Shown piece after piece: positions 1 through 64,000 of a stretch of DNA of 64,000 nt. Source of the stretch: an uncultured Bacilli bacterium. Lineage in GTDB: Bacteria > Bacillota_I > Bacilli_A > RF39 > UBA660. The stretch is taken from the NCBI GenBank assembly GCA_944329385.1, contig CALVIE010000001.1, positions 2,168 through 66,167 of the forward strand, written 5' to 3'. Both the position numbers and the translations under genes were made by a program. Within the stretch, counting starts at the first letter, position 1; each line of letters starts with the position of its first letter. Below the pieces are notes generated by a model. The model was not told the DNA's origin. It made no database searches and saw only the letters and a program-made list of their open reading frames with translations.

Positions 1-345
1 TTTAAATAGAAAATCGCCAGTAAACATGACATTTTCATGTGGAAAATAATAAGTTACACTATCTTGTGTATGTCCTTTTGTTTGAATAACTTCAAAGGTA
101 AATGGACCAATATTATATGTTTTTTCTTGCGGCGCTAAAATTAAATCTTGATTAAAATATTTTAAGGCTCCAATGTGATCTTCGTGATGATGAGTAATTA
201 ATATTTTTAATATTTCTTTTCCATTTATGTTTTCTTTTATTTTTTCATATTCATCGCCAGGATCGATAATTAAGAGTTTATTTTCTTTTTCTAATATGTA
301 ACAGTTAGCGTTTAGGAGGCCAACTGGTATTTTTATAATGTTCAT
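1..345 (-). CDS. MBL-fold metallo-hydrolase, partial (C-terminus lies beyond the window start)
   Basis: Reverse-strand translation from the ATG at 345-343 gives MNIIKIPVGLLNANCYILEKENKLLIIDPGDEYEK...ILITHHHEDHIGA with the HxHxDH metallo-beta-lactamase motif. It is absent from the ORF track because it is truncated by the window edge. A 4-nt ATGA overlap with the upstream small ORF suggests translational coupling. Confidence 0.6.
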   Translation of the reverse strand, partial: MNIIKIPVGLLNANCYILEKENKLLIIDPGDEYEKIKENINGKEILKILITHHHEDHIGALKYFNQDLILAPQEKTYNIGPFTFEVIQTKGHTQDSVTYYFPHENVMFTGDFLFK

Positions 346-539
346 TTTAAATTCCTTAATTTGTTTAATGTTTCTCTGAGGTTTTTTTGGGTATCTTCTA
401 CTTTTACTATTTGTTTTTCCTCAGTTTTTTCATGAGTAGAATTGTAAAGTTTTTCTCTTAATTCATTTGGGTCTTGGTTAAATCCTCTTTTTACTATACC
501 TTTCAGAATAGTATTTTTATTATTTTCGTTTATAATCAT
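342..539 (-). CDS. hypothetical small charged protein (65 aa)
   Basis: ORF tightly packed between rnhB and the MBL gene with stop/start overlaps. No recognisable domain. Confidence 0.3.
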   Translation of the reverse strand: MIINENNKNTILKGIVKRGFNQDPNELREKLYNSTHEKTEEKQIVKVEDTQKNLRETLNKLRNLK

Positions 540-540
540 A

Positions 541-1170
541 TCAATTTCCTTTCTTACAGCATCCTTTTTCTAAATAGTTTTTGATTGGTCCGTAGGTTTT
601 TCTATATCCTTTTATAAGACCATATTTTTCTATAGCTTCTATGTGTTTTTTTGTTGGATAACCTTTGTGTGATTTGAAATCATAATTAGGATATTTTTTA
701 TCTATTTCATACATAATATTATCCCTTGTTACTTTGGCGATGACACTAGCAGCCGCAATGGAAATACTTTTGGCATCTCCTTTAATTATAGGCATGACTG
801 GTATTTCAATATCGATTGGCATAGCATCTGATAGAACATACTGTAATTTAATTTTTTTTTGGACTTCTTTTATGGCTTTAATCATAGCTTTTCTACTGGC
901 TTCATATATATTTATTTTATCAATTTCTTCTGGAGAGATTATACCTATACCATAAGTAGTATTTTGAATTAGATAATTATAGAAAAGATTTCTCTTTTTT
1001 TCGCTTAGTTTTTTTGAATCATTTAATCCTTCTAATTTAAAATTTTTGGGTAAGACGACGCATGCGGCGACGACGGGACCATAAAGAGGTCCTCTACCGG
1101 CTTCGTCCGTGCCACCGATAATTTCTATACCTTGTTTAAAAAGTTCATTTTCATACTCCCACAAGTTCAT
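541..1170 (-). CDS. rnhB: ribonuclease HII
   Basis: Motifs GTDEAGRGPLYGPVVAACV and DSKKLS, and a length of about 209 aa, are typical of RNase HII. Confidence 0.9.
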   Translation of the reverse strand: MNLWEYENELFKQGIEIIGGTDEAGRGPLYGPVVAACVVLPKNFKLEGLNDSKKLSEKKRNLFYNYLIQNTTYGIGIISPEEIDKINIYEASRKAMIKAIKEVQKKIKLQYVLSDAMPIDIEIPVMPIIKGDAKSISIAAASVIAKVTRDNIMYEIDKKYPNYDFKSHKGYPTKKHIEAIEKYGLIKGYRKTYGPIKNYLEKGCCKKGN

Positions 1171-1209
1171 ATTTTCCCTACTTCCTTTGATTTATGAGGT
1201 TATAATTTT

Positions 1210-1797
1210 TTAATTATAATATTTTCCTTGTTTAAAAAGATGTTTTTTAGTTAATTTTTTTTCTATACGAAGGCCTAATTTTTGAGCCATTTTGGTTTTT
1301 ACGTTGTTTTTGCTTGAAAGCTGATCAACTAAAATAGCTTTAATACCATATTTTTTTGCGCCAACAATATCAGATAAAATTTGATCACCGATAGCAACAG
1401 TGTTTTCTTTTTTTGAGTTTAATATTTTTAAAGCTTTTTGATAAGCTGTTTTTTGGGGTTTGTTTGCTTCATATAAGGCTTTTGTTTTTAATTTTTTTGA
1501 TACGGGTAGAACTCTTTTTGAATGATTATTTGAAAAAAGTAAGATTTTAAAGTTTTGACTTTTTAAATTTTTAAATAGTGTTTCGGTTTTTTCTGGTATG
1601 TTTAAATCATCTACTTTAGCTACTGTATTATCAATATCAAATAAAATGGTGTTTATGTTTTGCTTTTTTAGTTTACTATAATCTATTTCATAAATATTTT
1701 TATAATAACTATCAGGAAGTGCGAATTTAATTTCTTTTTTAAAACCCAGCATTATTTTTATGAAGGTTTTTATCATTAGAAAATGTTTATATTTCAT
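1210..1797 (-). CDS. yqeG: YqeG-family HAD-IIIA phosphatase
   Basis: DxD motif LFDIDNTV plus FSNN...KP...GDQILSDI; the overall pattern matches the B. subtilis YqeG family. Confidence 0.75.
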   Translation of the reverse strand: MKYKHFLMIKTFIKIMLGFKKEIKFALPDSYYKNIYEIDYSKLKKQNINTILFDIDNTVAKVDDLNIPEKTETLFKNLKSQNFKILLFSNNHSKRVLPVSKKLKTKALYEANKPQKTAYQKALKILNSKKENTVAIGDQILSDIVGAKKYGIKAILVDQLSSKNNVKTKMAQKLGLRIEKKLTKKHLFKQGKYYN

Positions 1798-1821
1798 AGT
1801 AAAAAATAATCACCAAAGTGA

Positions 1822-2331
1822 CTATTTTGTTTCCTTTTCTAATTTTTCAGTTACGTTTTTAGAAACTTCGATTACTTTGCTTTTAATAGCGTTAGCTGAT
1901 TTTTCAATTGCTGGTGTACCTTTTTCAATGGCGTAATTAACTAATTCTTCAGCTGCATCTTTGAGTTTTTTTGCTTGTTTTTTGGCTTCTGCAAGAACGG
2001 TTTCTTTATCTAAATCAGCAATTCCTTGTTTAATCTCTTCAATTTTTAATTCTACTGTTTCTCTAACATCATCCATATCAAGATTTTTAACTTTGTTTAA
2101 TAAATCATCAAACATTTTTTTTAGATCTTCTCTAGTTTCTGATCCTTTTTTAGGTGCGAATAATAGTCCAAGGGCTGCCCCTACTCCCGCACCTAAAACA
2201 AATTTCCCAATTCCATTATTTTTCTTTGTCATGAACATTTTCCTTTCTATTAAATAATTTACCAATGGCATTTGATAAAAAGTTAATGATTGTATCACTA
2301 AAACCAACAACGGCGTCAGTGGTGTTATCAA
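1822..2331 (-). CDS. YtxH-like general stress protein (true start probably at the internal Met near 2236)
   Basis: Core GKFVLGAGVGAALGLLFAPKKGSETREDLKK followed by a K/E-rich coiled coil resembles YtxH. The hydrophobic N-terminal extension looks like out-of-context read-through of the ORF caller. Confidence 0.6.
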   Translation of the reverse strand: MITPLTPLLVLVIQSLTFYQMPLVNYLIERKMFMTKKNNGIGKFVLGAGVGAALGLLFAPKKGSETREDLKKMFDDLLNKVKNLDMDDVRETVELKIEEIKQGIADLDKETVLAEAKKQAKKLKDAAEELVNYAIEKGTPAIEKSANAIKSKVIEVSKNVTEKLEKETK

Positions 2332-2506
2332 TTATATTAAATAAACCGTTTAGTTGGCTTGATTTTTGACTGACATCATCAACTAATTTATCAATTTTAT
2401 CTAAAGTTTTTATGGCATTGATAACTAAGATTATTAAAGCAACTACTAGTACAGTTAATAATATGTAGAAAAATACAGATAATACATCAGCTAAGCTTAT
2501 CATCAT
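2216..2506 (-). CDS. DUF948 / YtxG-like membrane protein
   Basis: N-terminal TM helix followed by a coiled-coil region, located immediately upstream of the ytxH-like gene as in the B. subtilis ytxGHJ arrangement. Confidence 0.5.
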   Translation of the reverse strand: MMISLADVLSVFFYILLTVLVVALIILVINAIKTLDKIDKLVDDVSQKSSQLNGLFNIIDNTTDAVVGFSDTIINFLSNAIGKLFNRKENVHDKEK

Positions 2507-3258
2507 TATTTATTCTCCTTTTCATAGAATGAGTCAATCATACTAAATAACTCTTGGTCACTTATTTTTCTTGGCTCTTTTTTTGGTTTTTCTTCGTGTT
2601 TATCCATTTCTTCTTCTAATAAATCTGTTAAATCATCTTCTGTTTTCGTGCTATGTCTTGGTTTTTCTTTTTTTGAATTATCATAGTCGATTTTTTCTTC
2701 TTTTTTTAATTTTTTTTCATCACCAAATAGTACTCTACTACCACCAAATAAGGTTGTTTCAATATCGGCTTCTAACCCTCCATAAGCTTTATTTCTAATA
2801 GCATCGACATTTGCCTCTTTGGAACTATAATAAGATGATCTTCCTTCTGGTTTAGAAGTGTATTCATCTTTTTGATATTCCTTATCTAAAATACCATAGA
2901 CTGGTGATATTATTGGCGATGGCCTAAAGACTTTTTTTTCTTCTTTTGGTGGATTATATACTTCTGTTTTTGTTTGCTGTCTTGTACGTTTTGGTTCTCT
3001 TGGTTCTGGTTTAACATCAACTACATCAAAGTCATTGTCATCAAAAAATGGAAATTTGTATTCATTTTTTGGCTGTTCTATGACTGGTTCTTCCTTCTTT
3101 TCTTCTGGCTGTTCATATTTCTCTAAGCGAGATTTTTTAGGAGAAGGAATTTCTACTTGAATTACTTCTTTTTGAACGCCTTCGTTTTTTTGTGGTTCTG
3201 GCTGTTCTACTTCGACTTCTTCGGTAAATAAATTTTTAAATTTATCAATTAGTCCCAT
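2506..3258 (-). CDS. hypothetical K/E/P-rich low-complexity protein; the N-terminal amphipathic segment resembles SepF-like membrane-binding helices
   Basis: MGLIDKFKNLF N-terminus followed by about 200 aa of charged low-complexity sequence. No catalytic motif. Confidence 0.35.
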   Translation of the reverse strand: MGLIDKFKNLFTEEVEVEQPEPQKNEGVQKEVIQVEIPSPKKSRLEKYEQPEEKKEEPVIEQPKNEYKFPFFDDNDFDVVDVKPEPREPKRTRQQTKTEVYNPPKEEKKVFRPSPIISPVYGILDKEYQKDEYTSKPEGRSSYYSSKEANVDAIRNKAYGGLEADIETTLFGGSRVLFGDEKKLKKEEKIDYDNSKKEKPRHSTKTEDDLTDLLEEEMDKHEEKPKKEPRKISDQELFSMIDSFYEKENK

Positions 3259-3270
3259 TTAAATACACCT

Positions 3271-3870
3271 CTACTTTTCTTCATAACGTAAGAAGTTATC
3301 ATCATTATTTCCTTTTGAACTAAATACGTCATATTCTTCTTCTTTGTTTTTTAAAAAGTCATCTTCTAATGATAATTTTATTATATTACTACTATATTTT
3401 ATTGTCGATAAAATGTATGAACAATTTAAAACTGTATCATTGATGTCTTCTTTTTGTACTAAGGCTTCAATTTTCGCATAGTTATAGACAAATTCAATTA
3501 AGTATAAATCGTTTTTTTTGGTTATTTCTAAATAACCTTTTTTATCACCATTTTTAATTTTTTTGGAATAATATTTACTATTATCGACTTTATAATTATT
3601 TGTTTTTTTATAATAATAACTTATTTCATCTAAGTATAGATAATAGTATACTCCATTTGAATATAATTTATCATTAGTCCCACTACTATCGATATAAGTT
3701 ACTCCTCTTGGCACATAATACTTATATCCTCTTCCCACACGGTTATACAAAGTATTTTCTTTGGACAATATAACATTAATAATATTATCAATGCTTGTTG
3801 TATCAATTCTAACAACGGTACAACCAGTTAAAATTAAGGTTAATAGTCCTAAAAAGATTATTTTCTTCAT
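3271..3870 (-). CDS. lipoprotein (LTGC lipobox), Tyr/Lys-rich
   Basis: MKKIIFLGLLTLILTGC signal peptidase II lipobox; function unknown. Confidence 0.5.
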   Translation of the reverse strand: MKKIIFLGLLTLILTGCTVVRIDTTSIDNIINVILSKENTLYNRVGRGYKYYVPRGVTYIDSSGTNDKLYSNGVYYYLYLDEISYYYKKTNNYKVDNSKYYSKKIKNGDKKGYLEITKKNDLYLIEFVYNYAKIEALVQKEDINDTVLNCSYILSTIKYSSNIIKLSLEDDFLKNKEEEYDVFSSKGNNDDNFLRYEEK

Positions 3871-3952
3871 ATATACACCTGCTTACTATAGATTATATCA
3901 AATTTTGCTTAATTTTCCTAATAAAGGCTTGGGTTTACATGTAAAATTATGT

Positions 3953-4591
3953 CTACTTTTCTACTTCAACCATATAGATCGGCAAACCTTGAGCAACAAA
4001 TTTTTTTTCATATTCTGTTTGAACGTTTTCAATATCATCTTGATGAAGATTCAAAGAAATTGTTTTTATTTTATATTCGTAATCAGTAAATGTTTTTAAG
4101 GAGTATTCAAAAAGATGACGGTTGTCTGTTTTTTGAATGATATGAGGATTATTTTTAAATATATTATCATATCTTTTTAAAAATTTTATACTAGTTAATC
4201 TTCTATCTTCATGGCGGTTTTTAGGCCATGGGTCTGAAAAATTTAAATAAAGGCTTGTTATTTCTTTATCAAAGATGTTTTCAATTTCGGTGGCATCGAA
4301 TCTAATTAATTTTAAATTTGGTAAATTTAATTTTTCTAATTTTTGAGTGGCTCTTAGTATTACACTGTCAAATTTTTCAATGCCAATAAAGTTAATTTCA
4401 GGGTATTTGATGGCCATGTTTATGATGAAATCTCCTTTACCCATTCCTATTTCTAAGTGTATGGGATTATTTTTTTTAAATAATGTTTTGAATTTTCCTT
4501 TATATTCTTCGGGATTTTGAATTATATAAGGAGATAAATTTATTTGTTCTTTAGCTCCTTTAATGTTTTTTAATCTCATGTTTATCACCAT
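3953..4591 (-). CDS. trmB: tRNA (guanine46-N7)-methyltransferase
   Basis: EIGMGKGDF SAM-binding motif and FSDPWPK motif; likely start is MRLKN, five codons in from the listed start. Confidence 0.85.
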   Translation of the reverse strand: MVINMRLKNIKGAKEQINLSPYIIQNPEEYKGKFKTLFKKNNPIHLEIGMGKGDFIINMAIKYPEINFIGIEKFDSVILRATQKLEKLNLPNLKLIRFDATEIENIFDKEITSLYLNFSDPWPKNRHEDRRLTSIKFLKRYDNIFKNNPHIIQKTDNRHLFEYSLKTFTDYEYKIKTISLNLHQDDIENVQTEYEKKFVAQGLPIYMVEVEK

Positions 4592-4667
4592 TTAGTATTA
4601 TAACATAAACGCACACCAAAAATAAACAAACGCATATAATTAATTAGAGTATGAAAGGAGTTATAAG

Positions 4668-4940
4668 ATGAAAAAGAACCGTGATTGTGGAATGGGGTAT
4701 CCTGTTTATCCTGGAATGATGCCTAATTATGGGGGAATGGTTATGCCTGGTCAATTTATACCTATGCCAAATAATATGGGGTTTAGTAATGTACCTTTGG
4801 GAAGTGTTCAAAGTACGATTAACAGTGATGAGTTAAGTACACTTTCTAATCAAGTTAATAATTTAGAAAAAAGAGTTACAAGATTAGAAAATATGATTAA
4901 TCAAAATAATTATAATGCTTCAAATTATCAAATGATGTAA
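4668..4940 (+). CDS. hypothetical small Met/Gly/Pro/Tyr-rich protein with a C-terminal coiled coil
   Basis: Good SD (GAAAGGAG) upstream and a strong terminator immediately downstream; the composition is reminiscent of spore-coat-type proteins. Confidence 0.4.
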   Translation: MKKNRDCGMGYPVYPGMMPNYGGMVMPGQFIPMPNNMGFSNVPLGSVQSTINSDELSTLSNQVNNLEKRVTRLENMINQNNYNASNYQMM

Positions 4941-4942
4941 AA

Positions 4943-4968
4943 GACTCGAAAAAAATCGAGTCTTTTTT
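4943..4968 (+). terminator. rho-independent terminator
   Basis: Hairpin AGACTCGA-AAAAA-TCGAGTC followed by TTTTTT. It sits between the convergent 4668..4940 (+) gene and trpS (-) and overlaps the trpS stop codon. Confidence 0.7.
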
Positions 4969-5947
4969 ATCTTCCTAAGCCTATTTTTGTTTTCATCAAT
5001 TCATATTTAGTTTTAGCTTCTTTTCTAGCTATTTTAATTCCATTATCTAAAATTTCATTTAACTGTTTGGAATTAATTAATTGTTGATATTTTTCTTGAA
5101 TACTAGTTAATTCATTTACTACTAAATCGGCTGTAGCTTTTTTAAATTCAGCATATGAGGAATTTAAAAATTTTTGTTCTACTTCTTTGATAGTTAATTG
5201 TGTTAAAGCGGAATATATATTTATTAAGTTAGAAATTCCTGGTTTATTTTCTACATCAAATTTAATTTGATTATCACTATCAGTGGTAGCTTTCATTATT
5301 TTATTTCTAATTTCTTTTTCGGAGTCTAATATTCTAATAACACCGTTTTGATTTTCACTAGATTTACTCATTTTTTTTGTTGGGTTTACTAGGTCCATTA
5401 TTTTAGTGCCTGTTTCAGTAATTAAAGGTTTTGGAATTTTAAATGTTTCTCCATAGACTTTGTTAAAATTAATGGCTATATCTCTAGCTAATTCGACGTG
5501 CTGTTTCTGATCTATTCCAACTGGTACATAATCTACGTCATAAGTTAATATATCAGCTGCCATTAAAACTGGATAAGTTAATAGACCTGATGTGAATTTT
5601 TCATTTTTTTTACTTTTATCTTTGAACTGTGTCATTCTTGTTAAAACGCCAAATGAGGTATTGCATTCTAAAAACCATGATATATTTGCATGATATTCAT
5701 TTTCTGATTGTATAAAAATGGTGTTTTTTTGTGGATCAATGCCACAAGCTAAATAAATAGCAAGCAAATTTTTTATATTTTGATGTAATGTTTTAGGGTC
5801 CTGTTTTACTGTAATGGCATGCATATCAGCAATAAATAAATATGAATTATATTTATCTTGATTATTAACCATTTGTTTTATGGCTCCTATATAATTTCCT
5901 AGTGTAATTGTTCCTGTTGGTTGTAATCCAGTTAATATTTTTTTCAT
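4967..5947 (-). CDS. trpS: tryptophan--tRNA ligase
   Basis: Class I aaRS with TGTITLGNYIGA (HIGH-like) and KMSKS motifs; 326 aa. Confidence 0.9.
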   Translation of the reverse strand: MKKILTGLQPTGTITLGNYIGAIKQMVNNQDKYNSYLFIADMHAITVKQDPKTLHQNIKNLLAIYLACGIDPQKNTIFIQSENEYHANISWFLECNTSFGVLTRMTQFKDKSKKNEKFTSGLLTYPVLMAADILTYDVDYVPVGIDQKQHVELARDIAINFNKVYGETFKIPKPLITETGTKIMDLVNPTKKMSKSSENQNGVIRILDSEKEIRNKIMKATTDSDNQIKFDVENKPGISNLINIYSALTQLTIKEVEQKFLNSSYAEFKKATADLVVNELTSIQEKYQQLINSKQLNEILDNGIKIARKEAKTKYELMKTKIGLGR

Positions 5948-6005
5948 ATGTATTCAGTCCTTTCAATATGTTTGAAATTTTTTATATAAAATAGGCTCTT
6001 TGAGC

Positions 6006-6905
6006 CTATTTGTTTTTAGAAATGCTTTTATAGATTTTATTCATGATTTCTGCCGTTTTTGCAAGTTTCGTTTCTAATTTATTATTTATTTCTTGCAATT
6101 TTTTATTATCAGCACAATATTTTTCATTTTCTTCTTTAAGATTTTTAATTTCGTTTTCTAAATTTTCTTTTTCATTTGTGATTTCATGATTTAGTTGATC
6201 TAGTTTTTCAATTTCTAATTGTAATTTTCTCACTTTTTCTTCTTTGGCGTCTATTTCATCTTGCATATTTTCATATTTATCCACAAAACTAGATACAGCT
6301 GATGTCATATCATCAAAATCAGTGTCTACTTTTTCTTCTTTTGATTCTGCTTTTTTAGGTGAAGTTTTTTCTGGTTTTAAAAGTTCTGGTTTTATTTCTT
6401 TTGGAGTTTGATTTAAATCTAAATCTTCCATAACATCTGAAAGATTATCGATTTCATCTAATAGACTTTCGGCTTCTTTTGGAGAAATTTTAACCATTTC
6501 ATCTACAAAGTCAGCTTCAAGTTCTTCTTTTGGCTCTTCTTTAATATCTTCTAAATATCTACCATAAACGTTTAATTCAGTGATTTTACTCATAACATCT
6601 TCAATACCAACGGCATATTTATTCATAAGATTACGAATATTTTTATCTTCAGTATAGGTATTTAAAAATTCATTATCGTCTGGTATTAAAATGTTAGCTC
6701 TGAACATTTGTTTTTCTTCTCTACCTTGCTCTCCATCACTAAAAGCAATATTCATATTATCGATGACTGCTTGAATGAACTCATTTTTCTTTTTTACAGC
6801 TTCATCGATTGGTAATTTTTTGAATGATTTGAATATTTTTTTGTTATCTTCTCTAATATCTTGTGCTAATTTCTTAATAGCTAAAAATCTTTCTTTTTCT
6901 AACAT
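6006..6905 (-). CDS. hypothetical coiled-coil protein
   Basis: Globular N-terminal roughly 120 aa, then an acidic linker, then a heptad-repeat C-terminus (EKENLENEIKNLKEENEKY). Terminator-like hairpin AAATAGGCTC/GAGCCTATTT at 5989-6011. Confidence 0.4.
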   Translation of the reverse strand: MLEKERFLAIKKLAQDIREDNKKIFKSFKKLPIDEAVKKKNEFIQAVIDNMNIAFSDGEQGREEKQMFRANILIPDDNEFLNTYTEDKNIRNLMNKYAVGIEDVMSKITELNVYGRYLEDIKEEPKEELEADFVDEMVKISPKEAESLLDEIDNLSDVMEDLDLNQTPKEIKPELLKPEKTSPKKAESKEEKVDTDFDDMTSAVSSFVDKYENMQDEIDAKEEKVRKLQLEIEKLDQLNHEITNEKENLENEIKNLKEENEKYCADNKKLQEINNKLETKLAKTAEIMNKIYKSISKNK

Positions 6906-6934
6906 ATTTCCACCTCTTTATTCTTTTACAATCT

Positions 6935-7492
6935 TTAAGCTCTTGAGTCATATTTGCCATCTTTAGTTGAAACAATGATTTTTTCGTTATCACTTATGAA
7001 TAGTGGTACTTTTACGGTAAGTCCATTTTCTAAGACAGCTTCTTTTGTAGCATTGGTTGCTGTATTTCCTTTGACAGCTGGTTCAGTTTGAGTTACTTGA
7101 TATTCGATTTTTTCTGGTAAGTTAATACCTAATACTTCACCTTTATAGAAAGACACTTCTACTTCTAAGCCCTCTTTTAAAAATTTTGCATTATCTCCTA
7201 AACTTTCTTTAGGTAGATCTATTTGTTCATAGGTTTCCATATTCATAAAATTATACATGTCACCATTACTATATAAAAATTGCATTGTTTTTTTCTCAAT
7301 TATAGCTTTTTCAAATTTAATATTTGTGTTGAATGTTTGTTCAATTGTTGAACCAGTTCTTAAATTTTTAAGTTTAATGCGGACAAAGGCAGGTCCTTTT
7401 CCTGGCTTAACGTGTAAGAATTCTAAAATTAAATAGATATTCCCATCAATTACAACTGTCATTCCATTTTTTATATCATTAATGTTTATCAT
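6935..7492 (-). CDS. efp: elongation factor P
   Basis: HVKPGKGPAFVRIKLKNLRTG and the overall EF-P pattern; 185 aa. Confidence 0.9.
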   Translation of the reverse strand: MININDIKNGMTVVIDGNIYLILEFLHVKPGKGPAFVRIKLKNLRTGSTIEQTFNTNIKFEKAIIEKKTMQFLYSNGDMYNFMNMETYEQIDLPKESLGDNAKFLKEGLEVEVSFYKGEVLGINLPEKIEYQVTQTEPAVKGNTATNATKEAVLENGLTVKVPLFISDNEKIIVSTKDGKYDSRA

Positions 7493-7507
7493 ACTTTACC
7501 TCCACGA

Positions 7508-7676
7508 ATTATTTTTTCTCATTGTGCTCTGTATGTTTCTGACACTTAGGGCAATATTTGTTTAACTTTAATCTTTCAGGCGTATTTCTTTTATTTTTTT
7601 CTACGCGGTAGTTTTCACTTTTACATACACTGCATACTAAAGTTATATTATCTCTAGCTTCGCCTTTTTTTGCCAT
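7508..7676 (-). CDS. rpmG: 50S ribosomal protein L33
   Basis: Not in the ORF track (55 aa). Reverse-strand translation gives MAKKGEARDNITLVCSVCKSENYRVEKNKRNTPERLKLNKYCPKCQKHTEHNEKK, with the two CxxC pairs and the KNKRNTPERL signature of L33. SD AAAGGAGGG lies 8 nt upstream. Confidence 0.8.
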
Positions 7677-7717
7677 AATATCCCTCCTTTTCGCATTTCT
7701 TATAATATTATATCAAA

Positions 7718-9808
7718 TTATGGGTAAATTTCAAAGTATTTTTTTGAAACTCGGTTAGTTAACCTTTTATTTATGGCTGATTGATGGTTTGAACGACCGT
7801 TTGGTACCGAAATGTTTGGCGAAACAACTGTGAATGTGACTTCTGGGTTATCATAAGGAGCATAAGCCACAAAAGTTGTACTGATAGTTTCAGTGTCTAT
7901 TTTTCCATCTTTGTTGGTATCAACAAAACTTTGGCTGGTTCCTGTTTTTCCGGCTGGTTTATAAGTCTTATCAATATATCCAACGCCTAAGCCATAGCTT
8001 GTAACTGCTTCAAATCCTTCTTTTACTCTATCGATATATTTTGCTTCAGTATCAACTTTATTTAATTCTTTTTTGTTTTGGTCATATGTCGTTTTATCGT
8101 TATAAAGGCCTTTATAGAGATATGGCCTCATTCTAGTGCCGTTATTAGCAATAGTACTAATATATTGTGATAGTTGGATTGGGGTATAATTATCATACTG
8201 ACCTATTGAAAAATCTAATAATAATCCTGAGGTGGTGTTTGTTCCTTTTAAGCCAGTTGTTTCATTTGGAAGATCAATGCCAGTTTTGACACCTAAGCCA
8301 AACTGGGCGAAGGTATTTCTATATATGTTAAAGGCTTCTTTATCAATAACTAATGGTTTATTATATTTATAATTTCCTTTACCAACTTTAATTGCAGTAT
8401 AGTACTGATAGGTGTTTGAAGATTGAGCTAAAGCTGTGATGTCATTTAATCTACCAAGATATTTCCATGAACATTTTTCTGGAGTAGCAGCTATTTTGAC
8501 ACAATTATCGTATCTTACTTCGCCTATTTTTAAAGCACCGGTATTATATCCAACAATATGGCTAGCACCTTTGACGACTGATCCCATAACTGCTGTTGAC
8601 TGGGTAATTCCAGCGGTAAAATCTATGGTACTATAAGAACCATCATCATTTTGTTTTAATTGTTTTCCAGCCATAGCCAATATTTCACCTGTTTTAGGGT
8701 TAGTAACTACGACGAATGAGCCATTATAATATTCTGTGTTAGCTTCTTTTTTGGCATTTATAACTTCTTCGGTTAATATTTCTTCTAAGGCTTTTTGAAG
8801 TTCAATGTCAATTGTTAGGACAATGTCATTACCTCTTTTACCTTCTTCTAGGAGTTTATATGAGCCATCGTTCATGACTTGGTACTTATTTTTTTTACCT
8901 TTTAAAATATCTTCATACATATATTCTAGGTTACTAGTTCCTACTCTATCATCTAGACTATAACCTTTTTTTAAATATTCATCTTTGAGTTCGGCAGGGA
9001 TTCCACTTTTACTTGATGAAACGTTGCCCAAGATACTTTTAAAAACATTACCATAAGGATAGGTTCTTTCCCAGTCTAATTTAGTATTTATTCCTTTTAA
9101 TTCACTTAAGTTTTCTGAAACTAAAGCATATTCTTCGTCGGTGACGTTTTCATTTTTGATGGTTTTTTCGTCATATGAATAACCGGTATTCATAAGGGTA
9201 TATATATAAGCTGCTTTTTTGTCTAGTTCATTATATATTGCTAGTTCTTCTTCAGTTACTCTTTCAATTTTCAAATTATAAATTTCATCACTTGTGAGTT
9301 TTCTTTCATCTAATTTTTGCCATTCTTCATCAGTTATCTTTTTATTTGCTTCTTTTGGATGATTTTTTATCCAAAAGTTTTTGAAATCATAGTCATTTAA
9401 TTTTATTTCAAGGTTTATCATATTTGCAAGTTTATAGGCTGTTTTGATTTCTTCTTCGGTGGTTATGCCTGATGGCTTTTTATAGTATATTACTTTAGAG
9501 GGAATATTATCGACAATGAGTTTACCATTTCTATCATAAATTCTTCCTCTTGGAGCAGTTTCACCATAGATTACTGTTTTGGTAAGGTTTTCTAATTTTT
9601 TACTATATTTTTCTTTTCCAACCACTTGAATTAAAAATAGTGATGTGACTAGTATTAAAAGAGCTAAAACAATTAAAAATGTTAATATGTTATAACGTTT
9701 TTCTATTTCAATTTTAATGTCTTTATTTTCTTTATAAGAATTGAAATTATAGTTTGGTTTTCTTTGTTTTTTAGAAACTTTTAATGCTTTTGGTTTTTTC
9801 TTTTTCAA
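7718..9808 (-). CDS. class B penicillin-binding protein (PBP2B/SpoVD-like transpeptidase)
   Basis: N-terminal TM anchor, a PBP dimerisation region and a transpeptidase domain with the KTGT motif (PAGKTGTSQ); 696 aa. Confidence 0.8.
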   Translation of the reverse strand: MKKKKPKALKVSKKQRKPNYNFNSYKENKDIKIEIEKRYNILTFLIVLALLILVTSLFLIQVVGKEKYSKKLENLTKTVIYGETAPRGRIYDRNGKLIVDNIPSKVIYYKKPSGITTEEEIKTAYKLANMINLEIKLNDYDFKNFWIKNHPKEANKKITDEEWQKLDERKLTSDEIYNLKIERVTEEELAIYNELDKKAAYIYTLMNTGYSYDEKTIKNENVTDEEYALVSENLSELKGINTKLDWERTYPYGNVFKSILGNVSSSKSGIPAELKDEYLKKGYSLDDRVGTSNLEYMYEDILKGKKNKYQVMNDGSYKLLEEGKRGNDIVLTIDIELQKALEEILTEEVINAKKEANTEYYNGSFVVVTNPKTGEILAMAGKQLKQNDDGSYSTIDFTAGITQSTAVMGSVVKGASHIVGYNTGALKIGEVRYDNCVKIAATPEKCSWKYLGRLNDITALAQSSNTYQYYTAIKVGKGNYKYNKPLVIDKEAFNIYRNTFAQFGLGVKTGIDLPNETTGLKGTNTTSGLLLDFSIGQYDNYTPIQLSQYISTIANNGTRMRPYLYKGLYNDKTTYDQNKKELNKVDTEAKYIDRVKEGFEAVTSYGLGVGYIDKTYKPAGKTGTSQSFVDTNKDGKIDTETISTTFVAYAPYDNPEVTFTVVSPNISVPNGRSNHQSAINKRLTNRVSKKYFEIYP

Positions 9809-9859
9809 TTTTTGTCACCTCACTTTGTTTTAAAACATATTTTATTATAGGGGGAATTT

Positions 9860-10123
9860 ATGCATAAATTATTTATTGAAAGATATATTAAACAAATTAA
9901 GAAGGATGATATTTTAAAGTTTGGAATTCAAAATGATATTTATTTATCAAATAATCAGCTTGATATATTATACCACTATTTAAATGAGTTTTGGGAAGAT
10001 ATTTTGTATGGAGATAGGGAAAAAGTTTTTTTGGATATGAAAAAAAGGTTTGATGAAGATACTTTTTTTAAGATGAAAAATTTATTTGATGAGTATTTCG
10101 AGCGTTATAGAGATATTTTATAG
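9860..10123 (+). CDS. hypothetical small protein (87 aa)
   Basis: Open reading frame with an RBS (GGGGGAATTT ATG); no recognisable motif. Its 3' end overlaps the convergent nfo stop. Confidence 0.3.
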   Translation: MHKLFIERYIKQIKKDDILKFGIQNDIYLSNNQLDILYHYLNEFWEDILYGDREKVFLDMKKRFDEDTFFKMKNLFDEYFERYRDIL

Positions 10124-11028
10124 TAATTTTGAATATCTTTGATGAGGTTTTGATTAATTTTTTTATTTTTTATCATTTCTATTTCAAATTTATATGGTGG
10201 ATATGTTCTATCTTGACCATTATTTATACTTACGTAAGGAGTTTCTAATATTTTAGGGACTTTTTTTAATTTTTCGTTATATATTATTTTAATAAGATTT
10301 TCAAAGCCAATTGTTCCAAGGCCAATATTCTCATGGCGGTCTTTATGCGATGATTTAATGTTTTTACTATCGTTTATATGAATGCAGGCAATTTTATTTA
10401 TTCCAATTATTTGATCAAAGCTATCTAATAGTTCGTCAAAATTTGTTAGGTCATATCCGGCATCGTTTAGATGACAAGTGTCCAAACATACTTTTACTCT
10501 TTCTTTATTATTTATGCCGTTTATGATAGTTTTAATTTCTTCAAAGTTTTTTCCTAGTTCACTACCTTTTCCAGCCATAGTTTCTAAACAGATGATGGGG
10601 CCTTTTTTGTTTTCTAAAATAATATTTAAAGCGTTTATAATATTATTTAAACCTTTTTCAGTACCTAAGCCAACATGACTTCCTGGATGAAGGACAATTT
10701 TATTTATGCCTAGAATTTGAGCTCTTTGGAGTTCTTGTTTTAAAAAATTTATGGAGAAGTTATATTTGTTTTCATCTTTATTATTAGCTAAGTTTATAAT
10801 ATAAGGAGCGTGAATGATGACATTATTTATATCAATATTGTTTTCTTGCATAAGTTTTTTAGCTAAAGCTGTTTTTTCTTCATCGATTTTTGATCTTTTA
10901 GTGTTTTGAGGAGCACCAGTATAAAACATAAATGTGTTTGCATTATAGCTTAATGCTTCTTTAACACTTTTTAGTAAACCATCATTTTTGGTATAAGATA
11001 CATGTGAACCGATTATTAATTTTTCCAT
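10105..11028 (-). CDS. nfo: endonuclease IV (deoxyribonuclease IV)
   Basis: Motifs HAPYIINLA, HPGSH and CLDTCH, the metal-binding residues of the TIM-barrel Nfo family. Confidence 0.9.
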   Translation of the reverse strand: MEKLIIGSHVSYTKNDGLLKSVKEALSYNANTFMFYTGAPQNTKRSKIDEEKTALAKKLMQENNIDINNVIIHAPYIINLANNKDENKYNFSINFLKQELQRAQILGINKIVLHPGSHVGLGTEKGLNNIINALNIILENKKGPIICLETMAGKGSELGKNFEEIKTIINGINNKERVKVCLDTCHLNDAGYDLTNFDELLDSFDQIIGINKIACIHINDSKNIKSSHKDRHENIGLGTIGFENLIKIIYNEKLKKVPKILETPYVSINNGQDRTYPPYKFEIEMIKNKKINQNLIKDIQNYYKISL

Positions 11029-11065
11029 ATGAAATCACCTAGAAATATAATACCACATTTCTAGG

Positions 11066-11398
11066 TTACTCGCCTACTAAATCACTTAAAACTTTAAAAC
11101 TTCCGTTAATTAGTTTTTGAATGACTTTTTCTGCTGCGTTAGATATTGTAAGTCCGGTTTTGGAAACAGTGTTTTGGTAGTTTTGGTTATTGGTGTCAAT
11201 GTAATCTTCGATGTCAATGTTTTTACCGGCTTTGACATCTTTTTCAAATTTTTCTATTTGACTATTGGTTAGAGCCACTTTTTTACTATTACGATATTCA
11301 AAGTAACCTGTACTTTGTGAAAGATATAGGGCAAAAAAAGTAACGAAGCTTATAAAAATGGCATATCTAAATATTTTATTTAGTTTTTTATGTTTCAT
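11066..11398 (-). CDS. small membrane protein, YqxA-like (follows spoIIP as in B. subtilis)
   Basis: N-terminal TM helix, 110 aa, overlaps the spoIIP stop. The call is by synteny only. Confidence 0.35.
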   Translation of the reverse strand: MKHKKLNKIFRYAIFISFVTFFALYLSQSTGYFEYRNSKKVALTNSQIEKFEKDVKAGKNIDIEDYIDTNNQNYQNTVSKTGLTISNAAEKVIQKLINGSFKVLSDLVGE

Positions 11399-12353
11399 TT
11401 ACATAGCTTGCGAATATAGGGGCGATTAATTCAATGGTGTTTAAAACCTCGTCAATGGTGTTTTCTTCGCCACCTATTTCAATTAAAATAATATTTGGAT
11501 TTAAATCTTGGTTATATATGCCATTTGAACCTTCTCCTTTTTTGGTTATGACTCCTCTTGTTAAAGTAGGATATTTTTGTTTTATTTGATTATTGATATT
11601 ATTTGTTACGTTTAAGTTATAATTATAATTTTTATGTTCTAAACCTACAACAAAGGATATTTTGGCACACGATTTATTATTAATGATAACTGTTGATTTA
11701 TCTTTGGATAGTGCATCTCTGTGTAGGTCAATAATCAATTTATAATTTTGATAATTATTCAAAGCGTTTTGTAGAAATGTTCTGCTTGCTTGATAACTTT
11801 TACTATATTTCATATTATTTAGATTCAAATAATCGGTTATATTATCTTCCATGACATCGGCTTTGATATTATTTTCGGCTAATTTATCTTGCAAGATATA
11901 GGATGCCATCATTACACCTGGGGTTATATTATAACCTTCTAAGGCTTTACCTTGATAGGCTTCAGTTTGATGAGTATTATAGATATAGACTGATGGTTTA
12001 AGGTTAAGGCTTTTGACATTTTCTATATTAGGGTTATTTACAAAAGTCATATTTTTTTTGCTAGTTTTGAAGTGTATGGTGTTTTCTAAGATAGAAATAG
12101 GTTCATTAACATCTAATATTTTAGAAAATAATTTGGTAAAAATATCACTAGATTTTTTTTCATATAAAAGATGATAGTTAGAGTCAGCCATTAAGGCTTT
12201 TAGAAATTCTTCATTTGAATCAACTAATTTTATATTCATGATGACATTAAAGGATAATTCATAGCCTAAAAACATGATAAAGGCATAAAAAATTAATCTA
12301 AATTTGAATTTTCTTTTTTTCTTTAGTTTGACTTTTTTCATTTTATCCCTCAC
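11388..12353 (-). CDS. spoIIP: stage II sporulation protein P (SpoIIP-family amidase-like)
   Basis: N-terminal TM, then YIYNTHQTEAY and IIDLHRDA motifs characteristic of SpoIIP, and its position directly after gpr. Confidence 0.75.
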   Translation of the reverse strand: MRDKMKKVKLKKKRKFKFRLIFYAFIMFLGYELSFNVIMNIKLVDSNEEFLKALMADSNYHLLYEKKSSDIFTKLFSKILDVNEPISILENTIHFKTSKKNMTFVNNPNIENVKSLNLKPSVYIYNTHQTEAYQGKALEGYNITPGVMMASYILQDKLAENNIKADVMEDNITDYLNLNNMKYSKSYQASRTFLQNALNNYQNYKLIIDLHRDALSKDKSTVIINNKSCAKISFVVGLEHKNYNYNLNVTNNINNQIKQKYPTLTRGVITKKGEGSNGIYNQDLNPNIILIEIGGEENTIDEVLNTIELIAPIFASYVNET

Positions 12354-12411
12354 TTTTATTTAATTATATGTAAGGGTTTATAAATAAAATGTAGAAAAAA
12401 ACAAAGCTCGG

Positions 12412-13425
12412 TTACTTTGCTTGAATATTTTTATGAAGGGCTATGTCAAGTCCTTTAGATATTGTTTTAGCTAGTTTTTCGATAATGAAATCTTCTTCTT
12501 TGGGGCTTACTGTTAAGTTATAGCCTATTGGGTTTAATATTTCATATATTAAGTTTTTTGTTTCTTCTTCTGATAATGTCCCGACCATACCCAAGATTTT
12601 TTGTTTATCTTCTTTTTTTATTTTGAATTTTTTACTTAAGTTTAGATAATTGACATTGGCAGTTAATTTAGTAGCTGGGTTATTTATATTGGCTACTTGA
12701 TATGCAAAATGTTCATAAAGATATTTGATTGTATCACTGACAATTGAAGCTGCGTCAACAACGGTAGGAACGCCAATAGCAATTGTTGGTATTCCAAGTA
12801 TTTCCTTAGATATTTCTTTTCTTTTATTTCCTACTCCACTACCTGGGTTTATGCCGGCATCAGTCATTTGAATAGTTTTGTTTACTCTTTCAACTGATGA
12901 GGCAGCTAAAGCGTCGATGGTAATAACAAAGTTTGGTTTAACCATTTGAACTATACTTTTTAAAAGATCACTTGTTTCAATGCCGGTTTCTCCCATGACG
13001 CCGGGGGAAATTGCGCATACTCTTCTAAAACCTTCTTCTAAATTATTATATAGATAGATATGATTTGTGACTAATGTTTTGGATACGGTTAAAGGTCCTA
13101 GAGAATCTGGAGTGGATTTTTCGTTTCCAAGACCAATTATTAGACATAAATCATTATCTTTAATATTTTGTAATTCTAGAAGTTTTTTTAATTCTTCGGC
13201 AAATATTTTTTGAATTTTTACTTGGTTTTGATTGTCAGTTACATCTATAAATTCAATTGTTGTATAATTACCTGCTTTTTTTCCAATTTTATTTGCATCT
13301 TCTTCTTTTAGTGTAATATTGGTTATTTTTATGTCATCTATTTGTTTAGTGGGACTAGTTTTTATTAGTTCAATGGCTAGGTCGGTTCTTAAAATATTAT
13401 TTTTTAAATCTACTTCATGTTTCAT
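12412..13425 (-). CDS. gpr: germination protease (spore endopeptidase)
   Basis: N-terminus LRTDLAIEL and the overall similarity pattern to Bacillus GPR; its position between rpsT and spoIIP mirrors B. subtilis. Confidence 0.85.
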   Translation of the reverse strand: MKHEVDLKNNILRTDLAIELIKTSPTKQIDDIKITNITLKEEDANKIGKKAGNYTTIEFIDVTDNQNQVKIQKIFAEELKKLLELQNIKDNDLCLIIGLGNEKSTPDSLGPLTVSKTLVTNHIYLYNNLEEGFRRVCAISPGVMGETGIETSDLLKSIVQMVKPNFVITIDALAASSVERVNKTIQMTDAGINPGSGVGNKRKEISKEILGIPTIAIGVPTVVDAASIVSDTIKYLYEHFAYQVANINNPATKLTANVNYLNLSKKFKIKKEDKQKILGMVGTLSEEETKNLIYEILNPIGYNLTVSPKEEDFIIEKLAKTISKGLDIALHKNIQAK

Positions 13426-13597
13426 TTTTTCACCTCAGTTTTATTTTTTACAAAAGGTGAAAATTCATACAATATTTAATATTTTTTTAATTTTAATATT
13501 TAAATTATGATTTTTATCTTTGTTTTGAAACAAAAATGTTGCTTTTTATTTGTTTTTTTGTTAAAATGGTTGTACATGTGGCTTGGAGGTGAAATTT

Positions 13598-13861
13598 ATG
13601 GCCAATTTAAAGAATGCGAAAAAAAGAGTTTCTGTTAATATTAAAAAAGAAAAAAGAAACAATGAATATTCTGCTAGTGCGAAAACTGCTATTAAAAATA
13701 CTTTAAGAGCTATTGCTAAAAAAGATAAAGAAGCAGCTACTACTAATTTAAAAACTGCCATTAAAAGAATCGACAAGGCAGCTGGAGCTGGAGTAATCGC
13801 TAAAAATACTAGTGCTCGTAAAAAATCAAGATTAACAAAGAAAGTAAATGCGATGGAGTAA
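13598..13861 (+). CDS. rpsT: 30S ribosomal protein S20
   Basis: MANLKNAKKRVSVNIKKEKRNNEYSASAKTAIKN... matches S20. The listed ORF starts five codons early (MEVKF). Confidence 0.9.
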   Translation: MANLKNAKKRVSVNIKKEKRNNEYSASAKTAIKNTLRAIAKKDKEAATTNLKTAIKRIDKAAGAGVIAKNTSARKKSRLTKKVNAME

Positions 13862-13892
13862 TTTACTTTTTTATTTTATTAGGGGTGATTAA

Positions 13893-14828
13893 ATGAAAAA
13901 GATTACTAGCGTTTTATCGGTTTTGATTGTTTTTGGTGTTTTTGTTTTAGGTTTTACTTATCGTGAGGATATTGCAAACTATGTAATGAAATCTGTGATT
14001 CAAAGCAAAGAGGTTACTTTGCCTAACGAAAGGTCTAATTTTAATAATTATGAGTTTTCTTTTGTTAGTGAAACAGAAAATTTTCATGTTAAAAATAAGC
14101 AAGAAATTTTAAATGCTCTTTATACTATTTTAAATCATGGAATGAATAATTTTACTTTTTACTGTGATTCTAGTTATGATTCATGTATAGATGATTTAAA
14201 TTTAGTATCACAAGATCAAGTACTATTATCAACTGTCAATAATTTTGTATCTCCTTTTAACAGTTATGAGAAAATTTATTTTAAAATTTCTTCTTATGGA
14301 GAAATAAATATTGATGTAGATAAGTTATATACGGATAATGAGATTATAGAAGTTAATAAAAAAATTAGCGAATTTGAAAGTTCTAATATTAAAGCTGATA
14401 TGAGTGTGAGAGATAAGATTAAGGCTTTTCACGATTATTTAATTAATAATAGTGTTTATGATAAGGTAAGAGCTGAGGCGATTGAAAAAGGCACTGATAG
14501 TGGCGGAGAATATTCTCACAAGGCAACTGGACCTTTACTTCATGGAATTGCACTATGTAGTGGTTATAGTGATGCGATGAAGGTTTATTTAGATAAGTTA
14601 GGAGTTCCTAATTATAAAATATCTAATAACAATCATATTTGGAATTTGGTTTATATAGATGGAAAGTGGCTTCATTTAGATTTAACTTGGGATGATCCTG
14701 TTACTTCTGATGGTTCGAATATTTTACTTGATAAATTTTTCTTAATTACAAATGATGAACTTCAAAAAATAGATTCTACCGGTCATAAATTTGATGTGAA
14801 ATATTACCCTGAAGCAATAAACAGTTAA
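13893..14828 (+). CDS. membrane-anchored transglutaminase-like (Cys-His-Asp) domain protein
   Basis: N-terminal TM helix; catalytic-triad context GIALCSGYSDAM (Cys) ... HIWNLVYIDGKWLHLDLTWDD (His, Asp), typical of the transglutaminase-like superfamily. Confidence 0.6.
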   Translation: MKKITSVLSVLIVFGVFVLGFTYREDIANYVMKSVIQSKEVTLPNERSNFNNYEFSFVSETENFHVKNKQEILNALYTILNHGMNNFTFYCDSSYDSCIDDLNLVSQDQVLLSTVNNFVSPFNSYEKIYFKISSYGEINIDVDKLYTDNEIIEVNKKISEFESSNIKADMSVRDKIKAFHDYLINNSVYDKVRAEAIEKGTDSGGEYSHKATGPLLHGIALCSGYSDAMKVYLDKLGVPNYKISNNNHIWNLVYIDGKWLHLDLTWDDPVTSDGSNILLDKFFLITNDELQKIDSTGHKFDVKYYPEAINS

Positions 14829-14852
14829 GTTTTTAGACTTAACTGTTTTTTA
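14826..14852. terminator. bidirectional rho-independent terminator
   Basis: AGTTAAGT-TTTTAG-ACTTAACT followed by GTTTTTT, between convergent genes. Confidence 0.65.
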
Positions 14853-14863
14853 TACAAAAGTAT

Positions 14864-15808
14864 TTATGATTCAATGATAAATGGATTTGTTTTACTACCA
14901 TATCCACTTAACTGTAATCCTGATTTTATGTGAACTACTGGGAAAGATGTTTCATAGGGATTATTACTCATCCTTACAGTTGTTAATGATCCTAAGTAAA
15001 AAACCCAATGATAATCATTGTTATCTTTATAATGATTTAGCAGCCATCCAAGACTGGGAATACCCCAACCTTTATTTGACACATAATTTATCCAAGTAGT
15101 ACCACCACAATTTGAACCGTAATAACTTACATTATTTGGAAAATTAGCGCAGGCTAATCTGGTATTTGTTCTAAGGAATTCTGTAACAGTGAGTATCGCT
15201 ACTTTTCCGTTCCATTTACTTGTTTTTTCGCTTTGAACAGCCAATTGCAAATTTGTTTCTGTTTTAGTACCTAAATTACCTACATTGAAATTTCTAGCAA
15301 CTATTAAATTTTTTGCTGTAGTAGAAAGATTATTATAATATGTTCCATTTAAATATGTATTTACGTTTGAGTTAGTCCAAGTGGTGTTTCCCCAAGAAGT
15401 AGTATTAGTACTACTTGATGCTCCAGTTTCAGTTAAATTTATAATTTTCATTGTTCCGTCTTTTTCTATTGATAGTATTCGCCATTCTTCATTGTTAAAT
15501 GTAATATAATTATCTACATAATTGCCTCTATAAATATATCTACCTTCTTCATATTCATCCGCATATAGTCCAGATCCAGTTGTAACTACTAAATCTTTTA
15601 ACTTAGAAGAAGTTATAGTTGAACTATCAGCTTTTTTGTAAAGTTCATCTATAGCATCTTGAACATTGGTTGCATTAAGTCCACTTGCTTTATTATCATA
15701 TGTTGTTTGATTTGACGGAAAATATGTTACAGCCGATATGCTTACTGTTCCAACAATTATTGCTGTTAATAGGCATAAAAAGCATCTATTTTTTAAAATT
15801 TTTTTCAT
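14864..15808 (-). CDS. secreted paralog-family protein P1 (divergent member; DUF6273-like core?)
   Basis: Signal peptide/TM, then the conserved block VTYFPSNQTTYDNKASGLNATNVQDAIDELY shared with 39399..40328, 44795..45741, 59484..60437 and the remnant at 30304..30606. The middle is N/T/S/W/Y-rich, and the C-terminus GSKTNPFIIES is related to the GDGSxNPY end of the other copies. Confidence 0.6.
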   Translation of the reverse strand: MKKILKNRCFLCLLTAIIVGTVSISAVTYFPSNQTTYDNKASGLNATNVQDAIDELYKKADSSTITSSKLKDLVVTTGSGLYADEYEEGRYIYRGNYVDNYITFNNEEWRILSIEKDGTMKIINLTETGASSSTNTTSWGNTTWTNSNVNTYLNGTYYNNLSTTAKNLIVARNFNVGNLGTKTETNLQLAVQSEKTSKWNGKVAILTVTEFLRTNTRLACANFPNNVSYYGSNCGGTTWINYVSNKGWGIPSLGWLLNHYKDNNDYHWVFYLGSLTTVRMSNNPYETSFPVVHIKSGLQLSGYGSKTNPFIIES

Positions 15809-15907
15809 GACTACCCTCCTATTTTATTTTTTTGTTATTTTTTGTAACTTATTTTAAGTTATAAAACAATAACCTGTTTTAAGTTATTGTAAAATCAAAT
15901 CGGAGGT

Positions 15908-16129
15908 TTGCTTATGAATAGACTTAGAGATTTAAGGGAGGACCACGATTTATTACAAAAGGATATTGCCAAAATACTTGGGATGTCACAGACTGGATAT
16001 TCACAGTATGAAACTGAAACTAATGATATTCCAACGGCTATTTTAAAAAAACTAGCAATTTATTATAATACAAGTATTGATTATATTTTATGTATGACTA
16101 ATGAGAAAAAACCTTATCCAAAAAAATAA
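15908..16129 (+). CDS. XRE-family helix-turn-helix transcriptional regulator
   Basis: LLQKDIAKILGMSQTGYSQYETETNDIPTAILKKLAIYYNTSIDYIL is a canonical XRE HTH; it is divergent from P1. Confidence 0.6.
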   Translation: MLMNRLRDLREDHDLLQKDIAKILGMSQTGYSQYETETNDIPTAILKKLAIYYNTSIDYILCMTNEKKPYPKK

Positions 16130-16142
16130 ATTATAATGAAAA

Positions 16143-16177
16143 AAGAATTGTTTTTTAATTTGCAATTCTTTTTTTAT
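16143..16177. terminator. bidirectional terminator
   Basis: AAGAATTG-TTTTTTAATTTG-CAATTCTT followed by TTTTTT, between the HTH gene (+) and the argH (-) stops. Confidence 0.55.
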
Positions 16178-16178
16178 A

Positions 16179-17555
16179 TTAAATAGTTTCTAAAAACTTT
16201 TTAATTTCTTCTACATGTTTTTTTACAGTTTCTGGAGCTGGACCACCAACTACGGTTCTATCACAAACGGCTTTTTTTAAGTCAATATATTCATATATAT
16301 CTTCATCTATAAGGTCAGAGAATTGTTTATATTCATCTATGGTAATTGTATCTAAAGTTTTATCATTATCAATTGCGTATGCGACTATTGAACCAACGAT
16401 TTTATATGCGGTTCTAAAAGGTATACCTTTTTTTACTAAATAGTCTGCAGCATCTGTTGCATTAATAAATCCTTTTTTAGCAGCTTTGAGCATATTGTCT
16501 TTTAAAAATGTTGTAGTGTTAAACATTGGAATAAATGTATATAAACACATTTTTACATTATCAGTGGCATCAAATATAGCTTCTTTATCTTCTTGCATAT
16601 CTTTATCATAAGCGAGTGGTAAAGATTTCATTACTACAAGTAAACTAATTAAATCACCATATACTCGGCCACTTTTTCCTCTAATAAGTTCTGTAATGTC
16701 TGGGTTTTTCTTCTGAGGCATAATTGATGAACCTGTTGAAAAAGCATCATCAAGTTCAATAAATTTAAATTCATGACTACACCACATAATAAATTCTTCA
16801 CTAATTCTTGATAAGTGCATCATAATAATTGATAAGTCTGATGTTATTTCAATGGCATAATCTCTGTCTGAAACGCCATCTAAGCTATTTAGACAAGGGC
16901 CATCAAACCCAAGTAATTTACTTGTCATATATCTATCTGTATTATATGTTGTTCCAGCCAAGGCACAACTTCCAAGTGGATTGATATTCATTCTTTTATA
17001 AGCATCTTTAAGTCTTAAAATATCTCTTTTAAACATTTCTACATAAGCCATAAAATAATGTGCGAGTGTGATAGGTTGAGCTCTTTGTAAATGAGTATAT
17101 CCTGGCATAATGGTTTCATAATGTTTTTCAGCTTGATTAATAAGCTCTGAGATAAGTTGTTTTAACAATTTAATGATTTCTGAAATTTCATTTTTCATAT
17201 AAAGTCTTAGATCTAGTGCGACTTGATCATTACGGCTCCTAGCTGTATGTAATCTTTTTCCAGAATCACCTATTCTTTTAGTAAGTTCTCCTTCTATGAA
17301 CATATGAATATCTTCTGAGGTCATATCAAATTCAAGCTCCCCATTTTCTAAATCTTTTAGAATGGTTTTTAATCCATTAATGATCTTTTCACTTTCTTGT
17401 TCACTAATAATACCACATTTGCCAAGCATGGTGGCGTGGGCAATACTGCCAGTAATATCTTCTTTATACATTCTTTTATCAAATCTAATTGATGAATTGA
17501 AATCGTTTGTTCTTTTATCTATTTCTTTTTTAAATCTACCTTCCCACATTACCAT
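16179..17555 (-). CDS. argH: argininosuccinate lyase
   Basis: MWEGRF start; fumarase/lyase class II signature region GSSIMPQKKNPD; 458 aa. Confidence 0.9.
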   Translation of the reverse strand: MVMWEGRFKKEIDKRTNDFNSSIRFDKRMYKEDITGSIAHATMLGKCGIISEQESEKIINGLKTILKDLENGELEFDMTSEDIHMFIEGELTKRIGDSGKRLHTARSRNDQVALDLRLYMKNEISEIIKLLKQLISELINQAEKHYETIMPGYTHLQRAQPITLAHYFMAYVEMFKRDILRLKDAYKRMNINPLGSCALAGTTYNTDRYMTSKLLGFDGPCLNSLDGVSDRDYAIEITSDLSIIMMHLSRISEEFIMWCSHEFKFIELDDAFSTGSSIMPQKKNPDITELIRGKSGRVYGDLISLLVVMKSLPLAYDKDMQEDKEAIFDATDNVKMCLYTFIPMFNTTTFLKDNMLKAAKKGFINATDAADYLVKKGIPFRTAYKIVGSIVAYAIDNDKTLDTITIDEYKQFSDLIDEDIYEYIDLKKAVCDRTVVGGPAPETVKKHVEEIKKFLETI

Positions 17556-17628
17556 ATTATATTCCTCCTAATTTTTTTAAAATCTATTATTTATTTTTAT
17601 CATAAAATACCATAATTTGTCAATGTTT

Positions 17629-18879
17629 TTAAATTTGACTTAAAGGCAAAGTAATGGTTACTTTAGTATATTTTTCTTCTTCTGATTCATAATTTAATGT
17701 ACCATTATGGGCTTTGATAATTTCTTCAGAAAGAGAAACTCCAAGCCCTGTTCCTTTAGGTTTTGTTGTATAAAATGGTTCTTTTATTTTTTTTAATATA
17801 TCTTTATTTATACCTTTGCCGTTGTCTTTAATTGTGATTGTCAAAGTATTGTTATGGATATTTTCTGTTAATTCAATACATCCTTTTTTATTTTTAGGTA
17901 TGGCTTCAATGCTATTTTTGAAAATATTAATGAATACTTGAGTTAATCTATTATAATCAGCATTAATATAAATGTCATCATCAATTGTTTTTATTTTTAA
18001 ATTAATATTATTTTTATGGCAAAGCATTTTTATATTTTTAATTACTTCTTCAATTAACATATTTATATCAATAATATCTTTATTTATTTTTACTTTATTC
18101 ATGGCTAAGAAATCTTCTAGAAGTAAAAGTGTTCTATTTATTTCATCTTTTAATATAGGAATATATTTTTTAAAGTGATTTTGATTATTTTCATCAAACA
18201 TATCTAAATATCCTTTACACACTGCGATAGGATTTTTGATTTCATGTGTTATTCTAAATAATGATGTTTTTATCTGTTTATTATTTTCTATTTCTTTAAC
18301 ATTCATATGAAGTTTTAAAATATCTTCTGTTTTATTTGATAAATTAATTATTAAAATAGAAATAATATATAAAAATAAGTTTGATAATAATATTTCTTTT
18401 ATATAAATTGGAAAGCTATAATTTGTGTAACTTATTAAAATTATGGTAAAAATCGTTTTTAATATGGCAAAGGTTAAAATAAATTGATTTAAATTTAATT
18501 TTTTTGATAGTTTTAAATAAAATAAGTAATAGATAACATATTCTAATATTATAATTATTAGATAATTTTGATAAAAGCTATAATAATAACTAATCATAAT
18601 AAGCGAGGTTATAGTAATTGATAGATTTGATTTTTTTACATAAGAAAGAATTAAGGATATGTTGATTATTATGAAAGGAATATGTGGATATAATGGATGG
18701 GCATATTTTAAAATCAAATAAAGTATGGAAAAAACAGTTACCACATATAAAAGATCATTTTCTTTTTTATTGAATGTTTTTGTGTATGCGAGATATAAAA
18801 GATAGACCATTAATGGAAGTGCGACTAAGACAATGTCTAAAATTAAGAAATCAAATATTTTCATTTTTATCACCGACAT
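17629..18879 (-). CDS. orphan sensor histidine kinase with a multi-TM N-terminal domain (sporulation-kinase-like)
   Basis: About 6 TM helices, then H-box ITHEIKNPIAV, N-box and G-boxes (IKDNGKGI, GTGLGVSLS). No response regulator is adjacent. Confidence 0.75.
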   Translation of the reverse strand: MSVIKMKIFDFLILDIVLVALPLMVYLLYLAYTKTFNKKENDLLYVVTVFSILYLILKYAHPLYPHIPFIIINISLILSYVKKSNLSITITSLIMISYYYSFYQNYLIIIILEYVIYYLFYLKLSKKLNLNQFILTFAILKTIFTIILISYTNYSFPIYIKEILLSNLFLYIISILIINLSNKTEDILKLHMNVKEIENNKQIKTSLFRITHEIKNPIAVCKGYLDMFDENNQNHFKKYIPILKDEINRTLLLLEDFLAMNKVKINKDIIDINMLIEEVIKNIKMLCHKNNINLKIKTIDDDIYINADYNRLTQVFINIFKNSIEAIPKNKKGCIELTENIHNNTLTITIKDNGKGINKDILKKIKEPFYTTKPKGTGLGVSLSEEIIKAHNGTLNYESEEEKYTKVTITLPLSQI

Positions 18880-18897
18880 TATTTTACAAAATTCCTA

Positions 18898-18914
18898 TGT
18901 CGAAGTTTGTCGAA
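18898..18914 (+). promoter_or_regulatory. tandem Spo0A-box-like repeats (TGTCGAA x2, 10-bp phasing) in the kinase promoter region
   Basis: TGTCGAAgttTGTCGAA, plus an inverted TGTCG in the CCGACAT...ATGTCG palindrome at 18873-18900. The 0A-box consensus is TGNCGAA. Confidence 0.35.
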
Positions 18915-18969
18915 TAATGATAAAATTGATGTTTTTTTGTTTAATAAAGAAAAAAAGCTTTAAATTAAG

Positions 18970-19344
18970 CTAATTACATTTAACACTACATGTTTTTTCA
19001 TAAGAATAATTATATTGATTATTATCTTTATCATAACTAACTCTTACACAGCCAGTCATTGTTTCACCGGTAGTTGGATCAATAACATCTTTACTACTTT
19101 CTAAGTAACCTTCTTTTTTTAAAAATTCTATGTCAATATCACAGGATGTTTCGGGTAATTTACGCCAATTATCTGTCCCCCATCTTTCGGCGGCATCGGT
19201 AACGGTTTTTATTTGACTTTCTAAGCTATCTTCTTTAGAATTATCAATTAGGCCAACGATAGTTGGAACAGCGATTGTAGCTAATATACCTAAAATCACA
19301 ATGACTGCGAGCAATTCTATAAGTGTAAAGGCTTTATTTTTCAT
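18970..19344 (-). CDS. type IV prepilin-like (ComGC/pseudopilin-like) protein, orphan
   Basis: MKNKAFTLIELLAVIVILGILATIAVP is a class III (prepilin peptidase) signal with the G/FTLIE motif; 4 Cys in the C-terminal domain. No other comG genes nearby. Confidence 0.7.
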   Translation of the reverse strand: MKNKAFTLIELLAVIVILGILATIAVPTIVGLIDNSKEDSLESQIKTVTDAAERWGTDNWRKLPETSCDIDIEFLKKEGYLESSKDVIDPTTGETMTGCVRVSYDKDNNQYNYSYEKTCSVKCN

Positions 19345-19361
19345 GGTATCACCTATTTTTA

Positions 19362-19390
19362 ATTATACGTTCTTTGATTTGTCATGTCAA
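19362..19390 (-). promoter_or_regulatory. consensus sigma-A promoter for the pilin gene
   Basis: On the minus strand: TTGACA, 17 nt, TATAAT (perfect -35 and -10), about 20 nt upstream of the SD/ATG. Confidence 0.5.
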
Positions 19391-19589
19391 TAATGTAAGG
19401 TCACATTCTACATAGACTTTCATTTTTTTTGAGGGTGTAAAGTGGGATTAAATAAATTGATTTAAATTTAATTTTATGTTATTATGTGTGTGAAAAATTA
19501 ATGGTTAAATAGGAATATTTAATATAGTTTTAGCTACTACGCCTAGTTAGGCGTTTTGCTTTATTTAATATTTTAATGGATGTGATGGT

Positions 19590-20696
19590 ATGAAAAGCGT
19601 AGGACTTATTTGTGAATATAATCCATTTCATTATGGGCATTTGTATCATATTAATAAAGTTAAAAAGATGTTTCCCGGATATGTTATAATTGCTATTATT
19701 AATGGTGATTTCACTCAAAGAGGAGATGTTAGTATAATTGACAAATGGGAAAAGACGAAGATAGCTTTGAATTATGTCGATTTAGTTATTGAACTTCCTT
19801 TTGTTTTTGGAACGCAATCTGCAGATATATTTACTAAAGGTGGTGCGGATATTTTAAAAGCTTTAGATGTTAATGCTTTTGTGTTCGGTAGTGAAAGTAA
19901 TGATATAGAAAAGCTTAAAAAAATTGTTCAAATACAAAAAAGTAATAAGTATAATAGAAAAATCAAGGATTATATGAAAAAAGGTTTTAACTATCCTACT
20001 AGTTTAGCTAAGGCATTAAATGATTTTGATATTGTTTTAGAAAATAATCCTAATGATTTACTTGGGATTGGCTATATTAGAAATTTAGAGGGAATAGATA
20101 TTAGATGTATTAAAAGAACTAATGATTATCACAGTTTAAAGTTAAATAAAATATCTAGTGCGACTAGTATTAGAGAGGCTTTAAGAAAAGGTGAAGATGT
20201 TAAGGATTTTGTTCCTAGTTTTAGTTATGACAGTTTAAATGATTTACACTTCTTTGATGATTATTTTGATTTACTTAAATATAAAATATTATCTTCTGAT
20301 GATTTAAGTATATATCAAACTGTTGATGAGGGGATTGAAAATAGGATTAAAAAGGTTATTTTGAAAGCTCATAATATAGAAGAGTTAATTAATTTGGTTA
20401 AGACTAAGAGGTATACTTATAATAAGCTTAAAAGAATGTTTTTGCACATACTTTGTTCATTTACTAAGGAAGAGGCTAAAAGATGTATTGATATAGAATA
20501 CATTAGAGTTTTAGGTTTTAATGCTTTGGGTAAACAGTATTTAAATTATATTAAAAAGGAGTGTAAATTACCTATTTTAGCTAATTATAATAATAGCTTT
20601 GAAATGATGAGAATTGAAAATAGAGTTAGTAACATTTATAATATTAAAAAAGATGACTTTTTGGAAGAATATAAGCATAAGCCTATAATTTTCTAG
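19590..20696 (+). CDS. tmcAL: tRNA(Met) cytidine acetate ligase (YlbM/TmcAL, nucleotidyltransferase fold)
   Basis: LICEYNPFHYGHLYHI (HxGH) and the overall pattern matching B. subtilis YlbM. Confidence 0.75.
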   Translation: MKSVGLICEYNPFHYGHLYHINKVKKMFPGYVIIAIINGDFTQRGDVSIIDKWEKTKIALNYVDLVIELPFVFGTQSADIFTKGGADILKALDVNAFVFGSESNDIEKLKKIVQIQKSNKYNRKIKDYMKKGFNYPTSLAKALNDFDIVLENNPNDLLGIGYIRNLEGIDIRCIKRTNDYHSLKLNKISSATSIREALRKGEDVKDFVPSFSYDSLNDLHFFDDYFDLLKYKILSSDDLSIYQTVDEGIENRIKKVILKAHNIEELINLVKTKRYTYNKLKRMFLHILCSFTKEEAKRCIDIEYIRVLGFNALGKQYLNYIKKECKLPILANYNNSFEMMRIENRVSNIYNIKKDDFLEEYKHKPIIF

Positions 20697-20703
20697 TCAT
20701 CTT

Positions 20704-22134
20704 TTATATTATATCAATTTTTAAGAAGTTGGTTGTTTTAACTTGATGCATTCTTGGGAACCCACCGGTTATAATTACATTATCACCTTTATTTAAGCTC
20801 ATTATTTTTGTGGTTTCATTTTTACAGTAGTCAATTAGTTCTTCTAGTGTGTTATAGTATTTTACAATAGCAGAATATACTCCATAGTTGAGTGCTAATG
20901 ATTTTGCTACTTTGCTATTTGGGCAAGCAGCAACAATTTGTGATTTTGGTTTTAGGGTACTGATTAATTTGGCACTATATCCACTTGTAGTTGCGGCAAT
21001 TATTACTTTGACGTCTAGTAAATTGGCACTTTCAACAACGTTATGAGCAATGGCAGATGGTATATTATTTTCTTTGACATATTGTTTTTGGTTGACATAG
21101 TCATAATAGGTTTCAGCTTCTTCACAAGTTTCAGCCATGTATTTAACGGCATCAGCTGGATGTTTACCGATAGTAGTTTCTCCAGATAACATTACGGCAT
21201 CGGTTCCATCTAAAACAGCGTTGGCAACATCTGAAATTTCAGCTCTAGTTGGCCTTGCAGATGTATACATTGAAGCAAGCATTTCTGTAGCAACAATGAC
21301 TGTACGTCCTTTTTTACGGCATTTTTCAATTATTTCTTTTTGTAAGATTGGTAATTCTTTCATTGGCATTTCAACGCCCAAATCACCACGGGCTACCATT
21401 ATTCCATCACTTACTTCAATAATTTCATCAATATTTTGAATGGCTGTATGGCTTTCAATTTTAGAAATTATTTGCATGTCTTCTTTTCCATTTTCTTTTA
21501 GTATTTTTCTAACAGCTAAAACATCTTCTTTAGAGCTTACAAAAGAAAGGGCAAGAAAATCTCCATCATGTTTACAAGCGTAAATAATATCTTCTTTATC
21601 TTGATCGCTAATAAAATCTAGGTTTAAGTGAACTCCTGGTACATTGACACTTTTTCTACTACCTAATACTCCCCCATCAATTATTTTACATTCTATTCCA
21701 TTGTCTAATTTTTTAATTACTTCTAGTTTCATTAGGCCATCTTCTAGTAATACTGTATGTCCTATTTGAATACTGTCAAGGGCACTTTTATAGTTGACTG
21801 TGAAAGCTTCTTCTGTACCTAAGATATCATCTTTGATAATTTTTATAGTTTTACCTTCTTCTAAGTTTATTTTATCATCTGTCATATTTCCAGTACGGAA
21901 ATCTGGTCCTTTGGTATCAAATAATACTGCTATGTATGAATCTAATTCTTTGTTGGCTTTTTTTACTAAATTTAAAACATTATTTTTTTCTTCTTCAGTG
22001 GCATGGGAAAAATTGATTCTAGCAACATTCATACCATTTAAGACCATTTGTTTAAATGTTTCATATTTGGCACTGCTTGGACCAATTGAACAAATTATTT
22101 TTGTTTTTTTCATGTTTACATCTCCTTTTGACAA
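20704..22134 (-). CDS. pyk: pyruvate kinase
   Basis: MKKTKIICSIGP start (the internal Met at 22113 is the likely true start), GVHLNLDFISDQDKEDI, MVARGDLGVE; 470 aa class. Confidence 0.9.
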   Translation of the reverse strand: MSKGDVNMKKTKIICSIGPSSAKYETFKQMVLNGMNVARINFSHATEEEKNNVLNLVKKANKELDSYIAVLFDTKGPDFRTGNMTDDKINLEEGKTIKIIKDDILGTEEAFTVNYKSALDSIQIGHTVLLEDGLMKLEVIKKLDNGIECKIIDGGVLGSRKSVNVPGVHLNLDFISDQDKEDIIYACKHDGDFLALSFVSSKEDVLAVRKILKENGKEDMQIISKIESHTAIQNIDEIIEVSDGIMVARGDLGVEMPMKELPILQKEIIEKCRKKGRTVIVATEMLASMYTSARPTRAEISDVANAVLDGTDAVMLSGETTIGKHPADAVKYMAETCEEAETYYDYVNQKQYVKENNIPSAIAHNVVESANLLDVKVIIAATTSGYSAKLISTLKPKSQIVAACPNSKVAKSLALNYGVYSAIVKYYNTLEELIDYCKNETTKIMSLNKGDNVIITGGFPRMHQVKTTNFLKIDII

Positions 22135-22931
22135 TTTTTACAATAATAAGTTCCACGTCCGCCAACGGTTATTTTAGTGACTTTACTATGGCAAATGGGA
22201 CACTCCGTTTTTGTGTGGATAAGTAAATGGTTTTGAAATCTACCGTGAACTCCTTCACTAGATTGATAACTTTTTACTGTTGTTCCACCATATTTTATGG
22301 CTTTTTCTAGAACTATTTTTGTAAACTTAATAATGTTTTGATAATCTTTATTATTTAAGTTTGTAGCTAAAGTTTTAGGATTTATTTTAGATAAAAATAA
22401 TATTTCATCGGCATAAATATTTCCAATACCAACTATTATTGTTTGGTCTAAAAGCTCGGTTTTTATGGGTTTTTTATGAAATTTACTTTTTAAATATTTG
22501 GGTGTGAGTGTGCTATCCCAAGGTTCTAATCCCAAATCAGATAATGGTTTTTCGTTAAAGGCATTTTGCTTTTTTAGAAGGTACATTTTTCCAAATTTTC
22601 TGGTATCATGATATCTAAGGTCAGTTCCATCGGATAGATGAAAGATGACGTGCTGGTGTTTTTCTTTTGGGGCGGATGTTTTTTTTATGAAATATTTACC
22701 TTCCATTCTTAGATGGCTTAATAAATAATAGTCATCTAAGTGAAATACAAGCCATTTACCTCTTCTTGTTATGTCTTTGATATTTTGATTTTTTATTTGT
22801 TTTTGAAATTCTTTAATACTAGGACAGGCAATAATATTTTCCCAATATATTGTTGCAGATATTATTTTTTTGTTTTTTACTTCTTTTAGTAAAACGTTTT
22901 TGACTGTTTCAACTTCAGGTAATTCTGGCAT
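22116..22931 (-). CDS. mutM: formamidopyrimidine-DNA glycosylase
   Basis: MPELPEVETV N-terminus (catalytic Pro2/Glu3), C-terminal zinc finger CPICHSKV...CKNC. Confidence 0.85.
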   Translation of the reverse strand: MPELPEVETVKNVLLKEVKNKKIISATIYWENIIACPSIKEFQKQIKNQNIKDITRRGKWLVFHLDDYYLLSHLRMEGKYFIKKTSAPKEKHQHVIFHLSDGTDLRYHDTRKFGKMYLLKKQNAFNEKPLSDLGLEPWDSTLTPKYLKSKFHKKPIKTELLDQTIIVGIGNIYADEILFLSKINPKTLATNLNNKDYQNIIKFTKIVLEKAIKYGGTTVKSYQSSEGVHGRFQNHLLIHTKTECPICHSKVTKITVGGRGTYYCKNCQKEM

Positions 22932-22942
22932 AATATACCCAC

Positions 22943-23200
22943 CTACTTCTCTTTGTATTTTGCTTCTAATATTATTTTTTTATTTTTTTGTTTCTTTTTT
23001 ATATTTTTAAAATATGGTTTTATGAATTTGTATACTTTATATAAGAAATAACATACTAAAGCAAATAAAACTATATAAATAAAAATATGGGCGAGAAAAA
23101 ATAAAATAGTTACTCCTAAAATAAATAATAAAACTTGCTTTAAATTAATGTTCAAAAAAATCACCTCAACAATTATAACATGGTTTACCTTTATTTTCAA
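22943..23200 (-). CDS. hypothetical small membrane protein
   Basis: Two predicted TM helices and a K-rich tail; support is weak. Confidence 0.3.
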   Translation of the reverse strand: MKIKVNHVIIVEVIFLNINLKQVLLFILGVTILFFLAHIFIYIVLFALVCYFLYKVYKFIKPYFKNIKKKQKNKKIILEAKYKEK

Positions 23201-23235
23201 TTGAATTTGAAGCGATTTATGTTTCTTTTCAGTCC

Positions 23236-23468
23236 TTGACTAATCTTAAAAAAAATGTTAATATTAGGTTAGTAAATCGATGACAAAGAATAGTAATTTA
23301 AGTTTTATTTTTTAGAGAATCAGTGGTATGGTGAAAACTGATAATAAACTTATATGAATCTACTTTGGAGAGAAGTTAAAAACTTCCGGGATGACCGTTA
23401 TCATAATTAAGACAGCCGTATAGGATGGTACCGTATTACATATACTCCTAACAATAGGCTGTTTTTGC
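23236..23468 (+). promoter_or_regulatory. promoter plus T-box riboswitch leader (probable Ser specifier) controlling the 23487..25282 operon
   Basis: Promoter TTGACT-17-TAATAT at 23236-23264. Leader elements are AGAGA, a distal stem I hairpin ATCAGT...ACTGAT, GAA-UCU-A (candidate Ser specifier), F-box CCGTTA and T-box GGATGGTACCGT at 23423-23434. A terminator hairpin CAGCC..TAGGA/TCCTA..GGCTG followed by TTTTT ends at 23468. Confidence 0.7.
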
Positions 23469-23486
23469 TTTAAAAGGAGGTCTAAT

Positions 23487-23999
23487 ATGGATAATTGGTT
23501 AAAATATTTTAATAAAGAAGAGATTGCGGGGTTTATGGATGCAGAAAATCTTTATGGAAAGGCTTATTTGATTTGCGAGCGTGTTTTTTATGGGAAAAAA
23601 AGAAAATCTGGTATGCCCTATTTGACTTATTTAAAATCGGTGGCAGATAAATTTTCGGATGACAAAGCAAAGGCTACTTCGCTTTTACACAATATTATGA
23701 AAGAAACTAATATTACAGCTAATGATTTAAGTGAGATTGGTTTTCCAAGTGATGTGGTGAAAACTGTAGTTTTAATGACAAGAAAGCAAGGGGAATCTTA
23801 TGATGAATTTATAAACCGTATTATTGACAGTAAAAATAATATTGCTGTGCAAATTAAGAAAGCTGATATTGAGCAAAGTATGAATTTAGATGATATTGTA
23901 GTTACTGATGATTATTTAAACAGAATTGAAGTTAAATATAAACCACAATATGAAAAAATTATGGGATATTTGACTGACTTGGAAGGAGAAATTAGATGA
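23487..23999 (+). CDS. HD-domain protein related to (p)ppGpp hydrolase (RelA/SpoT/Mesh1-like) with all catalytic residues substituted; a pseudo-hydrolase
   Basis: YGKKRKSGMPYLTYLKSVA aligns with AHxGQxRKSGEPYIxHPLxVA (HP -> TY). LLHNIMKET aligns with LHDVVEDT (HD -> HN). KKADIEQSMNL aligns with KLADRLHNMRT. Its stop overlaps the serS start (ATGA). Confidence 0.55.
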   Translation: MDNWLKYFNKEEIAGFMDAENLYGKAYLICERVFYGKKRKSGMPYLTYLKSVADKFSDDKAKATSLLHNIMKETNITANDLSEIGFPSDVVKTVVLMTRKQGESYDEFINRIIDSKNNIAVQIKKADIEQSMNLDDIVVTDDYLNRIEVKYKPQYEKIMGYLTDLEGEIR

Positions 24000-25282
24000 T
24001 TGATATTAAATTAATACGTGAAAATAGAGATTTAGTTAAGGAAAATATTAAAAAGAAGTTTCAAGATAAGAAACTTCCTTTAGTTGATGAGGTATATGAA
24101 CTTGATATTAAATGCCGTGAAGCTAAGTTAAAAGGTGATGAATTAAGGGCTTTAAAAAATGAAAAAAGTGCTTTAATTGGAGCTTTAATGAGGGATGGAA
24201 AAAAAGAGGAAGCAGAAAAGGTAAAAAAAGAAATTAGTTCATATAGTGATGAAATTTTATATTTAGAGAAAAAAGAAGAAGAATATAGGGGTAAAATTCA
24301 TGAAGATATGATGGTAATTCCAAATATTATGGATCCATCTGTTCCTATAGGTGAAGATGATAGTAAAAATGTGGAGTTAGAAAAATTTGGAGATCCTATT
24401 ATTCCAATATTTGAAATTCCACATCATGCGGATATTTGTGCGAAGTTTAATGGATTAGATAAGGAAAGTGCTGGGAGAACTAGTGGAAATGGTTTTTATT
24501 ATTTGATGGGCGATATTGCAAGACTGCATTCTGCTATGATTAGTTATGCTCGCGATTTTATGATTGATAAAGGTTTTACATATTGCATTCCCCCATTTAT
24601 GATTAGAAGTGATGTTGTAAATGGAGTTATGAGTTTTGAGGAAATGGATGCAATGATGTATAAAATTGAAGAAGAGGATTTATATTTGATTGGAACATCT
24701 GAACATTCTATGATAGGAAAATTTCAAGGAGAAATTATTAAAGAGGAAGAACTTCCTATTACTTTGACTAGTTATTCACCATGTTTTAGAAAAGAAGTAG
24801 GAGCTCACGGTATTGAAGAAAGAGGTTTATATAGAGTTCATCAATTTGAAAAACAAGAAATGGTGGTTTTATGTAAAAAAGAAGATGGTATGAAGTTTTA
24901 TGATAAAATGTGGAAATATACTGTGGAATTTTTCAGGAGTTTAGATATTCCAGTAAGAACATTAGAATGTTGCAGCGGAGATTTAGCTGATTTAAAGGTT
25001 AAATCATGTGATGTTGAAGCTTTTAGTCCTAGACAAAACAAGTATTTTGAGGTTGGTTCTTGCTCTATTTTAGGTGATGCACAAGCTAGAAGGCTCGGAA
25101 TACGTATGAAAACTAAAAATGGTAATGAATATGTTACTACTTTAAATAATACTGTTTTAGCTACTCCTAGAGGTTTAATCGCATTTTTAGAAAATAATGT
25201 AAATGAAGATGGTTCTGTTAATATTCCAAAAGTTTTAAGACCTTATATGGGTGGTAAAGAAAAACTAATTCCTAAAAACTAG
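23996..25282 (+). CDS. serS: serine--tRNA ligase
   Basis: N-terminal coiled-coil arm and class II core (motif 2/3 regions around FRKEVGAHGIEERGLYRVHQFEK and GSCS); 428 aa. Confidence 0.9.
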   Translation: MIDIKLIRENRDLVKENIKKKFQDKKLPLVDEVYELDIKCREAKLKGDELRALKNEKSALIGALMRDGKKEEAEKVKKEISSYSDEILYLEKKEEEYRGKIHEDMMVIPNIMDPSVPIGEDDSKNVELEKFGDPIIPIFEIPHHADICAKFNGLDKESAGRTSGNGFYYLMGDIARLHSAMISYARDFMIDKGFTYCIPPFMIRSDVVNGVMSFEEMDAMMYKIEEEDLYLIGTSEHSMIGKFQGEIIKEEELPITLTSYSPCFRKEVGAHGIEERGLYRVHQFEKQEMVVLCKKEDGMKFYDKMWKYTVEFFRSLDIPVRTLECCSGDLADLKVKSCDVEAFSPRQNKYFEVGSCSILGDAQARRLGIRMKTKNGNEYVTTLNNTVLATPRGLIAFLENNVNEDGSVNIPKVLRPYMGGKEKLIPKN

Positions 25283-25430
25283 ATTTTATCTAGTTTTTTT
25301 GTTAAAAAAAAGGAAATTTCCAACTTTCGCCGTATGTTAATATATGAAAGGAGGAATTTCCATGTTTAATTATATAACTGAACAAATTAAGTTTATTATT
25401 TATGTTATTTGGGAATATTTTGATTATAAA

Positions 25431-26156
25431 TCAAGATAGATGACTATCACCATTTGTATAATCTATAGTTATACCATCTTGAACATTATAAATATAAACA
25501 TTAAAGCAAATATCTTTACATTTATCTTCTACTGAGCTTGCTTCTATTTGAACAGCACTTGCAAGTAGATTTTTATCTTTGTAAATTGGAGTTACTCTAT
25601 ATAAAACATGATTATTTGTTTGTTTTATATAATCGGCAACTTTATTTTCAAAATCAAGCATTGCTCCGGTGTTCATCTGTCTTGTACAGGTAATTAAATT
25701 TTTTTCATTAGCGTTTTCGCCAGTTAATTGATAACCTATTAAATGACATCTATTATACAAATATTTACCACTTACAATATCATATTTAATAGTGTGCCAT
25801 CCTGATGGTTTTATCATACCGATTGATGTTCTTTCTTCTTTTGGCATAGTTTCTATGCCGACTTTGGCATATGCTACTCCTGCTCTATTTAAATAATCAA
25901 GGTCACTATAGGATTCAAATGTTTTTTTATTATAATCATTATCAGTAAAATTTGGTTTATTATTGTTTACTTCAACATATGCTTTTTGATTATATTCTGG
26001 AATGTTTTCTAAAGTATATGTATGATTTTCTAGTAATGGCTCAGTCATGAATGATTTTATTTCATTTTGATAAGCTACTGTTAAAAATATAGTAATGGTT
26101 AAAATTGATATGATTATGTTTTTATTTTTTATTTTTGATTTACTTCTTCTTTTCAT
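25431..26156 (-). CDS. membrane-anchored DNA/RNA non-specific (DNA-entry, EndA/NucA-like) nuclease
   Basis: N-terminal TM; NRCHLIGYQLTGENANEKNLITCTRQMN matches the DRGHL..NL.P.T signature (RCH variant); C-terminal block SAVQIEASS...FNVYIYNVQDGITIDYTNG as in EndA. Confidence 0.75.
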   Translation of the reverse strand: MKRRSKSKIKNKNIIISILTITIFLTVAYQNEIKSFMTEPLLENHTYTLENIPEYNQKAYVEVNNNKPNFTDNDYNKKTFESYSDLDYLNRAGVAYAKVGIETMPKEERTSIGMIKPSGWHTIKYDIVSGKYLYNRCHLIGYQLTGENANEKNLITCTRQMNTGAMLDFENKVADYIKQTNNHVLYRVTPIYKDKNLLASAVQIEASSVEDKCKDICFNVYIYNVQDGITIDYTNGDSHLS

Positions 26157-28741
26157 TATTTTGCCTCAGCCCAATTTTTACCATAATTAATATCGATGTC
26201 TAATGGGACACTTAATTTAGTTACATTATCCATTATTTCTGTAATAATTTGTTTAAGTTTTTCTAATTCGTTTTTTGGAACATCAAATATTAATTCATCG
26301 TGCACTTGAATTGTCATTTTAGTTTTTAGATTATTTTCTTTTAGAGCTTGATGAACTTTGACCATAGCTAGTTTAATTATATCGGCGGCGGTTCCTTGAA
26401 TAGGTGTATTTAAAGCTATTCTTTCACCACTTTGTCTTATTGTATATACAGTGTTTTTTAGTTCAGGTATATTTCTTTTTCTATTAAATAAGGTGGTTAC
26501 ATAACCTTGTTCTTTAGCTTTGGTTATGGAATTATCCATATATTCTTTGATACCTGGATATGTATCTAGATAAGTATCAATAAATTTTTTTGCTTCAGCC
26601 GGTCTAATTCCAATATTTTCAGCTAGTCCAAAACTACTTATACCATAAATTATTCCAAAATTAACAGCTTTGGCTACTCTACGCATTTGACTTGTTACTA
26701 AGCTTAATGGTACTTTGAAAATATCACTTGCTGTTTTTGCATGAATGTCCAATTTATTTTGAAAGGCCTCTTTTAGGGCATGGACGTCTGCCATATGAGC
26801 AAGAATTCGAAGTTCTATTTGTGAATAATCAGCACTTAAAATATAGTCATATTTTGGAACAAAAGCTTTTCTAATTAGTTTTCCATAATCATCTCTAACG
26901 GGAATATTTTGAAGGTTTGGTTCTACTGATGAGAGTCTACCAGTCCTAGTTAGATTTTGGGTATAAATGGTATGAATTTTACCATCGTTAATGGTATTTA
27001 TTAATCCTTCGACATATGTTCCATAAATTTTAGCTAGTTTTCTATATTCAATAATTTGATTTATAATGGGATGTTTATCTTTTAGTTTTTTTAAAACATC
27101 AATGGCGGTTGAATAACCACTAGCAGTTTTCTTTTTATGAGGAAGATTTAGTTTTTCAAATAATACTTCACTTAATTGAGATGGTGATGAAATATTGAAC
27201 TCGCATCCAGCGTTATTATATATATCTTTAGTTAAAAGTTCTAATTTTATTTTTATATCTTCTCCCATGTTTCTTAGTACATTAGCATCAACTTTAACAC
27301 CATTAAATTCCATATCGGCTAGAACTGATGCGAGTGGGAATTCTATTTCATTATAAAGATATTCTATGTTATCTTCTTTTATTTTATTTTGAAAAAATGA
27401 TTTTGTTTCATATATAAATCTAGCACGATTTACACATTCTTTAGCAATTATATTTTCTTCTGGCTTCTTTAATGTAGAGTTTTTACCATATATTTTTTCA
27501 TAAAATTCTAAATTATAATCTACTTGATTGGCTAGGTATGCAATATCTTCTTTCATATTATAGTCAAGTAGTGCGCCGGAAATCATTGTGTCAAATGTTA
27601 CATTATCAATATTTATATTTTGCCATTTTAAAGCAACAATGGTCTTTTTTAAATCATATGTATATTTTTGATTTTCTTTTAGAAATTTTGGATTTTGTTT
27701 TAATATTTCTAAAGGAATAAAATAAGATATTTGATCATTATATACTCCCATACCAAGGATTTCTGCTTTATGATAGTTTTGACCTAGAGTTTCTAGATAA
27801 ATAGCAATATCGCCATCAATTTTTATATCATTTACATCTTTTATTATTTGAACGTTTATTTCTTTTTTGGAAGGTTCTTTAATGTTTAGCTTTTTTAAAA
27901 ACGAGTAAAATTCTAAATCTTCATACAATTCGGTCAGTTTTTCTTTGTTTTCTCCTTGATATTTAGTATCTTCAACTGATATTTCAAGTGGGACATCTTT
28001 GATAATGGTGGCAAGATTGTATGATTTATAAGCGTTTTCTTTATCTTGAACTAATTTTTCTTTTAATTTTCCTTTGATTGATTCTATATTATTATAAATA
28101 CCATCTAAAGTTTTATATTCATGAAGTAATTTTAAAGCGGTTTTTTCACCCACACCTTTAACACCTGGAATGTTATCTGAAGGGTCACCCATTAAGGCTT
28201 TTAAGTCAATGACATTTATTGGATTAATTCCATAGTCTTTTTTAAATGTTTTTTCGTTATATCTAATATAATCTTTTTGTTTTAAAAGTTTTATATCAAC
28301 ATCGTTAGAAATTAGTTGTAGTAAGTCTTTATCACTACTAACAATGGTTCCAATAAAGTCAGGGTCATCATCACAAAATTTGGCGAATGTACCAATAATG
28401 TCATCAGCTTCATAATTGTCTATTTCATAGTATTTTATACCCATAGCAGTTAATAATTCTTTGGCTTTTGGAAACTGTTTTTTTAATTCATCTGGAGTTT
28501 CTACTCTACCGTCTTTATAATTTTCATACTGTTCATGTCTAAAGGTTTTCCCTTTATCAAAAGCAACTAAAATATATTCTGGTTTTTCTTCGCTAATTAT
28601 TTTATATATCATGTTTACAAATCCAAATAAGGCATTAGTTGGAAAACCTTTACTATTATTCATAAAGTTGCCATTATAAGCGGTGGCATAATAGCTTCTA
28701 AACATAAGATTATTTCCATCTATCATTGTTATTTTTTTCAT
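26156..28741 (-). CDS. polA: DNA polymerase I
   Basis: 5'-3' exonuclease N-terminus, Klenow-like polymerase domain with the RRVAKAVNFGIIYG O-helix and the VHDELIFD motif C; 861 aa. Confidence 0.9.
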   Translation of the reverse strand: MKKITMIDGNNLMFRSYYATAYNGNFMNNSKGFPTNALFGFVNMIYKIISEEKPEYILVAFDKGKTFRHEQYENYKDGRVETPDELKKQFPKAKELLTAMGIKYYEIDNYEADDIIGTFAKFCDDDPDFIGTIVSSDKDLLQLISNDVDIKLLKQKDYIRYNEKTFKKDYGINPINVIDLKALMGDPSDNIPGVKGVGEKTALKLLHEYKTLDGIYNNIESIKGKLKEKLVQDKENAYKSYNLATIIKDVPLEISVEDTKYQGENKEKLTELYEDLEFYSFLKKLNIKEPSKKEINVQIIKDVNDIKIDGDIAIYLETLGQNYHKAEILGMGVYNDQISYFIPLEILKQNPKFLKENQKYTYDLKKTIVALKWQNINIDNVTFDTMISGALLDYNMKEDIAYLANQVDYNLEFYEKIYGKNSTLKKPEENIIAKECVNRARFIYETKSFFQNKIKEDNIEYLYNEIEFPLASVLADMEFNGVKVDANVLRNMGEDIKIKLELLTKDIYNNAGCEFNISSPSQLSEVLFEKLNLPHKKKTASGYSTAIDVLKKLKDKHPIINQIIEYRKLAKIYGTYVEGLINTINDGKIHTIYTQNLTRTGRLSSVEPNLQNIPVRDDYGKLIRKAFVPKYDYILSADYSQIELRILAHMADVHALKEAFQNKLDIHAKTASDIFKVPLSLVTSQMRRVAKAVNFGIIYGISSFGLAENIGIRPAEAKKFIDTYLDTYPGIKEYMDNSITKAKEQGYVTTLFNRKRNIPELKNTVYTIRQSGERIALNTPIQGTAADIIKLAMVKVHQALKENNLKTKMTIQVHDELIFDVPKNELEKLKQIITEIMDNVTKLSVPLDIDINYGKNWAEAK

Positions 28742-28816
28742 TTTTTATCACCAATATTATTTTAGCATTAATAATTCCTTTATAACAAGAAAAAAGTTCT
28801 TATTTTGAACTTTTCT

Positions 28817-29767
28817 TTATGATTTTATATTTTGAATTGTTTTTTCATCTAAACCTGTTAATCTAGAAATATCAGATATTTTCATTTTTTCTTTTAACAT
28901 ATTTTTAGCAATTTCTAATGCTTTTACTTTTGATCCTTGTTCAATTCCCTGTTCAATTCCAAGTTCTCTTCCTTGTTCAATTCCAAGTTCTCTTCCTTGT
29001 TCTAGGCCTTCTTTTACTGCTTCATCATGATCAATTTTTTTCATCCATTCATCCATTTTTTCTTTGTCATATAAACCTATAATGTGTTCATCTTCATTTA
29101 AATCTTCAATTATTTTCGCCATATTTTCTAAGTCTTCATCTCCTTTAGATATTTCTTTTAACTGTTTTTTACTTGTTAATTGAAACATTACTAATACTTT
29201 CTCAATTTTTGAAAGTTCATTATTATTATAATACTTATCTAAAGGATTTGCCATATTTATATGGATTCTTTTAAAATTTTCTTCATCCGTAAATTTTCCT
29301 GTATCATCTTTCATACTAAATTCAATGAATAGTCGGTCATCAAATCTATTTATAACATTAAAGTTTAACTGTAATATTTCACTTTTATCCATTTTATTTC
29401 CTGATAAATATCTATCGTAGGCAATTTTATGATGATATACATTATTTTTGGCAATCATACTTGCTTTTGCAGTTTTATTGGCTTCAATATTTATTATTGT
29501 TCCTTCTACTTTTACTATAATATCAGTTATCTTTTTTCTTTCTTTATAATTTTCAAGTGGTAATTCTGTATTAGCAAACACTAGATTTTCAAAAATATAT
29601 CCTGGTGAATAAACAGTGACATGACTTATGATCAAAGATAGTAATTTTCTAAATTTTGGATTTTGAACAATGGATTTAAATATTGGATCAAACATTGATG
29701 TTATGAGTGTATCTGGATTTTTCTTTGTTTCAGGTTTAATACTTGTTTTTGTCATATACTCCTCCAT
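28817..29767 (-). CDS. Rpn-family recombination-promoting nuclease / putative transposase (PD-(D/E)XK, Transposase_31/YhgA-like), copy 1
   Basis: N-terminal DPIFKSIVQNP...DIIVKVEGTIINIEANK core plus C-terminal EQG repeats (LEQGRELGIEQGRELGIEQGIEQG) and the tail IAKNMLKEKMKISDISRLTGL. The tail is nearly identical to that of 43657..44556. Confidence 0.7.
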   Translation of the reverse strand: MEEYMTKTSIKPETKKNPDTLITSMFDPIFKSIVQNPKFRKLLSLIISHVTVYSPGYIFENLVFANTELPLENYKERKKITDIIVKVEGTIINIEANKTAKASMIAKNNVYHHKIAYDRYLSGNKMDKSEILQLNFNVINRFDDRLFIEFSMKDDTGKFTDEENFKRIHINMANPLDKYYNNNELSKIEKVLVMFQLTSKKQLKEISKGDEDLENMAKIIEDLNEDEHIIGLYDKEKMDEWMKKIDHDEAVKEGLEQGRELGIEQGRELGIEQGIEQGSKVKALEIAKNMLKEKMKISDISRLTGLDEKTIQNIKS

Positions 29768-29866
29768 TCTAAAAAGGTAGAAAAACTACCTTCTATATAA
29801 AATATACGACAAAAATAACGAATTTCCTTTTTTTGATGAATATTTTTTAACAATGAACAAAATAAT

Positions 29867-30185
29867 TTAATCAAAATTTTTATTAATTAAATCATCTATT
29901 TGTACTTCATAAATTTTAGATAAAATTATTAATTTTTCTAAAGTAATATTTTTTGAGGTGTAATTAGGGTTTTCTAATCTATTATAATGTCTTCTTGATA
30001 TACCTAATAGTGAGGATATATTATCTAAACTATAGGGATTATCTATTTTATTATTTAGATTTTTATATTCATTATAATGGTTTAACCTTATTTTTTTTTA
30101 GATTAGATGCGAGTATTTTTTCAAAATTACTGTTTTTTACATTTTCAGCTATTTCTTCCATTTGATATGCTTGTTTGATATGCAT
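29867..30185 (-). pseudogene. HTH (XRE-like) DNA-binding gene interrupted by a frameshift at an A9 homopolymer (possible phase-variable or sequencing-error site)
   Basis: ATG with SD AAAGAGGTG; frame 1 stops shortly after the A9 run (T9 on + at 30091-30099). With A8 the frame continues as ...NLKKIRLNHYNEYKNLNNKIDNPYSLDNISSLLGISRRHYNRLENPNYTSKNITLEKLIILSKIYEVQIDDLINKNFD, an HTH. Confidence 0.5.
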
Positions 30186-30303
30186 ATAAACACCTCTTTT
30201 TATAATTATCACATTTGAATTGTCAAAACGTGAGACATTTTGGGTGCTTTTTTTAGAAAATTATGATATACGAAAATGTAATAAAATAACGAAAGGAAGG
30301 AAA

Positions 30304-30606
30304 ATGGATATTTAGAAAAGTGGTTAGTTTTTTAAAAAGAATATTTTAGGTATTATTATTGGTGGAGTAATATTTGGAAGTTTAGGTGTTTGTGCGGCCA
30401 CCTATTTTCCTAGTAATAATGTAACATACGAAAACAAAAATAGTGGTTTAAAAAGTACTGATGTCCAAGGGGCGATAGATGAACTTTATACAGCTTGCTC
30501 AGAGCTAGCGACTCCGCCAACTCTAGGTGATACAATACTAGAAGATGTGCCAATAGTATCGTCAGGCGATGGTTCTCAAGAGAATCCATTTAATATTTCT
30601 TTATGA
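30304..30606 (+). pseudogene. degenerate remnant of the secreted paralog family, with N- and C-terminal conserved blocks fused and in-frame stops near the start
   Basis: ATG GAT ATT TAG ... then GIIIGGVIFGSLGVCAATYFPSNNVTYENKNSGLKSTDVQGAIDELYTACSELATPPTLGDTILEDVPIVSSGDGSQENPFNISL*. A 67-nt block at 30424-30489 is about 99% identical to P2 at 40151-40217. Confidence 0.5.
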
Positions 30607-30636
30607 TATGCAAAAACAAGTCTAAATTGACTTGTT

Positions 30637-33600
30637 TTAAAATAAAGATAACTGACTGGATTCATCCATCCCCTCTAATATGCCCATGGTTCTTAATTTT
30701 TCAATTAAGGTTGAGGAAAGTTTTGCTCTTTTTTGTAAATCTTCGATGCTTATGAAAGATTTCTTTTCTCTTTCTTCGACGATGTTTTTAGCAACTACTT
30801 CTCCAAGACCATCAATAGCTCTAAATGGAGGAATTAAGTTACCATCATCATCAATTACAAAATCATGATAATGACTTTTATATAAATCAATTGGTTTAAA
30901 TTTAATGTTTCTAGCTAAGGCTTCTAAGGCAACTTTTAAACATTCTAATACTGAAGATTCTTTGTTTGTTGCATCATATCCTTTTTCGTTAATTTCAATA
31001 ATTCTTTGTTTAACGGCTTCATAACCTTTGATCATAGATTCAATATCAAAGTCATCATATTCTGCTGAAAACTGAGCTGCATAATAAACTGCAGGTTTAT
31101 GTACTTTATAATAAGCTAGTCTAAAAGCATTAATTACATAAGCTACGGCATGAGCTTTTGGGAACATGTATTTTATTTTTCTACATGATTCAATGAACCA
31201 AGGTTCAATACCAGCAGATTTTAAAATTTCTGTATATTCAGCCCACTGTTCTGGTTCTTTTGTCGCTTTTCCTTTACGGACAAATTCCATGATTTTAAAA
31301 GCTTTGATAGGTTCTACTCCATGGTACATTAGATAAACCATAATATCATCACGACATCCTATTACTTCACTGAATGGGACAATTCCTTGATCAATTAGGT
31401 CTTTGGCATTGCCATTCCATACATCGGTACCATGTGATAAACCTGAAATTTTGACAAGTTCAGCAAAGGTTTTTGGTTTAGTTTCTTTGACCATTTGTAA
31501 AGTAAATGGGGTTCCAAATTCTGGAATTCCTAAGGTACCTGTTTCATTCATAATTTGTTCTTTAGTGACTCCTAAAGGTTTTGGGGATAAAAATATGCCC
31601 ATGGTTTCTTTATCGTCTAAAGGTACTTTGGTAACGTCATCGCCAGTTATATTTTGAATTAGTCTAAGTTTTGTTGGTCCAGAGTGACCTAAAATATCTA
31701 ATTTTAAAACATCTTGATCAATAGCGTGATAATCAAAATGAGTGGTACGCCATGCGGAGGTTATATCATCAGCCGGATACTGAAATGGTGTAAAGTCAAA
31801 GACATCCATATATCCTGGTATTACTACTATGCCACCTGGGTGCTGGCCTGTGGTTCTTTTAACACCAGTGCAGCCTTTAGCTAGTCTTTCTATTTCAGCA
31901 GTTCTCATGGTTATTCCTTTATCTTCACAGTAACCTTTGACATAACCAAAGGCTGTTTTATCAGCAACTGTACCTATTGTTCCTGCTCTATATACATTAT
32001 CTACTCCAAATAATACTTTGGTATATTCATGGGCAGCAGCTTGGTTTAAATCTGAGAAATTTAGGTCAATATCTGGAACTTTATCAGCATGAAATCCTAA
32101 GAAAGTGGCAAATGGCATATCTTGCCCCTCTTTATTTAATTTGGCTTTGCATTTTGGGCAGTTCATATCGGGAAGATCATATCCACTTCCATAATCTTCA
32201 CCGAGTGGTTTACCATTTAATTCAAAGATAGAATGTTTACAATTTGGACATACATAGTGTGGTGGTAAGGCGTTTACTTCGGTAATTCCCATCATTGTTG
32301 CCACTAGTGATGAGCCAACTGATCCTCTACTACCAACTAAATATCCATCATCGTTTGATTTTTTTACTAATTTTTGTGCAATTAAATATATAACATCGAA
32401 ATTTGCTCCTATTATACCAGTCATTTTATTTTTTATTTCATTATCTGTAATGTTAGGATTTTCTTCTTTAAATAAGTTAATTACTCCTTCTTTATAGCTT
32501 TTCATGACATCATTTAGTTTTTTATGAATTTTTGTTTGATATTCTTCTTCGCTTAAATTATCTTTAGATATTAATTTTTTTATAGTATTAAATGGTTCAT
32601 CACCATATAATTCTGAAGCTAATCTTTCTTCAATGTTATAAGGTAATGGGTAGCCATATATAGATTCGGCTTTACTATAAACCATATCTGTGGTGGTTTC
32701 TGTACAGTTTGGAATTTTTGGAGCGAAAGGAATACCTCCCGTATCAATAATGACTTCGATAATATCAATCATATCAGCTATTTTATTAGGGTTATCAATA
32801 ACTATTTCTTTTGCGAGTTCTTTTGGTAAAAACTCAAACTCTTGCATCATTTCGTCAGTTGTTCTTAGATATTGATTAGGTATTTTTGTAATATTTTTTT
32901 TAGCTAGTGGATGTCTACCACCACCTGGAACTTTTTGATTTACGATAATTTCTCTATAAATTCGGTCTTCTGGTTCAATTTGGTGAACGTCCCCTGTAGC
33001 AACAATTAGTTTTCCTGATTCTTTGGTGACTCTAATTATTTTTTTTATGTGTTCTATAAGCTCTGCTTTGTTTGCAAAATCGCCCATTTGAAGCAAATGG
33101 TCATAGACAGCTGGGGGCTGAACTTCTACGTAATCATAAAAATTTATTAGATTTGATAGTTCTTCATCGTTTTTACTTCTTGCTTGAATAAAAATTTCAC
33201 TTTCATAACAGCCACTACCAATCAATAATCCTTCTCTATGGTTTTCTATTTCACTTCTAAGAATTCTTGGTGTTTTGTATAGATATTTTGTGTTGGCTAA
33301 GGATATTATTTTAAATAAGTTTTTTAGACCTTTTTTATTTTTAGCTAATATATTCACATGGAAGCTGGCACCATATTTATGAATTTCATCTTTTGAAACT
33401 AATTTATCTAAATCTTTTATAGTTTCAAAATTTCTAGATACTAGTTTTTTTAGCATTTTATGAAATACTAAAGCAGTTCCTTCGGCATCATAATCACCTC
33501 TATGGTGGGCAGATTCATCCCATGGAACATCATATCTTTTAACTAAAGCGGACAGGCTATGTCTTGCATATCCTGTATCTAAGGTTCTTGATAATTCTAG

Positions 33601-35130
33601 AGTATCAATGACGGTATTGGTAAATGAACCTAGGTTATATTTACTATGAGCCATAGCGATGAATGAAACATCAAATTTTGCATTGTGGGCAACCATTGGA
33701 AGATCTCCCACCCACTTTTTAAATCTTTTTATAGCGTTTTCTTCGGTATCTTTATCTTGAAGCATATCATCAGTGATGTTAGTTAATTCGATGATTTTTG
33801 CTGGCAATTTTCTTCCAGGATTGATTAGTTCATCAAATCTATCAATTATTTCACCATTATTAATTTTTACAGCACCAATTTCGATAATTGAGTCGGTACC
33901 ACCGGCATTAAATCCTGTTGTTTCTAGGTCAAATACAACATAGGTTGTTTCTAATAGTTTTAAGTCTGATGGTCTTAAGACTATATTGACACTATCATCG
34001 ATTAAGGTTAATTCTGTTCCGTAAAGGGCTTTGAATTTATCTTTTTCATCTTTTCCTTTGTTATATTTTGTAACTAAATTAAAGACATGTGGGAAGGCTT
34101 GGCATCCATTATGGTCGGTAATAGCTATAGCTTTATGGCCAAATTTCATAGCTGCTTCAACTAATTTTACTTCATCGGCGACTCCATCCATTTGACTCAT
34201 TTTAGTGTGAGCATGAAGTTCTACTCGTTTTTTTTCTGATTCATCTTTTCTTATAACATCTTCTTTTTGAGATATATTAATATCTCTGGCATTTAAAACT
34301 ATTTCGCCTGAATATTTATCATTTTTAGTATATCCTCTAATAATATAATATTTGCCTTCTTTTAAAGCTTTTTTGTATTTATTATACTCTTCATCTTCTC
34401 TTGAAAATATTTTACAGTACATACTGTCAGTACCATCGGTTATTTTTAAGGTGATTATTTTAAAGTTACTTTTAGATGATTCAAAAAAATCGATACCAAA
34501 TATTTTAGCGTCAACAGTGACGTTATCCATTTCAAAGGTTATTAGGTTAATTGGTGTTGGTTCTGATGTAATTTCTTTTCCCATAATAAATGGGCTTTCT
34601 TTTTTTTCAGTTATTTTAGGAGTGATTTTTGTTTTTTCTTTTTCTATTTCTTCTCTTAATTCTTGGGCTTTAAGTTCATCTATTTTAGTAATGATATTAG
34701 TATTAAAGCCTGCTTTATTTAAATCTTCTTTGAGTATTTTTTTAATGCTTTGAAATTTCATTTCTTCGGCTTTATTTGTTAGGTTAACAATTAAATTGTC
34801 ATCATCTAAGGTAATGTTAATATTTATAAACATTTTTAGTAAAGGTGCCTCTTTACTATAGTTTTCCAAAAAATGATTATAATATTCTTTTAGGTCTTTT
34901 TCAGTATAATTTTTGGCACTGATTTTAGCACTTACGTTTACTTGGTTAAAATGTTTTTTTAAGTTATGAATAAATTTTATATATATTTTTAAAGGTAAAA
35001 TATTATTTAATGTTAAGCAAAAAAGGTATTTGTCTTTATTTTTGTTACAAATAATTTTATCTAATTTTCCATTTTCAAAATATTTATTTTCAATATTTAT
35101 TTGATTTAATAATAAGGAAAGTTTGTCCAT
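30637..35130 (-). CDS. polC: DNA polymerase III PolC-type (alpha subunit, Gram-positive)
   Basis: 1497 aa with an OB domain, PHP domain, the inserted DEDDh 3'-5' exonuclease (VVFDLETTGF...) and the polymerase core; the architecture is unique to PolC. Confidence 0.95.
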   Translation of the reverse strand: MDKLSLLLNQINIENKYFENGKLDKIICNKNKDKYLFCLTLNNILPLKIYIKFIHNLKKHFNQVNVSAKISAKNYTEKDLKEYYNHFLENYSKEAPLLKMFININITLDDDNLIVNLTNKAEEMKFQSIKKILKEDLNKAGFNTNIITKIDELKAQELREEIEKEKTKITPKITEKKESPFIMGKEITSEPTPINLITFEMDNVTVDAKIFGIDFFESSKSNFKIITLKITDGTDSMYCKIFSREDEEYNKYKKALKEGKYYIIRGYTKNDKYSGEIVLNARDINISQKEDVIRKDESEKKRVELHAHTKMSQMDGVADEVKLVEAAMKFGHKAIAITDHNGCQAFPHVFNLVTKYNKGKDEKDKFKALYGTELTLIDDSVNIVLRPSDLKLLETTYVVFDLETTGFNAGGTDSIIEIGAVKINNGEIIDRFDELINPGRKLPAKIIELTNITDDMLQDKDTEENAIKRFKKWVGDLPMVAHNAKFDVSFIAMAHSKYNLGSFTNTVIDTLELSRTLDTGYARHSLSALVKRYDVPWDESAHHRGDYDAEGTALVFHKMLKKLVSRNFETIKDLDKLVSKDEIHKYGASFHVNILAKNKKGLKNLFKIISLANTKYLYKTPRILRSEIENHREGLLIGSGCYESEIFIQARSKNDEELSNLINFYDYVEVQPPAVYDHLLQMGDFANKAELIEHIKKIIRVTKESGKLIVATGDVHQIEPEDRIYREIIVNQKVPGGGRHPLAKKNITKIPNQYLRTTDEMMQEFEFLPKELAKEIVIDNPNKIADMIDIIEVIIDTGGIPFAPKIPNCTETTTDMVYSKAESIYGYPLPYNIEERLASELYGDEPFNTIKKLISKDNLSEEEYQTKIHKKLNDVMKSYKEGVINLFKEENPNITDNEIKNKMTGIIGANFDVIYLIAQKLVKKSNDDGYLVGSRGSVGSSLVATMMGITEVNALPPHYVCPNCKHSIFELNGKPLGEDYGSGYDLPDMNCPKCKAKLNKEGQDMPFATFLGFHADKVPDIDLNFSDLNQAAAHEYTKVLFGVDNVYRAGTIGTVADKTAFGYVKGYCEDKGITMRTAEIERLAKGCTGVKRTTGQHPGGIVVIPGYMDVFDFTPFQYPADDITSAWRTTHFDYHAIDQDVLKLDILGHSGPTKLRLIQNITGDDVTKVPLDDKETMGIFLSPKPLGVTKEQIMNETGTLGIPEFGTPFTLQMVKETKPKTFAELVKISGLSHGTDVWNGNAKDLIDQGIVPFSEVIGCRDDIMVYLMYHGVEPIKAFKIMEFVRKGKATKEPEQWAEYTEILKSAGIEPWFIESCRKIKYMFPKAHAVAYVINAFRLAYYKVHKPAVYYAAQFSAEYDDFDIESMIKGYEAVKQRIIEINEKGYDATNKESSVLECLKVALEALARNIKFKPIDLYKSHYHDFVIDDDGNLIPPFRAIDGLGEVVAKNIVEEREKKSFISIEDLQKRAKLSSTLIEKLRTMGILEGMDESSQLSLF

Positions 35131-35308
35131 TTAAATCACCTTTTTTTATTATAGCACAGCCCTTTACATTTTGGTATGAATCTAGTTTAATTTTTTAATT
35201 TACACTTTCTTTAAAAGTGTTTTTTACATGTAATAATTTTAAAATTACTTTTGAAGGAGTATGTTTAGTGTCTTATTTAAAAAGATGTATATAAACGTAA
35301 AAAAAGAA

Positions 35309-37531
35309 CTATTCTTTTATCTTTTGTTTTGCTTTAGATAGTTCTTTATAGTTTAAATTAAAATAAATTATACGATGTTGGATTGATACTTCTTTAATTA
35401 AAACATAGACTTTTTGACCTAATTTTAATTTCTGATTATGTCCGATTGCTTTGGCGTGAGCTAGATCTTGGGGGGTTACATGACCAATAATGTTATTATC
35501 AAGTCTAATTTCTGTATCGTAAGGAGTCATATTTATGATACGTCCTTGATAAATTGTTGTGTGGTCATTTTCAAACTGTCTTTGCATATATTCAGCCATT
35601 TTTAAATCTAAGGTTTCTTTTTCAGCTTTATCAGCTTCTCTTTCCATTTTTGAGTCATGTTCGCAAATTTCTGGTAAGGTATTATAGTATGGTAATAATT
35701 CAGAAGGTGTATAATTTTCATAAGGATTTGTAAATCTATGAACTATTAAATCTGGGTGTCTTCTAATTGGCGATGTAAAATGGGTATAGTAATTTAATCC
35801 CAAACCATAATGGCCATCGCAAGTGCTGGAATATTTAGCTTTGCTCATACTTTTTAATATAATTTTAGAAATTAGCAAGTAATTTTCATTTTCTTTAAAG
35901 TTTTCTAAGAAATTATTTAAATCTTTTGAGCTATAGTGACCATTTTTTATTTTGTTTATGAGGGAATCAACCTTTTCTTTTGGGCATAGTCCTTCTATTT
36001 TTAAAGTTTTTAAGGCTTCTATTAAATTATCGTCATTTGGATCTCCGTGGATTCTAAAAATTTCTGGTGTTTCTAGCCATTTATGGTATTCAGCTACACA
36101 ACTGTTGGCAGCAATCATAAAGTTTTCAATTATTTTTTCTGCGGTGTGTTGGGATCTTGATTCAAAGGAAATTGGTTCACCAGTTGGTGAGGTTATGGCT
36201 TTTATTTCATCAGTTCCAAAGTCGACTTTTCCTTTATCTTGGGATTTTTTTGTTAATAATTCAGAAAGTTCTTTCATGATAAGTAAATCTTCTTTGAATA
36301 ATGCATAATCTTTTGGAATAATGTTTTTTTCAAGTATTTTATTAACATCATCATAGTTCATTTTCTTTTTGGAGTTAATAACACTATTATAAATTAAATA
36401 ATCTAATATTTCTCCCTCAGGTGATATATACATGTCAACTGTTTTGGTTAATCTATCTACTCCTTCATTTAATGAGCAAATGCCATTAGATATTTGATGT
36501 GGAAACATTGGAATGACTGAACCGGCTAAGTAAGCTGAGGTTCCTCTTTTTTTTGCTTCGATGTCTAATGGTGATCCTTCTTTTATATAGTGAGTAACAT
36601 CGGCAATGTGGACACTTAAGATATAATGATTATCATTTGTTTTGATAATACTGATGGCGTCATCCATATCTTTGGTATCTTTTCCGTCAATGGTAAAAAT
36701 GATTTTATCTCTTAAATCTTTACGGTCTTTTAAATCTTCTTCGGTAACTTTATCTGGGATTTTTTTCAACTGTTTTATGACATCTTTTGGAAATTCTTTC
36801 AAAAAACCGTGTTCTGCAGCAATGGTTGAAACTTCAATATCTGGATCATCTTTATGACCCACTACTTTTTCTATTTTAGCTTCAAAAACGGCTTTATTTT
36901 CGATTGTGGCAATACACTCTTTGTCCATGGTTACTAATACTCTATCGCCAGTAACAATTTTTCTGAGTTGATCTTTTGGACATATTACAGTGACATTCCC
37001 ATGGATAGTATATGGAATAAATTCACCATTTCCATTATATTCAAAAATGGTTTTTCCTGTATGTCTTTTAATGATTTTTTCTACTTTAGCATCGGCGTAG
37101 TTGGTTTTACCATGGTGAATATTTGTTAATACGACAACGTCATTTTCTAATGCACCATTTAAATCTTCTTCTTTAATTAAGTATTTTATTTTATTTCCTT
37201 TATATTCGATAAAGACAAAGCCTTGTCCTGTTTTATTTATATGAATAATTCCTTGTACTTTTCCTAATTGCTTACTATCAAATTTTTTATAATATCCTTC
37301 TTCATCTAAGTAAATTTTTCCTTCTTCTTCTAATTCATTTATGGCATTAATAAAAGAAGCTTGCATGGTTTCCCCTTTGATGTGCATATTTTTACGCACT
37401 TGGTCCAATGTAAGCTTCTTAAATTCAATATTTTTCATAATTTCATTTTTTATTTCTTCAAAGTTTAAATTTTCTTTTGACATGTTTCCCCCACCTATAT
37501 TTTTATTATAACGGGTTTTTAAATAATTCAC
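35309..37531 (-). CDS. rnr: ribonuclease R
   Basis: RNB catalytic domain (DDAISI...; YTHFTSPIRRHPDLIVHR), a cold-shock-like N-terminus and a C-terminal S1 region; 740 aa. Confidence 0.9.
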   Translation of the reverse strand: MNYLKTRYNKNIGGGNMSKENLNFEEIKNEIMKNIEFKKLTLDQVRKNMHIKGETMQASFINAINELEEEGKIYLDEEGYYKKFDSKQLGKVQGIIHINKTGQGFVFIEYKGNKIKYLIKEEDLNGALENDVVVLTNIHHGKTNYADAKVEKIIKRHTGKTIFEYNGNGEFIPYTIHGNVTVICPKDQLRKIVTGDRVLVTMDKECIATIENKAVFEAKIEKVVGHKDDPDIEVSTIAAEHGFLKEFPKDVIKQLKKIPDKVTEEDLKDRKDLRDKIIFTIDGKDTKDMDDAISIIKTNDNHYILSVHIADVTHYIKEGSPLDIEAKKRGTSAYLAGSVIPMFPHQISNGICSLNEGVDRLTKTVDMYISPEGEILDYLIYNSVINSKKKMNYDDVNKILEKNIIPKDYALFKEDLLIMKELSELLTKKSQDKGKVDFGTDEIKAITSPTGEPISFESRSQHTAEKIIENFMIAANSCVAEYHKWLETPEIFRIHGDPNDDNLIEALKTLKIEGLCPKEKVDSLINKIKNGHYSSKDLNNFLENFKENENYLLISKIILKSMSKAKYSSTCDGHYGLGLNYYTHFTSPIRRHPDLIVHRFTNPYENYTPSELLPYYNTLPEICEHDSKMEREADKAEKETLDLKMAEYMQRQFENDHTTIYQGRIINMTPYDTEIRLDNNIIGHVTPQDLAHAKAIGHNQKLKLGQKVYVLIKEVSIQHRIIYFNLNYKELSKAKQKIKE

Positions 37532-37550
37532 AACTGTTTGTTTGAAATTT

Positions 37551-38264
37551 CTAAAAATTGTTAAAGATAAAAATATATCTATCTTTTCCAGTTAAATCTT
37601 TTTCGGTGATGATTTTTGATTTTGGAAAATAAGTTTTAGCTATGTTTGTTATTTGTTTACTTTGAGTCATACCTATTTCAAAAGCAATAATACTTTTTTC
37701 TTTTAAAAATGGGTTTATTTTTTCTAAAATTTTTTTATAAAAATATAGGCCGTTTTCATTTGCATAAAGAGCAAGATGTGGTTCGTTATTATGTACTAAA
37801 GGATCTATAGTTTCACTTTTAGATATATATGGCGGATTACTTATAATAATATCAAATTGCCCTTCGACGTTTTTTAAAATGTCACTATGTTTAAAAATTA
37901 TATTTACATTATTTCTTATAGCATTTTGTTTGGCTATTTCTAAGGCTTCATTTGATATGTCGGTAGCGATAACTTTACTATTTAAATGTTTAGCTAAAGT
38001 TATAGCGATGGCTCCACTACCGGTACCTATATCTAAAATGTCTAATGGTTCTTTTAATTTTTTAGCATACTTTATGGTTTTTTCTACTAAATATTCTGTT
38101 TCAAATCTAGGAATTAAAACATTTTTATTTACGATCAAATTAACATCATAAAAGTCAACGTTGCCTATAATATATTGAACTGGAATACCTTGATTTAGTT
38201 TTTTTAATCCTTTTTCTAATTTATCTTTTGGAAGATATTTTTTTAGATATTCTTTTTCTTTCAT
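37551..38264 (-). CDS. prmC: release factor glutamine N5-methyltransferase (HemK/PrmC)
   Basis: [14 protein letters not shown] motif, NPPY catalytic motif, and a 4-nt overlap with the prfA stop. Confidence 0.85.
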
Positions 38265-39325
38265 GCTTCTTTTAATTTTCTATTTTGATCTTCAGTGATT
38301 AAAGCTTCGATAATATCTTCTAGGTTACCTTCCATTACTCTATCTAAGTTTTTAGTAGTGTAGCCTATTCTATGATCAGTTACTCTATTTTGTGGATAGT
38401 TATAGGTCCTTATTTTTTCTGATCTATCACCAGTTCCAATTTTACTTCTTCTTTCACTTCCAAGTTTTTCTTCTTGCTCTCTTAGTTTTGCTTCATAAAG
38501 TCTTGTTCTTAGCATTTGCATAGCTTTTTCTTTATTTTGGATTTGACTTCTTTCATTTTGGCAAGTTACGACTGTATTTGTTGGAAGATGGGTAATTCTT
38601 ACGGCGCTGTCAGTAGTATTTACACACTGTCCACCAGCTCCGGTACTTCTATAAACATCTATTCTTAAATCGTTTGGATTTATTTCAATATCTACTTCTT
38701 CAGCTTCTGGCATTACTAGTACAGTTGCGGTTGAAGTATGTACTCGCCCCTGCGTTTCTGTTACTGGTACTCTTTGAACACGGTGAGCCCCTGATTCATA
38801 TTTTAATTTTGAGTAAACATTATCTCCTTTAACCATAAACTCGACTAATGGATAACCTCCAGCATCTGAATGTTCTTCAGAGATAACTTCTATTTTCCAA
38901 CCTTCTTTTTCGGCATATTTTGTATACATTCTATATAAATCTCCAGCAAATATATTGGCTTCATCACCACCAGCAGCACCTCTTATTTCAACAATAACAT
39001 TTTTTCCATCATTAGGATCTTTTGGAAGTAAAATAATTTCTATTTGTTTTTCTAACTGTTCTTTTTCTTTATTTAATCTTGTGATTTCTTCTTTGGCAAA
39101 TTCCCCTAATTCTTCATCTTTAGTCATTTCTTTAGCTTCATTTAGGTCATTTTCTATTTTTTTATAATTTTGGTAAGCATCATAAGCTTCTTTTAAGGAG
39201 GCCTGTTCTTTGGTTAATTTTAATGTTTCTTTAATATCGCTTAGTATTTCTGGTCTACTTAATTTTTCAGTTAATTCATTATATTTTTCTTCGATTGCTT
39301 TTAATCTTTCTAACATTTTCATCAC
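38261..39325 (-). CDS. prfA: peptide chain release factor 1
   Basis: GGQ motif ([23 protein letters not shown]) and PxT-type decoding region; 354 aa. Confidence 0.9.
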
Positions 39326-39398
39326 CTTTTTCTAAGTAATTATACTATATTTTATTCTTTTTATCAAACATTAAAACAAGATAGAAATTCTATCTTGT

Positions 39399-40328
39399 TT
39401 ATTCAATGCGATAAGGATTATTTTGCGAGCCATCGCCCCCAGTGATTTTAATTTTACTAGACAAATATACGGATGGACGGACTGCAACCGTTTCATTATT
39501 GAGAACATAAGTGCCGCCACCAGCAGAAGTAATAATGAACCCGTTGTAATTGATACCACGACGAGGTGATAACGTCCACCAGCTACTAATATTATTACTT
39601 TGCATCCATGTTGTATTCATACAATTCCTATTTTCTTCATTTGATGCAAATGTTCTACAGCTGCTATTACTATTACTTCTTATATATTCACTCATTGTTA
39701 TTAAGGCAACTTTTCCGTTCCACTTACTACTATTTTCATATGTTATTTGTGAACTCATACTTGATTCAGCATAATTAATAGCTCCTATACTCCAATTTTT
39801 TGAAACAATCTGTCCTTGGGCTGTCTGATTCAAAGTTTCTGTTAAGTAACTTCCATTTAAATACGTGTTCAAATCGGATGGGCGTGCCCAGTTATTTGAG
39901 CCATTGGCTCCTCCTCCTTCATCCCACGCCATATTTCCTATACTTGCTTCTCTCATTATTTTTATGGTTTTATCATTTTCAATAGATACTATTCTCCATA
40001 TCTCATTATTAAATATTATATAATTATTTGGGTTTGTTCCTCTATAAAAATATCTATCTTCATATTCATCTTTATATAAACCATCACCAGATGACACTAT
40101 ATCCACTTTGTCAAGTATTGCTTCTCCTCCTGTTTTAGGTAAACATACATTATAAAGTTCATCTATCGCGCCTTGGACATCAGTACTTTTTAAACCACTA
40201 TTTTTGTTTTCGTATGTTACTAAATTACTATCAAAATATGTTACTGCTGATACTACTGATATACATATTAAAAAACTAAGTGTTAGTCCTATCATATATT
40301 TTTTTATAAATTCTTTTATTTTTTTCAT
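39399..40328 (-). CDS. secreted paralog-family protein P2 (best intact copy)
   Basis: MKKIKEFIKKYMIGLTLSFLICISVVSA signal, then VTYFDSNLVTYENKNSGLKSTDVQGAIDELY; core with FYRGTNPNNYIIFNNEIWRIVSIENDKTIKIM, KWNGKVALITMSEYIRSNSN and SWWTLSPRRG; C-terminus VRPSVYLSSKIKITGGDGSQNNPYRIE. Confidence 0.6.
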   Translation of the reverse strand: MKKIKEFIKKYMIGLTLSFLICISVVSAVTYFDSNLVTYENKNSGLKSTDVQGAIDELYNVCLPKTGGEAILDKVDIVSSGDGLYKDEYEDRYFYRGTNPNNYIIFNNEIWRIVSIENDKTIKIMREASIGNMAWDEGGGANGSNNWARPSDLNTYLNGSYLTETLNQTAQGQIVSKNWSIGAINYAESSMSSQITYENSSKWNGKVALITMSEYIRSNSNSSCRTFASNEENRNCMNTTWMQSNNISSWWTLSPRRGINYNGFIITSAGGGTYVLNNETVAVRPSVYLSSKIKITGGDGSQNNPYRIE

Positions 40329-40447
40329 ATCATCCCTACTTTCTATTTTAAGTTTATTATATCACAAAAATTATGTTTTGTATTACATTTTGTGTAACTT
40401 ACTAATAGTATTACAAAAATTTATAATTTGAATAGTGAGGTGATATA

Positions 40448-40630
40448 ATGAAGGAGTTTAAACTACCTAAGGTTGAAGATGAACAATCAGTTTTAAAAAC
40501 TATTAGAATTAAATTTACAACTTTAAAAAAGATAGAAGATTTATCTAAGGAAAGTCATTTATCGGTTAATAGAATTATTAATGAATGTATTGAGTTTGCA
40601 CTTAATAATTTAGACATAAAAAAGGATTAA
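40448..40630 (+). CDS. small ribbon-helix-helix (CopG/Arc-like) DNA-binding protein
   Basis: 60 aa; a beta-strand-like KTIRIKF followed by two helices (LKKIEDLSKESHLSVNRIINECIEFAL). It is divergent from P2, with AT-rich repeats (GTATTACA x2) in the intergenic region. Confidence 0.4.
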   Translation: MKEFKLPKVEDEQSVLKTIRIKFTTLKKIEDLSKESHLSVNRIINECIEFALNNLDIKKD

Positions 40631-40676
40631 AAAAATTAATTTAACAAAAAAACAGGCTAAATTCATAGCCTATTTT

Positions 40677-41150
40677 TTAATCAAGTTCATCTTCACCAAT
40701 AATAGTTAAATCATCATCTACATCTACCGCATCATCTAAATCTGGATCATCTAACTGTGAATCATCATCCATATCATGCATATCTTCAGAAGCCATATCG
40801 TCTAATTCATCATCTAATTCTTCTTCGGTTTCCGTTAAGTCTTCTTCATCTTCTGTATCATCTTCGAGATCTAATTTAACTGAATGTCTATCTCTTAAGT
40901 CCCAGGTTGCATCATCTAGCAAAATAAATGTTTTATCAGTTGTTAGTGATGTATAAAAATCCCCTATTTTATTTGCATAATCTTCTTCTGATAATTCTAG
41001 TAAGTTACATATTTTTTTAAATATTTCTGGAGTGTTTAAACTCTTTTTTTCTTCTTTTAAAATCATAGCAGCTAAATCGGTGTAGGAATATAGTTCTAAT
41101 TCATCTTTAGACATTTTTGATAATTTCATATTATACCTCCTAATTAACAT
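40677..41150 (-). CDS. rpoE: DNA-directed RNA polymerase subunit delta
   Basis: HARE-HTH N-terminal domain (LELYSYTDLAAMIL...FYTSLTTDKTFILLDDATWDLRD) plus a long poly-acidic C-terminal tail. The likely start is MKLSK. Confidence 0.8.
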   Translation of the reverse strand: MLIRRYNMKLSKMSKDELELYSYTDLAAMILKEEKKSLNTPEIFKKICNLLELSEEDYANKIGDFYTSLTTDKTFILLDDATWDLRDRHSVKLDLEDDTEDEEDLTETEEELDDELDDMASEDMHDMDDDSQLDDPDLDDAVDVDDDLTIIGEDELD

Positions 41151-41185
41151 CTGATTTAATCTTAGAACATTGTACCATATTCTAT

Positions 41186-41563
41186 CTATGTGTCAAGGGT
41201 AAATTTTAAATTATATGTAAAGGTGTCAATATAGCTTTCATTTATCTTTAATTTATAAGTTATTTCTAATTCATTATTTTTTTGAATTAATTTGAGCGTT
41301 TTGGTTTCTACATTTAAAGTTCCATATTTAGTTATATATAATCCTTTTTGTTTTATACCTTCTTTTAATTTTATTTTTAAATTATAGTCTGAATTTCTTT
41401 CAATGATAATCACATTATCTAAGGTTATTTTTGTTTGGATATTTTTATCATTATAAATAATTTGATTATTTCTTTTAATTCCTTTACCTTTAAATTTATG
41501 AACACTATTTTTAGTTTTTAAAACAGCTTCTATGTTTATTTTACTCATTTTTTTACCTCGCAC
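41186..41563 (-). CDS. DUF1934-like small beta-rich protein (commonly adjacent to rpoE)
   Basis: 125 aa; the call rests on its position upstream of rpoE and general composition. Confidence 0.45.
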   Translation of the reverse strand: MRGKKMSKINIEAVLKTKNSVHKFKGKGIKRNNQIIYNDKNIQTKITLDNVIIIERNSDYNLKIKLKEGIKQKGLYITKYGTLNVETKTLKLIQKNNELEITYKLKINESYIDTFTYNLKFTLDT

Positions 41564-41646
41564 AAAGATTATAACACATATACTGAATTTTTACTTATAT
41601 TTTTGAAAATTTTTCCAATAATAATTTTAGAAAGTGACGTGGTCTA

Positions 41647-43611
41647 ATGAAAAAGAAAAGGTCTAGAAAATGGATAATTATTATTTTAGGAATTATTTTC
41701 TTTTTTATTGCTATTTACTTTGGTATATATTTATATGCGAAAGTTCAGCCAAAATTACCAATTAGTGGAGCAAATGGTTATCATTTATATGACATTAATG
41801 GTGAGATTTATACAGCTGGTTCTAATGAAAATGTAGATTTAAAAGATATTTCTCGGCATTTAATTAATGCGACTATTGCGGTAGAGGATAAAAATTTTTA
41901 TAAACATCACGGTTTTGATTTTTTTAGAATTATTAAGGCAATGATGATTAATTTAAAATCTGGAGAAAATTTACAAGGGGCATCCACTATTACTCAACAA
42001 TATTCTAAAAATTTATTTTTAGATTTTGATAAGACTTGGGATAGAAAAATCAAAGAGGCTTGGATTACAATTAGGTTAGAAGCACATTACAGTAAGGATG
42101 ATATTTTAGAAGGATATTTAAATACAATTAATTATGGTGGAATATTTGGAATCGAAAATGCTTCTAAGTATTATTTTAATAAAAGTTCAAAAAAATTAAC
42201 TTTAGCTGAGGCAAGTATGCTTGCAGGAATTCCTAAAAACCCGAGTAAATATTCTCCTTTAACTAATGAAAAAGAAGCTAAAAAAAGGCAAAAAATTATT
42301 TTGGATGCGATGGTTAAAAATGGATATATTAGTCAAAGTGAAGCTGATGGTGCATATAATACTAAGCTTAATTATGAAAAAGGTACGGATGAGGAAAATT
42401 TAAAAATGATGATGTATTACCAAGATGCTGTAATGGACGAACTTTCAATGATTGATACTATTCCTTCTTCATTTTTGGAAACTGGTGGTCTTAAAATTTA
42501 TACTAATTTGGATATGAATGCTCAAAAAGCTCTAGAAGATAGTGCGAATAAAAATATAACTAATGAAGAAATTCAAATGGCAGGAGTGGTCATGGATCCT
42601 AAAAATGGGAAAGTTTTAGCTTTAGCTGGTGGCAGGGATTATAATAAAAGTCAATACAATAGAGCAACCAAAGCTAAAAGACAAGTTGGTTCAACAATTA
42701 AACCATTTTTGTACTATTCAGCTTTAGAAAATGGTTTTACTCCGTCTACAACTTTTACTAGTGAAAAAACAACTTTTAGTTTTTCAGGAAATAAAACTTA
42801 TACTCCTAAAAATTATAATGATGAGTATGCGAATGGTCCGATTAGTTTAGCGGCTGCTATTAGCTATTCAGATAATATTTATGCGGTTAAGACACATCTG
42901 TTTTTAGGTGATGATGCCTTACCAGATATTTTAAAGCGAGTTGGAATTAACGAAAATGTTAATACGTTGCCTTCACTTGCTTTAGGAGCCGAAGAAATTA
43001 ATATGATGGACATGATGGCCGCATATAGTGCTTTAGCAAATGAAGGTTATAAAGTTGAGCCTTATTTTATAAGTAAAGTTACAGATATGGATGATAATAT
43101 TTTATATGAATATAAACCTAAATTAGAAAATGTTTTAAATAAAAATACAGTTTATGTTTTAAATGAGCTTTTAACGACTACTTATGCGAAAGAGTTTCAA
43201 AGTTATAATACTCCTACTTGTCTTAGTATTGCTCCTAAAATGACACATAAATATGCATTAAAATCTGGAACCACTAATACTGATAATTTGATTTTTGGAT
43301 ATAATAAAGATGTAGTTGTGGGCATGTGGACAGGATATGATGATAATAAGGATGTATCTAGTAAAGACAGTTCTAATTTAAAAAATGCTTGGGTGGATGT
43401 GATGGAAACTTATTTGAAAGATAAGGATGATTCTAAACTTTGGTATGAAACACCTAAAAATGTTGTTGGAGTAGCTATAGATCCGGTAAGTGGTAAAATT
43501 GCCGATAATAATTCTAAAGCAAAGATTTTATATTATATTAAGGGAACTGAACCAACCGATAATAAAAGTTCTTTAGACGATAGTATTCCTACTGTCAAAT
43601 TAGAGGAATAA
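41647..43611 (+). CDS. class A penicillin-binding protein (bifunctional glycosyltransferase/transpeptidase, PBP1A-like)
   Basis: GT51 motifs EDKNFYKHHGFD and STITQQ; transpeptidase motifs STIKP, SYSDN and KSGTT. Confidence 0.85.
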   Translation: MKKKRSRKWIIIILGIIFFFIAIYFGIYLYAKVQPKLPISGANGYHLYDINGEIYTAGSNENVDLKDISRHLINATIAVEDKNFYKHHGFDFFRIIKAMMINLKSGENLQGASTITQQYSKNLFLDFDKTWDRKIKEAWITIRLEAHYSKDDILEGYLNTINYGGIFGIENASKYYFNKSSKKLTLAEASMLAGIPKNPSKYSPLTNEKEAKKRQKIILDAMVKNGYISQSEADGAYNTKLNYEKGTDEENLKMMMYYQDAVMDELSMIDTIPSSFLETGGLKIYTNLDMNAQKALEDSANKNITNEEIQMAGVVMDPKNGKVLALAGGRDYNKSQYNRATKAKRQVGSTIKPFLYYSALENGFTPSTTFTSEKTTFSFSGNKTYTPKNYNDEYANGPISLAAAISYSDNIYAVKTHLFLGDDALPDILKRVGINENVNTLPSLALGAEEINMMDMMAAYSALANEGYKVEPYFISKVTDMDDNILYEYKPKLENVLNKNTVYVLNELLTTTYAKEFQSYNTPTCLSIAPKMTHKYALKSGTTNTDNLIFGYNKDVVVGMWTGYDDNKDVSSKDSSNLKNAWVDVMETYLKDKDDSKLWYETPKNVVGVAIDPVSGKIADNNSKAKILYYIKGTEPTDNKSSLDDSIPTVKLEE

Positions 43612-43656
43612 AAATTGATTTTTTATTTCAAATGTTTATTAACAAAAAAACTACTT

Positions 43657-44556
43657 TTAATCAGTAGTTTTTAATTTTTGAATATCTGTTTCAGTTAGAT
43701 TTGTTAATCTAGAAATAGTTTTAATATCCATTTTCTCTTTAAGCATGTTTTTAGCTATTTGAATATTTCTTTCATTGATACCTTGCTTAACTCCTTGTTC
43801 AAAACCTTCTTGTTTGGCACCTTCCATTTCATTTTGTTTAACTAAAGCGTCCATCTTATCCTTTTGCCATTCATGTAATATAAATTCATCATTATTCATC
43901 TTTATCATAGTCTCCATTAATCTATTAACCTCTTTTTCATCAAGTATCTGCCTAGATAACTCATATAGTTCACTAAATGTTTGTGCTATAAGCATCGTAT
44001 ACCATATAATTTCTTTTGTTTTAACACCTTCATTATAATATAGTTTACTATAAAGTTCAAGGCTCTTTAAAAATATCCTTTTATTACTAGGATAGACTTT
44101 TTGAGTGAGTAATCCATATGGGACAATGATGTCTTCTAGATCTTCTTCAAATGGACTTATATTAAGATTAAGCTGAATATTGTTTATTTCTTTTATACTT
44201 TTTCCTTTTTCAAATATTATGGTCGCTATTTTATCTAAATAATTAAAATTTCTTTCCATTACATACTCAAATTTACTTCTATTCATCTCTATATCAATAA
44301 AGATTTTATCATTAATAGATACAATAATATCCACCATTTTTTTACGTTCATTTTTATTAGTTATAGGATGTTCACTATCCAAAATTCTAATTTTATCATC
44401 TTTAGATATTTCCATTTTTAAACTGGCATTTAATAAATCTACAAGTAAGTTTAAATTTAATTTAAAAACGTTTTTAAAAACAAGGTCATAAGATAAAGGT
44501 ATCATATCTAATTTTTCATCTAACTTTAATAAATATTCTTTAGTTATTGTTTCCAT
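43657..44556 (-). CDS. Rpn-family recombination-promoting nuclease / putative transposase (PD-(D/E)XK), copy 2
   Basis: DLVFKNVFKLNLNLL...DIIVSINDKIFIDIEMNRSKF core; C-terminal EGAKQEGFEQGVKQG repeats and the tail IAKNMLKEKMDIKTISRLTNL, nearly identical to copy 1. Confidence 0.7.
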   Translation of the reverse strand: METITKEYLLKLDEKLDMIPLSYDLVFKNVFKLNLNLLVDLLNASLKMEISKDDKIRILDSEHPITNKNERKKMVDIIVSINDKIFIDIEMNRSKFEYVMERNFNYLDKIATIIFEKGKSIKEINNIQLNLNISPFEEDLEDIIVPYGLLTQKVYPSNKRIFLKSLELYSKLYYNEGVKTKEIIWYTMLIAQTFSELYELSRQILDEKEVNRLMETMIKMNNDEFILHEWQKDKMDALVKQNEMEGAKQEGFEQGVKQGINERNIQIAKNMLKEKMDIKTISRLTNLTETDIQKLKTTD

Positions 44557-44717
44557 ATATCTCCTTTCTTTGCCCCTTTATATATAAACATACGGCGAAA
44601 ATAATGATTTTCCTTTTTTTATATGAAAAAAATTTAAAAATCTAGTATGTTTTTAATTTACACACTAGATTTTATACACCCTCGAATCGGTATTCTATAT
44701 TGTGGAAAAAGCGACCC

Positions 44718-44752
44718 CACACCTCTAAATGAGGTGTGAGGGCTTTTACAAA
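44718..44752 (-). terminator. rho-independent terminator downstream of P3
   Basis: 10-bp stem CCCACACCTC/GAGGTGTGGG with loop TAAAT. On the minus-strand RNA it is followed by CGCUUUUUCC. Confidence 0.55.
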
Positions 44753-44794
44753 AACCTATTTTTATTTGCACATTACTCTTATCTTATTTCATCA

Positions 44795-45741
44795 TTATCC
44801 TAAAGTATATGGGCTTGATGAACTTCCATTTCCTCCTGTAATTTGGACACTAGACGATAGATAGACGGCCGGACGGACCGCACCGGTCGTATTGTTAGCG
44901 TAGACGTAGTTGACGTAGCCGTACGAAAGCACGCCGAACACGTAGTTAGAGTCACCGGCAAGAGGCGACAAAGTCCACCAATAGTCATTTATATACATCC
45001 AGCTGCTATTTTGACATGTACTATAATTATCATTTATTTTACTAAATGTTCCACAGCTACTTTGATTACTATTACTTCTTAGATATTCACTCATTGTTAT
45101 TAGGGCTACTTTTCCATTCCATGTTGTTGCTTTCTCATCATCTATTTGATCTCCCAAGTTATTATTATCCCATGTTGCTGAACCTATATTCCAATTTTTT
45201 GCAACAATTTGGCTTTGGGCTGTCGCATTTAATGTTCCTGTCAAATAACTTCCATTTAAATATGTATTCAAATCGGCTGGACGTTTCCAGTTATTGGAAC
45301 CATAGGTTCCTCCTCCTGCATCCCATGCTATATCCCCTATACTTGCATTCCTCATTATTTTGATTGTTTTATCTGGCTCTATTGACACTATTCTCCATAC
45401 CTCATTATTAAATGTTATATACTTATTTACATTGGCTCCTCTATAAAAATATCTTCCTTCTTCATAAGTATCTTCGTATAATCCGTCACCTGATGTTACT
45501 ATATCTACACTGTCTAAGATAGTATCCCCAGGAGCTGGGACTTTTGTACATTCTTCGTATAGTTCATCTATGGCTTCTTGGACATTTTTTGAAGCAAGAC
45601 CACTTGATTTATTTTCATAACTAACATCTTTTGAATTAAATGTTACTGTGGCATATACGCCTATGCTGCCAAATAGTATTAGTCCTATGACAAAACTTAT
45701 TAGATTTTTTTCACATAATATTTCATTTTTTCTTTCTTCAT
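44795..45741 (-). pseudogene. secreted paralog-family protein P3, interrupted by a frameshift in an A7 tract within the signal-peptide region (candidate phase-variable OFF state)
   Basis: ATG AAG AAA GAA AAA ATG AAA TAT TAT GTG AAA AAA ATC TAA. With A8 the frame continues as MKKEKMKYYVKKNLISFVIGLILFGSIGVYATVTFNSKDVSYENKSSGLASKNVQEAIDELYEE...FYRGANVNKYITFNNEVWRIVSIEPDKTIKIM... into the listed 44795..45388 ORF, which ends with YWWTLSPLAGD...VRPAVYLSSSVQITGGNGSSSSPYTLG. Confidence 0.5.
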
Positions 45742-45851
45742 TGTACTTTCTCCTATTTTTAATTTTTTCTTAGTTTTATTATATCATATTTTTGTCCTAA
45801 TAGGACAAAAATATTCATTTTAATTAAGCTATCATTTAATTAGGTGATAAC

Positions 45852-46088
45852 ATGGATGATAATTTAAGCAATTATTACTGCAATTTAGTTAAGAAAAATT
45901 TAAAGAGATTAAAAAATGAAAGAAATTGGAGCATTACTAAAATGGCTTTAGTTTTAGGACTTAGTGAAAGTTATTTAGGACATTTACTTAGTTTAAAATC
46001 GCCTAAAACTCCATCTATTCAATTACTTGGGGCAATTTGTGGAAGAGCAAATGTTCAAATTACTTATTTTTTTGAAAACGAAAAATAG
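45852..46088 (+). CDS. HTH (XRE-like) DNA-binding protein
   Basis: WSITKMALVLGLSESYLGHLLSLKSP is a helix-turn-helix; the gene is divergent from P3 across an intergenic region containing a 29-bp perfect palindrome. Confidence 0.5.
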   Translation: MDDNLSNYYCNLVKKNLKRLKNERNWSITKMALVLGLSESYLGHLLSLKSPKTPSIQLLGAICGRANVQITYFFENEK

Positions 46089-46100
46089 ACCATTTGGGGT

Positions 46101-46811
46101 CTATTTTATTTTAAGAACAAGTTTTTTTACATCTTCATCTTTGACTGATTCGGTTAAGGACATTCCTTTTAAACTTTTATAAAATCCACACATAGTGTTT
46201 GTTTCAATGTTTGAACGCTGTTTTAAAAATTCGGCAAAGCTGTCATAGTCTTGTGAGTTAATAAAATCATAGTATTCATCAGTATCTTCTTTAGTAATAA
46301 TTACTGGAGCTAGTCCTTCTTTCCAAAGATTAGCTGTTAAAATTAGTTTCGCACTTCTTTTATTACCATCTTCTAGCGGATGAATACGCATATATTTAAT
46401 GTTAAACATGGCTTCTCTTAGGAATGGATCTATTTCGTTCCAAGTATGATAATATTGATAAAACAACATATTTAAGGCGTTTGGTATTTGGTTTGGAGCA
46501 ATTGGATCAAATGTGGCTTTAGTACCAGCTGTGACACCAATACGTCTTAAGCCTTTTGGCACTTCATAACTTTCGTTAATAATATTGCCTACTGTTTTAA
46601 TATTTCCTAAGTTTAAATAATCAGTGTCACAAATCAGATAAGAAAGTGCTTCTAGGATATTTAACATTAAATGAGTACGTTGTTCTGGGTTTAAATCTTC
46701 TAATTCAGCTACACTATAGACAAAACGTTCTACAAAGAAATTAGTATATCTTTCTACTATAGATTGATCTGTTATTTGTGGATTTTCATTTATGATTAGT
46801 TCTTCTGACAT
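46101..46811 (-). CDS. Fic/Doc (Fido) family protein
   Basis: HPLEDGNKRSAKL matches the Fic active-site motif HPFx(D/E)GNGR (HPxxDGNxR). Confidence 0.8.
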   Translation of the reverse strand: MSEELIINENPQITDQSIVERYTNFFVERFVYSVAELEDLNPEQRTHLMLNILEALSYLICDTDYLNLGNIKTVGNIINESYEVPKGLRRIGVTAGTKATFDPIAPNQIPNALNMLFYQYYHTWNEIDPFLREAMFNIKYMRIHPLEDGNKRSAKLILTANLWKEGLAPVIITKEDTDEYYDFINSQDYDSFAEFLKQRSNIETNTMCGFYKSLKGMSLTESVKDEDVKKLVLKIK

Positions 46812-46887
46812 GTAATCACGCCTTTCTTGGTGGTTTATTATAGGTTAATTTTTATATTATGTCAAGAAAAAAACCACTTCGTGTGGT

Positions 46888-47658
46888 TTATACACCCATA
46901 GTCATGGTTTCAGGTAAAGTTGAGCCTCCATCTATTATGATACCTTGAGCAGTTATATAGCTAGATTCGTCAGAAGCTAAGAAGGCGGCTAAATTTCCTA
47001 ATTCTTCAATAGTACCTAATCTTTTCATTGGAATGCCTTTAGCAATACCGTCAACGACGCTTTGTGGATCATTAGGATTTGTTTCTTTCGACATATTTTC
47101 AACCATTGGAGTCATGATATAACCTGGCATTATAGCATTAACTCGGATATTTTTTTGAGCCAGTTCAGCAGCTAATCCTTTGGTAAAGCCAATTAAGGCA
47201 GCTTTGGTTGTGGCGTAAGCAACTTCGCCACTATCAGCTACTAATGGTCCGGTGACACTTGATAAGTTTATTATAGAGCCTTTGATCATATAAGGCAATG
47301 TGGCTTTAGTGACATTCCAAGTACCTTTGATGTTTATATCAAAGTGAAAATCTCTTAGAGCATCTTCCATTTCCATGAATGGTTTTAATTTACATACTCC
47401 AGCATTATTAACTAGAATATCAATATTACCTAATTTTTCATAAATGTCTTTAATTGCACTATTTACTGATTTAACATCTCTTATATCTACTTTATAGGCT
47501 AAGACTTTATCGTCTATTGTTTTTAAAGTTTCATCTAATTTTTCTGAATAGTCTAATATGGCTACTTTAGCTCCTTCTTTTAGAAAAACTTTGACAATTC
47601 CTAGACCATTTCCCATGGCACCTCCAGTGATAATGGCTACTTTGTTTTTTAGTTTCAT
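46888..47658 (-). CDS. SDR-family NAD(P)-dependent oxidoreductase
   Basis: TGGAMGNGLG Rossmann motif, NNAG, and catalytic YATTKAAL (YxxxK). Confidence 0.8.
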   Translation of the reverse strand: MKLKNKVAIITGGAMGNGLGIVKVFLKEGAKVAILDYSEKLDETLKTIDDKVLAYKVDIRDVKSVNSAIKDIYEKLGNIDILVNNAGVCKLKPFMEMEDALRDFHFDINIKGTWNVTKATLPYMIKGSIINLSSVTGPLVADSGEVAYATTKAALIGFTKGLAAELAQKNIRVNAIMPGYIMTPMVENMSKETNPNDPQSVVDGIAKGIPMKRLGTIEELGNLAAFLASDESSYITAQGIIIDGGSTLPETMTMGV

Positions 47659-48243
47659 TTATTCATCCCTTTCTAATTCAATTATTTCTAATTCATCGCC
47701 TGTTTTAACATTAAAGGCATTGCCTTCGTCGGTATCAATATGCATTTCAAGTAACGATGGATCTAATACTTTTAAATGAACATTATTTAATATACCGCCT
47801 TTTTCTCCTTCAATTTTAACTTTAACTTTTTTTACACCTTCTAAGTTATATTTTTTTACTTCTTCTTTACTAATATGAATATGTCTATTGGCAAGTATAC
47901 AACCTTGATTTAGATGTAATTCACCTTTTGGGCCAATTATAGTAATAGGACTTGAACCTTCTATGTCACCAGAGGTTCTTACTGGTGGGTCTAGTTTTAA
48001 TGTATAAGCGTCAGTTTTAGAAATTTCTACTTGGGTATAATTTCTAAATGGTCCAAGTATTCTAACGTGATTAATAATTTTATCACCATTTTTTATGCTT
48101 ACGAATTTATCTGAGGCAAATTGACCTGGCTGGCGTAAGTCTTTTACTTTATTCATAGGTTCATCAAATAAGGTTTGATAGTCTTTCTGTGTTAAATGTA
48201 CGTGTCGGTTAGATACACCTAAAATTACTTTCATTTTGCTCAC
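47659..48243 (-). CDS. pduL: phosphate propanoyl/acetyl-transferase PduL/EutD-like
   Basis: Two repeats of the GxxNRHxH motif (GVSNRHVHLT; ILANRHIHIS), about 194 aa, abutting the SDR gene. Confidence 0.7.
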   Translation of the reverse strand: MSKMKVILGVSNRHVHLTQKDYQTLFDEPMNKVKDLRQPGQFASDKFVSIKNGDKIINHVRILGPFRNYTQVEISKTDAYTLKLDPPVRTSGDIEGSSPITIIGPKGELHLNQGCILANRHIHISKEEVKKYNLEGVKKVKVKIEGEKGGILNNVHLKVLDPSLLEMHIDTDEGNAFNVKTGDELEIIELERDE

Positions 48244-48309
48244 CCTTTCTTTTTTAGTATAACATATTTTAATGAATTATGAATATATTTATATGGAAAG
48301 GATGATAAA

Positions 48310-48669
48310 ATGAATAATAATTTTGTAAACCAAAATGGATTTCCAGGTAATCCTATTTACAGTGGTAGTGGGAATATACCCAATCAGCAAGTTCAAATGA
48401 ATTATAATGTACCTTTAGAACAATCATATATTGAGAATATTTTAAGATTAAATAGAGGTAAAAAGGTTGAAGTCTATGCTTCTTATCCAGATTCTAATGA
48501 ATGGCGCGACAAAGTTTTTTCTGGCATTATTGAACAATCAGGAAGAGATCATATTATTTTAAGTGATCCAAATACGGGTGATTGGTATTTAATTTTAATT
48601 ATATATGTAAATTATATTAAATTTGATGAAAGAATTATTTCTGATCCAGAGTTTTATCCGAATAATTGA
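48310..48669 (+). CDS. gerQ: spore coat protein GerQ-like
   Basis: Q/N/P-rich N-terminus, then QSYIENILRLNRGKKVEVYASYPDSNEWRDKVFSGIIEQSGRDHIILSDPNTGDWYLILIIYVNYIKFDE, matching the conserved GerQ/YwdL C-terminal domain. Confidence 0.6.
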   Translation: MNNNFVNQNGFPGNPIYSGSGNIPNQQVQMNYNVPLEQSYIENILRLNRGKKVEVYASYPDSNEWRDKVFSGIIEQSGRDHIILSDPNTGDWYLILIIYVNYIKFDERIISDPEFYPNN

Positions 48670-48711
48670 AATACCTATAAATATTTGTTATAATATTTTT
48701 AAGGTGATGGT

Positions 48712-49257
48712 ATGGGAACATTTATAGTTTTAACATCTATTTTGCTTGCTACTTCTTTATTTATTATTTGGGTAGCTAGTAGTTATAATCATTTTCAGGT
48801 TTTAATAATTAGAATTAATGAAGCGGAAGCAAATATTGATGCGGTTTTAAGAAAGCGTTTTGATTTACTTAATAAGTCTATTGATGTAATTAAAGCTAAT
48901 ACAAAAACTGAGGATGATGTTTTAGAACAAATTGTAAAGTTGCGTTCACGCAAGATTAGTAATTTTGATTTAGATAGAAAGTTATACGATGCAATTAAGG
49001 AGTTTGAAAAATATAAGGAAGAATATCCAAAGCTTAAAAGTACGGAGTCATTTATGAAAATAGATATTGCTTTAAATGAATCTGAAGCTGAGATTGTTGC
49101 TTTTAGAAAATATTATAATGATATTATTACAGATTATAACAAACTAGTTAAGGCTTTTCCAACAAATATTATTGCATTATTTTTTAAGTTTAAAAGTAAA
49201 CTATATTTTGATGGTAAAGATATGAATGATGAAATTGTCGATGATTTCAAATTATAA
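48712..49257 (+). CDS. lemA: LemA family protein
   Basis: N-terminal TM, then the LemA pattern (ANIDAVLRKRFDL...YPKLKSTESF...AEIVAFRKYYND). Confidence 0.8.
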   Translation: MGTFIVLTSILLATSLFIIWVASSYNHFQVLIIRINEAEANIDAVLRKRFDLLNKSIDVIKANTKTEDDVLEQIVKLRSRKISNFDLDRKLYDAIKEFEKYKEEYPKLKSTESFMKIDIALNESEAEIVAFRKYYNDIITDYNKLVKAFPTNIIALFFKFKSKLYFDGKDMNDEIVDDFKL

Positions 49258-49258
49258 A

Positions 49259-49292
49259 AAGTTCCACTATTTGGAACTTTTCTTTTTTTTGT
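49259..49292. terminator. bidirectional rho-independent terminator
   Basis: AAGTTCC-ACTATT-TGGAACTT followed by TTCTTTTTTTT, between lemA (+) and divIC (-). Confidence 0.65.
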
Positions 49293-49689
49293 GTTTTATT
49301 ATAATAAATAAAATTATGATAAATGTAGTAATAGCACATGCATAGATAATGTAAGTTTCATCTTTTTTTATTTGTTTTTTTTCTTTTTCCTTTTTTTCTT
49401 CTGTTTTGATTACATATTCACCATTTTTCGTATATAAATAATTTTCTCTGGCATATCTTGCGACATAATCTTTATCCTGAAGTTTGGTTATTTCTGTTTT
49501 GAGATCACTAGCATTTGTTTTAAGATTTTCTAATTTATTATTAAGGTTAGTTTCTTCCATTTTTAAAGAATATAAATCAGTAACTGTTGTGACTAAGGTG
49601 AAGGCACAATAAATTATAACAAAGATAGCAATTGGTCCAAAGACTAAAAGACGTCTTTTGGCTTTTTTGGGTACTTTTTTCTTGGCCAT
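49267..49689 (-). CDS. divIC: septum formation initiator (DivIC/FtsB-like)
   Basis: Short cytoplasmic K-rich N-terminus, single TM, coiled coil (LNNKLENLKTNASDLKTEITKLQDKDYVARYARENY); it follows yabP-yabQ as in Bacillus. Confidence 0.6.
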   Translation of the reverse strand: MAKKKVPKKAKRRLLVFGPIAIFVIIYCAFTLVTTVTDLYSLKMEETNLNNKLENLKTNASDLKTEITKLQDKDYVARYARENYLYTKNGEYVIKTEEKKEKEKKQIKKDETYIIYACAITTFIIILFIIIKHKKKKSSK

Positions 49690-49765
49690 TTTCTCACCTT
49701 ACTTTCTAGTAAAAGTATAGCATTTTTCCTTTGTTTTTACAATGTAGGTTTTAATTTTAGACAAT

Positions 49766-50044
49766 TTATTTACGGGATGGTAGTTTGTTTTTTATGAAAT
49801 TTTCTAATAGGAATCCTAGTATTATCATGATTAGTTCATAAGGATGAAATGTGGCATTATTTATTTTTAAAAGCATTATGAAGTAAAGTATAACACTTAA
49901 AAAAACTATTAAAAAAGTTCCTATTAATTTTATAATAGTTTTGGCATTATAGATTATTTTATGATTTATATCTATGAATAAAGCAAAAAAAATACCAAAG
50001 GCGAAGGAAAATAGTAGTGAGTTTATTTGAGTATTTAAGTTCAT
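49766..50044 (-). CDS. yabQ: spore cortex biosynthesis protein YabQ
   Basis: Small polytopic membrane protein immediately downstream of yabP; synteny-based call. Confidence 0.6.
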   Translation of the reverse strand: MNLNTQINSLLFSFAFGIFFALFIDINHKIIYNAKTIIKLIGTFLIVFLSVILYFIMLLKINNATFHPYELIMIILGFLLENFIKNKLPSRK

Positions 50045-50334
50045 TATTTAAATAGTTTACCCAATAGTCCGCCTTCTTTTTCTTTGCTTGTTTCTTCTGT
50101 ATAAGCGATACTATCAACTTTTCCTTTGATGGATACATTTCCTTGATAGGTATCTAGTTTTATAATCTCTAATCCCTCGCCTTTTAAGGTTAGGTTTCCC
50201 ATGCTTGTTTCCATGAAAAATTCATTTTCATCAAAGCTTTCTATTTTTTTTACTCCGGTAATGATAATGTTTTTCCTTTCGTTTATTGTTATACTATGAT
50301 TTAAGGAGGTTATAACGCTATCTATTTTATCCAT
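50044..50334 (-). CDS. yabP: sporulation protein YabP
   Basis: About 96 aa with the YabP pattern (ITINERKNIIITGVKKIESFDENEF...LTLKGEGLEI). Confidence 0.7.
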   Translation of the reverse strand: MDKIDSVITSLNHSITINERKNIIITGVKKIESFDENEFFMETSMGNLTLKGEGLEIIKLDTYQGNVSIKGKVDSIAYTEETSKEKEGGLLGKLFK

Positions 50335-50377
50335 TTAGCTCACCCTTTCTAGAAAATTATATGTAAAAAAAGACGAA

Positions 50378-50647
50378 TTATTCGCCTTTTTCTTCTTTAA
50401 CTTTATTATACTCTTCGAGGATTGCATCTTCGAACATTTTACGGCACTCAGGTGTGATAGGATGTGCGACATCATGATAAGTACCGTCGCTGTTCTTACG
50501 ACTTGGCATGGCAACAAATAAGCCATTATCACCCTCGATAATTCTAATTCCGTGAATTGCGAAGCAGTCATCTACTACTACTGATACGATACCACGCATA
50601 CGGTTTTCACTGTCGACTTTACGAACGTTGACTGATGTGATTTTCAA
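50378..50647 (-). CDS. spoVG: septation protein SpoVG
   Basis: MKITSVNVRKVDSENRMRGIVSVVVDDCFAIHGIRIIEGDNGLFVAMPSRK is highly conserved SpoVG. Confidence 0.85.
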   Translation of the reverse strand: MKITSVNVRKVDSENRMRGIVSVVVDDCFAIHGIRIIEGDNGLFVAMPSRKNSDGTYHDVAHPITPECRKMFEDAILEEYNKVKEEKGE

Positions 50648-50724
50648 GCTAACCTCTCCCTTCTAGCATGATTTCATTTTCATTGTACAATATTTTATTA
50701 TAAAAATCAAGTAAAATGGAGGGG

Positions 50725-50967
50725 TTATTCATATATTTTGATAGTTTTTGTGATAATATCGGCATAAGAAAAAGATTTAACTGTTTTATTTTCGGTTAAT
50801 TCTATTAGAAAAACACAATTATACAGTTTGATTATTTTAGCTTCAAATGTTTCCAATTTATTTCTTCCTAAATTATATTTGATTTTGACTATTTTGTTTA
50901 GAAGTGGCATCATATCTTTTTTTATAGTTTTTAAGTTATAAAGTTTTTTATCGGGGATAACCAACAT
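50725..50967 (-). CDS. veg: Veg protein
   Basis: SFSYADIITKTIKIY C-terminus and overall similarity to B. subtilis Veg; it neighbours yabG and spoVG as in Bacillus. Confidence 0.7.
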   Translation of the reverse strand: MLVIPDKKLYNLKTIKKDMMPLLNKIVKIKYNLGRNKLETFEAKIIKLYNCVFLIELTENKTVKSFSYADIITKTIKIYE

Positions 50968-51742
50968 ACATTGTACCTTTCGTGATTATTCCACCCATGC
51001 CATCTTTGCCATATTTGGTTTTGTCTAGTATATCTTTGATGTTTATATCTTTATTAATATCTGACAAACTCATTTTGGCAGCGACAATAGCAGGATCTAA
51101 GGCATGGATGTTTATTCTTTTTGGACTTGATGCGAAGTTTGCACCAGCTCTTATTAATTCTTCATAATATGATGAACATCCTCCAGCAATGATTATTAAT
51201 TTTTCATGACTATTTTCATATTTTCTGGCTTCTTTAATAGCTTCTGAGAAATATTTACTATTTTTATAGGCTTCTATGGTACTTTTATCTCCTTTTCTTT
51301 TATAGTATGCGTCATGGCCAGTTATTACTACGATGTTTGGTTTATATTTATTTAACCACTCTCGCATGTTCTTGGACATATTTTTTTCTTCTTCATTTAT
51401 TCCCATGGCCCATATATTTATATCTTTGTAATAGTCTAAACACCTTTTTAAAAAATCTTTATCACTATCAATATGGAGAATTTTACCTGGGAGGTAGAAA
51501 AAATCGTTTCTATCTAATTGTTCTTTATTTTGAATTCTTTCTAAAAACGGTTTTTCTCCTTCAATGTCCCCGCCTTCATGTTTTTTTAAATCAGAAAGTT
51601 TACTATCAACAAGGAGTCTAACGTTAATTCCTTTTAACTGGCAAGTGTCATTTTCAATACTTAAAACCACAAATATGATGTCATTATTATGTGAATTTCT
51701 AGTGACTAAGTCGCCTACTTTAAAATCCATATTATCACCCAA
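50948..51742 (-). CDS. yabG: sporulation-specific protease YabG
   Basis: Peptidase U57 pattern (VVITGHDAY...IIAGGCSSYYEELIRAGANFASSP). Confidence 0.75.
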   Translation of the reverse strand: MGDNMDFKVGDLVTRNSHNNDIIFVVLSIENDTCQLKGINVRLLVDSKLSDLKKHEGGDIEGEKPFLERIQNKEQLDRNDFFYLPGKILHIDSDKDFLKRCLDYYKDINIWAMGINEEEKNMSKNMREWLNKYKPNIVVITGHDAYYKRKGDKSTIEAYKNSKYFSEAIKEARKYENSHEKLIIIAGGCSSYYEELIRAGANFASSPKRINIHALDPAIVAAKMSLSDINKDINIKDILDKTKYGKDGMGGIITKGTMYVGYPR

Positions 51743-51794
51743 ATAAGTATATGCTTTGAATGTTTTTTTATAACAAAAAAGTTCCGGGGCGGAA

Positions 51795-54299
51795 CTATTT
51801 ATTTAATATGGCATCTATTGGTTTAATTCTATTTACTCTACTAATTGAAATAAAGGTTATTACTAAAGCTATTATAATTGTAAAGATAAACATACCAAAT
51901 GGAACTAATGGACTTTTTATTATTCCGTTTAAGGTATAATACATGTTTCCAAACATACTTTTATTTAATAAATTACAAGCATATATCCAACCCATGACTG
52001 ATAATATCCATGATATGAAACCAATTATTAATGATTCATAGGTAAATATTTTTAAGGTATCTTTATTTCTAGCTCCTAGGGCTCTTAATATACCGATTTC
52101 TTTTTTGGCATATGATATTGATGTTCCTATGAAGTTTGAAAATAGTAAAATAGCAAATAAAACAAAGATCAAACTTACTACTAATATGTATTTATATAGT
52201 GCTTTATATGTACCAATGACCGTAGATATATCTGATTCATGAGGTATACTATAGGTATAATATGTTCCATTTTTAAAATCTCTTATTTGACTAAATTTAT
52301 ATTTGTTAAAAAATTCTTTTAGATTTTTAATGTCATCATCATAAATATATACTTCTTCTAATGTTTTTGTCTTTGGGGTATATTCTTCTACATATTCGTT
52401 ACTGACATATGAATTATCTTCTATAGTTACGCCTATAGTATTTATAACAATATTATCGGTTTTATTTGTTTTTTGATTATATTTTTTTAGTTTTATTTTT
52501 AAGGAATTAAAATTATTACTATTTAAATAACTTTGAGTATATGTTTCTACAATTTCGTTATATGAGAGCGTGCTGTTATTTTTTGAATATTCTTCTAATC
52601 CTTGGTTATAATTTGGATCTAGCTTTTTTAAATCGTTTATAGATAGTATTACTTCATTTTTGTTTAATTTGTTTACTTCTTTTAATCCTTCTTTGGTAAT
52701 TATAGTTTTATTTTTGGTTAAACTATTTAAATTATATGTGGATATTTCTTCTGGATTAATATTTTCATTATCTACTATATTGGTAATAGACATTTTAGTT
52801 AATATTTCTCTTTTATCACTATTTAATTTAGCTACATTTGTAAAACCTTTTACGTAAACGGTGCATGATGGTTCAATATAATCATTTTGTATGTAATTTC
52901 TTAGGTCATAATTATTAATCGGATTTCCATTTTTATATTCTTCAAACTGACTATTATCGTCATCTACTACTCCACTTATGGTTACTTTATTATCGCCTAA
53001 TTTTAATTCATGTTTTGAATTTACAAGCTCTTCGATATTTTTTGGTTTATATAGATTATTTTCACTATCGATAACACCATATTTAATTATGTATTCGGCT
53101 AAATATTTATGAATGACTAATTCTTGATTTGTTTCTGGAAGTTTACCGATTAATTTACCTACTACTTTGTCATCTGTTATTTCAACGAATCTGATAATAG
53201 CTGGTTCATTCATATAATAATCTGGTTTTTCTATTTCTGATGCACCTAATTCAAAGGTTAAAATTGAGTTATTATCATATAACATATAGGCTTTGTTTAA
53301 AGTACTTTTGGTATCTTTTTCTATTTGTTTTATGTCCTCTTCTTTTAATTCGTGTGTTTTTTGATCATATTGTCCATAATATTCTGTTTTAGTTACGGTA
53401 TAGACATATTGGTTATTTTCCTTCATGGTGTTGGTCATTAAATCTACTTTATCAAATATTAAACAGTTTACGGTAAAGCCCATAAAGATTAAAGCCATAG
53501 CTGTTAATATACAAGTCATTAAAAGTTTTAATGGTTTTATGGTAAGGGATTTTAAAGCTAATTTAATGCTGTAAGAAAATGGTAGTTTTGATTTTGTTAA
53601 ATGAAAATCTTCAATTTTTATTTCTGTTTTGGGGTTAGTGTCATGAATGATGTTGCCATCTTTTAGTTCAATTATTCTATCGGCATAAGTTGCGGCAGAT
53701 TCCATATCATGTGATACGACTATTACTAATTTTTCTTTGGATATTTCTTTTAATAGTTCGAAGATTTGTTTACTTGAGGTTTGGTCTAGGTTGCCGGTTG
53801 GTTCATCGGCTAAAATTATTTTAGGGTTTTTGATTAAGGCTCTAGCAATGGCAACTCTTTGTTTTTGTCCACCTGATAATTCATTTGGTTTTCTTTGCTC
53901 TAAATCTTTTAATCCTAAGCGATTTAATAAATTTTCTACTTCATCTTTTTGGGGTTTTTTATTTTGCAATCTTAAAGCTAGCTCTATGTTTTCATAGACG
54001 TTATACTCTTCTAGAATATTGAATTCTTGGAAGATAAAGCCGATATATGTATTTCTATATGAGTCATACTGTTTATTTTTAAAGTTACTGATGTTTTGAT
54101 TGTTGATTAGAAGTTCTCCGCTAGTAATATTATCTAAGCCACCTAGTAAGTTTAACATAGTTGATTTTCCACTACCTGATTTACCAGTGATGAAAACCAT
54201 ACCCTTATTTCCTATTTTTAAGTTTATATTATTTAAGGCTTTTGTTTCGACTCCTTTTTTAGTTTTATAAATTTTATTTACATTTTTAAATTCTATCAT
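51795..54299 (-). CDS. fused ABC transporter ATP-binding domain plus FtsX/MacB-like permease with a large extracytoplasmic domain
   Basis: N-terminal Walker A GKSGSGKST, signature LSGGQKQRVAIARAL, Walker B ILADEPT; then TM, about 400-aa extracellular region and a C-terminal FtsX-type 3-TM bundle. SD AGGGGG. Confidence 0.75.
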   Translation of the reverse strand: MIEFKNVNKIYKTKKGVETKALNNINLKIGNKGMVFITGKSGSGKSTMLNLLGGLDNITSGELLINNQNISNFKNKQYDSYRNTYIGFIFQEFNILEEYNVYENIELALRLQNKKPQKDEVENLLNRLGLKDLEQRKPNELSGGQKQRVAIARALIKNPKIILADEPTGNLDQTSSKQIFELLKEISKEKLVIVVSHDMESAATYADRIIELKDGNIIHDTNPKTEIKIEDFHLTKSKLPFSYSIKLALKSLTIKPLKLLMTCILTAMALIFMGFTVNCLIFDKVDLMTNTMKENNQYVYTVTKTEYYGQYDQKTHELKEEDIKQIEKDTKSTLNKAYMLYDNNSILTFELGASEIEKPDYYMNEPAIIRFVEITDDKVVGKLIGKLPETNQELVIHKYLAEYIIKYGVIDSENNLYKPKNIEELVNSKHELKLGDNKVTISGVVDDDNSQFEEYKNGNPINNYDLRNYIQNDYIEPSCTVYVKGFTNVAKLNSDKREILTKMSITNIVDNENINPEEISTYNLNSLTKNKTIITKEGLKEVNKLNKNEVILSINDLKKLDPNYNQGLEEYSKNNSTLSYNEIVETYTQSYLNSNNFNSLKIKLKKYNQKTNKTDNIVINTIGVTIEDNSYVSNEYVEEYTPKTKTLEEVYIYDDDIKNLKEFFNKYKFSQIRDFKNGTYYTYSIPHESDISTVIGTYKALYKYILVVSLIFVLFAILLFSNFIGTSISYAKKEIGILRALGARNKDTLKIFTYESLIIGFISWILSVMGWIYACNLLNKSMFGNMYYTLNGIIKSPLVPFGMFIFTIIIALVITFISISRVNRIKPIDAILNK

Positions 54300-54464
54300 A
54301 TTAGCCCCCTACTTTCTAATATCATTTTATCACACTTTTACAAAGTTTTGAGGTTTGATATGATATTTTTTGTTTTTTATTATGTAATGAATAGTTATAT
54401 TGTTTAATTTATATAAGGAATATCTTAACAGTTTGAGTGCTTGCCTCCAAAAGGAGGTGGTGAT

Positions 54465-54539
54465 ATGACTAAGAAAGATTTTTTAATTTTTTCTTTAATT
54501 ATTATCATCTTTTTACTTATAATTTTATTATTTAGATAA
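54465..54539 (+). CDS. candidate small hydrophobic peptide (24 aa), type-I-toxin-like
   Basis: Strong SD AAAGGAGGTG 6 nt before ATG; MTKKDFLIFSLIIIIFLLIILLFR (charged N-terminus plus TM helix). The SD is embedded in a CCTCC-AAAA-GGAGG hairpin. 10-bp perfect inverted repeats at 54433-54442 and 54557-54566 bracket the ORF. Confidence 0.3.
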   Translation: MTKKDFLIFSLIIIIFLLIILLFR

Positions 54540-54711
54540 TGATTTATAAATAGCAAAAGCACTCAATTTACATTCTGTAGATTAAGTGCTTTAACCATAA
54601 ATTTTAGGTAAGTACTCAACATTGGAGTGTTAAGTATTCCTTTTTTATTTTATGAGAATAATCTCATCTATATACATGGTAACATAAATTCTTGCTGTTT
54701 TCAAGCTTGGT

Positions 54712-55632
54712 TTATATTTTCAAATATTTTTTAACAGCTCTCCATGAGCCAAACATACCAACGGCAATACCAATGCCTAATAATATTAATGATGTTGTGT
54801 AGACAAATGGGACTGGTTCAATTAGTTTAATGAATGGCGAGAATAGATGACCGTCAAAGTTTCTATATAGGGCATTATAACCATAGATTGTTGTTAATAT
54901 TGGAATGATAGAGCCTAAGGCACCAAGTAATAATCCTTCGATGATGAATGGAATTCTGATATTTAAGTTAGAGGCACCAATTAATCTCATAATACCAATT
55001 TCTCTTTGTCTTGAATTAATAGTGATTTTAATTGTGTTAGAAATTAGGAAGGCAGTAACTAAGATTAGGGCTACTACGGCACCTAGGCATATTTTATGAA
55101 CAAAGTCAAATGTTTGAATTAGTTGTTCAACCATGCCTTCACCATATTTAACTAAGGTTATACCATCTATTTTTTCAATTTGATTAGCGGTATTTTTAAT
55201 TTTTTCAATATCTTTAACTTTTACTTGGAATGTATTTTGAATTGGATTTTCTTCATCGGTCCAATTTTTCATAATACTATCAAAGACGTCTGATGACTCA
55301 CGCATTTCTTTAGTAATATTTTGTTTTGATCTGAATTCGTAAGTATCAACGTTATCTATGATGCTTATTTCATCTTTTATTTCGTCAATTTTTTCATCTT
55401 TGGCATCATTATCGATGAAAGCGACAATGGTGACATCTCTTTCAACTAGTTTTGTGAAGTTATCAACATTATTTGAAAGAACCATTGATACGGCAACAAC
55501 GATTAGAGTTATAGTTATACAAGAGATTGAGGCAAATGAGAGTGAAAAGTTTCTAAATACACCTTTAAAGGCATCTCTAAAGTTTCTTCCGATAATTCTA
55601 AATGTTTTCATTACTGTATGTTCCTTTCTCAT
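54712..55632 (-). CDS. ftsX: cell division permease FtsX
   Basis: 4-TM FtsX topology with a periplasmic loop; directly downstream of and overlapping ftsE. Confidence 0.85.
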   Translation of the reverse strand: MRKEHTVMKTFRIIGRNFRDAFKGVFRNFSLSFASISCITITLIVVAVSMVLSNNVDNFTKLVERDVTIVAFIDNDAKDEKIDEIKDEISIIDNVDTYEFRSKQNITKEMRESSDVFDSIMKNWTDEENPIQNTFQVKVKDIEKIKNTANQIEKIDGITLVKYGEGMVEQLIQTFDFVHKICLGAVVALILVTAFLISNTIKITINSRQREIGIMRLIGASNLNIRIPFIIEGLLLGALGSIIPILTTIYGYNALYRNFDGHLFSPFIKLIEPVPFVYTTSLILLGIGIAVGMFGSWRAVKKYLKI

Positions 55633-56293
55633 AATCTTTTAGTACTCTACCTGAATCTAAAACGATAACTCTTTTATTCATTTTTTTGACGATATTTATA
55701 TCATGAGTAACCATGATAATTGTGGTTCCTAATTTATTGATTTCTTCTAAGACTTCCATTATTTCCATACCAGTGGTTGGGTCTAGGTTTCCAGTTGGTT
55801 CATCACAAATTAAAAGTTTTGGTCCATTGACAATGGCTCTTGCGATGGCGACACGTTGTTGCTCTCCACCTGATAACTGTGATGGATAGTTTTTTATTTT
55901 ATTTTTTAGTCCAACTAATTCTAGAACTTTTAAAACCTTGGCGTGGATTTCATCTTTGGGAAGGCCAAATATTTCTAGGGCAAAGGCGACATTTTCATAA
56001 ACTGTTGATTTTGGAAGTAATTTAAAGTCTTGGAAAACGACGCCTATTTTTCTTCTTATTTTATATACTTTACCGTTTCTTAGTTTACCAACGTCAATGC
56101 CGCCGACTATTATTTGTCCAGATGTTGGTTTTTCTTCTCTATAGAGCATTTTGATTAGGGTTGATTTTCCACATCCGGTTGAACCGATGATAAAAACAAA
56201 ATCGCCTTTTGATATGGTTAGATTTAAATTTTGAATGGCGGTGACGCCAGTTTTATATGTTTTTTTGACATTGGTCATTTTTATTAAATCCAT
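55598..56293 (-). CDS. ftsE: cell division ATP-binding protein FtsE
   Basis: Walker A GSTGCGKST, LSGGEQQRVAIARA, LLICDEPTGNLD; 231 aa. Confidence 0.9.
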   Translation of the reverse strand: MDLIKMTNVKKTYKTGVTAIQNLNLTISKGDFVFIIGSTGCGKSTLIKMLYREEKPTSGQIIVGGIDVGKLRNGKVYKIRRKIGVVFQDFKLLPKSTVYENVAFALEIFGLPKDEIHAKVLKVLELVGLKNKIKNYPSQLSGGEQQRVAIARAIVNGPKLLICDEPTGNLDPTTGMEIMEVLEEINKLGTTIIMVTHDINIVKKMNKRVIVLDSGRVLKDYEKGTYSNENI

Positions 56294-56313
56294 AAGTTTT
56301 CACTTCTTTCTTT

Positions 56314-57201
56314 TTATGATTTATGTCCCATTATTTCATAGGTGTCAATAACAATGACAAAGGCTTCTTTATCTATTTTTTTTATAGCTTCAGTAGCTAT
56401 AAAATATTCTCTTGTTGGAAGAGCACATAGCAAAACTGTTTTCTTTTTATTTGTATATCCGCCTTCGGCTTCAATTTTAGTGACACCATGGTTTAAGCTT
56501 TCCATGATGAATTTTTTGATTGCTTCTTCTTCGGTGGTTATAATTTCTAGGGTTTTATATTCTGAGATACCTAGTATAACTCTATCACTGATAATACCTG
56601 ATGAATACAAGGTTATGATTGAATATATGAATGATTGCCAACCAAAGAAGATACCACCGGCAAACATTATTAAGCCTTCAGAGTAGATATTTGCTTTACT
56701 ATATGGCATTTTACCATAATGAGAAAGTATTTGTTTTAAAACATCAGTTCCGCCAGTTGTAAAGTTATTTTTGAAAACTAAGCCTGTTCCGATACCACTT
56801 ATAAGTGCGCCACAAAGGGCACTTACAATCATTTCGGTATCGCCCAAATCAATATAGTTTGGTAAAAACTCTGTGGCTTTGATTAATAGTGGGTATAATA
56901 TTGAGCCGATGATAGTTGGTTTGGTTTTTTCGGTGCCTAAAAATACAAAGCTTGCGATTAATAGAATAATGTTTCCTAATAGAATTATTAATGATGGATC
57001 TATTTTGAATATTTTTTCAGTAATGATTGAAAGGCCACTTAAGCCAAAGATTAGGTTACATGGTTTTAAGAAAATATTAAAGGCAGCAGCGGAAAGTAAA
57101 ACACCGATAAAAAACATGACATAACGTTTTAATTTTTTACTACTGGTTATTTCTTTTAATAGATTAGAAGTATCTATTTGCTTTTTTTTAGCAAATATCA
57201 T
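56314..57201 (-). CDS. YitT-family membrane protein (DUF161 + DUF2179)
   Basis: Polytopic N-terminus and a C-terminal DUF2179-like soluble domain (KIEAEGGYTNKKKTVLLCALPTREY). Confidence 0.75.
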   Translation of the reverse strand: MIFAKKKQIDTSNLLKEITSSKKLKRYVMFFIGVLLSAAAFNIFLKPCNLIFGLSGLSIITEKIFKIDPSLIILLGNIILLIASFVFLGTEKTKPTIIGSILYPLLIKATEFLPNYIDLGDTEMIVSALCGALISGIGTGLVFKNNFTTGGTDVLKQILSHYGKMPYSKANIYSEGLIMFAGGIFFGWQSFIYSIITLYSSGIISDRVILGISEYKTLEIITTEEEAIKKFIMESLNHGVTKIEAEGGYTNKKKTVLLCALPTREYFIATEAIKKIDKEAFVIVIDTYEIMGHKS

Positions 57202-58296
57202 CCAGCATTCCTCCTTAAATTAGCGTTTATGAATTTATCTAAGTCACCATCCATAACTTTAGCAACGTTTGTTTCTTCACAGTTTGTCCTATGATCTTTG
57301 ACTAAGGAATATGGATGCATAACATAACTTCTAATTTGGGAGCCAAAGTTTATGTCTTTTTGCTCACCTTTGAGGTTTTGTAGTTCTTGTCTTTTATTTT
57401 CTTCTTCGATTTCATACAGTTTACTTTTTAGTATTTGCATGGCTTTAGCTTTGTTTTGAACTTGACTTCTTTCGTTTTGGCATGTTACTACGATACCAGT
57501 TGGAAGATGGGTTATTCTTACGGCACTATCTGTTGTGTTTACACTTTGTCCACCAGCTCCTGAACTATGGAAAACATCTATTTTTAAGTCTTTTTCGTTA
57601 ATATCGACTTTTACAGTATCATCAATGACAGGAGTTACTGATACTGAGGCAAATGAGGTATGTCTTCTAGCGCCTGAGTCAAAAGGAGATATTCTGACTA
57701 ATCTATGGATACCTTTTTCGTTTTTTAAATATCCATAGGCATATAATCCTTTGACAATGATTGTTATACTTTTTATTCCGGCTTCTAGTCCGTCTTCTTT
57801 GTCGATGATTTCTATTTTGTAGTTTTTCTTTTCGGCATATCTAGTATACATTCTATAGAGCATATTAGCCCAATCACAAGCTTCGGTTCCACCAGCTCCT
57901 GAGTGTATTTCTAAGACGGCATCGTTTTTATCATATTCATCTTTTAAAAGTATCATTGTTTCAATATTGTCAATTTGTTTAGTTAAAGTATTATTTTCTT
58001 CTTCCAGCCAGTTTAAGCTTTCTAAGTCATCTTTATCTAAAGCTTTAGCCATTTCTAGGTAGTCTTTAGTTTCTTCTAATAGGTTTTTAACATCTTCTAG
58101 GACTTTTTTTTCACTATTTAATTCCTTTATAATTTCTTCACTATGTTTTTTGTCATCCCAAAAATTTGGGGATAGCATTTCTGTTTCTAATTTTTTTATT
58201 TTATTTTGCTTTTCTTCTGGGTCAAAGTGACCTCCATAGTTGATTTAATTTATCTAAGTGTTTTTCATAAGTATTGATGGTTTCTTTTAGTTCCAT
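57198..58296 (-). CDS. prfB: peptide chain release factor 2, requiring a programmed +1 ribosomal frameshift
   Basis: ORF0 MELKETINTYEKHLDKLNQLWRSL ends at the canonical CTT TGA C shift site (58221-58227), preceded by the internal SD GGAGG. The +1 frame continues DPEEKQNKIKKLETEMLSPNFWDD... into the listed 57198..58178 ORF, which carries the GGQ and SPF motifs. Confidence 0.85.
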
Positions 58297-58378
58297 TGAT
58301 GTTCCTCCTATCATTAATTAATTATATCAAAATATTTGTAAATTTACTAGAGAATTTGAATGGAAAAAACAGACAATT

Positions 58379-58699
58379 TTAGTTGTCTATTTTTTTTAAT
58401 ATGAAATATTTACAGTCGTAGGCACCGTTATTTTTTATATATTGGTCTATATTTTCTATGTTATTTATTTCTTTGAATTTTGAATTTTCTTTATTACAAA
58501 ATCCTTTTAATCTAAGTTTTCCATAAGACCAGTCACCTAATATATAATCATAATCTTCAAAGTACTCAGTATATCTTTCTTTGATGGCTTCTAAGTCAAA
58601 GGCATTTTTATAATCTTTTATTAATTCATAGGTATTATTTTCTATTTTATATGTTTTCATTTTTCCCTCCGTTTTTATTATAGCACATATTTTATTCAT
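58379..58699 (-). CDS. yutD: YutD-family protein (DUF1027)
   Basis: EDYDYILGDWSYGKLRLKGF matches the conserved YutD core. Confidence 0.65.
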   Translation of the reverse strand: MNKICAIIKTEGKMKTYKIENNTYELIKDYKNAFDLEAIKERYTEYFEDYDYILGDWSYGKLRLKGFCNKENSKFKEINNIENIDQYIKNNGAYDCKYFILKKIDN

Positions 58700-59438
58700 T
58701 TGGCAGTGTTATAGAAGGGGTGGTTGTATTTAGATTTCCATAATAGTTTGGAACGGTGCCATTGACAATTTTTAAGGCAATTGGAACTTTTGTTTCTAAT
58801 TCGATATTTTTATTATAAAATGGTAAGATTAGGTTTTCGGTAATTTTTATATTGGCGTATACTTTTATTAAAGCATTATTGATTCCATAGTTAGTTAAGT
58901 CTGTAGAAATATTACTAATAACATCACCAGTTAAAGAAATTTTTATAGGAATTTGTTTTCCGAAATTAGCAAATATAGGATTATTAAAAATAAAACCACT
59001 ATTTAGATAATATATTACTCCATTTTTTAAAGCTTTTTCATCATAGGTGTCTAAAAGGCTAGCTTTGTATTCAACTTTTTGAAGGTCGCCTTTTTCGATA
59101 TATTTTAAATTTTTTTGAATACTTTTAGTAGCATTTGTTAGATATTTATTTATAAGTGATGTGTTAAAATCTACAGATTTAATTTCACCGTTATTGTCAT
59201 TTGTTATGATAAACAAATTATCAACATTTATTTCATCGGTCATATATTTTTCCACAGCATCATTTATTATTATACTAGAAAATTTTTTTGCTTCTAGGGA
59301 ACCATATTTAAATAAAGATGGCATTATTCTTGTTTTTATATAGTTAAAAACTAAAAAAGTACATATTATAAAAATAATTAGAAATAATGCGATAAAATTA
59401 ATGGGTTTTATTTTTCTTTTTAATTTAATTTTATTCAT
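58692..59438 (-). CDS. yunB: sporulation protein YunB
   Basis: N-terminal TM, about 248 aa, YunB-like pattern; it follows yutD as in Bacillus. Confidence 0.6.
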   Translation of the reverse strand: MNKIKLKRKIKPINFIALFLIIFIICTFLVFNYIKTRIMPSLFKYGSLEAKKFSSIIINDAVEKYMTDEINVDNLFIITNDNNGEIKSVDFNTSLINKYLTNATKSIQKNLKYIEKGDLQKVEYKASLLDTYDEKALKNGVIYYLNSGFIFNNPIFANFGKQIPIKISLTGDVISNISTDLTNYGINNALIKVYANIKITENLILPFYNKNIELETKVPIALKIVNGTVPNYYGNLNTTTPSITLPNE

Positions 59439-59454
59439 ATTTAATTATATTCAA

Positions 59455-59480
59455 AAAAAGGCTTTTTTAGCCTTTAAATT
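59455..59480 (-). terminator. rho-independent terminator downstream of P4
   Basis: AAAGGCT-TTTTT-AGCCTTT; on the minus-strand RNA it is followed by UUUUUUU. Confidence 0.6.
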
Positions 59481-59483
59481 CCT

Positions 59484-60437
59484 TTATTTAGAACTTAATT
59501 GATACGGATTATCCTGGCTTCCATCTCCTCCGGTAATTTGGACTGATGATGAAAGTGTTACTACAGGTCGAACACCATAGCTACTTGAATAATTAGAATT
59601 AATGTGTCCGGAACTATCCACACGGTATGCATAACTTCCACTCATGATTGACAGTGTCCACCATGAATCATTTATATACATCCAACTAGTACTTTGACAC
59701 TTAGTATAATTATTATTATTTATATAAAAGGTTCCACAGTTACTTTTATCACTATTACTTCTTATATATTCCGAAACTGTTGCTAAAGCAACTTTCCCAT
59801 TCCACTTTTTATTGTTTTCAACATTTATTTGATTTTCTAAATCTGTATTAAAATTTCCTACAGGTCCTATACTATAATCGCTTGTAATTATTTGATTTTG
59901 GGCTACGCTAGTTAAATTATTATAATATGTTCCATTTAAATATGTATTTAATGTGGCTGGGCGAGTCCAATTATTATTATTTGATGAATCCCATTCCATG
60001 TTTTCTATACTTTCATATTTCATTATCTTGATACTTCCATCTGAATTTATAGATATAATTCTCCAACCAGCAATTTCTCCATTAAAGGTTACATAATTAT
60101 TTGGATTTGCTCCTTTATATGTATATTTTCCATTTTCATATTCATCTTCATATAAGCCATTTCCTTCTGTTACTATATCTATCTCGTCTAATATTGCATC
60201 TCCACCTGTTTTAGGCGGAAAACATACATTATAAAGTTCATCTATGGCTGTTTGAATATTATTTGATGTCATTCCTGTTGTTTCATTACTATATGTTACA
60301 TTTTTACTATCAAAATATGTTATAGCTGATACTGCTGATATACATATTAAGAAACTAAATGGTGTAGGATAAAGGGAATTAAAGTTACAATGGAAAAGAA
60401 AAAAAGTTAGAAATAGATGTTCATTATGGAACATCAA
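59484..60437 (-). CDS. secreted paralog-family protein P4 (altered N-terminus, in an operon with upstream membrane proteins)
   Basis: ...SFLICISAVSAITYFDSKNVTYSNETTGMTSNNIQTAIDELY; core with KYTYKGANPNNYVTFNGEIAGWRIISINSDGSIKIM, KWNGKVALATVSEYIRSNSD and SWWTLSIMSGS; C-terminus VRPVVTLSSSVQITGGDGSQDNPYQL. The N-terminus lacks the MKK n-region of P2 despite near-identical DNA from TTAATATGTATATCAG onward. Confidence 0.6.
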   Translation of the reverse strand: MMFHNEHLFLTFFLFHCNFNSLYPTPFSFLICISAVSAITYFDSKNVTYSNETTGMTSNNIQTAIDELYNVCFPPKTGGDAILDEIDIVTEGNGLYEDEYENGKYTYKGANPNNYVTFNGEIAGWRIISINSDGSIKIMKYESIENMEWDSSNNNNWTRPATLNTYLNGTYYNNLTSVAQNQIITSDYSIGPVGNFNTDLENQINVENNKKWNGKVALATVSEYIRSNSDKSNCGTFYINNNNYTKCQSTSWMYINDSWWTLSIMSGSYAYRVDSSGHINSNYSSSYGVRPVVTLSSSVQITGGDGSQDNPYQLSSK

Positions 60438-60442
60438 AATAC

Positions 60443-61822
60443 CTAACTTTTTTTATACTTAAATTTATAGGTTACGTCTAATTTATAGTTTTCATTTGAT
60501 GCGAATTCTGGAATAGACATTTTTACTTCTTCTTCAAATTCTTTTCTAGTTAAAGGATTTTTTAAGACTTTTAATGATATCATTTCATATTGTGTTCGAA
60601 ATCTAGTCATTATTTTTCTTTCTTCTAGACGATATTCTTGGTTTGCTGCATTAACATCGCTTTCTGGTTCCCAGTTTGTTGGATTGCCTAGAACTTCAGT
60701 TTCTCTATCTTTATATGGTTGGTTTTTTGGAGCTGTTGATTTTTCACTGCTATATTTTCTTTTTGTTCCATTATACCAGCGCCACTGTTTATCTTTATAA
60801 CGATATAGTGTTGCAGTATCTTCATCTTTTTGATCATATTTATCAGTGTTTACTTCTTCTCTTGCACTATATTTTCCACTATTATAATATATTTTTTCGC
60901 CTTTTTCATTTAAATAATAAAATTTATATCCTGTCGTTTGGGTTATGGTTCTATAATCTTTTTCGGCTGGATAATTTAATGAATATTCTGACCAGTTGGT
61001 TTCTATTTCACTATTTTCATCTTTATTTGCATAACCAGCAGGTTGCTCTGATGAAAAATCTGAATAATCACCTTTAATATCATACCATTTCCAACGGCGG
61101 TCGCGATAACGATAGTAGTATGTACTGTCACTTTCAATATTAATTATTTTAGCTTCGGTTGGTATTTTTGGAATATCTTCCATATCCATTGGTAATCTAA
61201 TACCATATTCAGATATTTCATCTTGCAGTTCGCTATCATCAAAATAATCTGACCACTTTGTTGTACTTACTTCACGATCATAATAATTATAATATGGTAT
61301 AACATCAATTATAGCTTTACCAGACGGATATGATGATTGTTCACTACTCCAAGAGCCATATTTTACATTTACAGAACATTGTCCGCAGTTTCTAGCATTT
61401 ACAGTATATATGTAATCTTTTTTATATTTGGTAATTTTAATATCTCCTGAACATACTTGATTATCAGTTTTTCCAGTATTTATATAACCGTCATCATACA
61501 TATCATTTAATTGTATTGTGACACTTTCTCCTTCTAAATTTGGAACGGTTCCTTCATCTTTAGCATAGTTTAAGCTAGCAGATTTTAAATTATTATAGAT
61601 TTTTAAGCAGCCATTATTTTTAAAAGCGGTAACAACAATTATAATAATTATTACTATTGGTAAAATAGTTCCAAAGACAAAGAAAAAGTTTAATATAGGC
61701 TTTTTGCTTTCGAAGCTTCTATCAACGATATTTCCTTCTTTATCGACGTAAGTCTGTCGTTTCATGATATCACCCCTTGTATAATATAATTTTAGCACAT
61801 TTAAGTATATTTTCAAATACAA
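60443..61822 (-). CDS. hypothetical single-pass membrane protein with repeated YRY(R/K)D(R/K)xW(K/R)WY motifs
   Basis: Probable start MKRQTYVD; TM at about aa 45-66; two copies of YRYRDRRWKWY / YRYKDKQWRWY; 6-nt gap to the P4 start. Confidence 0.5.
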   Translation of the reverse strand: MYLKIYLNVLKLYYTRGDIMKRQTYVDKEGNIVDRSFESKKPILNFFFVFGTILPIVIIIIIVVTAFKNNGCLKIYNNLKSASLNYAKDEGTVPNLEGESVTIQLNDMYDDGYINTGKTDNQVCSGDIKITKYKKDYIYTVNARNCGQCSVNVKYGSWSSEQSSYPSGKAIIDVIPYYNYYDREVSTTKWSDYFDDSELQDEISEYGIRLPMDMEDIPKIPTEAKIINIESDSTYYYRYRDRRWKWYDIKGDYSDFSSEQPAGYANKDENSEIETNWSEYSLNYPAEKDYRTITQTTGYKFYYLNEKGEKIYYNSGKYSAREEVNTDKYDQKDEDTATLYRYKDKQWRWYNGTKRKYSSEKSTAPKNQPYKDRETEVLGNPTNWEPESDVNAANQEYRLEERKIMTRFRTQYEMISLKVLKNPLTRKEFEEEVKMSIPEFASNENYKLDVTYKFKYKKS

Positions 61823-61856
61823 AAAAGAAAAAAGTCTTAAAGACTTTTCGCAATGT

Positions 61857-63260
61857 TTAATTTATACCCGTTTTATCATCTGGTGATGTATTAAATATTG
61901 AGTCTTGGTTTACATCCAAAGTTTCAACTTTTGTTTCTGGTGATGTAGTTTGGCTAGGTGTGAGTGTTTCGACGTTTGGTGTAGTAGTAGATTCTATTGG
62001 ATTAGAATTTATATTATTATCTAATGTTTCTACTTGCGACTTATCATAAATTTGATTAATGCTATTAGTTAAATCAGTATTTAATGTTTCTACAGTATTT
62101 GGGTTATTTTCTATTGGTGCGATATTTAATGTTTCCACAGAATTTGAATTGTTTTCTGGTGATGTGGTATTTGTCATTAAATCGCTGTTTAAAGTCATAG
62201 CTGTAGATGGAGTTTCTGTTTGATTTTGCACCTGCGAAACAACATTTTGAGAGAATGTGTTATTTGCGGGATTTATCTCTTCTGTATTTGATGTTACTAA
62301 AGTAGAATTTATTTGTGTATTGTTTTGACTTACTTCAGGTTCAACTTGTTTCATTGGTGTTTGAGGCATAGGAATATTATTTAAAGGTGTGTCATTGACT
62401 GGTGTATTGTTTTCTTTTGGTGTTTTTTTCTTTCTTATTTTATTTATAACAATAACAGCAATAATTATAATAATAGCAGCAGCTATTCCTATAGCTAAAT
62501 AAATATTAGTCATATTATATAATTCAAAGGTAGCATTTATATTTTCAAGATTTTGGTCTAATAAATTCCATTTCAAATTTTTTCCATTATTATCGGTTGA
62601 TGTGGCATTACTGCTTATGGCCTTATAAGGCAAATTGATGTTGAAAGTTATATCCATACTAGAAGTCATTGCTTCTAGTCCTATAGCACTTCCTTGGGCT
62701 GCAGTGTTATCTGTTGTTGGACTCACCGTATTTGAAGTATCTTGTGTGTCATTTGGTGTAGTAACAGTATCATCGATACTAGTTATATCATCAGTTTCAG
62801 TAAGTGCATCTTGGGAACCAAAACTATCCATTTCGTTTTGAAGTTCATCAGAAGTTTCATTATCAATTTTGAATGTATATGTGTTTTTAAATAAACCTTT
62901 TTTTATGATAAACATTTTAGGATTTTTTTCAGTCATAGTTTGTTCAAGATTATATTTCACTTCTTTTTCACTACTTACATTATCAATATTTGCAATTTTT
63001 TTTGTAAATGTATATCCTGTCATCGTACCATCTGAGTAATCTTTTACTGTAAAGCCAGCATCTTTTATAGATTGAACTTCTTCGTTATCTACCATTTCAT
63101 CAGTGTCCGCTTGTTGCATCATGCTTGCTGGTAAGGCAACTATTATTTCATAATTCATTGACTTATCTTTATTTATGGACATTTTCCATTCATATTTTAC
63201 ACAACCTGTCATCATTAAACTAGCCAATATTAAGCATAAAATTTTATAACTTTTTTTCAT
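61857..63260 (-). CDS. lipoprotein with an extracytoplasmic domain, one TM helix and a cytoplasmic low-complexity tail carrying six VETL repeats
   Basis: Lipobox LMMTGC; TM IYLAIGIAAAIIIIIAVIVI; tail repeats NSVETLNIA, NTVETLNTD, SQVETLDNN, PNVETLTPS, TKVETLDVN. Confidence 0.5.
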   Translation of the reverse strand: MKKSYKILCLILASLMMTGCVKYEWKMSINKDKSMNYEIIVALPASMMQQADTDEMVDNEEVQSIKDAGFTVKDYSDGTMTGYTFTKKIANIDNVSSEKEVKYNLEQTMTEKNPKMFIIKKGLFKNTYTFKIDNETSDELQNEMDSFGSQDALTETDDITSIDDTVTTPNDTQDTSNTVSPTTDNTAAQGSAIGLEAMTSSMDITFNINLPYKAISSNATSTDNNGKNLKWNLLDQNLENINATFELYNMTNIYLAIGIAAAIIIIIAVIVINKIRKKKTPKENNTPVNDTPLNNIPMPQTPMKQVEPEVSQNNTQINSTLVTSNTEEINPANNTFSQNVVSQVQNQTETPSTAMTLNSDLMTNTTSPENNSNSVETLNIAPIENNPNTVETLNTDLTNSINQIYDKSQVETLDNNINSNPIESTTTPNVETLTPSQTTSPETKVETLDVNQDSIFNTSPDDKTGIN

Positions 63261-63444
63261 TTTTATCTCCCCTACTCTTTTATTTTAGAATATCAAAAAA
63301 TAAAGGTATTTGTCAATCTATTTTTTTAATGCGAAGGCTTTTTATGATTAATTTATGAAAATGTTTCAACAATATTATGGTGCTTAAATGGCATGAATGA
63401 GAATAACTAAATTAAGAATGAGTGGACAGTTATTTATATTTTTC

Positions 63445-63996
63445 TTAAATATATATATGTTTTTTTCTTGGAACTTCTATTTTATGATTTCTTTCTTTCA
63501 TGAAATTTTGTTTTAAAACGACTTTATTTTCATTAAGGCTTCTTTGAACATCGATTATTCTTTGGTTTTTTGAGCCTCTAAAATCAATGTTTAAACTGAA
63601 GTTTTCTATTTCGAATTTTCCATCGACAAGGACATCAATATATTTTAAAAATTCTTTCATTTCATTATTTTTTAATACTTCTTCATAAGTGAAACCAGTA
63701 TAACACCACACATCTAAACCAATGGCTTTAGCATGTTTAGCAATTTCTGTGCATGCTTTGGCTTGAAACATGGGATCACCACCTGAGAAGGTTATACCGT
63801 GCTGGGCTTTTAGTTTATCTAATTCATTATTTATATCTGCTATATTGACAGAAAAGCCGCCTTTAAAATCATGGGTGGAAGGGTTATGACAACCCTTACA
63901 ATTATGTGAGCACCCTTGAGTCCAAATGACGGTTCTTATTCCTGGTCCATCGACTATACTATCTGGCTGTAAGTTACTAGCTAAACGTATTTGCAT
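63445..63996 (-). CDS. nrdG: anaerobic ribonucleoside-triphosphate reductase activating protein (radical SAM)
   Basis: GCSHNCKGCHN (CxxxCxxC radical-SAM cluster motif in the NrdG context) and the glycine-rich SGGDP motif; nrdD is expected just beyond the window end. Confidence 0.8.
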   Translation of the reverse strand: MQIRLASNLQPDSIVDGPGIRTVIWTQGCSHNCKGCHNPSTHDFKGGFSVNIADINNELDKLKAQHGITFSGGDPMFQAKACTEIAKHAKAIGLDVWCYTGFTYEEVLKNNEMKEFLKYIDVLVDGKFEIENFSLNIDFRGSKNQRIIDVQRSLNENKVVLKQNFMKERNHKIEVPRKKHIYI

Positions 63997-64000
63997 TATT

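What the first reader, a model, noticed from the sequence alone, without database searches (positions are those of the whole stretch)
23487..23999. Catalytically dead (p)ppGpp-hydrolase-like HD protein co-transcribed with serS
The 170-aa protein aligns along its length with the RelA/SpoT/Mesh1 hydrolase HD domain (RKSG.PY..., FG..V...V..TR). Every metal-binding or catalytic position is substituted: HP to TY, HD to HN, and ADRLHN to ADIEQS. This is a pseudo-enzyme of the stringent-response hydrolase fold. Sharing a T-box with serS suggests a role in sensing or relaying alarmone or aminoacylation status, not in hydrolysing ppGpp.
Basis: partly seen in the sequence, partly recalled or inferred. 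Interest (0 to 1): 0.6.

Follow-up and report, generated by a model that had tools for sequence, protein, structure and literature searches.

The report
Degenerate ppApp-hydrolase homologue in serS operon
A small gene that shares a serine-sensing T-box switch with the seryl-tRNA synthetase gene encodes a relative of (p)ppApp-degrading enzymes that has lost key catalytic residues but is still under strong selection, and its closest relatives in other uncultured gut Bacilli sit in the same operon with every catalytic residue intact.

Summary
The ORF at 23487..23999 is real. It is the first gene of a tRNA-Ser T-box operon (specifier UCU) and overlaps serS by 4 nt (ATGA).

Its closest characterised relative is Aph1, the Bacteroides caccae (p)ppApp hydrolase (PDB 7SMG): sequence E 1e-14, family profile 3e-25, AF2 model TM 0.91. 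Similarity to Rel/SpoT/Mesh1 is weaker, and Pfam HD_4 gives no hit.

- Kept: H68 and D127.

The degenerate form is confined to one narrow clade: Ca. Coprosoma / CAG-822, order RF39, 18 GTDB species. All members have KE and lack the two Aph adenine-specificity residues. Y48, N69 and S131 arose only in sub-branches.

dN/dS is about 0.08, similar to SerRS, so this is not a decaying gene.

The main new point is that nine of ten close canonical relatives tested also lie directly upstream of serS, with all catalytic and Aph-signature residues intact. Seven of the nine have a detectable T-box. T-box, aph-like gene, then serS is therefore an ancestral and, as far as I could find, undescribed operon.

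Best reading: a pseudo-hydrolase that now works by binding rather than hydrolysis. An alarmone-sensor role is not supported, because the base-contact positions drift freely.

The parts
23236..23264 (+). Promoter-like site, TTGACT-17-TAATAT with a TG extension, just upstream of the T-box leader
   Evidence: Consensus scan. It is a pattern match only: the region has no more such matches than shuffled sequence does.
23271..23452 (+). T-box leader RNA (RF00230), full-length match to the model
   Evidence: 86.5 bits, E 1e-18, below Rfam's gathering score of 93. Orthologous leaders score 88-98 bits. The alignment of 11 leaders is 88% identical.
23359..23361 (+). Specifier codon UCU (Ser) in the GAA-UCU-A specifier loop
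   Evidence: Invariant in all 11 aligned leaders. The same codon, or UCA, is present in the sister operons.
23410..23466 (+). Terminator hairpin (GACAGCC...GGCUGU) plus U-run. Its 5' arm overlaps the T-box sequence UAUAGGAUGGUACCG (23418-23432), which forms the competing antiterminator.
   Evidence: RNA fold at -16 kcal/mol. Both arms are invariant across the leaders.
23474..23480 (+). Ribosome-binding site AAGGAGG of the aph-like gene
   Evidence: Read directly from the sequence. It is conserved as a GGAGG-type motif in the orthologous leaders.
23487..23999 (+). aph-like pseudo-hydrolase gene (170 aa). Key codons: R39 at 23601-23603 (Aph1 D24), Y48 at 23628-23630 (H33), H68-N69 at 23688-23693 (H53-D54), K72-E73 at 23700-23705 (E57-D58), D127 at 23865-23867 (D110), S131 at 23877-23879 (N114), D136 at 23892-23894 (R119).
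   Evidence: dN/dS is 0.076-0.093.
23983..23988 (+). serS ribosome-binding site AAGGAG, embedded in the last codons (L-E-G-E) of the aph-like ORF, 7 nt before the serS ATG
   Evidence: A GGAG-type motif sits at the same place in all 15 other operon junctions examined.
23996..25282 (+). serS, seryl-tRNA synthetase (428 aa). Its start overlaps the upstream stop codon (ATGA).
   Evidence: TIGR00414 at E 4.4e-116. It lies directly downstream of the aph-like gene in 24 of 24 clade loci.

Best explanation
The gene encodes a stand-alone pseudo-hydrolase derived from an Aph1-type adenosine 3'-pyrophosphohydrolase ((p)ppApp hydrolase).

Shown:
- It is the first cistron of a two-gene operon, aph-like then serS.
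- Transcription of the operon is gated by a tRNA-Ser T-box (specifier UCU; terminator/antiterminator). The protein is therefore made together with SerRS when tRNA-Ser is uncharged.
- This operon layout is ancestral. Close relatives in other uncultured Bacilli have the same T-box, aph, serS arrangement with all catalytic residues (2H2D, ED, N) and the Aph adenine-specificity residues intact.
- In the Ca. Coprosoma / CAG-822 lineage the ED diad became K-E and the two specificity residues (Aph1 D24 and R119) were lost. Sub-branches, including this window, then also lost His33 (to Y), Asp54 (to N) and Asn114 (to S).
- The gene remains under strong purifying selection.
- New invariant residues appeared on helix alpha1 (L22, G24, Y27, L28, E31), in the 84-88 loop, and at the start of the C-terminal helix (Y143, L144).

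Inferred:
- The protein no longer hydrolyses 3'-pyrophosphates.
- It has been kept for a non-catalytic binding role connected with the SerRS / tRNA-Ser starvation response.
- That role most likely uses the N- and C-terminal helices, the elements that form the oligomer interface in Aph1. It may also use the retained phosphate-contacting residues (Y45, R111, K124, K150, Y151).
- It does not act by base-specific alarmone recognition.
For: Homology and fold:
- Aph1 (7smg) scores E 1e-14. The clade profile scores 3e-25 over residues 18-163.
- The AF2 model has pLDDT 95.2. Foldseek gives TM 0.91 and rmsd 1.7 A to 7smg.

Degeneration:
- Among 147 nearest non-clade relatives, the counts are H 144, H 144, D 145, E 142, D 138, D 142 and N 138. 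The D24 equivalent is present in 136 and the R119 equivalent in 127.
- In the clade, K72 is present in 30 of 31 and E73 in 31 of 31. There is never D at position 39 and never R at position 136. Y48 occurs in 17 of 31, N69 in 5 of 30 and S131 in 17 of 29.
- The register is gap-free: hhalign of clade against sister family gives probability 100% and E 1e-48.

Published mutagenesis:
- An HD-to-AA Aph1 mutant no longer protects cells.
- All of more than 10,000 Aph1 jackhmmer hits contained the HD motif (PMC10083569).

Selection:
- NG86 dN/dS is 0.076 against SerRS 0.064 for the closest pair, and 0.088-0.093 for the next pairs. Pyk is 0.087 and MutM 0.122.
- All 31 homologues are intact at 168-171 aa where full length.

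Shift of constraint:
- Eleven positions with zero or near-zero variation (entropy 0.20 or less) in the sister family become variable, or fixed to a new residue, in the clade.
- Eleven positions invariant in the clade are variable in the sister family.

Operon:
- The T-box and its Ser specifier are present.
- serS is adjacent in 24 of 24 clade loci.
- serS is adjacent for 9 of 10 canonical relatives tested. T-boxes are detected in 7 of those 9.
- All 33 members of the nearest canonical family carry the full motif set.
Against: - No activity or binding data exist. Loss of hydrolysis is predicted, not measured.
- H68, D127, K124, Y45, R111 and K150/Y151 are retained. A changed catalytic or ligand-binding site cannot be excluded, especially in clade members that keep all four 2H2D ligands (P0008-P0015, P0025, P0027).
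- The proposed interface is inferred from sequence constraint alone. I had no model coordinates and no way to predict a complex.
- The protein is acidic (pI 5.3; clade median 5.0), like its active relatives. Nothing points to general RNA binding.
- Relative to SerRS, the protein diverges about 5 times as fast within the clade, against 1.4-2.2 times in the canonical sisters. This indicates partial relaxation, although saturation makes the comparison rough.
Confidence: 0.6

Rival explanations
1. Alarmone sensor or sponge. The dead active site still binds (p)ppGpp or (p)ppApp without cleaving it. It then relays or buffers the signal while SerRS is induced.
For: - Phosphate-contacting residues of the parent family are retained: R111 (Aph1 R96), K124 (K107), K150/Y151 (K133/Y134) and Y45.
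- The fixed E-to-K change puts a positive charge where the second metal would sit. Engineered active-site lysine mutants of MESH1 (D66K) have been crystallised with a bound ligand (PAPS, 9chy; listed).
- The window protein itself has a Rel-like 'RKSG' motif.
Against: - The positions that read the base and ribose in Aph1 and Rel are invariant in the canonical sister family. These are the D24, K25, A26, N114, D116 and R119 equivalents, here positions 39, 40, 41, 131, 133 and 136.
- Within this clade the same positions have entropies of 0.9-1.8 bits.
- 'RKSG' becomes HSSG, NKAG, TKAG or HVSG in close relatives.
- A conserved nucleotide-specific pocket is therefore not being maintained.
Confidence: 0.15
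2. Still an enzyme, but with altered chemistry or substrate. The remodelled site (H68, D127, Y48/H48, N69/D69, K72, E73) might catalyse a different phosphoester hydrolysis relevant to serine or tRNA-Ser metabolism.
For: - K72 and E73 are fixed rather than drifting. H68, T74, K124 and D127 are invariant.
- About half of the clade keeps all four 2H2D metal ligands.
- RSH hydrolases are known to be catalytically versatile. MESH1 acts on NADPH and CoA. MESH1 and ATfaRel remove the 3'-pyrophosphate from tRNA CCA ends (bioRxiv 10.1101/2021.04.30.441581).
Against: - Metal ligands are interchangeable within a clade that is under purifying selection: H/Y at 48, D/N at 69, N/S at 131. On the NJ tree H to Y appears to have arisen twice. 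The M1 metal site is therefore not required for the conserved function.
- Mutating the first residue of the ED diad abolishes activity in the RSH hydrolases tested.
Confidence: 0.15
3. A functionless relic kept open only by operon architecture. The ORF carries the serS ribosome-binding site and is translationally coupled to serS, so frameshifts or stop codons would lower serS expression.
For: - The serS RBS lies inside the last codons of the ORF in all junctions examined, and the spacing is -4 to +11 nt.
- The active-site losses H to Y (CAY to TAY), D to N (GAY to AAY) and E to K (GAA to AAA) are all G/C-to-A/T transitions, in a genome window of 28% GC. This fits mutational decay.
- The protein evolves faster relative to SerRS than its canonical sisters do.
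Against: - dN/dS of 0.08-0.09 equals that of the housekeeping neighbours. Coupling alone would constrain the reading frame, not the amino-acid sequence.
- Twelve consecutive residues of helix alpha1 (22-33) are invariant or conservatively substituted across the 21 aligned clade members.
- New clade-specific invariant positions have appeared.
- There are no truncations among members in 18 species.
Confidence: 0.08

Closest known systems
Aph1 (adenosine 3'-pyrophosphohydrolase 1) of Bacteroides caccae, PDB 7SMG, and its family of (p)ppApp hydrolases (Ahmad et al. 2023, PMC10083569)
   Same: - Best sequence and fold match: E 1e-14 for the single sequence, 3e-25 for the profile, TM 0.91, 30% identity.
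- The same compact all-helical HD fold.
- It keeps the Aph-family residues R96, K107 and K133/Y134 and the ligands H53 and D110.
   Different: - H33 to Y, D54 to N, E57-D58 to K-E, and N114 to S.
- Specificity residues changed: D24 to R, D116 to N, R119 to D.
- An extra N-terminal segment of about 20 residues, shared with the serS-linked relatives.
- It is encoded in a T-box/serS operon rather than beside a (p)ppApp-synthetase toxin in a prophage.
serS-linked canonical Aph-like proteins of uncultured Bacilli (P0032 family, P0034, P0035, P0042, P0046 and the L029 protein; all unannotated 'hypothetical proteins')
   Same: - Same length and the same N-terminal extension.
- Full-length collinear alignment: hhalign E 1e-48, 39% identity.
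- The same operon: T-box (Ser), this gene, then serS, with the serS RBS inside the 3' end of the gene.
   Different: They keep every catalytic and Aph-signature residue. In the P0032 family 33 of 33 read D-K-G..H..HD..ED..D..N.D..R..KY. They are therefore predicted to be active hydrolases. The window clade is the degenerate offshoot.
The pseudo-hydrolase domain of the long RSH protein RelA
   Same: An RSH hydrolase fold whose catalytic residues have been lost, and which is retained for a non-catalytic role. RelA's hydrolase domain is described as catalytically inactive in PMC11554896.
   Different: RelA's dead domain is one module of a multidomain, ribosome-bound synthetase. The protein here is a free-standing 170-aa protein from the Aph branch, and the degeneration is recent, at about genus level.
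Small alarmone hydrolases that repair tRNA (human MESH1, C. marina ATfaRel; Kurata et al., bioRxiv 10.1101/2021.04.30.441581)
   Same: The same superfamily. They show that this fold can act on the 3'-terminal adenosine of tRNA (a 3'-pyrophosphate on CCA), which gives a biochemical route by which an Aph-type enzyme could be linked to an aminoacyl-tRNA synthetase.
   Different: Those enzymes are catalytically intact and are not encoded with aaRS genes. No tRNA activity has been shown for any Aph-family member or for this protein.
T-box leaders of aminoacyl-tRNA synthetase genes in Firmicutes
   Same: Stem I with a specifier loop (GAA-UCU-A), a T-box sequence, and mutually exclusive terminator and antiterminator structures.
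   Different: A non-synthetase gene sits between the leader and the synthetase gene. In this window the leader scores just under Rfam's gathering threshold (86.5 against 93), so a default scan misses it.

Membership tests
RSH (RelA/SpoT/Mesh1) hydrolase superfamily | Homologous all-helical HD fold | tested here: met
   The AF2 model has pLDDT 95.2. The top 50 Foldseek PDB hits are almost all RSH hydrolases or RSH hydrolase-domain proteins, led by 7smg at TM 0.91.
RSH (RelA/SpoT/Mesh1) hydrolase superfamily | Match to Pfam HD_4 (PF13328) at or above its threshold | tested here: not met
   No HD_4 hit even at E <= 10. The only related hit is a weak NCBIfam TIGR00691 match: E 2.6e-5, 22.8 bits against a cut-off of 499.
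RSH (RelA/SpoT/Mesh1) hydrolase superfamily | Invariant 2H2D metal site (H...HD...D) | tested here: not met
   The window protein has Y48, H68, N69 and D127, so two of the four ligands are lost. The motif's invariance is stated in PMC11554896.
RSH (RelA/SpoT/Mesh1) hydrolase superfamily | Invariant ED diad (second metal / catalysis) | tested here: not met
   K72-E73 in a gap-free register. K is present in 30 of 31 clade members and E in 31 of 31, against E in 142 and D in 138 of 147 relatives.
Aph1-type (p)ppApp hydrolases | Significant sequence homology to Aph1 over the whole domain | tested here: met
   E 1e-14 over residues 20-146. The profile scores E 3e-25 over residues 18-163, against Aph1 residues 3-141 of 149.
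Aph1-type (p)ppApp hydrolases | Molecular signature D24, R96, D116, R119, K133, Y134 (PMC10083569) | tested here: not met
   R111 (R96) and K150/Y151 (K133/Y134) are present. D24 is R39, D116 is N133 and R119 is D136. In the clade position 39 is never D and position 136 is never R.
Aph1-type (p)ppApp hydrolases | Hydrolysis of (p)ppApp | not testable with these tools
   This needs an enzyme assay. Activity is predicted to be absent from the state of the motifs.
T-box-regulated operon | T-box leader with specifier loop, T-box sequence, and terminator/antiterminator upstream of the first gene | tested here: met
   RF00230 at E 1e-18, 86.5 bits; this is below the gathering score of 93, but orthologous leaders score 88-98 bits. 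GAA-UCU-A is invariant. The terminator folds.
T-box-regulated operon | Specifier codon matching the amino acid of the regulated synthetase | tested here: met
   UCU (Ser) upstream of serS. The sister operons have UCU or UCA.
Pseudoenzyme (dead-enzyme homologue retained by selection) | Catalytic residues lost while the gene stays under purifying selection | tested here: met
   Motif loss is shown. dN/dS is 0.076-0.093 against 0.056-0.064 for SerRS. The clade is monophyletic in 100 of 100 bootstraps and sits among canonical relatives.
Pseudoenzyme (dead-enzyme homologue retained by selection) | Experimentally shown lack of the ancestral activity | not testable with these tools
   This needs biochemistry.

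The most novel reading that the evidence does not exclude
The T-box(Ser), aph-like, serS operon is an unrecognised physiological module. It couples adenosine 3'-pyrophosphate metabolism to the charging state of tRNA-Ser. The substrate could be (p)ppApp or a 3'-pyrophosphorylated tRNA CCA end.

On this reading, the Ca. Coprosoma lineage has converted the hydrolase into a naturally substrate-trapping or regulatory subunit. It would bind SerRS, or the 3' end of tRNA-Ser, instead of hydrolysing anything.
Probability: 0.2. Interest if true: 0.8.

Novelty: new variant of a known kind. Interest (0 to 1): 0.6.

Why it matters
Aph-type (p)ppApp hydrolases were described only in 2023. Outside toxin immunity, the physiological role of this family, and of (p)ppApp itself, is still open (PMC10083569).

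A subfamily that is wired behind a tRNA-Ser T-box and translated together with SerRS gives a concrete, testable setting: induction when tRNA-Ser is uncharged.

The Coprosoma clade is a natural experiment. The catalytic residues were dismantled step by step while the protein stayed under selection. It therefore separates whatever non-catalytic function exists from hydrolysis. As far as I could find, it would also be the first free-standing pseudo-hydrolase of the RSH superfamily.

Practically, all of these proteins are currently annotated as 'hypothetical'. Pfam does not recognise them, and the window's T-box is missed at Rfam's default threshold.

Tried and rejected
- Pfam scan of the protein: no HD_4 hit, only noise hits (DUF7557, DNAG_N).
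I therefore ran the genome scan with the clade alone.
- Metagenome scan with the P0032 family: mostly distant RSH hydrolases. Only one of its 80 loci (L029) was serS-linked.
- Supplementary datasets of the Aph1 paper, to see whether serS neighbours were already listed: not held. The main text mentions only 'translation' neighbours in general.
- Literature searches for T-box with ppApp, and for alarmone hydrolase with seryl-tRNA synthetase: nothing relevant. The 2008 T-box census does not mention an HD or hydrolase gene.
- AFDB Foldseek library: unavailable.
- Biopython bootstrap: timed out. I redid it with a numpy NJ. Deep branching among the canonical relatives is unresolved, so I do not claim a specific sister group.
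- Shift towards a basic, RNA-binding charge: none found. pI is 5.3, the same as the active relatives.
- RSH synthetase or second Aph paralogue in the window: none among the ten ORFs scanned (which included the five largest), and no second hit to the family profile. This says nothing about the rest of the genome.
- Rel-like 'RKSG' as evidence for guanine binding: rejected, because the motif is not conserved in the clade.
- HD-like protein / SerRS complex prediction: not attempted. The structure tool returns neither coordinates nor inter-chain error and accepts only window sequences.
Full report
**What is at the coordinates**

The window carries an ATG-started ORF at 23487..23999 (+), encoding 170 aa and preceded by AAGGAGG at 23474-23480. 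Its stop codon overlaps the start of the next ORF (ATGA). That ORF, 23996..25282, is seryl-tRNA synthetase (TIGR00414, E 4.4e-116).

Upstream, cmscan finds a full-length T-box leader at 23271..23452. It scores 86.5 bits, E 1e-18, just under Rfam's gathering score of 93. This is why a default gathering scan of the whole window returns nothing.

The leader has a specifier loop GAA-UCU-A (UCU is Ser, 23359-23361) and the T-box sequence UAUAGGAUGGUACCG. A terminator hairpin (GACAGCC...GGCUGU) with a U-run lies at 23410-23466 and folds at -16 kcal/mol. A promoter-like TTGACT-17-TAATAT with a TG extension lies at 23236-23264, but this is a pattern match only. The serS ribosome-binding site (AAGGAG, 23983-23988) lies inside the last codons of the upstream ORF.

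**What the protein is related to**

- Pfam gives no HD_4 hit, even at E <= 10.
- NCBIfam gives only a weak RelA/SpoT match: TIGR00691, E 2.6e-5, residues 26-104.
- Against PDB sequences the clear best hit is 7smg, Aph1, the (p)ppApp hydrolase of Bacteroides caccae. It scores E 1e-14 over residues 20-146.
- A profile of the protein's own clade raises this to E 3e-25 over residues 18-163. Rel proteins stay at about 1e-4.
- An AlphaFold2 model (pLDDT 95.2, pTM 0.90) superposes on 7smg with target-normalised TM 0.91 and rmsd 1.7 A. Mesh1, PaSAH, Rel and SpoT follow.

The fold assignment is therefore right. The parent family is the Aph branch, which is adenosine-specific, rather than the (p)ppGpp hydrolases.

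**State of the active site**

The gap-free HMMER and hhalign registers and the residue numbering of the Aph1 paper (PMC10083569) give this mapping:

| Aph1 | Window | State |
|---|---|---|
| H33 | Y48 | lost |
| H53 | H68 | kept |
| D54 | N69 | lost |
| E57-D58 (ED diad) | K72-E73 | lost |
| D110 | D127 | kept |
| N114 | S131 | lost |
| D24 (specificity) | R39 | lost |
| D116 (specificity) | N133 | lost |
| R119 (specificity) | D136 | lost |
| R96 | R111 | kept |
| K133/Y134 | K150/Y151 | kept |

The literature makes the losses meaningful. The 2H2D motif and the ED diad are invariant in RSH hydrolases, and E82Q in SpoT has no activity (PMC11554896). An HD-to-AA mutant of Aph1 no longer protects cells. 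All of more than 10,000 Aph1 jackhmmer hits carried the HD motif.

**How the degeneration is distributed**

The protein has 31 homologues in a 5.8-billion-sequence collection. These collapse into a single 50%-identity cluster among 1.8 billion representatives. The score then drops from 302 bits for the cluster's own representative (two truncated hits of 101 and 73 aa also belong to the clade) to about 150 bits for the best full-length non-clade protein, which is canonical Aph-like.

In GTDB species genomes the clade occurs in 18 species. They are labelled "uncultured Bacilli", Firmicutes bacterium CAG:822 and Candidatus Coprosoma. Three of the eighteen are complete chromosomes, of 1.34-1.54 Mb. 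Ca. Coprosoma is the GTDB genus CAG-822, family CAG-822, order RF39 (PMC8035907).

Counts at the key columns:

| Position (window / Aph1) | 147 nearest non-clade relatives | Clade |
|---|---|---|
| 48 / H33 | H 144 | Y 17, H 14 |
| 68 / H53 | H 144 | H 30 of 30 |
| 69 / D54 | D 145 | N 5 of 30 (window and P0001-P0004), otherwise D |
| 72 / E57 | E 142 | K 30 of 31 |
| 73 / D58 | D 138 | E 31 of 31 |
| 127 / D110 | D 142 | D 29 of 29 |
| 131 / N114 | N 138 | S 17, N 12 |
| 39 / D24 | D 136 | never D (H, N, R or T) |
| 136 / R119 | R 127 | never R |

The order of events is therefore as follows. First the ED diad and the adenine-specificity residues were lost in the common ancestor. Then the metal ligands eroded piecemeal in sub-branches.

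A neighbour-joining tree recovers the clade as monophyletic in 100 of 100 bootstraps. It sits on a long stem among canonical relatives. The tree suggests that H48 to Y arose twice. The losses H to Y, D to N and E to K are all G/C-to-A/T transitions, in a window of 28% GC.

**It is not a decaying gene**

- For the closest pair (L007, dS 0.68), dN/dS is 0.076 against 0.064 for SerRS.
- For the next pairs it is 0.088-0.093. SerRS is 0.056-0.061, Pyk 0.087 and MutM 0.122.
- At larger distances dS saturates and the ratios rise.
- Every full-length member is 168-171 aa.

I compared per-site variability in the clade (27 sequences, mean entropy 0.78) with the nearest canonical family (33 sequences, mean entropy 1.00).

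- Eleven positions invariant or nearly so (entropy 0.20 or less) in the canonical family are variable in the clade: 39, 40, 41, 48, 50, 65, 131, 133 and 136. Two more, 72 and 73, are fixed to new residues.
- New invariant positions appear on helix alpha1 (L22, G24, Y27, L28, E31), in the 84-88 loop (I84, P87, S88) and at Y143/L144.
- Y45, H68, T74, K124, D127 and Y151 are conserved in both groups.
- Relative to SerRS, the protein diverges about 5 times as fast within the clade and 1.4-2.2 times as fast among the canonical sisters. Saturation makes this a rough comparison.

**The operon is older than the degeneration**

All 24 clade loci have serS immediately downstream, with a gap of -4 to +11 nt. 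Every locus with enough upstream DNA that was scanned below Rfam's gathering score has the Ser T-box; L010, L013 and L024 fell below the gathering score but carry the same leader.

I then looked at the nearest canonical relatives.

| Protein | Locus | serS directly downstream | T-box upstream |
|---|---|---|---|
| P0200 | L025 | yes | 104 bits |
| P0207 | L026 | yes | none found |
| P0208 | L027 | yes | 91.5 bits |
| P0190 | L028 | yes | 103 bits |
| metagenome protein | L029 | yes | 105 bits |
| P0034 | L109 | yes | 74 bits |
| P0035 | L110 | yes | too little upstream DNA |
| P0046 | L112 | yes | 65.6 bits |
| P0042 | L113 | yes | 84.6 bits |
| P0054 | L111 | no | none |

- These loci lie in different flanking contexts.
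- Where readable, the specifier is UCU or UCA.
- All 33 members of the P0032 family have the complete motif set D-K-G..H..HD..ED..D..N.D..R..KY.
- P0054 is 151 aa and lacks the N-terminal extension.
- The 79 more distant metagenome loci are not linked to serS.
- P0208 is a MAG labelled "Lactobacillales bacterium".

A subfamily of predicted active Aph-type hydrolases therefore sits between a tRNA-Ser T-box and serS. This subfamily is marked by an N-terminal extension of about 20 residues. The window's protein is its degenerate offshoot.

I found no description of this operon in the searchable literature. All members that carry a source name are called "hypothetical" or "uncharacterized".

**How it most likely works**

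Shown: the protein is produced together with SerRS when uncharged tRNA-Ser stabilises the antiterminator.

Inferred:
- It no longer performs the metal-dependent 3'-pyrophosphate hydrolysis of its ancestors.
- Selection now acts on the exposed faces of the N-terminal helix and on the start of the long C-terminal helix. In Aph1 these are the elements that build the tetramer interface.
- Selection also acts on a set of phosphate-contacting residues.

I therefore favour a non-catalytic binding role tied to the SerRS / tRNA-Ser response: an oligomeric scaffold or partner-binding subunit. My rough confidences are:
- about 0.9 for the identity of the protein and the operon;
- about 0.8 for loss of the canonical activity;
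- about 0.4 for the specific binding mode.

The alarmone-sensor idea is weakened because the positions that read the base and ribose drift freely within the clade. The window's Rel-like "RKSG" is HSSG, NKAG or TKAG in its relatives.

A re-tooled enzyme cannot be excluded. K72, E73, H68 and D127 are fixed, and half of the clade keeps 2H2D. However, the interchangeability of H/Y, D/N and N/S under purifying selection argues that the metal site is not needed.

A pure relic held open by translational coupling is unlikely given dN/dS of about 0.08.

A role in general RNA binding gains no support from charge: pI is 5.3, like the active relatives.

For the ancestral active form there are two candidate substrates. 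One is (p)ppApp: 12 of 12 Aph homologues tested hydrolyse ppApp. The other is the 3'-pyrophosphorylated CCA end of tRNA, which MESH1 and ATfaRel can repair (bioRxiv 10.1101/2021.04.30.441581). This is a lead, not a finding.

**Verdict**

[quoted passage not shown] holds. "Every catalytic position", "ppGpp hydrolase-like" and "alarmone sensor" do not.
- Novelty: a new variant of a known kind. It is a free-standing, recently degenerated member of the Aph family, and it reveals an undescribed T-box, aph, serS operon.
- Interest: 0.6.

Noticed in passing
window 23271..23452: The serS-operon T-box scores 86.5 bits, below Rfam's gathering score of 93. A default gathering scan of the whole 64-kb window reports no RNA family at all. 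Orthologous leaders in sister genomes score 88-98 bits.
   Followed up: yes
P0039 (159 aa, from the representatives search): An independently degenerate Aph-like protein outside the Coprosoma clade: HD to RD, ED to GN, and the last Asp to Tyr. P0122, P0153 and P0173 also have broken motifs. Dead Aph-like proteins may have arisen several times.
   Followed up: no
P0033 (319 aa): A protein made of two tandem, apparently intact Aph-like domains (two HD..ED..D..N motif sets).
   Followed up: no
L026 3094..4501: In this sister locus the canonical aph-like gene starts 2 nt after a Peptidase_M19 gene. No T-box was found anywhere in the locus, unlike the other serS-linked loci. The regulation may differ, or the leader may lie further upstream.
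   Followed up: partly
window 22943..23200 (-): An 85-aa ORF divergent from the T-box promoter region. It has a hydrophobic core and a Lys-rich tail and matches no Pfam family. ORFs of 75 aa (L001) and 65 aa (L005) sit at a similar position in the orthologous loci. The strongest promoter-like match in the scanned region (TTGAAA-17-TATAAT, 11 of 12, at 23200-23172 on the minus strand) overlaps its start codon.
   Followed up: no
window 23996..25282 versus loci L001-L024: SerRS is unusually conserved across the clade (89.5-98.4% identity), while synonymous divergence is already about 0.7-1.2. Pyk is 84-89% and MutM 75-85% identical for the same genome pairs.
   Followed up: partly
L027 4001..4441 (P0208, 146 aa, versus P0235, 166 aa): Two gene calls of different length fall in one 90%-identity cluster, and for both the longest contig is 208,713 bp. 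The NCBI model of this canonical member therefore probably starts too late and omits the N-terminal extension shared by the serS-linked subfamily.
   Followed up: no
window 7718..9808 (-), 41647..43611 (+): The window encodes class A and class B penicillin-binding proteins. This RF39-order organism with a chromosome of about 1.4 Mb therefore makes peptidoglycan, unlike the wall-less Mollicutes.
   Followed up: no

Follow-up and report, generated by a model that had tools for sequence, protein, structure and literature searches.

The short reading frame P30, next to polC in an uncultured Bacilli bacterium, is probably a pseudogene, a gene that has decayed to a stump and that belongs to a large family encoding secreted single-domain proteins. 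It lies in a window of 64,000 nt of chromosomal DNA (28% G+C), by which the whole analysed stretch is meant and whose relevant features are collected in Table 1. P30 would represent one instance of birth-and-death evolution that runs through the whole family, accompanied by frequent segmental conversion, and the conserved N- and C-terminal blocks that enclose the variable binding domain may serve as homology arms in this process. The locus is read here as a case of ordinary turnover within a gene family, and nothing at this position points to a programmed switching system.

Table 1. Positions and strands of features in the 64,000-nt window, counted from its first letter; handles of strains and relatives (L numbers) are those used in the text.
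Feature	Position	Strand	Basis or remark
P15, intact divergent paralog	14864-15808	-	37% amino acid identity to P40
polA	26156-28741		Profile annotation
Rpn-like gene (PD-(D/E)XK nuclease family)	28817-29767	-	Between polA and the HTH gene
HTH_3 (XRE-type) partner regulator gene	29867-30185	-	Profile match; alignment with strains and relatives
Divergent intergenic control region	30186-30303		Conserved with L092 and L094 (alignment)
P30, DUF6273-family internal-deletion stump	30304-30606	+	Translation; tblastn to P40 residues 26-89 and 295-308
Lost start codon of P30, ATA	30308-30310	+	ATG in L006, L096 and L097 (strain comparison)
T6 run in P30	30328-30333	+	T7 in three other strains (strain comparison)
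Tract attributed to gene conversion, encoding VTYENKNSGLKSTDVQGAIDELY	30421-30490	+	69/70 identity to P40
Deletion junction GGCGATGG	30565-30572	+	L092 alignment ends at 30572
10-bp perfect hairpin AAAACAAGTC-N6-GACTTGTTTT	30613-30638		Conserved in L092 and L094
polC	30637-35130		Profile annotation
RNase R, prmC, prfA	35309-39325		Profile annotation
P40, intact 309-aa paralog: signal peptide, N-module, DUF6273	39399-40328	-	Pfam, tblastn
Tract counterpart inside P40	40151-40220	-	P60-like on either side
P45, paralog with -1 frameshift	44795-45741	-	A7 run at 45705-45711
P60, paralog with the usual Lys-rich leader start replaced	59484-60437	-	Leader end and 26-nt run as in P40

From its first position onward, P30 reads ATG GAT ATT TAG AAA AGT GGT TAG on the forward strand, so that the start and the two in-frame stops given in an earlier reading of the sequence alone (here, the sequence-only reading) are present in the letters, with TAG as codons 4 and 8. 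Past these stops, the open stretch translates as FFKKNILGIIIGGVIFGSLGVCAATYFPSNNVTYENKNSGLKSTDVQGAIDELYTACSELATPPTLGDTILEDVPIVSSGDGSQENPFNISL before its terminal stop codon, and its final part, AATYFPSNNVTYENKNSGLKSTDVQGAIDELYTACSELATPPTLGDTILEDVPIVSSGDGSQENPFNISL and the stop, represents the N-terminal module of the family fused to the C-terminal tail. The stump comprises a signal-peptide core, the conserved N-module, a linker, an SGDG junction and an 11-aa C-terminal tail, while the variable domain of ~217 codons is gone. An N-terminal block joined directly to a C-terminal-type block had been proposed; the fusion stands, but the joint is not direct, as ~22 aa of the N-terminal linker are retained up to the SGDG motif. 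Because the DUF6273 domain was deleted, a Pfam scan finds no domain left in P30, which does not reach the gathering score of 23.5 bits for DUF6273 (PF19789). Judged from the sequence, membership in the family is a matter of orthology and not of domain content. In the window strain, P30 is disabled.

The product of an undamaged family gene can be described from the other copies. A tblastn search with the 309-aa ORF of P40 as query identifies five related loci in the window, of which the four long paralogs score 25.0-34.7 bits, above the Pfam threshold for DUF6273. All five have separate upstream regions and leader-coding starts, of which those of P15 and P40 alone are intact here, and four adjoin a divergent regulator gene. 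Full copies consist of a signal peptide whose AxA-type cleavage site precedes (A/V)TYF, a conserved N-module of ~55 aa, the DUF6273 domain with two invariant cysteines and a GDGSxxNPY tail; the C-terminal half of the domain is the part that varies most between alleles. Exact look-ups of the window's P40 and of its 316-aa neighbour returned no match, nor did a search of NCBIfam, and a PDB sequence search matched no chain at the sequence level. An AlphaFold2 model of P40 reaches a mean pLDDT of 79, with the N-module (residues 21-60) modelled at low confidence (pLDDT 43-65). The top Foldseek match of this model is the IgA peptidase of Thomasclavelia ramosa (PDB 9qa6, E=1.1e-7, 283 columns), followed by many weak matches to C-type lectins, and P40, the one copy examined in this way, is accordingly predicted to adopt a C-type-lectin-like fold. 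Two published sources describe DUF6273 as a C-type-lectin-like domain that diversity-generating retroelements target in the receptor-binding proteins of phages from the gut (PMC10743442; bioRxiv 10.1101/2024.10.15.618418). Similarly, the N-terminal domain of the T. ramosa IgA peptidase in PDB 9qa6 is annotated as DUF6273 (PMC12402451). Among titles and abstracts of the papers in the searched library that mention DUF6273, none concerns such a large mosaic family.

The origin of P30 by deletion is best seen in comparison with L092, a relative whose flanking genes are ~79-80% identical to those of the window. In L092, the gene order is polA, a divergent HTH_3 gene (104 aa), a 313-aa family gene and a convergent polC, and this full-length DUF6273 gene in the slot between the HTH gene and polC is the ortholog of P30. 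The encoded 313-aa protein, P0164, shares a 90% cluster with P0122, among the closest relatives of the stump. The blastn alignment of the window with L092 runs from the HTH gene through the stump and ends exactly at the last base of the junction; the tail of P30, its stop codon and the hairpin behind it find their counterparts, by alignment, at the 3' end of the gene in L092. The term 'deletion remnant', used in the sequence-only reading, is therefore well chosen, given a full gene in the same slot and an alignment that ends at the junction. In full-length copies, a near-perfect 8-nt direct repeat, GGYGATGG, flanks the lectin-like domain on both sides and encodes the Gly-Asp-Gly of 'SGDG' and 'GGDG'. 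L092 reads TCAGGAGATGG|CTTATAT on the N-terminal side and GGCGGAAATGG|TTCAGAAAG on the C-terminal side. In P40, GGTGATGG at 40081-40088 and the same 8-mer as at the junction, at 39430-39437, are spaced 651 nt apart. An in-frame deletion between two such repeats would yield exactly the P30 stump, and ~650-660 nt have been lost in frame between them in the window species. Four strain sequences of this species span the locus (L006, L096, L097 and L011), and all have the deletion, with the junction 8-mer reading GGTGATGG in L096 and L097. The deletion may have arisen by misaligned recombination or by replication slippage between the two 8-mers; the microhomology at the junction fits such an event and is no proof of mechanism. 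In L094 and L095, the equivalent slot was broken independently, into pieces of 77 aa and 250 aa.

P30 retains its own conserved 5' region, ribosome-binding site and terminator, as well as its start codon in other strains. The control region contains the palindrome TGTC-N9-GACA at 30221-30237 and an extended -10 box that reads TGaTATACG in the window species, TGcTATAAT in L094 and TGcTATACT in L092; these could be a putative operator and a weakened promoter of P30. The hairpin between the stump and the convergent polC is likely to be a two-way terminator as predicted from its sequence, even though a simple terminator scan did not call it. The neighbouring HTH_3 gene is frameshifted at an A-run (30091-30099) in the window strain only and is intact, with 104-105 aa, in L097, L092 and L094. 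Beyond it, the Rpn-like gene is a paralog of the gene at 43657-44556, which adjoins P45, and L092 and L094 have no gene at this position. The window also carries sporulation genes (SpoIIP, germination protease, YunB, GerQ and YabG). A domain scan of ORFs of >=100 aa, with short overlapping ORFs left out, detected no recombinase, invertase or reverse transcriptase in the 64 kb, and near the stump no inverted repeats were found beyond the terminator hairpin and small palindromes in the control region.

The family to which the stump belonged is unusually large and mosaic for such a small genome. A scan of species-representative genomes, from which 79 loci were kept in seven MAGs labelled 'uncultured Bacilli bacterium', confirmed at least 209 copies, and at least 17 copies are present in a single closed chromosome of 1.52 Mb (OZ007022.1); the window species lies outside the scanned collection, where its best match is 59%. 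Premature stops follow 9 of 86 N-blocks in the scanned loci. Metagenome contigs often break at family genes. In OZ007022.1, unusually long runs of concordant polymorphic sites (p<0.01) occur in 47 of 105 paralog pairs, which is an upper estimate as the test is made without rate variation among sites, and the runs of 17 pairs were never reached in 2,000 shuffles. The paralogs of this chromosome share exact stretches of 50-121 nt at many positions along the gene. The same mosaicism separates strains of the window species: the genes around P40 are 99-100% identical, and the P40 body is 68-83% identical. Synonymous divergence (dS) between strains is 0.04 for codons 1-95 and 0.055 for codons 283-309, in comparison to 1.02 for codons 96-175 and 0.71 for codons 176-282. 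As dS is high in the body and low at the ends, the body was replaced by recombination and not mutated in place. Identical ends carry three different P40 bodies, those of the window, of P0001 and of P0002, and the C-terminal half of P0001 recurs residue for residue in P0004 on a different N-terminal half. In the window, no donor of the alternative P40 body was found (best match 76%), and in the protein database P0004 is its sole match above 66% besides P0001 itself. At the family level, these sequence comparisons support the view that the conserved ends act as recombination arms: conserved blocks bound the exchanged segment, as the dS profile of P40 and the reassortment of bodies and ends among P0001, P0002 and P0004 illustrate. 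Dispersed paralogs, conversion tracts and pseudogenes are all present, as in multigene families that evolve by birth and death and in concert. The same features can be read more ambitiously, with the DUF6273 family as a selected system of diversification and expression choice that is independent of diversity-generating retroelements and that serves secreted lectin-like binding proteins. It would consist of dozens of dispersed copies, most of them with a private XRE or RHH regulator, of short leader homopolymers as off-switches, of conserved N- and C-terminal blocks as homology arms by which half-domain cassettes are reshuffled between loci and strains, and of stumps that act as reservoirs of N-modules. 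Such a system is considered unlikely, and ordinary turnover remains the preferred reading of P30.

A comparison of strains indicates how far the decay of P30 has advanced. The contig L011 is 100% identical to the window, and L006, L096 and L097, which come from other samples, are 97.6-99.5% identical to it overall; nearly all differences between L006 and the window fall in the P40 body. These three sequences read ATGGATGTTTAGAAAAGTGGTTAGTTTTTTT at the 5' end of P30 and thereby contain an open ORF of 99 aa that begins with MFRKVVSFFKKNILG. In the window strain, the start codon was lost by a G to A change at 30310, and with one T fewer the 5' end is no longer in frame, so that the TAGs at 30313-30315 and 30325-30327 enter the frame of the body; the two in-frame stops of P30 thus result from a one-T frameshift (T7 to T6). 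A third window-specific change, at position 30369, is synonymous. The coding changes among the open alleles comprise four nonsynonymous and two synonymous ones, and one open allele has lost its stop codon. As at phase-variable loci, repeats in the 5' coding region toggle the frame, between T7 and T6 in P30 and between A8 and A7 in P45, whose A-run is A8 or interrupted by a G, with the gene in frame, in strains L098, L099 and L103. P30 is read here as the neutral decay of an already-dead gene, with the window strain one step further along, and the stump would no longer be under purifying selection. Recoding of the stop codon, as implied by the entry P0121, which renders the two TAGs as Q, is rejected: of 42 long ORFs in the window, 11 terminate at TAG, and in other strains P30 is read in a different frame that contains no stops. 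The translation of P0121 is a gene-calling artefact.

The open alleles also invite the proposal that the 99-aa ORF is a working mini-gene for a secreted N-module peptide, used for docking or as a decoy, with a slippage switch at T7 that is in the OFF state in the window. The ORF is intact in L006, L096 and L097 as well as in the proteins P0158-P0161, the length of the T-run varies between strains and toggles the frame, and the comparable A8/A7 toggle in the P45 leader adds to the resemblance, as does the N-module itself, which is highly conserved among the paralogs and heads other C-terminal architectures too. However, the loss of the start codon in the window allele is a second, independent lesion that slippage cannot reverse, and the changes among open alleles, mostly nonsynonymous (4:2) and including a lost stop, do not suggest a maintained peptide. 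The -10 box appears degraded in comparison to L094 and L092, T7 and A8 are short for contingency tracts, and the N-module alone was modelled at the low confidence given above. Additionally, the strains are only ~0.3-2% apart, so that an open frame of 300 nt is expected by chance. The mini-gene is quite improbable on this evidence, although the 99-aa ORF, which is open in at least four alleles, may have a residual function. Decay of a dead gene is the reading that is retained.

Even though P30 is a stump, it shares with P40 a tract that stands out from its surroundings. The sequence-only reading had noticed a near-identity of 67 nt with diverged flanks; the tract, which lies in the N-module and has sharp breakpoints, is slightly longer, with 69 of 70 nt identical. 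It consists of an exact match of 50 nt (30421-30470 and 40171-40220), a single mismatch at 30471 and a further exact match of 19 nt (30472-30490 and 40151-40169). Beyond it, ungapped identity between P30 and P40 falls to 56-61%, with 27/48 positions upstream and 43/70 downstream. Here, the affinities of P40 change along the gene: in the 48 nt before the block, at the end of the leader, P40 matches P60 at 41/48 positions; in the block core it matches P30 at 53/54 and P60 at 29/54; and in the linker after the block it again matches P60 better (54/70). An identical run of 26 nt that had been reported for another pair of copies (P2 and P4 in the earlier numbering) is ATAGATGAACTTTATAATGTATGTTT, which is present in both P40 and P60. 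A codon-anchored alignment of six copies has 79 polymorphic columns, and P30 and P40 agree at 32 consecutive ones, a run reached by none of 20,000 permutations (p<5e-5). The permutation test takes no account of rate variation among sites, which somewhat inflates significance for the family-wide count. Rate variation does not account for the identity of 69/70 between the two copies. Neither uniform divergence of the copies nor a shared adjacent repeat, which had been named as outcomes that would speak against a transfer, was encountered. The idea that the tract derives from a repeat element or an RNA gene is rejected, as the 70-nt block occurs at two places only in the window, with no third occurrence, no Rfam family or tRNA was found in the window at threshold and hence none over the block, and metagenome contigs of JGI contain no exact match to it. 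On this sequence evidence the 70-nt identity is taken as a real conversion tract, with a length of ~70 nt and at most ~90, and the earlier suggestion of gene conversion or recombination between conserved end-blocks is borne out by a P40 that is P60-like around a P30-like block, and more strongly still at the family level, where the P40 body changes between strains with breakpoints in the conserved ends.

The direction and the age of the transfer can be approached through relatives. P40 is probably the recipient: its flanks resemble P60, and proteins of other organisms that have a P40-type leader (P0003, P0004 and P0007) bear a block of another kind, the P60-type KNVTY.NE.TGM.S.N.Q. In P30, the block sits in a matching context, with TYFPSNN upstream and ACSE downstream, and this context is partly common to the orthologs and to an extra paralog of strain L001. 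The extra paralog is identical to the block at 59/70 bases and 21/23 residues and represents a third copy with this block type, so that the donor could be another copy than P30. The tract is also present in the P40 of L001 and in the P0002 protein and is the same wherever the 5' end of P40 was read. It is absent from P0044, the P40 ortholog of a species that is ~81% identical. As the tract is in the P40 of L001 and absent from the ~81% identical species, it is taken for an old event that is fixed in the strains read here. The proposed sequence is that ectopic gene conversion copied the tract from the P30 lineage into P40 after the split from that species, and that it was already common to the strains that are readable at the P40 5' end.

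A tract between a stump and an intact gene is also what a silent donor cassette would leave behind, and cassette-based antigenic variation had been offered in the sequence-only reading as the model for the mosaic identity. In this scenario, P30 would be kept for programmed, recombination-based antigenic or phase variation and would, guided by the conserved end-blocks, convert expressed copies such as P40 frequently and in one direction. In its favour, recombination in the population does use the end-blocks as arms, conversion signatures are frequent within the family, and hosts or phages could plausibly exert pressure on a secreted lectin-like family. P30, however, cannot donate variable sequence because its whole variable domain has been lost, and it keeps a control region, a ribosome-binding site, a terminator and, in other strains, a start codon. 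There is no single expression site served by promoterless donors; all copies come with upstream regions and leader-coding starts of their own, though P45 and P30 are frameshifted in this strain. The tract does not differ between the window, L001 and the P0002 protein, the alternative P40 body has no donor in the window, and the 64 kb encode no recombinase, invertase or reverse transcriptase. The antigenic-variation model therefore finds no support at this locus, and a role of P30 as a silent cassette is regarded as very unlikely in comparison to a pseudogene that took part in segmental conversion.

Two further explanations fare worse. Purifying selection and AT-biased codon usage might produce the 70-nt identity without any transfer of sequence, as no motif of the family is more conserved than the one encoded by the block, in a genome of 28% G+C. 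However, a null model that fixes the 23 residues as identical and draws codons according to the usage of the window predicts 12.6 differences, with a probability of 2.8e-6 for one or fewer; in addition, the extra L001 paralog keeps 21/23 residues with just 59/70 bases, and P60, the nearest relative of P40 in the flanks, has only 29/54 in the block core. This explanation is effectively refuted. Similarly, the stump or its frameshifts might be artefacts of assembly or sequencing, given three homopolymer frameshifts in the window strain (in P30, P45 and the HTH gene), an identical contig, L011, that may share its assembly with the window, and the frequency of contig breaks at family genes in metagenomes. 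Here, the recurrence of the deletion junction in four other assemblies from different samples, the presence of the window-type P30 allele on a separate contig of 1,487 nt (P0121) and the nature of the ATG to ATA change, a substitution and no homopolymer error, make an artefact barely credible. Mutagenesis by a diversity-generating retroelement is rejected, as no reverse transcriptase, template repeat or extra repeat of the 3' region was found in the window, and the strain differences in P40 (~560 nt with indels and saturated synonymous divergence) indicate replacement. An invertible or site-specific switch is likewise rejected, with no recombinase gene in the window and no suitable inverted repeats at the stump.

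Taken alone, P30 is routine, a pseudogene with a conversion tract, and its value is that of a marker for a larger family pattern. Uncultured Bacilli with genomes of ~1.5 Mb maintain many loci for secreted C-type-lectin-like proteins, and a domain that phages diversify via retroelements appears here to owe its diversity to duplication, segmental conversion and the replacement of alleles. Should the proteins bind surface molecules of hosts or microbes, the family would represent a natural system in which to study how specificity is varied without a dedicated mutagenic machine.

Several known systems resemble parts of this pattern. Gut-phage proteins diversified by retroelements (tentaclins, Mtd-like) share the DUF6273 domain and a variability that is greatest in its C-terminal half; the window locus is no such target, as reverse transcriptase and template repeat are missing and the changes in P40 are replacements and not adenine-directed mutagenesis. 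Thomasclavelia ramosa belongs to the Bacilli, and its IgA peptidase, the best structural match of the P40 model, is likewise secreted, by a gut bacterium. There, DUF6273 heads a multidomain protease of 137 kDa, whereas the domain stands alone in P40. Truncated copies and conserved blocks also bring to mind the silent-cassette systems pilE/pilS of Neisseria, vlsE/vls of Borrelia, MgPar of Mycoplasma genitalium and msp2 of Anaplasma, in which one expression site is combined with promoterless donors that carry variable segments. As in these, one tract is common to a truncated and an expressed copy, and the variable region lies between conserved blocks; unlike them, P30 carries no variable-region sequence and has its own 5' control region, and all copies possess their own upstream regions and leader starts. 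The closest analogue would rather be found in the bab/hop outer-membrane paralogs of Helicobacter pylori, which are known for gene conversion between babA and babB and for frameshifts in 5' repeats. The present family differs in that it encodes secreted C-type-lectin-like proteins, with another fold and another envelope, in a low-GC Gram-positive lineage, in its far higher copy number (at least 17 in 1.5 Mb) and in the private divergent XRE or RHH regulator of most copies, any switching among them being putative. Both families, by analogy, consist of full-length paralogs that are dispersed in the genome and vary in the middle but are conserved at the 5' and 3' ends; segmental conversion between loci generates chimeras, frameshifts in leader repeats silence individual copies and pseudogenes such as P30 occur.

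P40, the intact 309-aa paralog among the five DUF6273-family copies, differs between strains of one species mainly in its body, the part between the conserved ends. Its window segment (39430-40050) was compared with positions 7657-8592 of L001 and 1-680 of L006, two loci from other strains of the window species. The bodies are 68-83% identical between strains, against 99-100% for the flanks of the same strains, and dS reaches 0.7-1.0 in the body versus 0.04 at the ends. Identical P40 ends are found with three different bodies, and the database proteins P0001 and P0004 have one C-terminal half in common and different N-terminal halves.

Copy number also varies by presence/absence polymorphism within this species. 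Strain L001 carries at 6350-7264 an extra family copy that has rpoE on one side and the small regulator gene of P40 on the other; the corresponding window interval (40631-40676) has no such copy. Additionally, the alignment of L001 with the window is absent upstream of the L001 PDDEXK_2 gene, a place that is occupied in the window by the family copy P45. Contigs of many samples (loci L098-L105) terminate within P45 or immediately next to it, which suggests that assemblies break at family paralogs as a result of strain heterogeneity or repeats. Three homopolymer frameshifts are present in the window strain, in P45 (45705-45711), in the polC-adjacent deletion stump P30 (30328-30333) and in the HTH gene (30091-30099), and all three sites are in frame in other strains; they could reflect real decay, phase variation or homopolymer errors of the assembly. 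A protein from the public collection, P0121, equals the stump with both TAG codons rendered as glutamine and seems to result from gene prediction on a short contig with an alternative genetic code.

Immediately 5' of four of the five window copies lies a small, divergently transcribed DNA-binding gene, three being of the HTH_3 type and one resembling a ribbon-helix-helix (RHH) protein. Among relatives (L013-L091), a divergent ORF of 50-135 aa occupies the corresponding upstream position in 49 of 70 loci, the majority resembling XRE or RHH proteins as judged by eye. Two Rpn-like nuclease genes of the window are paralogs (32% identical). The relatives L092 and L094 have no gene at the site of the one adjoining P30, and an Rpn-like gene lies within 3 kb in about 10 of 79 family loci of relatives; enrichment near the family is mild at most. 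Aminoacyl-tRNA synthetase genes in Firmicutes often carry T-box leaders. Two such genes lie in the window, yet its full length (1-64000) gave neither a tRNA nor a hit at the gathering score of any Rfam family.

Genes accompanying the family copies and aminoacyl-tRNA synthetase genes in the window
Feature	Position	Strand
Small divergent DNA-binding gene	15908-16129	+
Small divergent DNA-binding gene (HTH_3, partner of P30)	29867-30185	-
Small divergent DNA-binding gene	40448-40630	+
Small divergent DNA-binding gene	45852-46088	+
Rpn-like PD-(D/E)XK nuclease gene, adjoins P30	28817-29767	
Rpn-like PD-(D/E)XK nuclease gene, adjoins P45	43657-44556	
Aminoacyl-tRNA synthetase gene, class I Trp/Tyr-type	4967-5947	
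Aminoacyl-tRNA synthetase gene, seryl	23996-25282	

The family copies P15 (14864-15808) and P60 (59484-60437) share an exact run of 35 nt at the LNTYLNGTYYNN motif, despite a protein identity of only 35%. In P60 the usual Lys-rich start of the leader is missing, and the gene opens directly behind the stop codon of its upstream neighbour. In four database proteins (P0125, P0126, P0138 and P0141), the family signal peptide and the conserved N-terminal block of about 55 aa (N-module) precede quite different C-terminal parts, one type being YIYFT-repeat proteins (PF26549 in P0141). Judged from these sequences, the N-module therefore behaves as a putative shared leader or docking module.

Follow-up and report, generated by a model that had tools for sequence, protein, structure and literature searches.

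No natural system other than diversity-generating retroelements (DGRs) is known to carry out targeted protein hypermutation in prokaryotes. Their cellular (non-phage) targets are little characterised, with one confirmed diversification and one solved target structure (PMC10907252), and remote targets are undetectable in large surveys (PMC8144416). Among published target counts, the highest known to us are 7, all non-adjacent (PMC5758913), and 15, from one large genome (PMC10907252). In gut phages, DUF6273 is a C-type-lectin-like DGR target domain (PMC10743442; bioRxiv 10.1101/2024.10.15.618418). A DUF6273 domain also forms the N-terminal part of the Thomasclavelia ramosa IgA protease (PDB 9qa6), where it is one domain, without an assigned function, of a 137-kDa sortase-anchored enzyme (PMC12402451).

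The gene family described here was analysed in a 64-kb window, the whole stretch of 64,000 nucleotides from an uncultured gut Bacilli lineage. It has the Pfam domain and the C-type-lectin-like fold in common with the DUF6273 targets of gut phages (tentaclins, the Mtd-like 'target2' and Toutatisvirus). In both, the variable region (VR) is a surface beta-hairpin at the C-terminal end of the domain, and the template repeat (TR) of the phage systems has a core of the same type, ...NVFNVN.NGNVNNNNANN... (PMC10743442; bioRxiv 10.1101/2024.10.15.618418). Unlike the phage targets, the family is chromosomal, has a signal/anchor helix, lacks Ig-like domains and has no adjacent reverse transcriptase (RT), and each genome of roughly 1.5 Mb has at least 14–19 copies (counted among the best 80 loci) dispersed between housekeeping genes, mostly with their own XRE or RHH regulator. 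Compared with TvpA of Treponema denticola, LdtA of Legionella and Mtd of Bordetella phage BPP-1, the lectin type is DUF6273 and not FGE-sulfatase/DUF1566, there is no lipobox, paralogs are many more per genome, and TR copies are joined to target genes whilst the RT is not adjacent. The family also differs from the T. ramosa domain in being a stand-alone protein with a hypervariable patch.

The DGRs of cyanobacteria and Thiohalocapsa resemble the family in having C-type-lectin targets that are duplicated and dispersed within the genome, as well as incomplete loci, activity in trans and residual TR homology in paralogs (PMC7517822; PMC10907252). However, they belong to genomes of 5–9 Mb with about 10–15 targets, frequently joined to a kinase, NTPase or protease domain, whereas the family consists of single-domain, putatively exported proteins in a genome of roughly 1.5 Mb. 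As in the MSL-containing DGR cassettes ('Architecture D', Wu et al. 2018; PMC5758913), a small MutS_I-like gene follows the TR at the related locus L020, but the family loci lack Avd and RT. The probable mechanism, DGR, is a known one, here at unusually high gene density, and a notable share of the genome of a roughly 1.5-Mb, 28% GC lineage is spent on one DGR-type target family.

Family loci and protein architecture

The initial annotation had grouped five loci as paralogs, and this grouping and its coordinates (Table 1) were borne out when the product of the copy at 39399–40328 (c39) was compared with the window by tblastn, which recovered c14 (E = 3e-49), c44 (E = 2e-101), c59 (E = 2e-88) and the remnant (E = 3e-19). 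Three copies are full-length, a fourth is frameshifted at an A7 run, and the fifth is a remnant with an internal deletion, and hence only three window copies may plausibly be expressed. The density is five loci per 64 kb, or about one per 13 kb, at a window GC of 28%. The neighbours are housekeeping genes (prfA, polC, rpoE, argH, yunB and similar), and synteny of the loci extends across species. Matching stretches in species-representative genomes number at least 505. The link to DUF6273 suggested in the initial annotation was right: the four long copies match Pfam PF19789 at 25–35 bits (25.0, 25.9, 34.7 and 32.4), all above the gathering threshold of 23.5, and most database relatives carry a precomputed PF19789 match. 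NCBIfam assigned no family to any copy, and a PHROGs search of the family proteins gave just one weak match, to PHROG 9958 of unknown function.

Table 1. Coordinates of the family copies and associated features in the window
Feature	Position	Strand	Remarks
c14, family gene	14864..15808	-	divergent; 314 aa; 39% identity to c39
XRE-family HTH gene, divergent, upstream of c14	15908..16129	+	Pfam HTH_3, E 2.7e-12
Remnant	30328..30606	+	N-terminal module joined straight to C-terminal GDGSQENPF
c39, family gene	39399..40328	-	intact, 309 aa
GC-rich IMH-like sequence of c39, GCAGTCCGTCCATCCGT...	39456..39485	-	encodes AVRPSVY; 3' edge of variable region
Variable-region equivalent of c39, RRGINYNGFIITSAGGGTYVLNNETV	39486..39563	-	26 codons; DGR-type composition partly kept
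N-terminal conserved block of c39, VTYFDSNLVTYENKNSGLKSTDVQGAIDELY	40152..40244	-	single repeat unit; tandem arrays of it occur in phage tail-fibre-like proteins
60-aa gene, divergent, upstream of c39	40448..40630	+	ribbon-helix-helix-like by eye
c44, family gene	44795..45741	-	frameshifted; one added A gives a 315-aa ORF; strongest DGR-type variable region in window
GC-rich IMH-like sequence of c44, GCGGTCCGTCCGGCCGTC...	44852..44881	-	AVRPAVY; 3' edge of variable region
Variable region of c44, LAGDSNYVFGVLSYGYVNYVYANNTTG	44882..44962	-	27 codons
A7 homopolymer, site of c44 frame break	45705..45711	-	intact L088 allele: A8
XRE-family HTH gene, divergent, upstream of c44	45852..46088	+	Pfam HTH_3, E 3.8e-5
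c59, family gene	59484..60437	-	317 aa from TTG start; 5' end replaced
Variable-region equivalent of c59	59577..59645		largely decayed; third-position A 0.16, C 0.20; GC 0.37
Gene upstream of c59	60443..61822	-	same strand as c59

Each protein is composed of a signal/anchor helix, one phage tail-fibre-type repeat unit, a beta-rich neck and a DUF6273 head with a C-type-lectin fold. In c39 the signal/TM helix takes up residues 1–27 and the repeat unit residues 29–59, followed by the neck and the DUF6273 domain. The fold is that predicted by a confident AlphaFold2 model (pLDDT 88), which is structurally similar to solved C-type-lectin-fold proteins; a PDB sequence search with a 56-sequence profile returned only noise (E > 0.3). 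Both terminal blocks, which the initial annotation had singled out as conserved and could not recognise, now have explanations. The repeat to which the N-terminal block belongs is found in 778 representative proteins at E<=1e-3, in up to 44 tandem units, and the proteins that bear it match PHROG 2137, 'tail fiber protein'. The block has low pLDDT in the monomer model and is probably an oligomerising stalk. The C-terminal block forms the last strands of the lectin fold and overlaps the IMH-like GC-rich site as well as the stretch of 3' homology to the TR.

The N-terminal helix and an AxA-like site read by eye suggest that the proteins are exported and lie at the surface, where they may bind host or microbial ligands. 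Sortase (LPXTG) anchoring was rejected on the termini, as the proteins end ...NPY(x)3-5, as was lipoprotein identity, a consistent L-x-x-C lipobox being absent; a type IV pilin signal was likewise rejected.

The copies differ in their state of preservation. In c14 the N-terminal block is retained, and the C-terminal VRP block is absent or unrecognisable, likewise the variable region. The start of c59 lies 5 nt past the stop codon of the same-strand gene upstream, and there is no divergent regulator; in place of the usual MKK... start, this copy opens with a hydrophobic segment of unrelated sequence. In the remnant, an internal deletion between both GDG motifs fuses ...SSGDG to SQENPF, and stop codons interrupt the N-terminal part and, upstream, the signal region.

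The hypervariable patch and its codon signature

The proteins had been described as conserved ends around a variable core, which is roughly right in that the middle is moderately variable (1.3–2 bits), but the peak lies elsewhere, adjoining the conserved C-terminus. Across 89 copies the entropy peaks at 2–3.4 bits in residues 251–280, which overlap the segment between WWTLS and VRP. The hypervariable patch itself comprises 23–27 codons, from WWTLSP to AVRP. Among 48 copies, third-position A falls to 7.9% and third-position C rises to 38% in this segment, as against 41% and 8.4% in the rest of the gene, and AAC makes up 54% of the Asn codons there, as against 9% elsewhere. In the patch consensus the invariant codons are A-free and interleaved with NNC. 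A second DGR variable region in a GC-rich middle patch (39858–39944 and 45268–45339) was considered and rejected because third-position A is undepleted there across the family.

In the window the signature is clearest in c44: A is absent from the third codon positions of its variable region, C occupies 55% of them, and the region is 55% GC. When the three alleles of this copy (window, L088 and L090) are compared, the variable sites at codon positions 1/2/3 number 15/16/0 within the VR and 52/34/86 in the rest of the gene, and just two of the 50 invariant VR sites carry A. The equivalent region of c39 has third-position A of 0.07 and C of 0.25 at a GC of 0.44 (0.43, 0.09 and 0.31, respectively, in the remainder of the gene), whilst c59 and c14 have little or no DGR compositional signature. 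Judged by this indirect form of evidence for a DGR target (differences at codon positions 1 and 2 with A-free invariant sites), c44 qualifies, c39 does so partly, and c59 and c14 do not. A pattern search of the window found the IMH-like motif only in c39 and c44, and the position of the c39 site agrees with where A-mutagenesis ends on the 3' side when the TR and VRs of relatives are aligned.

The c44 ORF is broken, its ATG (45741) not being in frame with the remaining gene. The frame break at the A7 run may reflect pseudogenisation, phase-off switching or an error of sequencing; as A-runs are common at 28% GC, one frameshift is not proof of phase variation.

Template repeats and accessory genes

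A blastn search for a TR-like non-coding copy near 107 VRs gave short fragments, and a scan for AAC-codon density then revealed intact TRs. These lie directly 3' of a family gene at the related loci L020 (5047–5244) and L054 and encode ...SPNSSNSNNVFNVNNNGNVNNNNANNTNNAVRP... In the TR of a related MAG (BRZ_CL bin38), AAC is present at each variable position, and three VRs of the same MAG show against this TR 19, 20 and 21 mismatches among the 57 adenines and 0, 1 and 3 among the 110 remaining bases; pooled, the counts are 60/171 TR-adenine sites versus 4/330 others. The direct mark of a DGR target, adenine-only TR/VR differences, is thus seen in the members from this MAG, and such near-perfect restriction to adenines implies that diversification there is very recent. 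In all TR/VR pairs the sequence GCGGTCCGYCC... sits after the last mutated adenine, and homology runs for ~80 nt further.

At L020 a gene for the DGR accessory protein MSL (MutS-like, MutS_I-like) lies 3' of the TR. This gene has homologues in the MSL genes of complete TR-MSL-Avd-RT cassettes from other low-GC Bacilli MAGs. The cassettes came to light when the RT of one that has the TR core in common was used to search proteins, and their targets are distantly related to the family. All complete cassettes found are in other Bacilli MAGs and none is in the family's own genomes, where the only cassette arrangements found at the family loci are target-TR-MSL (L020) and target-MSL (L018), with Avd and RT absent. 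TR copies are shortened or partly overwritten in L037, L041, L055, L072 and L091, and the orthologous cassette of L018 has lost its TR; hence the system is decaying in at least part of the lineage. The 64-kb window contains no TR, RT, Avd or MSL gene, and no RT lies within about 4–10 kb of any of ~90 related family loci, as judged by motif regexes at all loci, ORF inspection around TRs and tblastn of the RT, Avd and MSL of the canonical cassette against the window and 85 loci.

The window copies do not have their cognate in the TR of the relatives: c44 differs from that TR at 26/57 A and 20/110 non-A sites. The template of the window lineage would be approximately TTGTCGCCT AAT GCC AGT AAC TCT AAC AAC GTGTTC AAC GTG AAT TCG AAC GGC AAC GTC AAC AAC AAC AAC GCT AAC AAT ACG AAC AAT GCGGTCCGTCCGGCC. 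As a query sequence this template reads TTGTCGCCTAATGCCAGTAACTCTAACAACGTGTTCAACGTGAATTCGAACGGCAACGTCAACAACAACAACGCTAACAATACGAACAATGCGGTCCGTCCGGCC; it has zero matches in viral contigs and JGI metagenome contigs. Exact-pattern scans for the element upstream of the TR likewise gave zero in both collections. RNAalifold predicts three hairpins in this element, without covariation, and Rfam offers nothing credible; no claim for an RNA is therefore made.

Probable recombination between copies

The pattern of conserved ends around a variable middle is visible between two near-identical strains, the window and L005, in which the flanks are 100% identical, the body of c39 is 52–87% identical and L005 has one extra copy. 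Mosaic proteins also occur, P0004 consisting of the N half of P0003 and the C half of P0001. Genes for Rpn-like PD-(D/E)XK proteins adjoin two degenerate copies.

Origin of the variation

We consider it probable that the five loci represent a heavily expanded, lineage-specific family of exported binding proteins in which the patch on the head is a DGR variable region and recombination between paralogs forms a second layer. The initial annotation, which saw variable surface antigens or adhesins, was right about a multi-copy exported variable-protein family, of a ligand-binding type with DUF6273 homology, but missed the mechanism. The observations comprise the compositional signature, the c44 alleles that differ within the VR at codon positions 1 and 2 only, the fold and, in related genomes, a TR from which the VRs differ at adenines only. 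The signature, the TR in relatives and the c44 allele pattern together indicate that the proteins are DGR variable proteins or their decayed descendants.

From what is generally known of DGRs, a TR with AAC/AAT codons would be transcribed, the transcript would be reverse-transcribed with random misincorporation opposite adenines, and the cDNA would take the place of the variable region, with the homing site and 3' homology provided by the GC-rich AVRP-coding sequence and by the next ~80 nt, which encode the conserved C-terminus. The window's own genome presumably still carries a TR and an RT elsewhere. In the second layer, recombination between paralogs or alleles would exchange larger segments and gain or lose whole copies; single copies have decayed (14864–15808, 59484–60437), acquired a frameshift (44795–45741) or undergone deletion (the remnant). 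If active, such a repertoire would be a compact model for how commensals vary their binding surface, for how one retroelement serves many dispersed targets, and for the birth, duplication and decay of DGR targets. For annotation, the codon composition alone (A-free third positions and NNC in an AT-rich genome) can reveal DGR targets even when the RT is distant.

It is unlikely, in our view, that the family is instead a fossil, descended from DGR targets, with the retroelement gone from the organism of the window and its present variation produced solely by duplication, point mutation, gene conversion among paralogs and allelic exchange. The 31 first- and second-position differences between c44 alleles, with none at the third position in 27 codons and nearly A-free invariant sites, would be quickly erased by ordinary mutation and decay at 28% GC, and in the related MAG the differences of three VRs from the TR are confined almost perfectly to adenines. 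The fossil explanation nevertheless fits the window without TR, RT, Avd or MSL, the degenerate TRs and one TR-less cassette of relatives, the segmental replacements far larger than the VR by which near-identical strains differ, the decayed VRs of c59 and c14, and the frameshifted copy and remnant.

Cassette-based antigenic or phase variation of the pilE/pilS or vlsE kind would need no retroelement, as silent or partial copies would donate segments to expressed ones and homopolymer slippage would act as the on/off switch. Mosaic alleles, full copies adjacent to partial copies and remnants, the A7/A8 difference at the start of c44 and the Rpn-like genes at two degenerate copies are all in keeping with such a process, and yet it is very unlikely as the main mechanism and fits better as the second layer: most copies are whole genes, each preceded by a regulator of its own, and not promoterless cassettes, the loci are syntenic across species, the A-free/NNC codon pattern and AAC-rich template are beyond the reach of recombination, and, with A-runs so common at this GC, a single frameshift is insufficient for phase variation.

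It is scarcely credible that these are tail-fibre (receptor-binding) genes of prophages that merely came to sit in the chromosome. In favour of this are the tail-fibre-type repeat of the N-terminal block, the DUF6273 DGR targets of gut phages (PMC10743442) and the weak match to PHROG 9958. Against it, phage structural genes are absent nearby (the neighbours being housekeeping genes with cross-species synteny), each protein has an N-terminal signal/anchor helix that tail fibres lack, 2.9 million scanned viral contigs contained only two distant relatives (31–34% identity), and the ~30-aa repeat unit is all that the family and tail fibres share.

Regulators of individual copies

The DGR-type family that we favour is accompanied by a further set of genes. 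A small divergent ORF lies 90–190 nt upstream of 54 of the 77 copies, and in most cases it encodes an XRE HTH protein. A divergent XRE or RHH-like regulator of its own at most copies suggests that expression may be controlled copy by copy. A wider proposal, possible but doubtful, is that a minimal-genome gut bacterium has dozens of individually regulated exported lectin-like receptors, diversified by DGR homing (target-TR-MSL modules with the RT in trans) and by paralog recombination, possibly aided by the Rpn-like nuclease. If true, two routes of diversification together with on/off switching would give a combinatorial surface repertoire, like a germline receptor array with somatic hypermutation.

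The regulator genes of the window recur in relatives. The gene upstream of c14 has orthologues in L007, L043, L021 and L042, and that upstream of c44 has orthologues adjoining family copies in L001, L053 and L077. The product of the 60-aa gene next to c39 gave no match in a Pfam search; its orthologues are found at the syntenic locus in L005 and L001.

The family in the window

As the initial annotation proposed, five loci of the window (GC content 28.4%) belong to one paralog family. A tblastn search with the c39 copy returns them at E values from 3e-19 for the remnant to 2e-101 for c44, and identity to c39 is 39% for c14, 54% for c59, 59% for c44 and 59% for the short remnant. All five copies are present, but c44 is frameshifted and the remnant is internally joined. 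The c44 frame opens with an ATG at 45741 and breaks in an A7 run at 45705–45711; one extra A gives a 315-aa protein, and the intact allele of a relative has A8 there. The c59 copy lacks the usual MKK start.

Coordinates of family copies and paired regulator genes in the window, and of the hairpin element in related loci
Feature	Location	Strand or orientation	Description
c39	39399-40328	-	full-length ORF, 309 aa
c14	14864-15808	-	full-length ORF, 314 aa
c59	59484-60437	-	full-length ORF, 317 aa
c44	44795-45741	-	frameshifted family copy
Remnant	30328-30606	+	N-terminal module joined directly to C-terminal GDGSQENPF; stop codons upstream
Regulator gene of c14	15908-16129	divergent	upstream of c14
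Regulator gene of c39	40448-40630	divergent	upstream of c39
Regulator gene of c44	45852-46088	divergent	upstream of c44
~120-nt element	L020 4930-5046
~120-nt element	L054 4927-5043
~120-nt element	L055 915-1030
~120-nt element	L072 4938-5060
~120-nt element	L037 4914-5040
~120-nt element	L041 4938-5020

Relatives number 1360 at E ≤ 1e-3 in a search of 5.8 billion proteins. The 120 best matches listed are about 280–340 aa long, most of them 304–320; none is named, and metagenome assemblies from ENA or NCBI are the source of almost all. The GTDB set, with one genome per species, has at least 505 stretches that code for relatives. Seven ‘uncultured Bacilli bacterium’ MAGs account for all of the best 80, with at least 14 loci on the complete chromosome OZ007022.1 (1.52 Mb) and at least 19 in a further MAG. 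Tandem arrays and truncated copies also occur in relatives. Other genes of the window include polC, prfA, argH and the sporulation gene yunB, and the synteny upstream of prfA is kept in relatives in the order PBP, DUF1934, rpoE, an optional extra copy, a small divergent gene, the family gene, prfA, prmC, RNase R and polC.

Fold and conserved ends

The proposed link to DUF6273 stands: each of the four long copies scores above the Pfam threshold. DUF6273 is a C-type-lectin-like domain and a target of diversity-generating retroelements (DGRs) in gut phages (PMC10743442; bioRxiv 10.1101/2024.10.15.618418). The AlphaFold2 model of c39 (56 homologues; pLDDT 88.1, pTM 0.79) comprises an N-terminal helix (residues 2–22), a low-confidence stretch (23–50), short helices, a beta neck and a mixed alpha/beta head. 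The family proteins are presumably exported and surface-exposed, and the variable patch probably binds a ligand.

A search of 1.84 billion representative proteins with the N-terminal block by itself, (V/I)TYFxSNxVTYxNxxSGLxSxxVQxAIDELY, gives 778 matches at E ≤ 1e-3. Most of the top matches have it repeated in tandem, one 5298-aa protein reaching 44 units. Three of them, P0158, P0175 and P0137, were read directly and contain 3–6 units of xVxYDNxxSGLxAxxVQxAIDE(L/V), which match PHROG 2137 ‘tail fiber protein’. Because of these tandem matches and the PHROG assignment, the block, which the initial annotation had not recognised, is one tail-fibre-type repeat unit placed directly after the signal/anchor helix, and the low confidence that it receives in a monomer model would be compatible with an oligomerising stalk. 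At the related locus L039 (2845–3522) the same signal helix and VTYFPSN...VQGAIDELY module are fused to another C-terminal domain, made of DUF5050-like repeats ‘IYFTG...LYKVSINGG’, so the N-terminal module behaves as a portable export-and-stalk unit. The C-terminal block, likewise unassigned before, has a double role: it forms the last lectin-fold strands and it holds the IMH-like site, together with the 3' homology to the template repeat (TR).

The variable segment

The variation of the core is real but is concentrated more narrowly than had been described, the amino-acid entropy across 89 copies peaking (2–3.4 bits) at c39 residues 251–280, where third-position A falls and third-position C climbs. 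Over 48 copies, the codons lying between WWTLS and VRP show 7.9% third-position A against 41% in the rest of the gene, 38% third-position C against 8.4%, and 54% of Asn encoded as AAC against 9%. The DNA consensus alternates NNC codons with invariant adenine-free codons (TTG TCG CCT .. TCT GGC .. TCT .. GTG TTC .. GTG .. GGC .. GTC .. GCG). At 28% GC, such a codon pattern is very hard to explain other than by AAC-rich templating and adenine-specific mutagenesis, and on this compositional basis the hypervariable segment appears to be a DGR-type variable region (VR). The c44 segment (44820–44992) reaches up to 62% GC.

A mid-gene patch in c39 (39858–39944) and c44 (45268–45339) also has 52–57% GC and encodes WD(E/A)GGGxxGSNNWxRP; it was rejected as a second VR, as third-position A is undepleted there across the family.

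Template repeats and cassettes in relatives

In a DGR the TR is transcribed, reverse transcription is error-prone at adenines, and the cDNA homes to the VR via the IMH and homology. The same steps, from TR transcript through adenine-error-prone reverse transcription to homing by IMH and homology, would diversify the present family. A scan for AAC-codon density located an intact TR, encoding ...CLSPNSSNSNNVFNVNNNGNVNNNNANNTNNAVRPAITLSSDVQITGGTGTQSNPY, immediately 3' of a family gene at L020 (5047–5244), with an equivalent at L054, both loci belonging to MAG BRZ_CL bin38. Compared with the L020 TR, the VR of L034, from the same MAG, is mismatched at 19 of 57 TR adenines and at none of 110 other bases; the corresponding figures are 20/57 and 1/110 for the L020 VR, and 21/57 and 3/110 for that of L054. 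L034, which has no TR of its own, is thus a remote target. Mutagenesis ends at GCGGTCCGCCC (the AVRP codons), past which TR/VR identity runs for about 80 nt to ...CCATACAC, the conserved protein C-terminus. In the remaining paralogs, differences from the L020 TR fall on other bases as well as on adenines, so any single TR serves no more than a subset of the family. At further family loci (L037, L041, L055, L072 and L091) the TR is truncated or has been overwritten in part.

Between the target stop codon and the TR lies a conserved element, about 120 nt long and predicted to form three hairpins (...CGCAAACTCCnATAGGAGTTTGGTAGCGGGGCGAATGCCTCGCC...GCCGAAAAA..TTTTTCGGC...), which survives in loci with a truncated TR. 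Covariation gives this element no support, it matches nothing in Rfam, and the window, viral contigs and JGI metagenome contigs contain no match to it.

The L020 TR is followed by a MutS_I-like gene (5329–5739, 136 aa) homologous to the MutS-like (MSL) genes that other low-GC Bacilli MAGs (L092, L094, L097 and L098) carry within complete TR-MSL-Avd-RT cassettes; the targets of these cassettes are 23–31% identical to family residues ~78–309. MSL genes are known accessories of DGRs (PMC5758913). The orthologous locus of another species, L018, has kept MSL (1229–1633) and lost the TR and the VR signature. In both loci MSL stands downstream of the family gene without Avd or reverse transcriptase (RT), and L018 gives a snapshot of cassette decay.

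The window's own lineage

The c44 gene and its alleles in related samples (L088 10001–10945; L090 4889–5818) have the common tail AVRPAVYLSSSVQITGGNGSSSSPYT. Among these three alleles, variable sites at codon positions 1, 2 and 3 number 15, 16 and 0 in the 27 VR codons, against 52, 34 and 86 in the 282 codons of the rest of the gene, and A occupies only 2 of 50 invariant VR sites. As indirect evidence, such a pattern would be expected had one TR written all three, and the TR sequence of the window's lineage can be inferred from them. The signature is partly kept in c39 (third-position A 0.07, GC 0.44) and little kept in c59 (0.16 and 0.37), and c14 retains none that is recognisable; the 64-kb window itself contains no TR, RT, Avd or MSL gene. 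Beside the c44 pattern and these uneven traces stands the main rival explanation, that the DGR system is a fossil in the window's organism, which is unlikely. The preferred reading is that the TR and RT presumably lie elsewhere in this genome.

Relation to known systems

The kind itself is known, namely DGR variable proteins that have a C-type-lectin fold of the DUF6273 subclass and belong to an MSL-type cassette. Among the highest published target counts found are 7 non-adjacent targets (PMC5758913), the highest being 15 in Thiohalocapsa (PMC10907252); remote targets are invisible to the largest DGR survey (PMC8144416). Compared with these counts, the present family is unusually dense and dispersed for a genome of about 1.5 Mb. 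Also unusual are the TR copies joined to target genes that have no RT beside them, the dedicated divergent regulator gene of most copies, and the joining of an export signal to a tail-fibre-type repeat.

Probable recombination, and regulator genes

L005, a contig of a different sample, matches the window at 100% identity over 41640–40741 and 39422–37083 and at only 52–87% across the c39 body (40025–39423); a further family copy, of 304 aa, lies in it between rpoE and the small divergent gene (window 40630–40677). The conserved ends and variable middle first described are seen here between near-identical strains, and the site is a strain-level hot spot. As the replaced segment is much larger than the VR, the replacement points to recombination between alleles or paralogs, a reading that mosaic proteins also support: P0004 combines the N half of P0003 with the C half of P0001.

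Two paralogous Rpn-like PD-(D/E)XK ‘transposase’ genes (28817–29767 and 43657–44556, both on the minus strand; 32% mutual identity), the second with a Pfam PDDEXK_2 match, each adjoin a degenerate family copy, namely the remnant and c44. A further homologue is found close to the L005 family locus, and a role in paralog recombination is possible.

A small divergent gene lies 90–190 nt upstream of 54 of 77 copies; most of the encoded proteins fall into several subfamilies of XRE-family HTH proteins, and some resemble ribbon-helix-helix proteins, so these copies are presumably regulated separately. The c59 copy has no such gene and starts 5 nt after the stop of a membrane protein gene (60443–61822), with which it may be co-transcribed. 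That gene (minus strand) encodes 459 aa with the W/Y/R-rich motifs YRYRDRRWKWY and LYRYKDKQWRWY; it and the gene for a 467-aa putative lipoprotein (61857–63260, minus strand), both directly upstream of c59, have no Pfam or NCBIfam match.

A Fic-domain gene (46101–46811, minus strand) lies 12 nt past the c44-paired XRE gene, on the opposite strand and convergent with it, and a Fic gene is also found near the family locus in L001. Convergent with c14 is a gene for a transglutaminase-like secreted protein or lipoprotein (13893–14828, plus strand), assigned from a weak Transglut_core match and a partial match to the NCBIfam MAG6410 family. Further along, 18970–19344 (minus strand) encodes a 124-aa ComGC-like protein with the type IV pilin/pseudopilin N-terminus KAFTLIELLAVIVILGILA.
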